Source: an uncultured Pseudomonadota bacterium
Lineage (GTDB): Bacteria; Babelota; Babeliae; Babelales; RVW-14
Assembly (NCBI GenBank): GCA_964527595.1
Contig: CAZGPI010000001.1
Coordinates: forward strand, 145,145-209,144
Reading direction: 5' to 3'
Length of the DNA stretch: 64,000 nt
Under the pieces are notes generated by a model. It saw nothing but the letters and a program-made list of their open reading frames with translations, did not search any database and had not been told where the DNA came from. Position numbers and translations under genes: made by a program. Positions 1 through 64,000 of this stretch are shown piece after piece. Positions within the stretch are counted from its first letter, which is position 1. Every line of letters starts with the position of its first letter.

Positions 1-495
1 ACCTTATTTTATACCAACATTCTTTTGCCCGATATTGTTTTGGCTATCGGCGTTTTGAGTATTTTTACCTTTGCACACATTCCCCTTGGTTATGGAAGTT
101 TGATTATTGGGCATACACTTATTGGGTTAGGTTTTGTTATACCAATCATAAGAGCTCGCTTTGTTGAACTTGACCCATTTTTAACCGAAGCTTCCTTAGA
201 TTTAGGTGCCAGCTATATTCAAACGTTTAAGCGAATACTTATTCCTTTGTTGATGCCATCGATTATTGCTTCTGGATTACTCGTTTTCACACTTTCACTC
301 GACGATTTTTTAATAGCATTCTTTTGCTCTGGACCAAAGGTTCAAACATTAGCGGTATATGTTTATTCGATGGTTAAAGCAGGCGTGGATCCAACAATTA
401 ACGCCATTTCAACGGTTTTGCTTGGTTTGAGTGGCATACTTGTCCTGATACTTTTATCACTAAATGTTGTTGATCAGGTAATATCGCAAGACTAG
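1..495 (+). CDS. potC: Polyamine (spermidine/putrescine) ABC transporter permease, C-terminal part; gene begins upstream of window
   Basis: Frame is open from base 1. 'SLDLGASYIQTFKRILIPLLMPSIIASGLLVFTLSLDDF' is the EAA-loop/TM region typical of PotC/PotB permeases. Two PotD-like genes follow directly. Confidence 0.8.
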   Translation, partial: TLFYTNILLPDIVLAIGVLSIFTFAHIPLGYGSLIIGHTLIGLGFVIPIIRARFVELDPFLTEASLDLGASYIQTFKRILIPLLMPSIIASGLLVFTLSLDDFLIAFFCSGPKVQTLAVYVYSMVKAGVDPTINAISTVLLGLSGILVLILLSLNVVDQVISQD

Positions 496-500
496 TAAAG

Positions 501-1622
501 GTGCTATACGTGATAATTGGACGGCGAATAGTAAATCAGTTTTTAGTATTGATATTCTTCTTATCAATCTTATCGTTTTTTCTCTACCTTCCAACGTTGG
601 TAAGGTTAGGGCTCAGCGCCGAGCGTACGCTTAATGTGTATACGTTTTCAGAATTTATTTCCCCTGAAACAATCCATGCATTTGAAAAAGAATATGACAT
701 TAAGATTAATCTTCAATTTTTTGAATCAAATGAAGAATTATACGCCAAATTTAAAATTAATAATGGCGCTGAATATGATGTAATAACCCCTTCTGACTAC
801 ATGGTTGAAGATTTAAGAAAAGATGGGTTGTTACAAAAAATTGATTATTCTCAAATGCCTAACACCGCCGAGTTAGACTCGCGTTTTCTTCATCATTTTT
901 TTGACCCAACCAACGAATATTCTGTTCCTTTAACATGGAGCGTATATGGCATTATCTACGATAAGTTTAATGTGATAAATCACCAGGGCGATATTGGGCT
1001 AGATTTTATTTTCAAAAACCCTGAAGATTTGGTACGGCTCGGCTTGGTTAAGCGGCCTTATAAAATCTGTATATTTGATGACCCGCGAGATGTGGTATTA
1101 GTTGCGGCATACTATTTGTTCGGCAAAGTACACGATTTAGATGAAAAGGAATATGCTGCAATCGAGAGCTTGTTGGTCGATCAAAAACAGTGGGTCGAAT
1201 GTTATACTAATTTTGGGTTGCGTTATTTTCTCACCGAAAATGTTATCTCTTTTGCTCTAACCTTGAGCCGATATGCTCATCGTATTTTAGATGTTAAAAA
1301 TGGGCGATTTGGTTTTAAAATTCCTCATAAAGGAAGCTTTTGGGTAATAGAAAATTTTGCAATTCCCATCCTAAGTAAGAAAACCATATGGGCTCAGCAG
1401 TTTATAAACTATATGATTTCCCATAAAAATTGCGTTACTCATTATGAAAAATATGGCGGCAATCCTGTCAACCGGAAAGCTTATCAAGAAGTTAAAAACG
1501 CCAGATCAGATGATGTTCAATATTTTCCCCTTGATGAAGAATTCAAGAAATTATTGTTGATGCATAATGAAATTCCTGTGGAAAAAACTGAGGATATTTG
1601 GCTTCGTGTAAAGACCTCGTGA
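501..1622 (+). CDS. potD: Polyamine-binding protein, PotD/PotF family, N-terminally membrane-anchored (paralog 1)
   Basis: Hydrophobic N-terminus followed by 'LNVYTFSEFISPETIHAFEKEYDIKINLQFFESNEELYAKFK...YDVITPSDYMVEDLRKDGLLQKID', which is a PotD-type signature. GTG start. Confidence 0.8.
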   Translation: MLYVIIGRRIVNQFLVLIFFLSILSFFLYLPTLVRLGLSAERTLNVYTFSEFISPETIHAFEKEYDIKINLQFFESNEELYAKFKINNGAEYDVITPSDYMVEDLRKDGLLQKIDYSQMPNTAELDSRFLHHFFDPTNEYSVPLTWSVYGIIYDKFNVINHQGDIGLDFIFKNPEDLVRLGLVKRPYKICIFDDPRDVVLVAAYYLFGKVHDLDEKEYAAIESLLVDQKQWVECYTNFGLRYFLTENVISFALTLSRYAHRILDVKNGRFGFKIPHKGSFWVIENFAIPILSKKTIWAQQFINYMISHKNCVTHYEKYGGNPVNRKAYQEVKNARSDDVQYFPLDEEFKKLLLMHNEIPVEKTEDIWLRVKTS

Positions 1623-1677
1623 GATAGATATGTTTTGTTAATAAATAGGCCTGAACCTATTGAGTGAAAGTATTATT

Positions 1678-2808
1678 ATGAATCAATGGTGGGAGCCAGC
1701 AACGCTTGCTCGGCGTATTTTAAATAGAATTTTTATATCACTACTGTTTCTATCGTGTTTGCTATTTTTTCTTTATTTGCCAACGGCCATCCGTTTTTTA
1801 ACTGAAGAAAAATCGATAAACGTGTATATGTTTACCGAATTTATCTCACCAACGACCATTCGCGATTTTGAAAAAGAAACCGGAATAAAGGTCCATGTTC
1901 AATATTATGAATCAAATGAAGAACTTTATGCGAAGTTTAAGATTAGCGAGGGAGCTGGATACGATGTAATAACACCCTCAGACTATATGGTTGAAACACT
2001 CAATAGAGACGGATTATTACAAAAAATTGATCATGATAATGTCACTCATTTTAGCGAACTAGACCCTCGTCTTTTGCATCGTTATTTTGATGTACAAAAC
2101 GAGTATTCTGTACCATTAACATGGAGCGTGTACGGAATTATTCATGATAAATTATTGCTAACAAATGATAAAAACGCGGTTGGATTTGATTTTATTTTCA
2201 AAAATCCTGAAGATATTTTGCGCCTTGGTCTTGTTAAAAAAACATATAAAATTTGCATGTTTGATGATCCAAGAGAGGTTTTTCTTCTTGCTGCGCTTTA
2301 TTTATTCGATAAGGTGAACGGGTTATCCGACCAAGAATTGGCCGCAATTGAAAGCATGCTTATCGACCAAAAACAATGGGTTGAATGTTATACAAATTTT
2401 GGGTTACGTTATTTCTTAGAAGGAAATATCATTTCGTTTGCAATGATGTCAAGCCGTTATGTTTCGCGCACCCTGGCTTCAAATAATAAGCGCTTTGGCT
2501 TTACCATCCCCAAAAAAGGAAGCCTTATGGTTATTGAAAACTTTGCAATACCAATGTTGAGCAAAAAATCTGCTTGGGCACATGAATTTATTAATTTTAT
2601 GATTTCTCGTAAAAATTGCTCCTTTCATTTTAATGAATATGGCGGCAATCCATCTAATAGAGGATCATATCTTGATGTTAATCAAAAAGATTTCAAGGGG
2701 ATGCAATTTTTTCCGAGTGACGAATTATTTAATAAACTATACCTTATACATAATGAACTTCCGGTTCGAAAAATTGAAGAAATATGGTTACGCGTTAAAA
2801 CAGCGTAG
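1678..2808 (+). CDS. potD: Polyamine-binding protein, PotD/PotF family (paralog 2)
   Basis: Collinear with the previous ORF ('INVYMFTEFISPTTIRDFEKETGIKVHVQYYESNEELYAKFK...YDVITPSDYMVETL'). ATG at 1678 is preferred over the TTG at 1660. Confidence 0.8.
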   Translation: MNQWWEPATLARRILNRIFISLLFLSCLLFFLYLPTAIRFLTEEKSINVYMFTEFISPTTIRDFEKETGIKVHVQYYESNEELYAKFKISEGAGYDVITPSDYMVETLNRDGLLQKIDHDNVTHFSELDPRLLHRYFDVQNEYSVPLTWSVYGIIHDKLLLTNDKNAVGFDFIFKNPEDILRLGLVKKTYKICMFDDPREVFLLAALYLFDKVNGLSDQELAAIESMLIDQKQWVECYTNFGLRYFLEGNIISFAMMSSRYVSRTLASNNKRFGFTIPKKGSLMVIENFAIPMLSKKSAWAHEFINFMISRKNCSFHFNEYGGNPSNRGSYLDVNQKDFKGMQFFPSDELFNKLYLIHNELPVRKIEEIWLRVKTA

Positions 2809-2856
2809 GGTTGAGTAGTTTATTGTTTGATCATTTTTGTAAATAAGGGTGTGGTC

Positions 2857-4062
2857 ATGGAAAAATTGCGACGTTCTTTTGAAGCTCTTTGTGCTAAGTA
2901 TCTGCACAGAGTTTCTGACTTTAAAGAGATTATTGAAAATTGGAAAACACGCGGACGAATATCCGATTATCAAAAAGGCCAGCGCTTACTTGATCGCGCA
3001 GAAGAATGCATAAACCAATTCAGAAATAATACGGCTATGGACCTTAAGGCCAAGACGACACTTTATTCGTCATTGGCGGCAAGCTATAAAGAATTAGGCG
3101 AAATTACCAAACCAATCTGGCGCCAATGGACTGAAGCTATTGTTGTCGCATTTGTGTTGGCAATTTTTTTCAGAAATTTCATCTTTGGTTTATACCATGT
3201 ACCAACCGGATCTGCTGAACCAAACATATTGGTTGGCGACCGCATCTGGGGAAACAAAATGGCTTACTTCTTTAGCAAACCTCATCGAGGGGATCTTGTT
3301 ATTTTTGATAATCCAGAATTTACTTATAACCAACCGTCTGGATTACGTTACTTGTGGCAACGCTATGTTGGACTTCCGGTACCACTACTTGGACTTGGAA
3401 CGGGCCCAGACAATTGGGTTAAGCGTGTAATCGCTGGACCAGGAGACACCATCGAAGGTCGGCTTGAAGATGACAAAACGGTAATCTACCTTAATGGTAA
3501 AAAACTATCAGAACCATATGTAAATGCATATCCATTAATTAGAGCAATAAAGGACACCGGATTTTTTGATGGTGAAAATTTTGGACCATTCCCCGTTCCT
3601 TCATTTTTGCGCTATACACAAAAAAATGTTCGCTATACGTTTGATCCATCATTACCCCTTGAGCAGCAACCCTATTATTATTTGACCGATAACGAAGTTA
3701 TGCGCAAGTGGAATACGGGGGCCTATGAGCTTGATTACGCATTTACACCAAGCTATAGCTTCGGTTATTCGGACCAACGATGCGTTGACGTTTTTGGACC
3801 ATTCACCTTGCCAGACGGTAAATATTGGATGATGGGCGATAGCCGAAAAAACAGTCGCGATAGCCGTTATTGGCTGTATCTTGATGAAAAATTAATTCAC
3901 GGCCGAGCAAGCTTTGTAATTTACTCGGTAGATAGTGAAGAAGTGAGCTGGATTTTTGATTTACTGAAGCACCCTATTGATTTTTGGCGCAAGCATGTAC
4001 GCTATAGCCGCTTTTTCAAGGGACTTGGAGCGTTTGCTGATATTTCGGAAAAAAGAGCGTGA
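2857..4062 (+). CDS. lepB: Signal peptidase I with ~100-aa N-terminal helical extension (paralog 1)
   Basis: Single TM, then the Ser box 'GSAEPNILVGD', 'RGDLVIF', the Lys box 'VKRVIAGPGDTIEG', and 'MMGDSRKNSRDSRYW'. Start at 'MEKLRRSFEAL' was chosen by alignment with paralog 2. Confidence 0.8.
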   Translation: MEKLRRSFEALCAKYLHRVSDFKEIIENWKTRGRISDYQKGQRLLDRAEECINQFRNNTAMDLKAKTTLYSSLAASYKELGEITKPIWRQWTEAIVVAFVLAIFFRNFIFGLYHVPTGSAEPNILVGDRIWGNKMAYFFSKPHRGDLVIFDNPEFTYNQPSGLRYLWQRYVGLPVPLLGLGTGPDNWVKRVIAGPGDTIEGRLEDDKTVIYLNGKKLSEPYVNAYPLIRAIKDTGFFDGENFGPFPVPSFLRYTQKNVRYTFDPSLPLEQQPYYYLTDNEVMRKWNTGAYELDYAFTPSYSFGYSDQRCVDVFGPFTLPDGKYWMMGDSRKNSRDSRYWLYLDEKLIHGRASFVIYSVDSEEVSWIFDLLKHPIDFWRKHVRYSRFFKGLGAFADISEKRA

Positions 4063-4063
4063 A

Positions 4064-5299
4064 ATGAAAAATTTACAACGATCTTTTGAACATGTGCATG
4101 CAAAACTTATGCACAAAAAAGAATATTTCAAAGCGTTTATCGATCAATTAAAACAAACGGGTAAGTTGTCAGAATATAATAAACTTAGCCAGCTTTTAAA
4201 CGAGGCTGACGAATTTGATCGTGATTTGCAAAGCAATCTTTTGATGGTAACCGCCGAAGGGTATACTGCTGAACCGATATTGCGCAATAAAATAAAGTCG
4301 TTTAAAGCGATTGTTCGGGAACTTAATTCGTCAACTAAACCATTATGGCGCCAGTGGATTGAGGCTGTTCTCACCGCTATGGTTTTGGCATTCGTTATAC
4401 GTAATGTTGTTTTTGGGTTATATCATGTACCTTCAGGTTCTGCTGAGCCAACAATTCTCGTTGGTGATCGCATATGGGCAAATAAGTTTGTATATTTCTT
4501 TAAAGCACCGCAACGAGGAGATCTCGTTGTTTTTGACAATGCTGAATATCCATATTCGAGCAATAAATTGGTTTATCTATGGCAAAGATACATAGGATTA
4601 CCGATTCCATTTTTGGGCATCAATGGTGGACCTGAAAATGTTATTAAGCGTTTAATTGCGGTGCCCGGCGATACTATTGAAGGAAGGACAGAAGATGGCA
4701 AGACCGAGCTTTATCTTAATGGCAAGAAACTTGAAGAGCCGTATATTAATCCATACCCATTGATTCACGTACGAAAAGTTGTTGGCATTATTGATGCTGA
4801 AAAAATTGGGCCATTTAGGGTGCCAAGTTTTTTGCGTTGGCAAGAATTTAAGCATATGCAGGCATGTAGCTATGATCCACAAAAATCACTCTCCGAACAA
4901 CCTTTTTACAAGCTCGCCGATGACGAGGTGGTACGCGATCCATTGACCGGTGAATTTGCACTCAGCTACCCTCGAATGCCAAGTTATGACCGAACGTCAT
5001 TTGGCTCATTGCGATGCGCCGACGAATTTGGACCGATTACTATACCGCCTGGTCGATATTGGATGATGGGCGATAGCCGAAAAAATAGTCGCGATAGTCG
5101 ATACTGGTTTTTTTTGGATGAAAAATTAATTCATGGCCGCGCCAGTTTTATTATTTTTTCATTGGATAGTTGCGAGCCTTTTTGGTTGTTTGAATTGATA
5201 AAACACCCCGTAGATTTTTGGACAAAAAAAATTCGTTGGAATAGATTTTTAAATGGTTTAGGCCTGTTTAATGGAAGGGCCGACTTGCAAAAAAAATAA
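4064..5299 (+). CDS. lepB: Signal peptidase I with N-terminal helical extension (paralog 2)
   Basis: 'GSAEPTILVGD', 'IKRLIAVPGDTIEG', 'MMGDSRKNSRDSRYW'. ATG at 4064 lies 2 nt after the paralog-1 stop and matches its N-terminus ('MKNLQRSFEH'). Confidence 0.8.
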   Translation: MKNLQRSFEHVHAKLMHKKEYFKAFIDQLKQTGKLSEYNKLSQLLNEADEFDRDLQSNLLMVTAEGYTAEPILRNKIKSFKAIVRELNSSTKPLWRQWIEAVLTAMVLAFVIRNVVFGLYHVPSGSAEPTILVGDRIWANKFVYFFKAPQRGDLVVFDNAEYPYSSNKLVYLWQRYIGLPIPFLGINGGPENVIKRLIAVPGDTIEGRTEDGKTELYLNGKKLEEPYINPYPLIHVRKVVGIIDAEKIGPFRVPSFLRWQEFKHMQACSYDPQKSLSEQPFYKLADDEVVRDPLTGEFALSYPRMPSYDRTSFGSLRCADEFGPITIPPGRYWMMGDSRKNSRDSRYWFFLDEKLIHGRASFIIFSLDSCEPFWLFELIKHPVDFWTKKIRWNRFLNGLGLFNGRADLQKK

Positions 5300-5455
5300 A
5301 GTTGCGGTACGTTAATATCTGGGTAGGTATGACTCCGCACATGCTCCCTACGAGCAAGACACACCCTTGAGGTGATTAGTCTAAAGATTAAATAAAATCT
5401 TTTGGAGCAACCTACCCTTCTTTATTTGTAACCAATTTTAAATTCAGGATATAAC

Positions 5456-7399
5456 ATGAACCGAAATAAATTTTACGTTACAACCCCAATATACTATGTA
5501 AATTCACGTCCACATTTAGGCACTTTGTACACAACCGTTATCGCCGACGTTGCCGCCCGCTGGAATAAGGTCATGGGGAAAAAGGTATTCATGCTAACCG
5601 GTACCGATGAACATGGCCAAAAAATACAAGAAAAAGCCCTTGAGCTTGGTAAGGATCCGCAAGTATTTGTTGATTCAATGGTTCCTGAATTTAAAAAAGT
5701 TTGGGATATGTATGGTATTGAATATGATAAATTTATCAGAACAACCGATACTGAACACGAAAATGCGGTTGTTGCCTGGATAAAGCAATTACAAGAACAG
5801 GGCGACATTTATAAATCAACCTATTCTGGTTGGTATTGCGTTCCGTGCGAAACCTTTGTAAATATTCCGAGTGAGAAAGAGGGAACGGCCAGCGAAAACA
5901 TGTGTCCTACTTGCAATCGCCCATTACGCAAAATGGAAGAAGAAAGCTACTTTTTCAGGCTCTCGGCATATGAACAACAATTAATAGAATTTTATGAAAA
6001 GCACCCCGATTTTATTGTTCCAAAAGAACGCATGAACGAAGTCATTTCGTTTGTTAAATCGGGCCTCAAGGATTTAAGTATTTCACGCAAAACCGTTTCG
6101 TGGGGTATCCCATTTCCGGGCGATGCTCAACATACCGTTTATGTTTGGGGCGATGCGCTCAACAATTACATTAGTGCTATTGGGTATGGCAAAAACACTA
6201 AACAAGCGCAAGATGAGCTTGAATTTTGGTGGCCTGCCGATATGCAAGTCATGGCCAAGGATATTGTACGTTTTCACGCCATTTACTGGCCAGCGTTTTT
6301 GATTGCTGCCGGTATGCAACCACCCCACCGCTTATTGGTTCACGGCTACATTTTGTGTGGTGATCAAAAAATGTCAAAATCATTAGGCAACGCTATTGAT
6401 CCCGTTGATTTGGCACGTGACTATGGTTCAGAAGCGGTCCGTTACTACTTATTACGTAATTTTCCTATAACGCATGATGGCCAATTTGATCTCAAAAATC
6501 TTGAAGAACATGTTGCGGCCGATTTATCAAACAACCTCGGAAATTTATTGAGTAGAATAGTTGTCTTGGCATTGAATAACAATTTGACCGAAGTTAAGCC
6601 TCCGGTAGATCTAGAAACGGCAACTATTGTTTTGCGCGAAAAATGTGCCGAAATGTATCGATTCTTTTGGGAAGAGATGAACAAGGCTTCGTATCACATT
6701 GCTCTTGCTGAAGCGTGGAAACACTTGTCTTTGGTAAATGCATATATCCAAGAATTCAAGCCCTGGGTACTATGTAAAACCGACCGAGAAATGTTTGATG
6801 AAGTCATTTATGCTGCCTGCCATAGTTTGAACACCGTTGCTATTTTATTATGGCCGGTAATGCCTAAAAAAATGGAACAGTTATTAGCAACCATTGGCCA
6901 GACCTTTAAGAAGAACTTTAATTATGATCCTGAGTTGCGTGAACATTCGTTTACCAAAACATATAAACTTACCAAGTTAGACGAACCGCTCTTTATTCGT
7001 CCTGAGCCCAAGGCAAAGCTTGAAGCGATTGTCCCGACCAAAGATGTCCAATCGGTTGCTGAAGATGTTTCAACGATTGGTATCGACGATTTTGCCAAAG
7101 TTCAATTATTGGTTGGAACAATAAATAGTTGTGAATCGGTTTCTGGTTCTGAAAAGCTTTATAAATTACAGGTCGATCTTGGCATTCATGGTATTCGCCA
7201 GATTTTGTCCGGCGTTGCACAATTTTTCAAACCAGAAGATTTGATTGGTAAACAAGGCGTTTATGTTGCTAATCTTGCTCCACGCAAAATGATGGGACAT
7301 GAATCGCGCGGCATGATGTTATTTGCTAAGGATGAAAAAGGCAATATGCGCATGGTTACCGTTGGTGGGCCGGTAGAAAATGGAACGAGGGTTTCGTAA
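5456..7399 (+). CDS. metG: Methionyl-tRNA synthetase with C-terminal tRNA-binding (Trbp111/EMAP-like) domain
   Basis: HIGH-type 'RPHLGTLYT', zinc knuckles 'CVPCETF...CPTCNRP', 'KMSKSLGN', and the C-terminal 'DFAKVQLLVGTINSCE...KLYKLQVDLG'. Confidence 0.95.
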   Translation: MNRNKFYVTTPIYYVNSRPHLGTLYTTVIADVAARWNKVMGKKVFMLTGTDEHGQKIQEKALELGKDPQVFVDSMVPEFKKVWDMYGIEYDKFIRTTDTEHENAVVAWIKQLQEQGDIYKSTYSGWYCVPCETFVNIPSEKEGTASENMCPTCNRPLRKMEEESYFFRLSAYEQQLIEFYEKHPDFIVPKERMNEVISFVKSGLKDLSISRKTVSWGIPFPGDAQHTVYVWGDALNNYISAIGYGKNTKQAQDELEFWWPADMQVMAKDIVRFHAIYWPAFLIAAGMQPPHRLLVHGYILCGDQKMSKSLGNAIDPVDLARDYGSEAVRYYLLRNFPITHDGQFDLKNLEEHVAADLSNNLGNLLSRIVVLALNNNLTEVKPPVDLETATIVLREKCAEMYRFFWEEMNKASYHIALAEAWKHLSLVNAYIQEFKPWVLCKTDREMFDEVIYAACHSLNTVAILLWPVMPKKMEQLLATIGQTFKKNFNYDPELREHSFTKTYKLTKLDEPLFIRPEPKAKLEAIVPTKDVQSVAEDVSTIGIDDFAKVQLLVGTINSCESVSGSEKLYKLQVDLGIHGIRQILSGVAQFFKPEDLIGKQGVYVANLAPRKMMGHESRGMMLFAKDEKGNMRMVTVGGPVENGTRVS

Positions 7400-7426
7400 C
7401 TAATATTGTAATAAACGAGGTTTATC

Positions 7427-8401
7427 ATGAGCGGTTTATTTTGGCCCATCCAATTGTTTGCCAATTGGATGGTTAGCGATATTTTGCACATTGATTCAAC
7501 GTCTAAAATAGCTGATATTCTTAACTTTTTTATCTTTGATACAATAAAAATTTTCATCTTACTTGCAAGCATTGTTTTTATCGTATCACTTATCAGATCA
7601 CTTATTCCAATTAATAGCATCAAGTCATTTTTGTTGGGTAAAAACAAATACCTTGGGCATGTCTATGCTGCTTTATTTGGTATCTTAGTCCCGTTTTGTT
7701 CCTGTAGCGCAGTCCCACTTTTCATGGGTTTTTTAGAAGCAGGTATTCCATTAGGAATAACCATCTCATTTTTAGTTGCTTCGCCAATGATCAACGAAGT
7801 TGCGCTAACCATGCTGCTTGGATCATTCGGATGGTTTGTAGCAATCCTATACTTAATAAGTGGTCTTTTGATTGCCATTTTTTCGGGGATTTTTATTGGA
7901 AAACTGAAAGCAGAAAAATTGCTTGAACCACTTTCTGAAAAAACGTGCAAAAACTGCTGTTCTAAAAAAACCTCAGCTCCAGGCCTGCGAGCGAGAGTTG
8001 TTTATTCTTTGTATTACACAAAGCAAATTCTTGGAGGCATGTGGTTATACGTTTTAATTGGGGTTGGCCTTGGGGCATTTGTACATGGCTATATTCCTAC
8101 CGATTTTTTGGCATTATATGCAGGTGCTGATAAATGGTATGCGGTCCCATTTGTCACCTTAATCGGAATCCCTCTTTATTCTAACGCCGCTGGCGTAATT
8201 CCTTTAATCAGTGCTTTAACACAAAAAGGTATGGCAATGGGGACGGCCCTAGCGCTTATGATGGCAGTCTCCGCTTTATCATTTCCTGAATTCATAATTC
8301 TAAGACGCGTTATGAAACCCAAGCTGATTGTTATGTTCGCTACAATTGTTGGCGTTGGAATTATGTGTATCGGCTATTTGTTCAACTTAATTATCGGGTA
8401 A
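7427..8401 (+). CDS. Predicted permease (COG0701/UPF0718-like multi-TM protein)
   Basis: About 8 hydrophobic segments and the characteristic 'VPFCSCSAVPLFMGFLEAGIPLG' motif. Confidence 0.65.
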   Translation: MSGLFWPIQLFANWMVSDILHIDSTSKIADILNFFIFDTIKIFILLASIVFIVSLIRSLIPINSIKSFLLGKNKYLGHVYAALFGILVPFCSCSAVPLFMGFLEAGIPLGITISFLVASPMINEVALTMLLGSFGWFVAILYLISGLLIAIFSGIFIGKLKAEKLLEPLSEKTCKNCCSKKTSAPGLRARVVYSLYYTKQILGGMWLYVLIGVGLGAFVHGYIPTDFLALYAGADKWYAVPFVTLIGIPLYSNAAGVIPLISALTQKGMAMGTALALMMAVSALSFPEFIILRRVMKPKLIVMFATIVGVGIMCIGYLFNLIIG

Positions 8402-8411
8402 CAAATTCTAG

Positions 8412-9212
8412 CTACATTTTTACGTTAATCATGTTGCCAGACTCATAACGTTTGAGTCCTTGCTTGAAAACGAATAAAGCTATAATAGTTGAAATAATAC
8501 AAGCGCCAAAAATAACGGCCAAACTCGTCCAATTAAATTCGCGTATTAATTTGACCGGAACAGCACCAATAAGCAAAACCGGTATAAAGGTCATCATAAT
8601 AACTTTTAGCGCGCCATGAATACCGCCTTGTGGCGTATAGGTACCAAAAAGAAGAATGATAAACAGTTGGTCGGCCGCATCTTCAAAATTACTGACAAAA
8701 AAGCCTATCGATTGGGTAATGACAATAAAGTTGAACATGATAATGGCAGTAAGTAATGCCATAAGTATAAAACTACATAATTGTAAGCTCGTCATTGGGC
8801 CGGCAAAAAAGTAGATTATTATACCAAAGGCAAGATCGCCAAAACTCGCGATATTAAGTTTGCTCAGCGATATTTGCCACAAAAGATTTTGTGGTAGCGT
8901 GAGAAAATAATCTACATTGCCCGAGGCAACATTTTTCGCCAACGATAACGTTCCGGATGCAAAGAGCGTATAGAGCCCCGTATTGATTGATGATAATGAC
9001 ATAAGCAACATCGTATCTTGGAACGTCCAACCATTAACCGATGGAAACCGCTTGAAAAAAATTCCCCACATAATAGCCCACGATGCATTACTAATTATCA
9101 TTGCAATAATTTGTACGAAAAAACTTGTGCGATATTCCATTGCCGACTTAATGTTGATATTAAGCATGGTGAGAGTGAGCCGAAGGTATTTAACCACCGT
9201 TGAGTGATACAT
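8412..9212 (-). CDS. ABC-2 family transporter permease
   Basis: Polytopic membrane protein overlapping a paralogous permease, downstream of an ABC ATPase in the same operon. Confidence 0.6.
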   Translation of the reverse strand: MYHSTVVKYLRLTLTMLNINIKSAMEYRTSFFVQIIAMIISNASWAIMWGIFFKRFPSVNGWTFQDTMLLMSLSSINTGLYTLFASGTLSLAKNVASGNVDYFLTLPQNLLWQISLSKLNIASFGDLAFGIIIYFFAGPMTSLQLCSFILMALLTAIIMFNFIVITQSIGFFVSNFEDAADQLFIILLFGTYTPQGGIHGALKVIMMTFIPVLLIGAVPVKLIREFNWTSLAVIFGACIISTIIALFVFKQGLKRYESGNMINVKM

Positions 9213-9993
9213 TTTTTATTCCTCGTCTAAAAAGAACAGCTGTTAAAAGCCCGGCAACTAAAATCCATCCACATTGGATGCTCAAGTATTTTAGCGATGT
9301 TGCCACGTCAAAATGGACGATGCTATGCGCAGCCCCATAATACAGATTGCTAAAGGGTAGATATTGGACGATGCGTGCAATATTATCTGGAAAAATTGAG
9401 ATAGGCACAATAAGACCGCCAAAGATGTATTGTAGTTGCTGATAAATGCGGTCGGCCGCCGTAGTATCCTCTATCCAAAAGGCCGAAAGTCCGATAATGA
9501 AGTTGATAAAAAAGTCGAGCGTATATCCAAGAAGCAGCAAAATTGATCCGGCAAATATCCCTTGCATGGTGATTGGAATTGCACCAAGGAGTGCAAGAAC
9601 CACACCAATGCCGATGGTAACGTTAAGAATCATTCCTGGCAGCACGCGGCCCAAAAAACTAAAATAGTGAAACAGTATAAATGAATATGGCTTATTGAGT
9701 GAATGGGCAAGCGATCCATCTTTAACTGCTAAGTCGATCGATTCAGAAACACGTGGACGGGTTGCCGACCTAAAACATTGCACAAACATAACACTCCACA
9801 TCGTCATGGCGATTGTTAATCCACCGATTGACGAAGTCCCTTGCGAGGCATAACTAGCCGTATACATCTGCGTAAACATCCAAATACGAAACACAAGCGA
9901 GCCGCTACGAGCAATAAGATTAGCCGGATGAACGGTCCGCGATTGTGAATTGATTTTGGCAATAGAAAGGTATTTTACAATTTTGCGCATCAT
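9190..9993 (-). CDS. ABC-2 family transporter permease
   Basis: Polytopic. Its start overlaps the stop of the ATPase gene (9990-9993), and its end overlaps the next permease. Confidence 0.6.
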   Translation of the reverse strand: MMRKIVKYLSIAKINSQSRTVHPANLIARSGSLVFRIWMFTQMYTASYASQGTSSIGGLTIAMTMWSVMFVQCFRSATRPRVSESIDLAVKDGSLAHSLNKPYSFILFHYFSFLGRVLPGMILNVTIGIGVVLALLGAIPITMQGIFAGSILLLLGYTLDFFINFIIGLSAFWIEDTTAADRIYQQLQYIFGGLIVPISIFPDNIARIVQYLPFSNLYYGAAHSIVHFDVATSLKYLSIQCGWILVAGLLTAVLFRRGIKNVSLNGG

Positions 9994-10979
9994 GATTTTT
10001 TTGCCCGATAAATGTCGGCAATGATTTCTTCCATGGGTTGTTCAAAAATATTAATATCTTTAATATCGAATGTGTTGACCGCATAACTTAACAATTTATC
10101 GATGGGTGTTGTTTTTATGTCCAGTTCAATTTTGATGGTGTGCTTATTTTTTTCTATGATTGTGCCACCTTCAAAAGAAAAGTTTTCAAGCGAATCTTCG
10201 GTTACCAATTCAATGATTTTTGTTTTGATAAAGTTGTTTTTGAGCATATCGGTTGAATCATCAAAAATCACTTTTCCATGGTTGATAACAATGGTACGGT
10301 TTGCAAGTGTTTCAATATCGCCGGCATCGTGCGAGGTAAGGAAAATGGTCGCCTTCTCAGTTTTATTGAGAAACAAAATAACCTCGCGGATGTGTTGCTT
10401 GGCTATAACATCAAGCCCAATTGTTGGCTCATCAAGAAAGATAATTTTGGGTTTATGGAGCAACGAAGCAACAATTTCGCAACGCATACGTTGCCCGAGT
10501 GAAAGTTTGCGGACCGATATAGTCATAAGGTCGCCAATCTCAAATGCATCGACCAACATTTTAAGCCGATCTTGATACATGGTGCGATCAAGTTCATAGA
10601 TGCGAGAATATAGATTATAAGTATCTAACGGCGTTAAGTGATACCACAATTGCGGTTTTTGTCCAAACACCGAACCTATAGAGTAGGCAAGTTTTTGCCG
10701 GTCTTGCGATGGATTTAAACCCAAGACGCTTATTTGTCCCGTGGTTGGATAAAGGATACCGGTGAGCATCTTTATGGTTGTCGATTTTCCCGCACCATTT
10801 GGTCCAATAAAGGCGACCAATTCACCTTCAGTGACCGAAAATGATATATCATCAACGGCCAAAACACTTTTTACTTGAGGGGCGAATAGTGATTTGATTC
10901 CGCCAAGAAAACCGGGTTGCTTTTGTTGCAGCTGAAATTTTTTTGTGAGGTTTTTGACCTCGATGACATGATTATGCAT
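9990..10979 (-). CDS. ABC transporter ATP-binding protein
   Basis: Walker A 'GPNGAGKST', signature 'LSLGQRMR', Walker B 'IIFLDEPT', H-loop 'TSHD'. Confidence 0.9.
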   Translation of the reverse strand: MHNHVIEVKNLTKKFQLQQKQPGFLGGIKSLFAPQVKSVLAVDDISFSVTEGELVAFIGPNGAGKSTTIKMLTGILYPTTGQISVLGLNPSQDRQKLAYSIGSVFGQKPQLWYHLTPLDTYNLYSRIYELDRTMYQDRLKMLVDAFEIGDLMTISVRKLSLGQRMRCEIVASLLHKPKIIFLDEPTIGLDVIAKQHIREVILFLNKTEKATIFLTSHDAGDIETLANRTIVINHGKVIFDDSTDMLKNNFIKTKIIELVTEDSLENFSFEGGTIIEKNKHTIKIELDIKTTPIDKLLSYAVNTFDIKDINIFEQPMEEIIADIYRAKKS

Positions 10980-11073
10980 AAAGCCCCCTTACTTTGATTA
11001 TCGGTGAATTGCTATTGTTGAATTTTAATTAACCGATGTATAAAAATCAAGAGAAGAGAGAATAATTCAAATT

Positions 11074-12048
11074 TTAGTAGTGACGCCACGGATAATGCTG
11101 TACAGCCGGGCGGGGCTCTTCAACTCCATATGCGCTGTTGTTACAATCTGGATACGCGTGTCTGCCTCCAGGGCAATTTGCTTGGCAAAACCAGCAAAAT
11201 TCATGGCGACATGATCTGCAGGTCATGTGTCTGCAGCCTCCATTTCTTTCAATCCCTTCATTGCATTGAGGGCATTGTACTCCTGCTTGTAGATATGCAG
11301 CCGTAGCTGGGTCAATATCCCTTGTATCTAAAGACCCAGGAGATAAATGGGCCAGAAGGGCAATGTCGTAAGCTCTGAGCATTGTTGCATTATCGTGTGT
11401 TATTTTTTGTATGTCTTCTCTCGTAAGTACTGCTTGCTCAAAACCAGGGACTATAATTCTATCGAACAAATTACGATCATTCTGATATTTTGTAAAAACG
11501 TGTTGCAATAAACAATCTCTACAACAAGAATATCCGCAATTTAGATGTGTTAAATTTTCATCATTAAAGCAAACGTTGCACGCACCGATATGTTCTTGTT
11601 CATTATCTACATATGTAGGATCTGGATGAATATCAGCGACATTTTGTATGTTGGCTGGGGCAGGAGCAGCAGCTATTCTTGCTTTAATAATGGCAACTTC
11701 GATTTGTTTTTTTATTATGGGAGCACAAATAACGCCAACAACAACAATGCCTGCACCAATGCAAATATTTCGAAGGGTATGGCTTTTGGCTGGGGGTGTG
11801 GCAGCTTCTTTTACTTCATTAGCTTCATCACCAGGTAATAAAGCTTCCTCTGAATTAGGCTGAGACGCTTTGGCCTTATCGGCAAGATCCTGTAATTTAT
11901 TTTTTTGTTTGGCAAGAGCTTGCGCTATTGCAGAACTCTTTTCGTGATATGCATTGTATTTTTCCGGTAAAGCGCAAAAAATTGATGATGTGCTGGTAAA
12001 TAGATAAACAACCAACGCAAATAAAATAGTATTTTTATGTAATTGCAC
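11074..12048 (-). CDS. Membrane-anchored RBR-like E3 ligase-like protein A (degenerate RING1, intact Rcat/RING2)
   Basis: Signal-like N-terminus, coiled coil, and TM 'ICIGAGIVVVGVICAPII'. RING1-like 'CNVCFNDENLTHLNCGYSCCRDC' and Rcat 'CPQCNEGIERNGGCRHMTCRSCRHEFCWFC'. Confidence 0.7.
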   Translation of the reverse strand: MQLHKNTILFALVVYLFTSTSSIFCALPEKYNAYHEKSSAIAQALAKQKNKLQDLADKAKASQPNSEEALLPGDEANEVKEAATPPAKSHTLRNICIGAGIVVVGVICAPIIKKQIEVAIIKARIAAAPAPANIQNVADIHPDPTYVDNEQEHIGACNVCFNDENLTHLNCGYSCCRDCLLQHVFTKYQNDRNLFDRIIVPGFEQAVLTREDIQKITHDNATMLRAYDIALLAHLSPGSLDTRDIDPATAAYLQAGVQCPQCNEGIERNGGCRHMTCRSCRHEFCWFCQANCPGGRHAYPDCNNSAYGVEEPRPAVQHYPWRHY

Positions 12049-12193
12049 GAATGATTCCTTTATGAATATAAAATTCGATGTTAAAACCAGAGTTATTAAA
12101 GCTTATTGAATTTTTATGGAAAAATCAAATCATTCGACTTGACAGCGCAATGCCGAACTTGTTTTTCTATTTGAATTTGACTGGTAGCGGTTT

Positions 12194-13198
12194 TTAGCGA
12201 TGATAGGTTGGAATATGTGCCTCTGCCCCATATATGCCGGCGCCACAGTTTGGATAGGCGTGTGTATGGCCATTATAATCAAGCAAGCAATTATAGCAAA
12301 ATTGATGTCCGCACCGGCAAGTCATATGGTTACATCCTTCATTTCGTTCAACGCCTTGGTGGCAGCGAGGGCAAGGTCTTACGTGTTGATAAATGTATTC
12401 AGCGTCAGCTGCATCCATGTGTTCCATATTTACCGGCACAGGATTTAGGCGTTGCTGATGTGCTCTTTCATAGGCGCCAAGCATTATGGTGTCGTTACTC
12501 GTTATGTTTGCAATGTCATTTCTGTTGATGGTTTCCGTGCATCCGCCTATTGGTTGATCTGGGCAATTTATCATATCAAACCTCTCAAGTGCATTATTGC
12601 GAGCATGTTGGAGGTTTCGTTGCAAGCATTCTCTACAATAAGAGTGTCCGCAATGTAGACGGATTAAGGGACGTTCTTCAAGGCAAATGCCGCATTCGCT
12701 ACGAGGGCCTAATTCTGCTTCTGCATGAATTTGCTCGGGTGCTTGATTGGGCCATGCAAATTGGTTTTGTTGTGGCGCGGCTGGTACCTCGAGTCTTACG
12801 CGTCTCCAGTATTCATCTTCGCGTTGTTGCCGCCTGCGTTCTGCCTCGCGCTCGTCTTCAATTATCGCCCAAACAAGCGCAGCTGCAATAAGGCTAGCAC
12901 CGATAAGAACATTTCTAAGGGTGTGGCTTTTGGCTGGGGGTGTGGCAGTCGCGTCTTTTTCATTGGCATCGTTATTAGGTAATAGTTCCTGCTCTGCATT
13001 AGGCTGTGATTCTTTAGCCTTATCGGCAAGGTCCTGTAATTTGTTTTTTTGTTTAGCAAGAGCTTGCGCTATTGCAGAACTCTTTTCTTGGTGTGAATCG
13101 TGTTTATCTGGCAGAGCGCAAAAAATAGATGATGTACTGGTAAATAGAAAAAGAATCAGCGTAAATAAAATAGTATTTTTATGTAATTGTAATTGCAT
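12194..13198 (-). CDS. Membrane-anchored RBR-like E3 ligase-like protein B (complete RING1 + Rcat, no IBR)
   Basis: RING1 'CGICLEERPLIRLHCGHSYCRECL...INCPDQPIGGC' and Rcat 'CPRCHQGVERNEGCNHMTCRCGHQFCYNC'. The N-terminal ~100 aa are nearly identical to protein A. Confidence 0.75.
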   Translation of the reverse strand: MQLQLHKNTILFTLILFLFTSTSSIFCALPDKHDSHQEKSSAIAQALAKQKNKLQDLADKAKESQPNAEQELLPNNDANEKDATATPPAKSHTLRNVLIGASLIAAALVWAIIEDEREAERRRQQREDEYWRRVRLEVPAAPQQNQFAWPNQAPEQIHAEAELGPRSECGICLEERPLIRLHCGHSYCRECLQRNLQHARNNALERFDMINCPDQPIGGCTETINRNDIANITSNDTIMLGAYERAHQQRLNPVPVNMEHMDAADAEYIYQHVRPCPRCHQGVERNEGCNHMTCRCGHQFCYNCLLDYNGHTHAYPNCGAGIYGAEAHIPTYHR

Positions 13199-13441
13199 GA
13201 ACGATTCCTTTAGTGAATATAAAACTCGATGGTAAAAAACAGAGAATTTAAAGACTACTGAATTTTTATGGAAAAATCAAATAAGCTTTGGGCAGTGTTG
13301 CGCTGCAATTATTTTTTCCATTTGAATTAAGCAATATGCTTACAGTAACACTTTCGATATGCTTCGCCGCGCTACGCGCAGCTTCGCACTTAGGACGAGC
13401 GGGTTTTGTGTATCGAACCATGCGGGCTACATAAAAAACCG

Positions 13442-13915
13442 TTAAAGGGCTTCGGCATAATCTAAGGCTGTATAATCAGCCCAATCACGAATTTCGGCGT
13501 CGGCGCCAGCAGCAAGAAGTATTTGAACCATTGCCGCCTTCTTTTTACTTATTGATTTTACAACAAGAATTAAGGCCGTTTGGCCAAAAATGTTTTTGGC
13601 ATTAACATTAACGCCTGGCATCCCAAGAATTATTTGAACCAAGCTTAAGTCATTGTCTTCTGCCGCTAAGAGTAAGGCGGTATCGCCATCGTTATTTGGT
13701 GTATTGATGTTAATCTGGGGAATTTGAACTAAAGCTTTGGCCAGGTCTTTAGCTCCGCCAAGCTTGGCGATGGTAATAAGTTGGTCGGGTATATCCAAGT
13801 CGGCTAACTCTAAGTCATCGTTCGATGAGTCAATATCCATATCATTAACCATCGCTGACGTATTAAATACGAATATAAAAATACAAATAAATGTAATGCT
13901 TACACACTTAATCAT
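13442..13915 (-). CDS. Secreted ankyrin-repeat protein
   Basis: Signal peptide 'MIKCVSITFICIFIFVFNTSAM'. ANK repeats 'DGDTALLLAAEDNDLSLVQIIL' and 'FGQTALILVVKS...MVQILLAAGADAEIRD'. The ATG at 13915 is preceded by a G6 tract on the coding strand. Confidence 0.8.
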   Translation of the reverse strand: MIKCVSITFICIFIFVFNTSAMVNDMDIDSSNDDLELADLDIPDQLITIAKLGGAKDLAKALVQIPQININTPNNDGDTALLLAAEDNDLSLVQIILGMPGVNVNAKNIFGQTALILVVKSISKKKAAMVQILLAAGADAEIRDWADYTALDYAEAL

Positions 13916-14020
13916 GACGCCCCCCGTCAATTATGCTTTTTTACAACTTCCCACAAGCTGTACATGTAAGTGTTACAAATTTTATTATGATAATTTAAGC
14001 ATAATCGAAAAGTGCTTAAA

Positions 14021-16777
14021 TTACTTGGTCACCTCACCCCAATCTTTACCAGAACGCAAGGTTACCTTTAGCGGAACATCCCAAGAAACAACGGTTTCCA
14101 TATGATGGCGAATAAGCTCGGTAACCGCCGCCTCGTTTTCTGGTAGCACCTGAATCACCAGTTCGTCATGAATCTGAAGCACTAATTGCGCATCAATCTT
14201 GGCCTCGGTTAACGCAGCATCAATCTTAATCATGGCTAATTTTAAGACGTCGGCGGCCGTTCCCTGGACCGGTGTATTAATAGCAACACGGCGCTCGGCG
14301 TCATAAAGATTTCTATTTTTTTCACGCAATCCTGGCACGTAACGTCGATGGCCCCAAATTGTTTCAACATAACCAAGCTCGGTAGCACAAGCGATGGTTT
14401 GATCGATCCATAAAGCAACCCCAGGATATTGGGCAAAATACTTTTCAATATACGCCTTGGCCTCGTTTGGCTTTATCCCCAAATCTTTGGATAATCCAAA
14501 CGGCGTCAATCCATAAATGATACTAAAGTTGATTTTTTTACCCAGCTGACGTTGATCGTTGGTAACCTGATCTAAAGCAACATCAAATAATTGAGCGGCC
14601 GTTTGCGTGTGAATATCGCGGTCATTAAGAAAAGCGTCCACCAGGTTTTTGTCTTTACATAAATGGGCAAGTACGCGTAATTCGATTTGCGAATAGTCGG
14701 CAGATAAAAATATTTTACCCGCATCGGGCTTAAATGCCGACCTAATTTGGATGCCAAATTCAGAACCGGTTGGAATGTTTTGAAGATTTGGATTTGAGCT
14801 AGATAACCGTCCAGTTGCAACCATGGTCTGGCTATATGAGGTATGAATTTTACCCGTACTTGGATTAATAAAGGTTGGAAGCGGTTCAAGATAGGTACTT
14901 TTAAGCTTAGTCAGTTCACGATGCCGAGCAATTAACGTGGCGATAGGTGACTGAGCTCCTAATTCTTGTAGCACTTCTTGGTCGGTTGAGCGTTGCCCTT
15001 TTGAACTCTTTTTGATAACCGGCAATTTAAGTTGGTCAAAAAGCAAAAATTCAACCTGCTTAGGAGAATTAAGATTAAAACTTAAAGGATTAACGATTCC
15101 CTCAAGAGCCGAAAAAAACTTTAATTCAACCAGCTGCCGTTCTTTTTCAACCGCTTTTTCAACGGTCTTAATTTCTTGAACATCAAGTGAAATTCCGGTT
15201 GCTTCCATTTTGGTCAGTATTGGATAGGTTGGCATTTCCAACGTATTAAAAAGTTCCAAAAGTTTTGGATTAGCCGCAAACCCTTTTTTGAGCGCAGCTT
15301 TTAGCTTAAAGGTTTGCAATGCATCATGTGCCCCATAACGTGCACCACGATCAAGTGGTACTTCGGCAAATGTTTTATACTCTTTGCCAACAATTTCGGC
15401 ATAGGTTTGCATCGGTTCATTTAGGCAAAATTGCGATAAATCTTTAAGGTTAATTTTTTGCCATGCATTACGTAAAAGGTTGGCAGCCAAAATTGTATCA
15501 AACGTTACGCCGGCAACATTGACCCCATAATGAAGCAAAACTAAATGATCAAATTTAGCGTTATGTAAAATCTTCTCAATTTTTGCATCTTCAAAGATTG
15601 GCTTAAGAACATTTAACACCAAGTCTCGCGCCAATTGTTGATGATGATCAACAAGACGATGGGCTACCGGAATATAGTATGCTCGCGTAGTATCGACGGC
15701 AAATGATAGCCCAACCAACTCATCTTGCAATGGAAAAAGACCGGTTGTTTCGGTATCAAACGCAAATACACCAGCCTTAATAAGAGTTTCCGCTAAATCG
15801 GTAAGCGCCACTTCGGTTTCTACAATAACACATTCCCACGTTGTAACGAGTAATGCAGGAGCCAACGGAACCAGTGATGCTTGTTGTCCGTCGGTCAATA
15901 TTGAGGCCGTCGCTTCTGACGGATAATCGCGCTCAATTTCTTTTACTAAGCTCGAAAATTCAAGGCGCTTAAATATCGGTGCTGCTTGTGCCCATGTTGG
16001 TTTATTGAATACAAAATCTGAATCTTTTAAGGTCAGTGGGCAATGCTTAAAGGTAAATAGTTGTAAGCTCAAAAACGCTTTATCCTTTTGGGTTTCAAGC
16101 AATATGCGCACGCGATCTTTTTTGACGTTATTAAGGTTTGCATAAAGGTCGTCAAGCGATTCAAATTGGTTGACCAAATCAAGAGCCGTTTTTTCACCAA
16201 CTCCGGCAACCCCTGGAATATTATCGGAGGCATCGCCAAGCAATGAGTGATAAAAGGGGATCTTGGAAACAGGCATACCTTTTTCGGTTTCATAAATTTG
16301 TTGGTCAAAAAGGCGCCCTTTAAATGGATCAAAAACTTTAACTTTTGGGCCAAGCAACTGAAACAGATCTTTATCGGGGCAGACAAGAACAATTTCGCGC
16401 GATGGATTATCATGAACAAGTGAGTAAATAATATCGTCCGCCTCAAAGCCCGATTGGGCTACTTGGCAAATACCAACAGCTTGCACAAGATCGATGATAT
16501 CTTTTTTTTGAAGCAATAATTCACTTGGAGGTGATTGCCGTGTTGCCTTGTACGCCGCATACATTTCGGTTCTAAAGGTTGGGCCCTTGGTATCCCACGC
16601 AATAACTAAATGATGCGGATCAAAATCATCGATAATTTTTTTGAGTGCCCGCGCAAAACCGTACGTTGCTTGTGTTGGAATACCGGTCGAGGTATATAAT
16701 GGCCTGATGGCATAAAATGATCGATACAAGAGGTATGAACCATCGACGATAAATAGTGTTTCTTTTGTTGATTTCAT
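14021..16777 (-). CDS. polA: DNA polymerase I (5'-3' exo, 3'-5' exo and polymerase domains)
   Basis: 'LFIVDGSYLLYRSFYA', 'FAFDTETTGL', 'DYSQIELRVLAH', 'QIHDELV'. Start taken at 'MKSTKETLF' (16777). The track's longer N-terminus has no homology context. Confidence 0.95.
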   Translation of the reverse strand: MKSTKETLFIVDGSYLLYRSFYAIRPLYTSTGIPTQATYGFARALKKIIDDFDPHHLVIAWDTKGPTFRTEMYAAYKATRQSPPSELLLQKKDIIDLVQAVGICQVAQSGFEADDIIYSLVHDNPSREIVLVCPDKDLFQLLGPKVKVFDPFKGRLFDQQIYETEKGMPVSKIPFYHSLLGDASDNIPGVAGVGEKTALDLVNQFESLDDLYANLNNVKKDRVRILLETQKDKAFLSLQLFTFKHCPLTLKDSDFVFNKPTWAQAAPIFKRLEFSSLVKEIERDYPSEATASILTDGQQASLVPLAPALLVTTWECVIVETEVALTDLAETLIKAGVFAFDTETTGLFPLQDELVGLSFAVDTTRAYYIPVAHRLVDHHQQLARDLVLNVLKPIFEDAKIEKILHNAKFDHLVLLHYGVNVAGVTFDTILAANLLRNAWQKINLKDLSQFCLNEPMQTYAEIVGKEYKTFAEVPLDRGARYGAHDALQTFKLKAALKKGFAANPKLLELFNTLEMPTYPILTKMEATGISLDVQEIKTVEKAVEKERQLVELKFFSALEGIVNPLSFNLNSPKQVEFLLFDQLKLPVIKKSSKGQRSTDQEVLQELGAQSPIATLIARHRELTKLKSTYLEPLPTFINPSTGKIHTSYSQTMVATGRLSSSNPNLQNIPTGSEFGIQIRSAFKPDAGKIFLSADYSQIELRVLAHLCKDKNLVDAFLNDRDIHTQTAAQLFDVALDQVTNDQRQLGKKINFSIIYGLTPFGLSKDLGIKPNEAKAYIEKYFAQYPGVALWIDQTIACATELGYVETIWGHRRYVPGLREKNRNLYDAERRVAINTPVQGTAADVLKLAMIKIDAALTEAKIDAQLVLQIHDELVIQVLPENEAAVTELIRHHMETVVSWDVPLKVTLRSGKDWGEVTK

Positions 16778-16805
16778 AATTATTCTTTTTTCTTTTTTTG
16801 TAATA

Positions 16806-17306
16806 TTACCATTCAAGGCCCAAAAAACAAAAGCGTACTGGGCAAACGGGACGGCCAGCCAAGCCTTTATAGGTATCTGTGCATTTGGTTTTAATGCGTT
16901 GTAAAATTTCAATAATCGGATCATTATTTTTACTCATTAGCTCAAGTATTTTATCAACCCAATCGTCCGTTGTTTTACTATCAGCAAAAAACAAATCATC
17001 CTCATCCAAAACTGCTACAACAGGATCAATTAGATTCAAAGCATTTTCAATGCGCTCTAATTCTGTATCCAAAAATTGCTTTTTTGCCTCTAAGCTTTTG
17101 TCTTTAATGCTTGCTTCTAACCAGCATGAGTATTCCTTAACGGTAGAAGTAATTGCTTGACGATTTTCTTGAAATTCTTTAGAAATTGATTCCATGTAAC
17201 TTTGTCTAAGTTTTTCTATAAGACGCGACTTAGGTGCCATTGCCAAAAGATTGCTCGAAACAATAACCATTACCACGCAACAACAAAACGTATATTTCAA
17301 CAACAT
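16806..17306 (-). CDS. Small secreted protein, family member 1 of 3 (unknown function)
   Basis: Signal peptide 'MLLKYTFCCCVVMVIVSSNLLAMA'. Acidic central stretch and C-terminal Cys/Gly/Trp tail. Weakly similar to the next two ORFs. Confidence 0.5.
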   Translation of the reverse strand: MLLKYTFCCCVVMVIVSSNLLAMAPKSRLIEKLRQSYMESISKEFQENRQAITSTVKEYSCWLEASIKDKSLEAKKQFLDTELERIENALNLIDPVVAVLDEDDLFFADSKTTDDWVDKILELMSKNNDPIIEILQRIKTKCTDTYKGLAGRPVCPVRFCFLGLEW

Positions 17307-17436
17307 AAAAATCCCTTTTTTTGCGCCGAGAGTAATTTTTTGCCATTGTCCATCTGGCTGCTGAGAGTCAACGATATCACTTCACGCTTTATCACGCAAT
17401 ACATTGCAATTATCGTTTATTTTATGCGCCAAGCAT

Positions 17437-18039
17437 TCATATTTTGTTTTGGGGAAACGGCTTCCAAGGCCCAAGTCCACCATCCATCTCTGAGATAATG
17501 GCCCCACGTCTTTGACGACGTTCATGAACAGATGATTCATTTGCCTTAAGGGCAAGCTCGCTGCAAATATCGGTAATCTTATCTCTAATGTTTTCCAAAA
17601 TTTCATTTAATGTTTTATCGTGATCAAAGTCACTCCCAATATCCTTATCAATCGCAATATCACTATCGTCATTGCCTTCAATCTCGCTACAAACGACAGA
17701 TTCCCCAGCCATTTTTTTTCGTAGCTTTCTAATTTCAATTACTATGTGTTCGAGTTCATTTTTCCAAAATTCTATTCGCTCATCTTTCTTGAAACAACAA
17801 ACCCGTTCTAATTTCTTTAAACTGTCTAAATGCGAAGAAGTAGCGAGGTCGAGAGCTTCTTCATAGGTTAATCCTTCATGTAATGATTGAAAATATGCTT
17901 GAATAAGATTCTTTTCCCTATCTTGGTCGCTAACCATAACTGCCGCAAATTCAGGCAACCCTAAACAATCCATCGTAAAAATGTTGTCCGAAAGCCCAGA
18001 GACTAGGACACTCACCAATAGAATTCGTTTAATCAACAT
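17437..18039 (-). CDS. Small secreted protein, family member 2 of 3
   Basis: Signal peptide 'MLIKRILLVSVLVSGLSDNIFTM'. Same layout as members 1 and 3: 'AYF', 'W' helix, acidic block, 'ILE' helix, 'GPW' tail. Confidence 0.5.
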   Translation of the reverse strand: MLIKRILLVSVLVSGLSDNIFTMDCLGLPEFAAVMVSDQDREKNLIQAYFQSLHEGLTYEEALDLATSSHLDSLKKLERVCCFKKDERIEFWKNELEHIVIEIRKLRKKMAGESVVCSEIEGNDDSDIAIDKDIGSDFDHDKTLNEILENIRDKITDICSELALKANESSVHERRQRRGAIISEMDGGLGPWKPFPQNKI

Positions 18040-18056
18040 AACAAAAAAACCATACT

Positions 18057-18596
18057 TTATTCATCTTTTTCTTTAGGGTGCTTCCAAGTTGATCCCCAAG
18101 GGTTAGACCCACATTTAGGGCTTGTTTCCACGCGAAGAAAACCAATCTTAATATCGGATCCGCTGGCACAAGCAGACTCCTTATGCATAATCGCGGCAAG
18201 CTTATGTGTTGTTTTTTTTTCAAGAATTTCAAAAATTTCAACTACGACAAGATCTTCTTCACTTAAGAATTCATCACTCTCGTTTTCAACAACCACCCCA
18301 CAATCATTTAGTTTTTCAGGGCAATACCAATTCTTGCCCAATACAACAAGAATAAGGGCGTGTTGATGCTTCCAATAAATTTTCTTATCTGCAGCATCTT
18401 TCTCCTTCAGCTCTAATTGCGTAAAATAACAAGAAGCAACAAACTCAACCCTTTCTTTGTTGTACTCAGGTTCCCAGTCAGAAGCTTTGAAATAAGCGCT
18501 CATAACTTCTTTTTCAATATCTTCTGGGTGCATTGCTGAAACATCAGAAGCAAATCCAATTATCAAACAACAGAAAAAGATTCTTTTTAGCGCCAT
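18057..18596 (-). CDS. Small secreted protein, family member 3 of 3
   Basis: Signal peptide 'MALKRIFFCCLIIGFASDVSAM'. Shares the layout of members 1 and 2. Confidence 0.5.
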   Translation of the reverse strand: MALKRIFFCCLIIGFASDVSAMHPEDIEKEVMSAYFKASDWEPEYNKERVEFVASCYFTQLELKEKDAADKKIYWKHQHALILVVLGKNWYCPEKLNDCGVVVENESDEFLSEEDLVVVEIFEILEKKTTHKLAAIMHKESACASGSDIKIGFLRVETSPKCGSNPWGSTWKHPKEKDE

Positions 18597-18695
18597 GTAA
18601 ACTCCTCAGAAAATCGAATACCATTTTTTTTATTCCTCAGTATACTAAAAAGAGGTGTTATCCGCAAAATTAATACGATGAGATCGCAGAAACCT

Positions 18696-19121
18696 ATGAA
18701 AATACTTGCACTCGATCTGGGCGACAAATGGGTCGGCTCAGCAACTTCAGACCCACTTGGCATAACCTGTAAACCTTATCAAACGGTTGATATTACCCAG
18801 CTTTCTGTTTTTCTTTCTCAGGTATTGGGTAAAGAAAGTATTTCAACGGTTGTTATTGGCTACCCAAAAACTATGAGTGGCGGAGAAAGCGACCAAACTA
18901 TCAAAATTGTCAAAACCAAAGAAGATCTTGAACGGCAGTTCCCTTCGGTTAATGGTACAACAATAACCTGGGTTTTATGGGATGAGCGTTTAAGCAGTAA
19001 ACGCGCAAGCACCCTACAAAACAATAAAAGCGATCCGGAATCAAAAAAGAAAAGCCATTCACTTGCCGCAGCATTTATTCTGCAAAGTTATCTGGATTTT
19101 CTTGCCTTTAATCGCGAGTAA
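18696..19121 (+). CDS. ruvX: Holliday-junction resolvase-like / pre-16S rRNA nuclease YqgF (RuvX)
   Basis: 'MKILALDLGDKWVGSATSD', 'VVIGYPKTMSGGES', 'WDERLSSKRA'. An alternative upstream ATG exists at 18678. Confidence 0.85.
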   Translation: MKILALDLGDKWVGSATSDPLGITCKPYQTVDITQLSVFLSQVLGKESISTVVIGYPKTMSGGESDQTIKIVKTKEDLERQFPSVNGTTITWVLWDERLSSKRASTLQNNKSDPESKKKSHSLAAAFILQSYLDFLAFNRE

Positions 19122-19202
19122 AGCACCACAGAACCACCAATTTATTGATCAGTTAAGCATTAATACATTAGACTTATATTATAATAATTATTTTTTTCCA
19201 TA

Positions 19203-19209
19203 GGGGGGG
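19203..19209 (+). promoter_or_regulatory. G7 homopolymer acting as probable Shine-Dalgarno, 2 nt before the ATG at 19212
   Basis: 'taGGGGGGGatATG'. Confidence 0.4.
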
Positions 19210-19211
19210 AT

Positions 19212-27694: not shown

Positions 27695-29167
27695 TTACTT
27701 GTCCCACGCTGACACGCGTTGATGCTCATTTACCTTACTCGCAACAACACCATTAAAGAGATCGAGAGAGACAACATTATTTGGAGTCATCAAAGCCTCA
27801 ATGCCGACTTCGGCGACCAATTGATCAATTGAACGGCCAGTAAAACCACCAAGCTTTTGCGCCACGCCATTTATGAATGAGTTATCGATGGTCGACTCGA
27901 GGGTAAGCGGAGATTCACCTTTTTTGAGCGTTGCTTGCCTGAGATATTGATTAATATAAAGCTGTAAAAGCTTGACGCGCTCGCTCAAACCAGGGGCTGG
28001 AATTTCAATCTTTTTGTTAATACGGCTCAATACAGCACTATCCAATGTTTCAGGATAGTTACTTGCCAAAACAAGCATGAATTTTTCGGAGCTTCCATTG
28101 GTTCTTGATAAAAAGGTATTAACCAAATTAACCCCTTTCTCGCTAAGATCTTTACGGTCACGCAATAAGGCATCGGCTTCGTCAATAACCAAGACTAGAC
28201 CTCGCTCACCATGCTCTGCCCAATCAAATAACTCATTTAGTTTTTGTATGCCAACACCAGGTTTAAACTGCGCAACTTCTGCTCCGGAAATAACTATGTA
28301 ATCCATACCGCTTGACCGTGCAATCGTTTTTGCAATCAACGTTTTACCGGTTCCCGGTGGTCCATACAATAACATATGGCGATATTGTAGGCCCTTGGCA
28401 TGCGTCATTGCTGTTGCATTGGCCACAGAAAGGATTGTTTTTTCAAGCTCTGGAGCAAGAACAACGTGAGAAAAAGCTTCGGCTTGATTAATCGGTTGTT
28501 TTTTTGGCATTGCCCAAGAAAAGTATGAACTTAATACACCATCTCGAGATGACTCGTGCGTTAAACTCGGCATGCCTAATGTTGCATAAAAATATTTATA
28601 TATAAATTTTAAGCCATAATAACTGCCAACCGCTCCGGCCGTAGTCACCGTAAGTAAGACCCCCGCTTTGGTCAGATTATCTTTTTGGAATGCAAATTTA
28701 AAACGTTCAAGAGAACCTTCGTTGGCAACGGCTTGAGTTACCCCCGCTTGAGCAACAGCTTCTTTGAGCTTGTCTTCTGCTTTTCCATGTTCAAGAACCG
28801 ATTTCCAACCAGATGAAAAAAAACCTTCTACAAACTGACTGCTTCGAGCGTCAGCTTCCCGTGCTTGCCGCATATCATCTTCTACGCTTTTTTGTTGCGC
28901 ATCAAGAGTCTTCGATTCCTGTTCATATCTAGCTGGTCCTATATCGCCACTATCCTTGAGGTCGCCAAGTTGCTTACGTTGATGCTCAATTTCTGCAAAT
29001 TGGTGCTCAAAATTCTCGCGCACGTGATACGCAACATCTTGCTGAATTCTGTTTGTATCATTATATAGATCAAGGAAATTACCCGCCGCAGCAGGTTCCT
29101 GAGCAAACATATAAACACTAGCCAGCAAAAAGGAACCAATAATTATCGCCACCAATTTCTTATTCAT
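27695..29167 (-). CDS. ATAD3-like AAA+ ATPase (signal peptide, coiled coil, TM, AAA domain)
   Basis: Collinear with eukaryotic ATAD3 from the TM onward. '[12 protein letters not shown]', '[11 protein letters not shown]', '[37 protein letters not shown]', '[26 protein letters not shown]', '[22 protein letters not shown]'. Confidence 0.85.
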   Translation of the reverse strand: [490 protein letters not shown]

Positions 29168-30456
29168 ATCGCTCCACCATTATCTGTAAGTTGTTGTAAA
29201 TTTCCATCATTTTGTGTTCCTGGTTGTTGTATCATCGTATATAATTTTTGAGCCAGCACGACTATTGCCGGCACAATCATTACCAAATTAAGTACCGTTT
29301 GCCACGATGTATATTTTTCCGATTTAAGCCCAAGCCAAAGCGTAAACGAAGATTTATGCCCCTGGCTGAGCATGTTTTTTAATAATGGTTTGTTATCGTC
29401 GGTTGACTGCAAAATTTCTAGCAAAAGCTGATGTTTTTTCATAACAACTTCAAATAGCTTCGGCTGCAAAAATGATTGAATACTCCAACGCATAAAAAGC
29501 AGCATAAATGCAATGCGCTTGGTAAAGTGGTATGTATTTTCAGTCGTCCATTTAGGCAGTAATCCATGGTCTTGCAATAGCCCGTTTACTTGGTCCAAAA
29601 CGCCAGTTTTTAGTATTGTTAACGGCAGATTAGAAAACCACTCTTTCTCAACCAATTCAAACATCGATGGTTGGGATTGAGCTGCGTCATGATAATGCTT
29701 AATTTTTCCAACGTTACACAAACTTGTTGCCAAGACCGTGAGAATGTTTTCCGATTGTAGTTGGTCCAATAAAAAATGTTTTTTAAGCGATTGAAAGGTA
29801 CCATCCAACGCTATATTAATACCAATTGATGGTAATAACTCACGTGTCATTTTGCCTAATATCCAATTAGTTCCGGTATCAAACACAAGCTTATGAATTT
29901 GGTCGGTCGCTTTTTCTAATGCCTTATCATCATGATTATCAATACTATCCTGCATGGCTTGCAATGCATCGATATATTCCTTACGTTGAAGCATCATTTG
30001 ATCGGTAGAAAAATCGGTCCAAAAATTAAGCATATTACGGTACAAATGCCATTCATTGCCCCATTCAAGCAAAACAAAAAGCATTTTACCAAGGTCGCCA
30101 TTACATAAAGAAATTGGAGTCAGTTGATCATTTAAGGGAATATTGAATTGGTATAAAATTGTATCATTAAAAGCTTGTTGATCTTTTTTTCGATATTCTT
30201 CGGCATTTATAAGATGATCAAGAAATTGTTCATCGGTGTAGCGTTTGGCATAATCATCGCCTTTATCGATGTATTTTTGAATAGTTTCTTTAGATGAGTA
30301 ATGGTCGATAATGGTTGAATATTTTTTCATTACCTGGGCAACTCGTGCTTCGGCACTCTCTTCACCTTGCGCATTAACTGCAGCCAAAACAAAGAGCGCT
30401 CCGCATAACCCTAGTAATAAAAAGTAAAAAGTTTGAATCTTATTGTTAAAAACCAT
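29164..30456 (-). CDS. Exported hypothetical protein, translationally coupled to the ATAD3-like gene
   Basis: Signal peptide 'FYFLLLGLCGALFVLAAVNAQG' and C-terminal TM 'VLNLVMIVPAIVVLAQKLY'. Its stop overlaps the downstream start (ATGA, 29164-29167). Confidence 0.55.
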   Translation of the reverse strand: MVFNNKIQTFYFLLLGLCGALFVLAAVNAQGEESAEARVAQVMKKYSTIIDHYSSKETIQKYIDKGDDYAKRYTDEQFLDHLINAEEYRKKDQQAFNDTILYQFNIPLNDQLTPISLCNGDLGKMLFVLLEWGNEWHLYRNMLNFWTDFSTDQMMLQRKEYIDALQAMQDSIDNHDDKALEKATDQIHKLVFDTGTNWILGKMTRELLPSIGINIALDGTFQSLKKHFLLDQLQSENILTVLATSLCNVGKIKHYHDAAQSQPSMFELVEKEWFSNLPLTILKTGVLDQVNGLLQDHGLLPKWTTENTYHFTKRIAFMLLFMRWSIQSFLQPKLFEVVMKKHQLLLEILQSTDDNKPLLKNMLSQGHKSSFTLWLGLKSEKYTSWQTVLNLVMIVPAIVVLAQKLYTMIQQPGTQNDGNLQQLTDNGGAI

Positions 30457-30703
30457 AACCCCAATTACCCCAATCAGACAATAGTAAGTTCTTACAAATA
30501 CTATTTAAAGATAGCAGTAACCCGATCTATTGCAAAAGGGGTGGGGTTGAATCGACGATTGATGCGCGCAATAATGCAGTTTGTGTTAATTTAATCAACG
30601 TCAAGGGCTCTTATGGTCAAATTGCCACAATCGGGCGTCCTGAAACCCGGCCTGACTTGATTCAGGACCGCCCGAAGTGTTGAAATAACCAATTTCTCTT
30701 GCC

Positions 30704-30817
30704 TGTCATCCTTGGGCTTGCCCCGAGGATCCATCATAATATTTGTTCATTCTCAAGATGGCCTGCCCGCCGAAGCCTTGGCGAAGGATGGATGCTCGGG
30801 CAAGCCCAAGCATGACA
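30704..30817. mobile_element. MITE-like element bounded by inverted copies of the hairpin repeat
   Basis: Left 30704-30735 'tgtcatccttgggcttgccccgaggatccatc'. Right 30787-30817 is the reverse complement of 'tgtcatgcttgggcttgcccgagcatccatc'. The ~50 bp core is GC-rich. Confidence 0.55.
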
Positions 30818-30846
30818 GAACATGGGAGATAAAAAGACGATTGGTT

Positions 30847-32502
30847 TTAAACAACCACCGGGGTAATAAAGATAAGTAACTGCTTGTCTTCGATTGATTT
30901 TTTGGTACCACGGAAAAACCATCCAAGAACAGGAATGTCTTGCAAAACAGGCACACCGCTTTTCATCGTATCGTTTGAATTAACAATCAAGCCACTAATT
31001 AACGTTGTTTGGCCGCTTCGTAGCAAGACACGGTTTTTCGACCGAGTTGTTTTTATGGTGTATCCCATCGACTGAGGTTTGCCATCTTGCTGCCAACTCG
31101 CCGTTATTGTTGGCACCGATAATGAAGAATTTTCTAAGAAAATATCTAAAAAGACCGAATCACTGCCCGGGGAGACAATCGGCCTCACATTAACCTTAAT
31201 GCCAAGATCTTTATATTGCGTTGTGGTTACATTTGAAATATTTGAACCGACCGATTCGGCAACCATGGTTTGTAATGGCATCGACTCACCAACCAAAATT
31301 TCAGCAGATTCTTCGCTATTAACGAGCAACGAAGGTTTTAGTATTGTTTTAATTTCATGACGATTTTCGGCCGCGTTGAGGGTAAGATTTAACAATTTGG
31401 TTAAATCGGCATTTTTAAAAATAAACGGAAGGCTCGACATCCCTCCAGATATGGCCGCATCTCCTGCCTTCCAGCCTGGAATTAGGTTTAATGACCAATC
31501 GGTTACATTGCTAAATGGACTGGGGATCGAAGACGTGCCGTCACTTTTTGGTTGAGCGCCAACGCCAGCAAACCCTAATCGCCTACTCGTTACATTTCTG
31601 GTATAACGGCCTGATAATTGGAACCCAAGCATTTCTTCAAAGTTTTTCTCAGCGACAATTACGCGAACATCAAGCCGAACCTGCGGAATGTTAATATCAA
31701 TTGCTTGAAGCATTGCCTCAAAATCTTGTATTTGGCGTGCATGGCTTTTGAAAAATATTTTTTTAGTTGCATCATCAAATGCAATAAATGTTCCCGGTTT
31801 TCCCTTTTGATCGCCAACAACACCATCCCATAATTTTTCAAGGCGTGCTTTAAACTTATCATCCCATTTGGCATTTTGCATCGTATGAGTTGCATTAACA
31901 TAATCGATGGCTTGAGCATTTTGTGCATTAGCCTTCAGTAACTCGCGGACAAGGGTGTAATGCATTACGCGCCATACACCAAAGGTTTTAATAAGTCCCA
32001 ATCGCGGAGTTGCGCTATTTAAGAGTAGTTGTAATGCAACGGCTATTGGCACATCGTCGGCTTGAGCATCATCAATGGTTCCATCAACATTTGGGTCAAC
32101 AACAAATGCCATTCCGGATATTTTGTTGATTACTTCAATCGCTTTTTTTATCGACATTTTTTTTATGTGCAATGATATTTTTGTTTGCACCAACTCAGGA
32201 TCTTTATACACATCATTCAACAGCGTTGTAAACTCATTTTCATTGTTTTGTTGTTGAGTTATTGCACATATTTTTTCATGGTATATAGTCGAATCTTTTT
32301 TTGCGTTTTTTACCATATGTTCAATTTTCTTTAAAGCTTTTTTAGATCGAACTTCTTGTTCATGGTAAACGAGTGATGTTGCTAATGGTGGCAAATAGAT
32401 ATCGGGGCGCGACATTGGAGGAAGTATCACTTCATCAGCAACAACCGAATAGACTGACAATAAACTGATAACTCCAAAACAAAAAATTTGTGCTTTTTTC
32501 AC
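30847..32502 (-). CDS. Secretin (PilQ/GspD family outer-membrane channel)
   Basis: Signal peptide, N-domains, and a secretin C-domain 'LLRSGQTTLISGLI...KSGVPVLQDIPVLGWFFRGTKKSIEDKQLLIFITP'. Confidence 0.9.
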   Translation of the reverse strand: MKKAQIFCFGVISLLSVYSVVADEVILPPMSRPDIYLPPLATSLVYHEQEVRSKKALKKIEHMVKNAKKDSTIYHEKICAITQQQNNENEFTTLLNDVYKDPELVQTKISLHIKKMSIKKAIEVINKISGMAFVVDPNVDGTIDDAQADDVPIAVALQLLLNSATPRLGLIKTFGVWRVMHYTLVRELLKANAQNAQAIDYVNATHTMQNAKWDDKFKARLEKLWDGVVGDQKGKPGTFIAFDDATKKIFFKSHARQIQDFEAMLQAIDINIPQVRLDVRVIVAEKNFEEMLGFQLSGRYTRNVTSRRLGFAGVGAQPKSDGTSSIPSPFSNVTDWSLNLIPGWKAGDAAISGGMSSLPFIFKNADLTKLLNLTLNAAENRHEIKTILKPSLLVNSEESAEILVGESMPLQTMVAESVGSNISNVTTTQYKDLGIKVNVRPIVSPGSDSVFLDIFLENSSLSVPTITASWQQDGKPQSMGYTIKTTRSKNRVLLRSGQTTLISGLIVNSNDTMKSGVPVLQDIPVLGWFFRGTKKSIEDKQLLIFITPVVV

Positions 32503-32535
32503 ACTCTCCCCTTTTTTTTGATTAAGAGCCGGATA

Positions 32536-32898
32536 TTAATCAAGCTCTAATGCTATAACATGGTCACCGCGAACAAGCAAAACTCTCGTTCGATCGATAT
32601 CTTTTACGGTATATCCCCAAAGCTGATCGCCCGCCACCACAACCTCAGATTCCTTACCGTTGCACAAAGCGGCAGCCAAATGATCACCCATGGCCATAAT
32701 GCCTTCAAGAAAAACGCGTTTTGAGTGATGCTCTATTTTTTGCAGTTTTTTATTTTTCTTTTTAACTGAAGATGCTCGTTCTAGATAAAAGGGATCACGT
32801 GAGACAACTTTTTTTTGTAGAGAAGCACATACATCAAAGATGGTGCCAAAAGCACAACAACCAAGACTATAAATGACTATTTTTTTGTTTATCTTCAT
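32536..32898 (-). CDS. PilP-like small periplasmic protein
   Basis: N-terminal anchor, then a beta-domain 'LEGIMAMGDHLAAALCNGKESEVVVAGDQLWGYTVKDIDRTRVLLV'. Located between the PilO-like and secretin genes. Confidence 0.55.
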   Translation of the reverse strand: MKINKKIVIYSLGCCAFGTIFDVCASLQKKVVSRDPFYLERASSVKKKNKKLQKIEHHSKRVFLEGIMAMGDHLAAALCNGKESEVVVAGDQLWGYTVKDIDRTRVLLVRGDHVIALELD

Positions 32899-33463
32899 TA
32901 TCCCCAAAGCTTATAAAGGTTACTTTCATTTCGCCTTTAATTTTGTGTTTTTTAAAACGCACAAGCGATAACATATTGCAGGTAACAAATTTTTGTTGCG
33001 CAAAAAGGTCTAAAAAAAACAATCTAATCCCTTTAAACGATCCCTTAAAGGTAAGATCAAATGAATGCTTTTGCCAATAGGCACCGCGCTTAACAAGTAA
33101 TGGCTTTAGCTCTTTGCATGAAACATCATGCTTTTTCAGGCCAGCTAACAATATTTCAATCATGATTTGGTCATCAAATATTGAAGCCGCTTTGATAGCG
33201 TTCATTTTTTGATCTAGCTCAAACTTATCATGCTCAAGTAATGGTTTTTGTTGAATAATTTTGGATAAAAAAGTGTTCCGTTGCGCAAGGGTTTGAATCG
33301 TTAACGATGTTTGAATACATGTTTTTTGCATCGGAAGGTATTTCCATAAATACCAACCACCGCTGATAAGCAGCAAAATACTCATCAATAAACAAATGCG
33401 AATCCAGCGAGGAATAGCACTGAGCATAAGTACAAATTTTGATTCATGTAACCAAAATGACAT
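32867..33463 (-). CDS. PilO/GspM-like bitopic inner-membrane assembly protein
   Basis: Single TM 'ICLLMSILLLISGGWYLW', a coiled coil, then a small alpha/beta domain. Operon context with the PilB-like ATPase and the secretin. Confidence 0.5.
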   Translation of the reverse strand: MSFWLHESKFVLMLSAIPRWIRICLLMSILLLISGGWYLWKYLPMQKTCIQTSLTIQTLAQRNTFLSKIIQQKPLLEHDKFELDQKMNAIKAASIFDDQIMIEILLAGLKKHDVSCKELKPLLVKRGAYWQKHSFDLTFKGSFKGIRLFFLDLFAQQKFVTCNMLSLVRFKKHKIKGEMKVTFISFGDNEDKQKNSHL

Positions 33464-33517
33464 ATCGAAATATCCTTTTTGTTTTTGCTGGCGATATGTG
33501 TTTTGGTATGATTTTTT

Positions 33518-35233
33518 TCAACTAATCGCTTCTTCAACGTAGGCTACTGCTAACACTTCTTCAAGAGTTGTTACTCCGGCTTTGATGTTTCTTACACCAT
33601 CAATACCAAGCACCGTCATTCCCTGCTCAATTGCTTTTTGTTTAATCACCGATGCGTCAACACGCAGAACGATCAATTTTGCAATTTCATCATTAACTTC
33701 CATGACCTCAAAAATAGGCATGCGCCCTTTATAGCCTGTTTTCAGGCATTCATCGCAACCTACGGCGCGATAAAAGGTAATTGCCGCCGCCTCATCTTTG
33801 GTGATACCAACACGACCGACAATTTCAGCATCGGGTGTGTATTTTTCTTTGCATTTATCACAGAGCCTGCGAACCAATCGCTGAGAAACAACACAAATTA
33901 ATGACGACGCAATTAAGTATGGCTCAATACCCATATCAAGTAATCGAGTAACGGTTGCCGCGGCGCTATTCGTATGAATGGTACTTAAAACTAAATGTCC
34001 CGTTAAAGCTGCCTGAGTTGCAATTTGCGCCGTTTCTGGATCGCGAATTTCACCAATAAGTACAACGTCTGGATCTTGACGCAAAATTGATCTCAACGCT
34101 GAAGCAAAAGTTAATCCAGCTTTTTCGTTTACTTGTACTTGGCTTACACCATGAATAGTGTATTCAACAGGATCTTCAACGGTAATGATATTTACTTCAG
34201 GTTTATTTAATCTGGTCAAAACTGAATATAAGGTTGTCGTTTTACCAGAACCGGTTGGACCGCTTACTAATATGATGCCGTTTGGCCGTTCAATATTGTT
34301 ACGAACAACTTTAAAATCACGTTCGGATAGATTGATCATTTCAAAATTGACGGCACCCTTGGTTTTATCAAGTAAACGCATAACCACGCGTTCACCAAAA
34401 TTGCATGGCAAAACTGAGGTACGAATATCGATTGCCTTATCGCCAACTTTAATCTGAATACGTCCATCTTGCGGAACACGTTTTTCGGCGATATTGAGGT
34501 TGGCCATGATTTTAATACGCGAAACAATAGCGCTTTGGTAACGCTTAGGAGGAATAACGCGTTGGTACATTTCGCCATCGATACGATAACGTACGCGCAA
34601 TTCTTTTTCGAATGGTTCAATGTGAATATCGGAAGCACTCTCTTTAACCGCTTGGACGATGATATGGTTAACCAGCTTAACAATCGGGGCCTCATTGGCC
34701 TGTTGCATAATGTCTTTTTCTTCCATGGCGCCAGAGTCAAAATCAAATTCGCCAGGTCGACCGTCTTCGGTACTTGAAAGCTCCTCCATCATCTCTTTGC
34801 TTGTTTCCAGAGGATAGTAATGGTTAATCGCTTCATTAATAACGTCTTCGGTTGCAACGGCAGAGGCAATTTCACCGCCCATCAAGAGAACAAGATCATC
34901 CAATGGTTGAAGGTCGAGAGGATTTGCGGTAACAATAGTTTTTTTTCCCTCAAACATAATGGGAATAACACAATGTTGACGCAAAAATTTAAGGGGAACA
35001 TTACCAAGCATTTGCAAGTCAGCCATTTGCTCAGTAATTCGGTCAATAAAAGGAACGCCTATTTGAGTCGCAAGCGCACGAGATAAATCTATCTTGCTCA
35101 CCATTTTACGTTCAAGCAAAATTTGTTCTAGCGAGCTTCCCGATGTTTTTTGTTCGGCTAAACACTCATCTAATTGTTGCTGTGTTAAAACTTTTAATTC
35201 TATAAGAATTTCGCCTATTTTTTTCTTCAGCAT
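33518..35233 (-). CDS. Type IV pilus / type II secretion assembly ATPase (PilB/GspE family)
   Basis: N-terminal GSPII_E_N-like repeat. Walker A 'SGPTGSGKTTTLYS', Walker B 'IITVEDPVE', His box 'TGHLVLSTIHTN', tetracysteine 'CDKC...CDEC'. Confidence 0.92.
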   Translation of the reverse strand: MLKKKIGEILIELKVLTQQQLDECLAEQKTSGSSLEQILLERKMVSKIDLSRALATQIGVPFIDRITEQMADLQMLGNVPLKFLRQHCVIPIMFEGKKTIVTANPLDLQPLDDLVLLMGGEIASAVATEDVINEAINHYYPLETSKEMMEELSSTEDGRPGEFDFDSGAMEEKDIMQQANEAPIVKLVNHIIVQAVKESASDIHIEPFEKELRVRYRIDGEMYQRVIPPKRYQSAIVSRIKIMANLNIAEKRVPQDGRIQIKVGDKAIDIRTSVLPCNFGERVVMRLLDKTKGAVNFEMINLSERDFKVVRNNIERPNGIILVSGPTGSGKTTTLYSVLTRLNKPEVNIITVEDPVEYTIHGVSQVQVNEKAGLTFASALRSILRQDPDVVLIGEIRDPETAQIATQAALTGHLVLSTIHTNSAAATVTRLLDMGIEPYLIASSLICVVSQRLVRRLCDKCKEKYTPDAEIVGRVGITKDEAAAITFYRAVGCDECLKTGYKGRMPIFEVMEVNDEIAKLIVLRVDASVIKQKAIEQGMTVLGIDGVRNIKAGVTTLEEVLAVAYVEEAIS

Positions 35234-35416
35234 CTATCTTAGCTCCTACCAAAGAATTTACGCAGTTCAAAAATAATATTGGGTTGATGATAACAGAGGC
35301 ATTCGTGCCATGCAATAGTTTGAACACAAACACCGAGTTTCGTTGCTTAAGAACAAAAAAGTGGCCGGTAAATTAAATAATTTACCGGCCACCTCAAAAT
35401 TTTTATATGCGGTTAA

Positions 35417-35974
35417 TTATGAGTACATGCTCATAGCTGCGGCTGACATTGGAGGCTGTCTATTTCCTTTTGCCAATGCGCCCAAAACATCACCAACGTT
35501 AAGTAATTTTTCAATCACTTGCATGAACCCATTTTCAAGCGCCATTTTAAAATATTCTTGAGCAATAACGGCATTATATGGATCTTCGTCGACCATCTCT
35601 AAATAAATGTCGCCAAGACGTTCAAATACGAGCGGGATTTTATTGCAATCGGCAACATTTTCAAAAATTTTTATAGCCTCATCTTTGCGGCCTATCGCTA
35701 ATAATCTATCGGCACGATTAATTTTTTCTTGTATCTCAAGATCAAGCGACTTTATATATGCGTCTTCAGAATCAAATTCAACATCTTCACTTAACGCTTC
35801 AGCTTCAGAACCTTCCATTTCCCCTACACCTATCTTGGCCGTTTCCCTAACCATCTCGCTACGCTGACGCTTTCTGTTTGACCTTTGCCCTTTTTTCCCT
35901 CCCCCAAAACAATCACTCGTTACAAATAGTCCCAGCGCTATTAAAATCCCAAGAAAAATAGATATAAATTTCAT
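35417..35974 (-). CDS. Exported TPR-like protein (possible PilF/PilW-type accessory, speculative)
   Basis: Signal-like 'MKFISIFLGILIALGLFVTSDC'. TPR-like helices 'LLAIGRKDEAIKIFENVAD...LGDIYLEMVDEDPYNAVIAQEYFKMALE'. It is the upstream gene on the same strand as the pilus cluster. Confidence 0.45.
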   Translation of the reverse strand: MKFISIFLGILIALGLFVTSDCFGGGKKGQRSNRKRQRSEMVRETAKIGVGEMEGSEAEALSEDVEFDSEDAYIKSLDLEIQEKINRADRLLAIGRKDEAIKIFENVADCNKIPLVFERLGDIYLEMVDEDPYNAVIAQEYFKMALENGFMQVIEKLLNVGDVLGALAKGNRQPPMSAAAMSMYS

Positions 35975-36274
35975 TTCATCCCCTTTGTGTTCATTAAGTC
36001 TTTTAACGAAATTTACTCATAATTCCTCCTTTTGATTATCAATACCAAAATGAGAGCTTAAAAGATTAACCCGTAAAAAGAGTTTTCCTGTGTATGTTGA
36101 AATAGTTATGGCTTGGCTTGAAAAGTTTTGAGCTAGAAACGAAAGTCTTAATGTTTTTTTGATCTTCATGAGAAATCCCCCCGAACATCCAACAAGATCT
36201 ATCTTTTTTCCATAATTTATTGTTGCACAAGAGATCCCAAGAATGCAACCAATTATAATAAGTGCCTAGCTAAC

Positions 36275-36925
36275 CTATATCCAATGAAATATCTTCAAAA
36301 TACGCATAACAAAATCGCCAAAAAAGTAGAATCCTAGCCCAAAAAATATCACACCGGTTATGTGCGATATTGTTCGAAGACGTTGCTCACTGATTGCCTG
36401 ACCAAGCCGAGAAGCGACAAGTGCAACCGTTGTTAAAATAGTTAATGAGCCGAATACAACACACATGCTACCAAAAACAATATGACGAAATGGTAAGGAT
36501 GGAGAATCTTCCGGAAGAATGCGAACGCCAACAAACATAAAAAAAAGAACCGTTAATGGATTAACCACCGTAAGGAAAAATGATTTAATCATTGTCGAAA
36601 TTGGGGGTAGGCTATCTTGCTGCGTATCATTTACATATTTTTGTCGGCCCTTGAACGATCGTATTCCTAAGCTAATCAAGAAAGCTCCGCCTATAAGATC
36701 CATCGCTAACATAGTCCCATGATACTCACCCAAAAGACGCAATACACCCAAAAGCCCCAAAAAGAATAGAAAGCCATCTCCGCAGGCAGCGCCAAATGCT
36801 GTTGCAAATCCTCGTGAAAATCCGTACCAAGCTCCGCGATTGAAGGTAAGAACAAAAATAGGCCCAACGGCAGAGGCCACTGAAAGCCCAACGGCATAAC
36901 ATTTAAGATAAAATTGAGTATTCAT
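36275..36925 (-). CDS. LysE/RhtB-family amino-acid exporter
   Basis: Six-TM 216-aa protein with an N-terminal 'GLSVASAVGPIFVLTFNRG' motif typical of the LysE superfamily. Confidence 0.7.
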   Translation of the reverse strand: MNTQFYLKCYAVGLSVASAVGPIFVLTFNRGAWYGFSRGFATAFGAACGDGFLFFLGLLGVLRLLGEYHGTMLAMDLIGGAFLISLGIRSFKGRQKYVNDTQQDSLPPISTMIKSFFLTVVNPLTVLFFMFVGVRILPEDSPSLPFRHIVFGSMCVVFGSLTILTTVALVASRLGQAISEQRLRTISHITGVIFFGLGFYFFGDFVMRILKIFHWI

Positions 36926-37056
36926 AGAGCATTATCCCCAGGTTATCGGTAGAAATACTTTGTATTATTTTAGCATGGCGGGTAAAATAAAAAGAAGCAT
37001 TTCTTATAAATAGTTACTACAAGCAATTAATTTCTCCCAAAGGATCAAAATTACCC

Positions 37057-46535: not shown

Positions 46536-47576
46536 ATGAATAAATTCGTTAAGTTAATTTTCTTTTCATCGTTTTTCTTGGCTCAAGCTTTTATGTCCAA
46601 TATTCAAGCAAAAGCACCAAGAGCCCAATCGCATGCTAACGTTTATCAACAATTGTTAAATTGCACGTTTGAAGACCGACTTGTCGCCGATTGCTCAATC
46701 GTTTTATCAATCAACCCAGAATTAAAAAAAGAGATTCTTGAAGGAGATAATTCTCAACAAACCAAGGATTTCTTCATCGCGGCTCAACAAAATAAATTTG
46801 CCACACTTATTCATCAGCTCTCTCAAGATGAACAAATAAGCCTTTTTGCCCATTGGATTGCAGATGAAATAAAGCAACCAAAAATCATTTCGCTTACTAA
46901 ACAATCTTTGTTCATGTTAACAGACAAGGACGGTGATCTAGAAGCAGATTATCTTTACGCTAAACAGGATGATGAAGAATCGGTTACCGAAGCTGATCAA
47001 GTTTTTTCGAATAGATCAATAGACCCAAATTATTATGACGCAATGCTTACAAAAATTAAAAGCTCATCGGCATTAAAATCGACAAATACTTCAATGGTTT
47101 TATGCCAACCATATCTTTGCCTTATTTCCTTTTTTTTCTTAGGGCAAATAGCTCAAGCATTTTTGGATTTTTTTGGTAAAAATTCTGATAAAAAGCCTGA
47201 GGCTGAGCACTCTTTTTATGACCTATCCTATAATGAACTTTGCCAATTGCTTAATGCTATGAATGGCTCGCTAAATATTCCCCTTAATCAGACAGACAAC
47301 GTTTTGTTCAACTGTTCTTTAAAAAACAATCTTAAGCCGGAAGATTTAAATAACCATAAGATTGCTGATCTACTAAAAAAAGTTGAAGACTGTTTTCATC
47401 GAAAAGAACTTGAAGCAATGGAGAGCGATAATCAATTTGACTCTAGCGACAGCCTCCTTAAAGCATTCAAAAATCAACCGAAGCAAGAACAACTAGTAAT
47501 TTTGATGTATTATTTTTATGGAGCATCTCTCTATAGAATCACTTCATTATATGCCAATGCGCTTGAAACGATGTAA
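46536..47576 (+). CDS. Secreted hypothetical protein
   Basis: Signal peptide 'MNKFVKLIFFSSFFLAQAFMSNIQA'. No assignable motif. Terminator hairpin downstream. Confidence 0.5.
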   Translation: MNKFVKLIFFSSFFLAQAFMSNIQAKAPRAQSHANVYQQLLNCTFEDRLVADCSIVLSINPELKKEILEGDNSQQTKDFFIAAQQNKFATLIHQLSQDEQISLFAHWIADEIKQPKIISLTKQSLFMLTDKDGDLEADYLYAKQDDEESVTEADQVFSNRSIDPNYYDAMLTKIKSSSALKSTNTSMVLCQPYLCLISFFFLGQIAQAFLDFFGKNSDKKPEAEHSFYDLSYNELCQLLNAMNGSLNIPLNQTDNVLFNCSLKNNLKPEDLNNHKIADLLKKVEDCFHRKELEAMESDNQFDSSDSLLKAFKNQPKQEQLVILMYYFYGASLYRITSLYANALETM

Positions 47577-47588
47577 AGACTTAGCCAA

Positions 47589-47624
47589 AAAGGCCGAGAA
47601 CAATTAGAAACGTTCTCGGCCTTT
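47589..47624. terminator. Bidirectional terminator-like hairpin between convergent genes
   Basis: 'aaaggccgagaac-aattagaaac-gttctcggccttt', a 13 bp stem. Confidence 0.7.
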
Positions 47625-47652
47625 AAAGTATCTCTGTTATTCTAGGATCCCC

Positions 47653-47922
47653 TTAGAACCTGAATATAGCGCGAATCTTTCTGATGATATCATCAACACT
47701 TCGCGTAATCCAAGCCAACTTGAGAGCTTCTGCTCCATAATAAAGCAAAATTAAGCCAACAAAGAATAATAAAATGCCAACTATAACCTTATAGGCAAGC
47801 GCAATGGCAATGATACCCAAGATAATTGCGAGCAATCCCTTAATCACATCAGCATTTGGTACACTCGTACCACCTTGTCCAGAAACCCCATTCCCCCGGT
47901 CCTTTTGCATGTCATTCATCAC
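47653..47922 (-). CDS. Small two-TM membrane protein (paralog 1)
   Basis: 'IKGLLAIILGIIAIALAY...ILLFFVGLILLYYG', a two-helix hairpin similar to the next ORF. Confidence 0.5.
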   Translation of the reverse strand: MMNDMQKDRGNGVSGQGGTSVPNADVIKGLLAIILGIIAIALAYKVIVGILLFFVGLILLYYGAEALKLAWITRSVDDIIRKIRAIFRF

Positions 47923-48036
47923 ATCTCCTTTGTTAATGCCTAAACTTCAACCTCCTGCGTCAAAAACAGGCTCTACACTAACCTTAGCAAAAGAAGAGCA
48001 AAAAATTCAATATTAATTTTTAATTGAACGGAATTT

Positions 48037-48261
48037 TTATTTTTTTAAAAACAAAACAAAAACACCCCAAGCTATAAACAGGGCTCCTAAAATAATATGA
48101 AAATACTGAGAAACCAGTTGCCCAATCCAAGGAACGGCTATAATAAGACCGAGTAAAATAAGAAGAACACCCTTAACAATACCCTTCCCCTTGAATTTTG
48201 AAAAACAACAGGCCCCGCATTCTTGTTTTGTTTCTGACGCTGGTGGTTGCATTTGATTCAC
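48037..48261 (-). CDS. Small two-TM membrane protein (paralog 2)
   Basis: 'VKGVLLILLGLIIAVPW...IILGALFIAWGVFVLF', same layout as 47653-47922. Confidence 0.5.
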   Translation of the reverse strand: MNQMQPPASETKQECGACCFSKFKGKGIVKGVLLILLGLIIAVPWIGQLVSQYFHIILGALFIAWGVFVLFLKK

Positions 48262-48414
48262 TTCAAACTCCTTTCATACTTCTCGATAAAAACGCTTATC
48301 ACAACTTTGTTATTCTACTCCTATTGCTTCCAATATATCAAGTTAGTCGGTTGCCTTGACACAGAAAGCACCAATCAACTATCATTTGATAAGGGGAAAA
48401 ACGGGAAAATTCAA

Positions 48415-48422
48415 GGGGGGGG
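48415..48422 (+). promoter_or_regulatory. G8 homopolymer, 2 nt before the ATG at 48425
   Basis: 'caaGGGGGGGGttATGaaactg'. Confidence 0.4.
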
Positions 48423-48424
48423 TT

Positions 48425-49378
48425 ATGAAACTGAAGCGTATTCAGAAAATATCTATTATTCATTTGGTTGTCTTATTTTCTTTTACATTTACAACGGCTC
48501 ATCCATTTCAACAGCCGCCAGAAATCAACGCAATGATCGAAAAGCTTACCGCTCAAATTAATGCACTAAAAGCCAGTGGTCCATTGTCGCCAGAATGCTG
48601 CCAGCAATTGCAACAAGATCTTATGCCAAACCTTAAGCAAGTTATCGGCCAACTTAAAGAATCGACGGCACGGCTAGAAGGCCAACTCAAAGAAAAAGAC
48701 GAAAAAAATGCAGCAAAAAAAAAGTATCTCTTGCTGCTCTTGCTATTATTACTGCTCCTTTTGGGCGGCGTAACGACCACCTGCTGGATGAAGATTACGT
48801 CATTATTCAAAACAACACACGACTCTCAACAACAAGACATCGCCGAAAGGCTCAATCGTTTTAATGATGACTTCCAAGGGCGAATTGCCCAAAGCAACCA
48901 GGCTTGCGCTGCCGGCATTGCTGCAATTGATCGCCAAATGGTTGGGCTTGCCGAAACACAACAAGCAACGCGAGAAGACATTGACGACCTAAATGAGCAA
49001 TTAAACAATCATCGCGAGAATACTCAAACACGATCGGTGGCACTTGAACAGGAAATTGCCACCACCAATCGCACAGTTCAAGAATTGGGTAATCAATTAG
49101 GACAAGGCATAAACGCCACGCAAGAGCAAATCAACCTGCTTGGCGAACAGATGGCGCAACGGCTGGATGAACCTGATGTTAACGCGCAAACAACAACTGC
49201 CCGCCAAGCGGCTCAGGAAAATCCGTCAGTATGCGATTGCGCGTCCAAACTATTCTGGTCAATTTTGGACGCAAGCCCCGGCCTTTCTGGTTTATCAGGC
49301 ATACTTCCAGGGGCCTCTGCGGCAGCATCAGGGCAACCGACCGGAACAGGAAGCGGACAAGGCGGCAAAAAAAATTAA
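48425..49378 (+). CDS. Coiled-coil membrane protein with poly-Leu TM and Gln-rich heptad region
   Basis: ATG at 48425, 2 nt after a G8 tract. Signal-like 'MKLKRIQKISIIHLVVLFSFTFTTA'. TM 'YLLLLLLLLLLLLGGVTTTCW'. Long Q/E/N-rich heptad segment and a Gly/Ser-rich tail. Confidence 0.55.
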   Translation: MKLKRIQKISIIHLVVLFSFTFTTAHPFQQPPEINAMIEKLTAQINALKASGPLSPECCQQLQQDLMPNLKQVIGQLKESTARLEGQLKEKDEKNAAKKKYLLLLLLLLLLLLGGVTTTCWMKITSLFKTTHDSQQQDIAERLNRFNDDFQGRIAQSNQACAAGIAAIDRQMVGLAETQQATREDIDDLNEQLNNHRENTQTRSVALEQEIATTNRTVQELGNQLGQGINATQEQINLLGEQMAQRLDEPDVNAQTTTARQAAQENPSVCDCASKLFWSILDASPGLSGLSGILPGASAAASGQPTGTGSGQGGKKN

Positions 49379-49548
49379 AGATGTCAACAACATTGCCATA
49401 CAAACAGAAATAATAACCACGGCAAAGCAAGAAGAACGCCGAACCGTTTGCCAAATCAATGTTTAACCTGTATAATTGGTATAAATCTATGTTTCTATGA
49501 ATTATCATACGAACAAATAAACCTTTTCACATTTACCGTTAGGCATTT

Positions 49549-50841
49549 ATGTCAAATTACAACAACCAAAAACTCTCAAGAGATACAAACGAATTTTTTA
49601 AGTCACCCTCTAGATCATCCTCATCTAGGCCATCCTCCCCTAAGTCATCCTCACCGAACACGCCGAAAAAAAACACGTCGAGCTTTCGTTCTCCTTTGGG
49701 CCAAAGCCGTAACAATACACGTCCAGCTGCACGTTGGGTTAAAAATTTTAATCCATCCGACTTTATAAAAAAAGTTGAAGAGCAAATTCAATCTCCTGTT
49801 TATGTTCCTACGCACGCATTCTCAGATTTTTTAATTGAAGAACAAGTTAAACAAAATATTATTAAGCGCGGATATACATCCCCTACCCCAATTCAAGATC
49901 AAGCAATCCCGCTTTTACTTGAAGGCAAGGATGTTGTAGGTACAGCAAATACAGGAACCGGAAAAACAGCCGCCTTCTTGATTCCGCTGGTCAATAATCT
50001 TTTAACTAAAAAAACTAAACGCGTATTGATTATTACCCCAACGCGAGAATTAGCCGCTCAAATTTGCAGTGAACTTAAGTTTTTCAAAGAAGGCACTGGC
50101 TTTAAATCGGCTCTATGTATTGGTGGATTAAGCATTAATTACCAGATCGAAAAACTTAAAGACGTTCCTGAATTTGTCATCGGAACCCCAGGCAGATTGA
50201 AAGACCTAGAAATCAATTACAGAGCATTGAATTTTGCTAACTTTACTTCTATTGTTCTTGATGAAGTAGACACCATGCTCGACATGGGATTCATTAATGA
50301 TATGAAGCATATTATTTCAAGATTGCCGCAAAAACGCCATGCGTTATTCTTTTCGGCCACCATCTCTCGCGAGATTAAAGCAATCGTTGATCAAGTTCTT
50401 CGTGACCCAGTCTCAATTAGCGTTAAAACAAGACAAACGGCTGAAAATGTTAACCAGGACATTGTTCGAACAAACAACAAAATTGAAACATTACACGATT
50501 TGCTTATCAAGCCTGGATTCAATAAAGTTATTGTTTTTGCACGAACAAAACATGCGGCCGATAGACTATCAAAAAATTTGAAAATTCGTGGATTCCAAAC
50601 AGCCACTATTCATGGTAATAAAACACAAGCGCAGAGAAAAAAAGCTTTGGACGCCTTTAAAGACAATCAGGTCAAAATTCTTTTAGCAACCGACATTGTG
50701 GCACGCGGTATCGATATCGACAATGTATCGCATGTCATTAACTTTGATCTACCACAAACACATGATGACTACATTCACAGAATTGGTAGAACTGGTCGCG
50801 CTAATAAAGTTGGCCAAGCGTTAACCTTTATCGAAGAATAA
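49549..50841 (+). CDS. DEAD-box RNA helicase with Ser/Pro-rich N-terminal extension
   Basis: Q motif 'PTPIQ', 'ANTGTGKTAAF', 'PTRELA', 'DEVD', 'SAT', 'HRIGRTGRA'. Confidence 0.9.
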   Translation: MSNYNNQKLSRDTNEFFKSPSRSSSSRPSSPKSSSPNTPKKNTSSFRSPLGQSRNNTRPAARWVKNFNPSDFIKKVEEQIQSPVYVPTHAFSDFLIEEQVKQNIIKRGYTSPTPIQDQAIPLLLEGKDVVGTANTGTGKTAAFLIPLVNNLLTKKTKRVLIITPTRELAAQICSELKFFKEGTGFKSALCIGGLSINYQIEKLKDVPEFVIGTPGRLKDLEINYRALNFANFTSIVLDEVDTMLDMGFINDMKHIISRLPQKRHALFFSATISREIKAIVDQVLRDPVSISVKTRQTAENVNQDIVRTNNKIETLHDLLIKPGFNKVIVFARTKHAADRLSKNLKIRGFQTATIHGNKTQAQRKKALDAFKDNQVKILLATDIVARGIDIDNVSHVINFDLPQTHDDYIHRIGRTGRANKVGQALTFIEE

Positions 50842-50923
50842 GAATCAGACCAAATTCATATTTTTGTAATAAAAAGAGAGCCAAAGCTTTACGCTAGAGG
50901 CTCTCTTTTTTAATTTTTGTTCA

Positions 50924-51484
50924 ATGTTTTACGGTAAAAGTGAAACCATGAGCGCTGCTATCTCGTCAAATCCTCTTTCTACGGATGTTAATATGACTGG
51001 TGCGAATTTGACGCGAGCTAACTTTTTGACCGCTAAATTAAAAAAGGCTAATTTGACAAATGCTATGCTCCGAGGAGCAAATATGACAGGTGCTAATTTA
51101 ATTGGGGCAAATATGACGGGTGCTAATCTTGAAGGCGCCGATTTGACCGGAGCTGATTTGGAGGGGGCTGATTTAAAAGGCGCAAATTTGCGAGGGGCCA
51201 TTTTAAATGGTGCAAATCTGAAAAGAACGAATTTGATTGGTGCCTTTATGCCAAATTGTAGTCTAATGGGGGCATTTTTAGCTGGAGCTAATTTGACAGG
51301 CACCATGTTGGATTTTGCTTGTGTAAGCGGGTGCATATTTTGGGAAAATAGCAAAATAGGAAGCAACCTTGAAGCTAAAGTTGAAGGGGCTTCGTTTGCT
51401 GGCGCAATAGGATTAACCATTCCACAAAGAGATTTCTTGTTCGCGGGGAACGCCGTAAATATACCCTTGCTGATGCTTAACTAA
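50924..51484 (+). CDS. Pentapeptide-repeat protein
   Basis: About 20 tandem A(D/N)LxG-type pentapeptides ('GANLTRANFLTAKLKKANLTNAMLRGANMTGANLIGANMTGANLEGADLTGADLEGADLKGANLRGA'). An alternative start exists at 50948. Confidence 0.85.
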   Translation: MFYGKSETMSAAISSNPLSTDVNMTGANLTRANFLTAKLKKANLTNAMLRGANMTGANLIGANMTGANLEGADLTGADLEGADLKGANLRGAILNGANLKRTNLIGAFMPNCSLMGAFLAGANLTGTMLDFACVSGCIFWENSKIGSNLEAKVEGASFAGAIGLTIPQRDFLFAGNAVNIPLLMLN

Positions 51485-51526
51485 ATCCTGATATATCTTT
51501 ATGCTAGACAAAATTCTTTCATGAAA

Positions 51527-51560
51527 AGAAAGCCCGGAGGTATTACACTCCGGGCTTTCT
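51527..51560. terminator. Bidirectional terminator-like hairpin between the pentapeptide gene and rpmE
   Basis: 'agaaagcccggag-gtattaca-ctccgggctttct', a 13 bp stem followed by 'tttatt'. Confidence 0.75.
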
Positions 51561-51593
51561 TTTATTCTTCTATCAAATCGAATCAAGCAGGCG

Positions 51594-51800
51594 TTACTTT
51601 TTTTTGTTTTCGTAACGTTGTTGAAACTTCTCAATGCGACCAGCGGTATCAACAAATCTTTGTTGGCCGGTAAACAATGGATGGCAATTTGAACAAATAT
51701 CAACTTCAATACGAGAAGATGTTGATACTGTTTGAAATGCGTTGCCGCAAGCGCAGCGAACGTCTACTTCAAACAATTTTGGATGTATTTCTTTTTTCAT
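51594..51800 (-). CDS. rpmE: 50S ribosomal protein L31 (zinc-binding type)
   Basis: 'MKKEIHPKLFEVDVRCACGN...CSNCHPLFTGQQRFVDTAGRIEKFQQRY'. Confidence 0.95.
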   Translation of the reverse strand: MKKEIHPKLFEVDVRCACGNAFQTVSTSSRIEVDICSNCHPLFTGQQRFVDTAGRIEKFQQRYENKKK

Positions 51801-51814
51801 GGCAAACCTCTTAA

Positions 51815-52825
51815 TTACTTTATGCCTTTTGTCTTAAGTATCTCTTTTAGCTGTACAATTGTTTTAACGTCTTCTGCCGAAACACCTCGAGCTTTACCGA
51901 GATAATAAGAGGCATAGTCAGACCACAAGATTATATTAAACAATTGTTCCTCAAGAGTATCGCCTAAAACAGGTGGTTTGTAAAGTACAACCCCCTTTTG
52001 CCGTAAAATCTCACAGGTCGCCTCAATGGCTATATTTAAATTTGCAGGTAGAAAATCTATGGAGAAAAAAATCACGCATGGATTGGTATTGCATGATTCA
52101 AAGCCGTTAATCAGATTGTGGTTCAATTCAGGAAAGGACGAGCAAACAGAATGAACCTTACTGTTTTCATTAAACTGAGTTTGCGCTCGATAGGCAAACG
52201 CCGCGCTCAAACCACTAATACCCCAAACATGGAAAAATTCATACCCGTTTACGGCATATAAAAATTCCTTGAAAAACTGCTCATTTTCAAACATTGGTAT
52301 ATAGCGTTCAGCATGACGATAAAAAGACTCAATTTTACGCGCGCCTTCCAATAATCCAAGCGTATTGAAAACTTCCAAAATGAACCCTAAAAAATGCCCT
52401 AAAGCCAGGCGGGGAGCGCCAGACGCCGGAACAAGAGCAAATGGAATATTTTTCTTTTCTGCATACTCAACCGCCTTGCCGCCATGGGCCAAGACAATTG
52501 TTGGAATAAATCTATCGGCAAGTTGAGCCAAAACGCTTAGCGTTTCCCAGGTATTGCCTGAATAGCTTACCACAATTGCCAAGGAATCGGTGCTAATGCA
52601 AGCTGGCAGCTCAGAAGAGTCTATAACATAAGTATTTACACCCTCTTTACTATCTAAAAACGTCTTAACAATGCGTCCAGCAATCCCAGATCCACCCATG
52701 CCAACAAAAATAATGTTTTTAACATGTTTTGGAATTCTTGTCCCATACTGGCCCATAAAATCTTTTGCCAGTTGCGCACCGTCTTTGAGCTTTTGTGGCC
52801 AAAGGCCAAATTCTTTAAGCATCAT
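51815..52825 (-). CDS. Bifunctional phosphoglucose/phosphomannose isomerase (SIS-domain)
   Basis: 'IIFVGMGGSGIAGRI', 'VVSYSGNTWET', and a C-terminal PGI/PMI-type domain. Confidence 0.7.
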   Translation of the reverse strand: MMLKEFGLWPQKLKDGAQLAKDFMGQYGTRIPKHVKNIIFVGMGGSGIAGRIVKTFLDSKEGVNTYVIDSSELPACISTDSLAIVVSYSGNTWETLSVLAQLADRFIPTIVLAHGGKAVEYAEKKNIPFALVPASGAPRLALGHFLGFILEVFNTLGLLEGARKIESFYRHAERYIPMFENEQFFKEFLYAVNGYEFFHVWGISGLSAAFAYRAQTQFNENSKVHSVCSSFPELNHNLINGFESCNTNPCVIFFSIDFLPANLNIAIEATCEILRQKGVVLYKPPVLGDTLEEQLFNIILWSDYASYYLGKARGVSAEDVKTIVQLKEILKTKGIK

Positions 52826-52848
52826 ATCAGTCCTCGCTCGGTTTGGAA

Positions 52849-55062
52849 TTACGCCAATTTAACTTCCTTCATATACACAATAATATCTCGCCTAACAAAA
52901 TCCTCCTTACACGAACGCAATAAAGCGGTAAGATGTTTTTTCGCTTCAGCTTGCTTGCCGGATTCAAAAAGACATCGCCCATAATGAAGTCCTGCATAAG
53001 GATGCTCTCGAGGATGCTCCATACATTGAGCAAATAATGGCAATGCGGCATCAACCTGTTTCATGTTTAACAACGCCAACGCGTAATTATACGCATAGAA
53101 AGCATTGCCTGATTGTTGCTTATAGGCGGCTTCTAAATACTTGCACGCATCTGCATATTTATGCGTAGAAAAATAAGCGGCTCCTAAATAAAAAGCCGAA
53201 TCCCGATAGTTTTTGCACGCAACCGGTTCAAGACTTTGAATAACTTTGTCGAACTTGCCCAAATGGTGACAGACAACACCATGAACATATAGCATCTCGT
53301 CGTCAACCATATCACCGTGCAACGCGCGTTCATAGCAATTTTCAGCTTGTGCCAGCCGACGTGTATTCAAATAGAGGTCGCCCAAGTTTTTCCATGCTCG
53401 GCTAAAATATGGCCGTAAAAAAACTGCTTCTTTAAAACAATGCTCAGCCTGCTCCAAACCACGTTCTTCTAGATGAAATAGGCCCAAATTATTGAACAGT
53501 TCTGGATGAGCTTCACCAATCTCCAGAGCTCTTGTGTAGTGAGCATAAGCCTTATCTCGCAAGCCCCGCATCTGAAATAATGTGGCGAGATTTATGTGCG
53601 GTTCGCCATAAAAAGTGTCAACTTCTATCGCTTTTTCAAAACACTTAATCGCATTCTGCTGATCACCTTTTATATTCAAAGCAACGGCATAATTGTTCCA
53701 TGCTCGCGCATCTAGTGGATTTTTATCAATTACATCTTTCCAGAATGTTTCCTCTGTCTGCCAAGCATTGTTACGCACTTTTGAGCTAACACCAAGAGCA
53801 ACAAATAATAAAGAGCATGCTATAAAATGATGCAAATAGGTACATTGAAATGATTTAAGCGTTTTTAGTTTTCCGCAGAGATAAATAGCCCCATGTAAAA
53901 TCCCTATGGCAAACAGAAAAAGCACACCGAAGGAAGCAATATACGTTTTATAATCACAGACCAATTCGGTCCCTGGGAAAATAGATGCTCGTGGCAAAAT
54001 GCTACAAAAAAACCAAGCAATAGCAAAACTCACCACGTTTACTCGATTTTTAATAAAAAGATAAAGTGCCCCACCAATAATAGTTAATATGGTCAATAAT
54101 GGCAAAATTACATCTATCTCAAAAAATCCACGCGCAAGCTTGTATCCATACTCAAAACACAATCCAAACGGCCAAAAGAAAATGCCCATGTAATGGAGCA
54201 TAACCTTAAATTGAGAAATGAAAAATGTGCCGGTGGTTATAAATTCTGTTGGTTGCGCTGTTATCAAATTGCCACGATTGTTATGCAGAGGCGTCGTTGC
54301 AGCCGCAACAAGGTTTTTTGTCGCAAGACCAAACCTTGATAAATACCAAAACACAATAACGGTCAAACAGCCATGAACCCAAAGGCGTGACGTAAAATCA
54401 CTCCAATCACCTTCAGCAATAAAAAACCAGTCAACCAACATGACCAAAAATGGGAGCGTAACGATAATTTCCTTTGACCCTGCACTAAATGCGGCTAATA
54501 CAAAAGCAAGGCCATAAAGCGAATACTTAAGAATGCTCGAAGTTGCTCGCGCGGCGTAAAGAAATGATAACAACACCGCAAAAACGAAAAACACCACTAA
54601 CCCCTCAAGCCGCATTTGCGTTATGTACGTCACCGTTTGTGTTTGCGCCGGATGAAGTAAAAACAAACCAGAGACCAAAACAGCTAAAGGATAAGCATGT
54701 TTTTGAAGAAAGGCGTTTTTCTTTAAATCTAATAAAAGCTTTGCCACAAAGGCAAAAATCATAACGCCAATAACAATGTGTAATAACACATCAAATATTC
54801 TATAGGCAAACGGATTATCCTTCCAATTAACAAAGGTGTATTGGTTGAGAATACGAGAAATCCATCTCGGCCCATTAAAAAATAACCCGCTTACATCAAG
54901 AGTCCTTGCGTGAATATATTCCAAGATTGTTGGAAAATCGTCAAAAACAAACTGATATCTCAGCGTTGGCCAGTAAATGAGAAACGTAAACAAACTCAAC
55001 AACGCTGGTGGCATAAGCCAATATAGATATGGGTTTATTTTTAGCTTGGTGACTTCTTTCAT
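52849..55062 (-). CDS. TMTC-like GT-C-type membrane protein with C-terminal TPR array (paralog 1)
   Basis: First-loop acidic motif 'LRYQFVFDDFPTILEY', more than 10 TMs, then about 8 TPRs ('AWNNYAVALNIKGDQQNAIKCFEKAIEVD...'). Confidence 0.7.
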   Translation of the reverse strand: MKEVTKLKINPYLYWLMPPALLSLFTFLIYWPTLRYQFVFDDFPTILEYIHARTLDVSGLFFNGPRWISRILNQYTFVNWKDNPFAYRIFDVLLHIVIGVMIFAFVAKLLLDLKKNAFLQKHAYPLAVLVSGLFLLHPAQTQTVTYITQMRLEGLVVFFVFAVLLSFLYAARATSSILKYSLYGLAFVLAAFSAGSKEIIVTLPFLVMLVDWFFIAEGDWSDFTSRLWVHGCLTVIVFWYLSRFGLATKNLVAAATTPLHNNRGNLITAQPTEFITTGTFFISQFKVMLHYMGIFFWPFGLCFEYGYKLARGFFEIDVILPLLTILTIIGGALYLFIKNRVNVVSFAIAWFFCSILPRASIFPGTELVCDYKTYIASFGVLFLFAIGILHGAIYLCGKLKTLKSFQCTYLHHFIACSLLFVALGVSSKVRNNAWQTEETFWKDVIDKNPLDARAWNNYAVALNIKGDQQNAIKCFEKAIEVDTFYGEPHINLATLFQMRGLRDKAYAHYTRALEIGEAHPELFNNLGLFHLEERGLEQAEHCFKEAVFLRPYFSRAWKNLGDLYLNTRRLAQAENCYERALHGDMVDDEMLYVHGVVCHHLGKFDKVIQSLEPVACKNYRDSAFYLGAAYFSTHKYADACKYLEAAYKQQSGNAFYAYNYALALLNMKQVDAALPLFAQCMEHPREHPYAGLHYGRCLFESGKQAEAKKHLTALLRSCKEDFVRRDIIVYMKEVKLA

Positions 55063-55083
55063 AATAACTTTCTCCGCTGTGTT

Positions 55084-64000: not shown

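Follow-up and report, generated by a model that had tools for sequence, protein, structure and literature searches.

A probable envelope module pairing a bacterial-type ATAD3-family ATPase with a coupled partner protein

In the stretch of DNA analysed here, a window of 64 kb, two adjoining genes on the minus strand encode an AAA+ ATPase homologous to eukaryotic ATAD3 and a partner protein of an orphan family. We think it probable (about 0.6) that together they constitute a two-gene envelope module, and that the ATPase belongs to a deep bacterial radiation lying outside the ATAD3 of crown eukaryotes. ATAD3 is essential in animals, is mutated in human neurological disease, and has been implicated in inner-outer membrane contacts, cristae, nucleoids and lipid traffic. 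A literature search returned no report of a bacterial ATAD3, and we describe the bacterial family here as previously undescribed.

The gene pair and its surroundings

The ATPase gene (27695..29167, minus strand, 490 aa) is defined by its ORF, a Pfam AAA match, BLASTP similarity to ATAD3 and an AF2 model, and the partner gene (29164..30456, minus strand, 430 aa) by its ORF, hydropathy and AF2. Both ORFs lie where an earlier note on this DNA had placed them, and every peptide string quoted there can be found in them. The start/stop overlap described in that note is also real: the ATG of the ATPase gene overlaps the TGA of the partner gene as ATGA (29164-29167), and a GGTGGAG Shine-Dalgarno sequence (GGAG at 29172-29175) stops 4 nt short of this ATG, giving a translational-coupling junction at 29164..29175 on the minus strand. 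The same overlap of -4 or -1 nt recurs in relatives (L004, L084-L086, L089, L090, L092, L093 and L101). The synteny check proposed earlier places a partner homolog immediately before the ATPase gene and on the same strand at 23 of the 24 bacterial-type loci, the spacing between the two genes being -4 to +61 nt; none was found at eukaryote-type loci, and at one locus (L209) the partner/ATPase module is duplicated in tandem.

Hydropathy agrees with the proposal that the partner is an exported protein ending in a TM, giving a signal-peptide-like segment at residues 9-27 and a C-terminal TM at about 387-409, followed by a short tail. The body between them is predicted to be mostly alpha-helical with one beta-hairpin (100-118), in an AF2 model of low confidence (pLDDT 53) built on a shallow alignment, to which a protein search with the partner profile added only one new sequence. 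The model gave no significant fold match, and no relatives were found in Pfam, NCBIfam or PDB sequences, nor homologs in eukaryotes. The strict co-occurrence of the two genes suggests that the partner forms a complex with the ATPase; with neither a fold nor relatives to be recognised for the partner, it is synteny that speaks for a physical interaction.

The remaining neighbors are offered as context. Downstream lies a gene (25393..27633, minus strand) for a protein of ~720-746 aa ending in GLEYKF, which from a weak Alginate_exp match is probably an outer-membrane beta-barrel; its true start is probably the ATG at 27576, and its membership in the module is uncertain. It is 58-72 % identical in L084-L086 and was not found beside the ATPase genes of distant relatives. 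On the other side, a PilQ-like secretin (30847..32502, minus strand; profile matches) closes a type IV pilus-like cluster, and 390 nt and a weak terminator-like hairpin lie between it and the partner gene. The order secretin, partner, ATPase gene is repeated in L084 and L085, and these envelope neighbors (secretin and outer-membrane protein) are kept in close relatives only. A sigma-70 promoter scan gave fewer matches than shuffled sequence. Other genes in the window include Pol I, PilB, GlmM and LptF/G, which together with the secretin show the setting to be bacterial.

Similarity to ATAD3 and its limits

After the bacterial relatives, the best matches of the ATPase in a protein search are all eukaryotic ATAD3 (E 1e-54 to 1e-47), with 35-38 % identity to the animal proteins. 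Against zebrafish ATAD3 (P0095), BLASTP aligns residues 133-488 to 206-565 (35 % identity, E 2e-58), spanning the TM, the linker, the AAA module and the C-terminal tail. In this alignment a 14-letter segment of the window protein pairs with 'ARLGKPSLVRETSR' of ATAD3 and a 12-letter pair is also aligned, which supports the ATAD3 strings quoted in the note. Scored with the family profile, eukaryotic ATAD3 reaches 295 bits or more and FtsH/Cdc48 modules 95-125 bits (FtsH about 100-118 bits), so that the similarity, judged by sequence, far exceeds generic AAA resemblance.

The AAA+ module, with its lid and an ATAD3-type C-terminal helix, occupies residues 233-490 (27698..28471, minus strand), as placed by Pfam AAA (E 1e-27), residue conservation and alignment to ATAD3. 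Its motifs (Walker A 269-276, Walker B D329/E330, sensor-1 N370 and R382) indicate an intact ATPase site comprising Walker A, Walker B, sensor 1 and Arg finger; K275, D329/E330, N370 and R382 are conserved in 100 % of the family. A second set of residues, W316 (of FDWA), G444-R445, P200, L202, E205 and S207, is common to the window protein and ATAD3 and absent from FtsH/Cdc48. The frequencies among bacterial-type, eukaryotic and outgroup sequences are 84 %, 100 % and 0 % for W316 and 98 %, 100 % and 4 % for R445, and the linker residue P200 is found in 100 % of both the bacterial-type and the eukaryotic groups.

The homology extends beyond the AAA core. Residues 160-219 (28511..28690, minus strand), comprising a pre-TM segment, a weakly hydrophobic TM and a juxtamembrane linker (LG.PSLVRE.SR), were compared with ATAD3 by hhalign after sequences had been cut 40 residues before Walker A to remove the AAA module. 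The probability was 99.1 % (E 1.1e-18, 60 columns) with larger profiles and 97.5 % (E 6e-12) with smaller ones, against 1.3 % for a reversed control, and the earlier claim of ATAD3-specific collinearity outside the core thus stands. So does the homology of the proposed TM to that of ATAD3, although residues 167-187 are only marginally hydrophobic (Kyte-Doolittle about 1.17). On this shared unit of TM, linker, AAA module and C-terminal tail, our sequence comparisons support the 490-aa protein as a true member of the ATAD3 family in the broad sense.

Could this be a generic bacterial AAA protein of the FtsH, BCS1, Cdc48 or proteasomal type that resembles ATAD3 by chance? Searches of NCBIfam and PDB sequences, the latter yielding no ATAD3 chain, return only PAN, FtsH and VCP, as one might expect in that case. 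But the NCBIfam matches span only residues about 263-475 and fall far under the family cut-offs (76.8 bits for FtsH against a cut-off of 600). FtsH, also of the classical AAA+ clade, is likewise anchored in the inner membrane and has a periplasmic region, a cytoplasmic ATPase and an aromatic pore loop, but its two N-terminal TMs flank a small globular periplasmic domain and it carries a C-terminal M41 Zn-protease, none of which the window protein has; Pfam gave no Peptidase_M41 match. BCS1 and Msp1 (ATAD1) are also single-AAA ATPases that have an N-terminal membrane anchor and act on membrane-protein clients, but their anchor sits at the extreme N-terminus without an exported domain. The window protein lacks both BCS1_N, which is not among the 12 Pfam families matched at E<=0.01 or the 32 at E<=1, and an Msp1-type N-terminus, and neither BCS1 nor Msp1 is among its specific best matches. 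Together with the TM-linker homology and the synapomorphic residues, a tree split that places the window protein with ATAD3 and the other bacterial-type sequences against FtsH/Cdc48 (bootstrap 92-95 %) refutes chance resemblance; the generic AAA clade without ATAD3-like N-terminal homology that had been named as the alternative outcome is not where the protein falls.

The N-terminal half is another matter. Residues 1-23 (29099..29167, minus strand), which begin MNKK followed by 17 further residues, are hydrophobic (Kyte-Doolittle 2.07), in keeping with the signal peptide claimed before, and are predicted to act as a Sec signal or an uncleaved signal anchor. Residues 28-146 (28730..29086, minus strand) would form two long, putatively periplasmic helices; the AF2 model (pLDDT 73.7) has helices at 3-22, 28-72, 78-146 and 163-197, then a confident AAA fold (84-94). 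A coiled-coil half shared with ATAD3 had been claimed, and here the architectural likeness holds but homology is not detectable: residues 28-146 gave no alignment to the ATAD3 N-terminal profile, nor did any profile-profile alignment extend upstream of the TM. The suggested test with Pfam DUF3523 (ATAD3_N, PF12037) went against the claim, with no match even at E<=10, and the domain is unmatched in most of 17 close relatives, P0003 alone having a weak match. By architecture, then, the helices may be analogous to the ATAD3 coiled coils of the intermembrane space.

Side by side, eukaryotic ATAD3 (ATAD3A/B; ATAD3_N PF12037 plus AAA PF00004) and the window protein share the AAA module at 35-38 % identity, the TM and linker, FDWA, G.SGR, the C-terminal helix, all catalytic residues and, by our reading, a topology with helices between membranes, a single pass and the ATPase on the cytoplasm or matrix side. 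They differ in that the window protein starts with a Sec-type hydrophobic N-terminus whereas ATAD3 has a long N-terminal extension, in the length of the N-terminal region (about 160 residues versus about 245), and in pore loop 1, where the window protein has QFKPG (300-304, aromatic plus Gly) but ATAD3 carries a deletion and reads P[LM]G. The window gene, unlike ATAD3, also sits in an operon with a dedicated partner.

A bacterial family and the direction of transfer

The window gene is one member of a large and deep bacterial family, and not an isolated transfer: at least 108 clusters at 50 % identity are found among the best 150 matches. Bacterial-type members are about 500 aa long with a hydrophobic N-terminus, which is common to all 89 bacterial-type representatives by construction, because the class was defined by two criteria, one of which asked for a maximal Kyte-Doolittle value of at least 1.9 within residues 1-35. 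Relatives have bacterial surroundings, adjoining MurB, PheT, LspA, FtsY, enolase and TyrS, and genes with ankyrin, RING, WH2 and SAP domains occur near their loci; ankyrin and RING neighbors, which are frequent, are typical of symbionts, and the carriers that we looked at seem to live with eukaryotes as symbionts or parasites. The records of two relatives are named Ca. Babeliales, and the carrier of the window is most likely a diderm bacterium, a protist-associated member of Ca. Babelota (Dependentiae) that probably has its home within protist cells. The record of P0160 is labelled 'Campylobacterota', a label that looks doubtful given its ankyrin-rich context. Viral contigs showed generic AAA similarity only.

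A smaller bacterial subgroup (P0210, P0239 and P0233) belongs to the same family as the window protein but has ATAD3_N-type N-termini, in which the ATAD3 N-terminal profile finds a match of about 200 residues (65-78 bits); P0210 and P0239 also have a signal peptide. The contig of P0210, 1.32 Mb in length, also bears MurB, PheT and LspA, clearly a bacterial context. The contigs of P0233 and P0239 are only 2.6-3.2 kb long, and their gene density suggests that they may be bacterial. At the one subgroup locus with flanks (L206) there is no partner, and the upstream gene encodes a 336-aa HEANH-motif protein.

We built custom neighbor-joining trees with simple distances and bootstraps, whose backbone is weak (supports below 40 %), sampling eukaryotes from Opisthokonta, Archaeplastida and SAR (plants, apicomplexans, oomycetes, Fonticula, choanoflagellates and animals). 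Across this whole sample, eukaryotic ATAD3 forms a single clade (bootstrap 85-89 %), and the window protein and other bacterial-type sequences fall outside it. An earlier option, a recent host-to-symbiont transfer of a protist ATAD3 into this particular bacterium, is thereby disfavored. Amoeba symbionts are prone to acquire host genes, and 35-38 % identity to animal ATAD3 might be read that way, but in identity the window protein stands nearer to its fellow bacterial members (mean 38 %) than to eukaryotes (mean 35 %, maximum 39 %), and its pore loop is more canonical than theirs. With a large bacterial family outside the eukaryotic clade, a conserved bacterial operon partner and a root among bacteria, we consider recent transfer effectively refuted.

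The bacterial family thus lies outside all eukaryotic ATAD3, and is possibly ancestral to it. It is possible, if well short of probable, that ATAD3 entered a stem eukaryote before LECA, the source being either an intracellular bacterium similar to Babelota or a shared bacterial donor, with the partner-plus-ATPase module ancestral; this would be compatible with the envelope module that we favor. The root falls inside bacterial diversity by both outgroup and midpoint rooting, and in rooted neighbor-joining bootstraps a small bacterial subset is sister to eukaryotes in 97 % of replicates, usually the ATAD3_N-positive subgroup (P0233 in 75 %, P0210 in 72 %, P0239 in 70 %). Reciprocal monophyly occurs in 1.5 % of replicates and bacterial monophyly in 0/200. 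Bacterial sequences are more divergent (mean identity 35 %) than eukaryotic ones (48 %), and the pore loop shows a polarity, from [KM][FYW]VG in outgroups through QFxxG in bacteria (F/Y in 87 %, Gly in 75 %) to P[LM]G in eukaryotes, where every sequence (100 %) has a 1-residue deletion. Against this stand the simple distances and weak backbone of the trees, in which false paraphyly could arise if fast-evolving symbiont sequences drew the outgroups to them by long-branch attraction, the short contigs of two of the three sister-subgroup members, and the missing partner gene in the P0210 lineage.

The apparent symbiotic or parasitic life of the carriers also makes gene flow from eukaryote to bacterium ecologically easy. 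A stem or near-LECA ATAD3 could have been captured in ancient times by a forebear of these intracellular bacteria; a Sec signal and a partner would have been added, and diversification along with the phylum would have followed. ATAD3 is otherwise described in eukaryotes only (PMC3790746), the carriers look host-associated, the high bacterial divergence is explicable by fast symbiont evolution, and a GTDB scan listed a sole full-length relative (L004) among its matches, which are dominated by a generic Walker-A pattern and give no gauge of distribution. Such an ancient capture is likewise well short of probable, and we rate it close to the opposite transfer; against it, the bacteria keep the aromatic and Gly of the more canonical pore loop that all sampled eukaryotes have lost, both rooting methods put the root among bacteria, and the tightly coupled partner has no eukaryotic homolog.

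A proposed module in the bacterial envelope

How might an ATAD3-family protein be arranged in a bacterium? Given a signal sequence, a TM and the requirement that the ATPase face ATP, we infer a layout of periplasmic helices, inner-membrane TM and cytoplasmic ATPase. The Sec signal or signal anchor would bring long helices, about 140 residues in all, into the periplasm, the weakly hydrophobic ATAD3-type TM would cross the inner membrane and lead into the conserved linker, and the AAA+ module, predicted from its motifs to be catalytically intact, would lie in the cytoplasm. By analogy with AAA+ proteins, the ATPase is probably a hexamer with its periplasmic helices bundled as a stalk. The partner, with its signal peptide, helical periplasmic body and C-terminal membrane anchor, would join the ATPase in a complex. 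Taking the accepted topology of ATAD3A from a review (PMC10419812), this layout would be topologically equivalent to that of ATAD3 across matrix, inner membrane and intermembrane space. We speculate that cytoplasmic ATP hydrolysis drives mechanical work on the envelope, for which inner-to-outer membrane tethering or remodelling is a candidate; alternatively, the retained aromatic pore loop may handle a periplasmic or membrane client, and the partner and pore loop together suggest such client handling.

A signal sequence could also mark a secreted effector that mimics ATAD3 and acts on host mitochondria. Eukaryote-like genes do lie near relatives' loci, and a preprint reports Dependentiae such as Chromulinavorax in association with host mitochondria (bioRxiv 10.1101/379388). 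But a Sec signal by itself reaches the periplasm only, the family as a whole has no conserved secretion-system signal or linkage, and the conserved TM-linker, the membrane-anchored coupled partner and the near-universal operon in single or double copy suit a resident envelope complex, so we regard an effector as very improbable.

For the biology of Ca. Babelota/Dependentiae, our favored envelope module brings to notice a conserved and in places duplicated gene pair, with a role in the envelope that we infer. For ATAD3, a bacterial sister family with the same proposed topology offers a tractable comparative system, with an intact ATPase, a canonical-like pore loop and an obligatory partner, and the conserved linker P200, FDWA and G.SGR can guide mutagenesis. 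We find it tempting, if only tentatively, to propose that ATAD3 is not a eukaryotic invention and was acquired before LECA from Babelota-like intracellular bacteria, in which it works as a partner-assisted trans-envelope machine. If this is true, the bacterial module would be the ancestral and experimentally simpler form of the ATAD3 system. The origin of ATAD3 becomes directly testable, including a possible non-alphaproteobacterial input by intracellular bacteria to the mitochondrial proteome.

Relationship to ATAD3

The identity of the 490-aa ATPase as a relative of ATAD3 is solid, and it is unexpected for the field. ATAD3 has been described in animals, plants and protists and is reported absent from yeast (PMC3790746), and no paper in the literature we searched connects ATAD3, DUF3523 or PF12037 with Dependentiae, Babeliales, TM6 or prokaryotic homologs; some family members already carry an ATAD3 KO-style name, put there by automatic pipelines. 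Pfam finds a generic AAA domain alone in the ATPase (residues 265-390, E 1e-27), and NCBIfam returns just generic AAA families, every score far under the family cut-off. By BLASTP, residues 133-488 align with zebrafish ATAD3 206-565 at 35 % identity (E 2e-58), a span that runs from the pre-TM helix and TM through the 'LG.PSL..E.SR' linker and the AAA module to the C-terminal helix, and that bears out the ATAD3 strings given in the earlier note. When 5.8 billion proteins were searched, the best 17 matches were uncultured-bacterial proteins of 479-531 aa (32-58 % identity), one named Ca. Babeliales and two with the JGI automatic name 'ATAD3A/B'; the matches that followed were all eukaryotic ATAD3 (E 1e-54 to 1e-47). 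A profile of the bacterial family likewise gives eukaryotic ATAD3 at least 295 bits, as against 95-125 bits for FtsH-/Cdc48-type AAA modules. Column statistics point the same way: linker residues P200, L202, E205 and S207, W316 of the FDWA motif, and G444-R445 are common to the bacterial-type and eukaryotic proteins and absent from these outgroups.

The resemblance extends beyond the AAA core, though not along the whole protein. Profiles cut 40 residues before Walker A were compared with hhalign and gave 97.5 % (E 6e-12) for 17 bacterial against 102 eukaryotic sequences, and 99.1 % (E 1.1e-18, 60 columns) for 108 against 56, where a reversed-sequence control gave 1.3 %. The block that aligns runs from the pre-TM segment through the TM to the juxtamembrane linker; upstream of the pre-TM segment this comparison found no alignment. 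Nor did the check by Pfam ATAD3_N (DUF3523, PF12037) find a match in the window ATPase, even at E<=10, or in most close relatives. The long N-terminal helices are therefore an architectural parallel to ATAD3 rather than demonstrated homology. The collinearity that the earlier note had proposed holds for the pre-TM segment, TM, linker, AAA module and C-terminal helix and was not detected in the N-terminal helices; with that caveat, BLASTP, the linker alignment and the trees described below support its overall reading of a bacterial ATAD3 homolog.

Family members and the operon partner

We searched exhaustively with an HMM of the family through 1.84 billion representatives of clusters at 50 % identity, took the best 150 proteins, and from these analysed 108 full-length, single-AAA bacterial-type representatives. 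They are ~470-560 aa long, most with a hydrophobic N-terminus and most with little or no ATAD3_N signal, and the first true eukaryotic ATAD3 ranks at ~330 bits. Some giant proteins (P0126, P0128, P0131, P0137 and others), 1000-2350 aa long and carrying 3-6 AAA modules each, also score 300-590 bits against this profile, summed over modules; they may or may not be related to the family. The genomic contexts of the family are bacterial: the window also encodes Pol I, PilB, GlmM, LptF/G and a secretin, and neighbours of relatives include FtsY, enolase, TyrS, MurB, PheT, LspA, RNase E/G and GatB. Two family records bear the name Ca. Babeliales. Eukaryote-like genes of the RING, WH2, SAP and large ankyrin-array kinds, which are typical of intracellular symbionts, often lie near relatives. 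In one Ca. Babeliales MAG, three RING-finger genes in tandem and one for a WH2-domain protein (L087, 11284-14921) lie near the ATAD3-like gene, and at another locus a SAP-domain gene does (L088, 9550-10149).

As the earlier note had read it, the ATPase ORF (27695-29167, minus strand) follows a 430-aa partner ORF (29164-30456, minus), the TGA stop of the partner and the ATG of the ATPase overlapping as ATGA; a Shine-Dalgarno GGTGGAG ends 4 nt before that start codon. We tested the partner across loci taken from assemblies and a metagenome scan. In 23 of the 24 bacterial-type loci whose upstream DNA extends for at least 1 kb, a homolog lies immediately upstream of the ATPase on the same strand, the two genes being -4 to +61 nt apart, which passes the synteny check named in the earlier note; eukaryote-type loci have no partner homolog upstream. 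Some 25 partner sequences were recovered. The sole bacterial-type locus with ample upstream DNA and no detectable partner (L107, 2356-5657) has a 505-aa ORF 260 nt upstream that does not match the partner profile. Another (L209, 1-7458, GCA_020633995.1) holds a tandem duplication: partner plus AAA, a lone AAA paralog, and again partner plus AAA. Its record is labelled Campylobacterota, and a 3302-aa ankyrin/tectonin protein nearby makes that label look doubtful. Searches for Pfam, PDB-sequence and eukaryotic relatives of the partner family found none. Hydropathy gives the partner a signal-like stretch at its N-terminus and a clear TM at its C-terminus; its AF2 model, all-alpha with one hairpin, is of low confidence (pLDDT 53) and gave no meaningful match in a fold search.

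Directly upstream, the pair adjoins a type IV pilus-like cluster (30847-35233, all minus) in which a PilB ATPase (33518-35233) is followed by small ORFs (32536-33463) and then by a PilQ-like secretin (30847-32502), an order repeated at two related loci (L084, L085). On the other side, a ~720-746-aa protein (25393-27633, minus; real start probably 27576) is probably an outer-membrane beta-barrel, given its ...GLEYKF end and a weak Alginate_exp match. It is 58-72 % identical in L084-L086, better kept there than the ATPase or the partner, and absent beside distant relatives; the flanking secretin and barrel-like protein are conserved among close relatives only. Elsewhere in the window lie a 544-aa Memo-like and AMMECR1 fusion protein (20392-22026, minus) and a tRNA gene (42682-42755, plus), the latter the sole Rfam match, with no rRNA.

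Anatomy and a possible mechanism

Hydropathy marks residues 5-23 of the ATPase as strongly hydrophobic and the TM at 167-187 as marginal, as is ATAD3's own TM. The AF2 model (pLDDT 73.7) has helices at 3-22, 28-72, 78-146 and 163-197 and, after them, an AAA fold predicted with confidence, and the Walker A, Walker B, sensor-1 and Arg residues are invariant. This anatomy would suit a protein whose helical domain is exported, which crosses the membrane once and whose ATPase stays in the cytoplasm, a layout matching that accepted for ATAD3A, where coiled coils in the IMS serve oligomerisation, the anchor sits in the IMM, the ATPase lies in the matrix and the N-terminus reaches the OMM (PMC10419812). 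We infer that the ATPase is probably hexameric and forms a complex with its partner, a periplasmic protein anchored in the membrane, and that it may serve envelope tethering or remodelling, or the handling of periplasmic or membrane clients.

Pore loop 1 (28256-28270, residues 300-304) differs systematically between groups. The bacterial-type form is QF..G (aromatic in 87 %, Gly in 75 %) and the outgroup form [KM][FYW]VG, whereas all eukaryotic ATAD3 have P[LM]G with one residue deleted, making the loop a potentially useful polarity character.

Direction of transfer

Custom NJ trees with 200 bootstraps join the ATPase family to ATAD3 against the outgroups, at 92-95 % with a MAFFT alignment and 55 % with hmmalign columns. 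The eukaryotic clade (85-89 % and 88 %, respectively) contains plants, an apicomplexan, an oomycete, Fonticula, a choanoflagellate and animals, and so spans Opisthokonta, Archaeplastida and SAR among sampled lineages. Bacterial monophyly appeared in 0 of 200 MAFFT replicates; in 97 % of rooted bootstraps, eukaryotes have as their sister a small subset of the bacterial proteins, most often including the proteins P0233 (75 %), P0210 (72 %) and P0239 (70 %). All three match the ATAD3 N-terminal profile over ~200 residues, with significant or weak Pfam ATAD3_N matches, and are thus bridging sequences. P0210, which represents the bacterial lineage nearest to eukaryotic ATAD3, is clearly bacterial (1.32-Mb contig). 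Its locus (L206) has no partner; the upstream gene (6972-7982) encodes a 336-aa signal-peptide protein with a HEANH (HExxH-like) motif, not a partner homolog, and tandem ankyrin-repeat genes, several with overlapping starts, lie downstream (9710-17015).

The earlier note had offered host-to-symbiont transfer as one origin. As a recent event this is very unlikely, since the bacterial sequences fall outside the eukaryotic clade, the root (midpoint rooting included) lies within bacteria, and mean identity is lower among bacterial sequences (35 %) than among eukaryotic ones (48 %). An ancient transfer did occur, and the leaning of the rooting and of the pore-loop polarity is towards bacteria as its source. 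Ancient transfer from eukaryote to bacteria is also plausible, since NJ may have produced artefacts and the carriers live in association with hosts. Both the direction of transfer and the function of the bacterial ATAD3 module are inferential. What is new here is that the ATAD3 family has a branch in bacteria, set apart from eukaryotic ATAD3 by its Sec-type N-terminus, by a pore loop that is nearly canonical and by an operon partner of its own, and this branch makes the origin and mechanism of ATAD3 testable.
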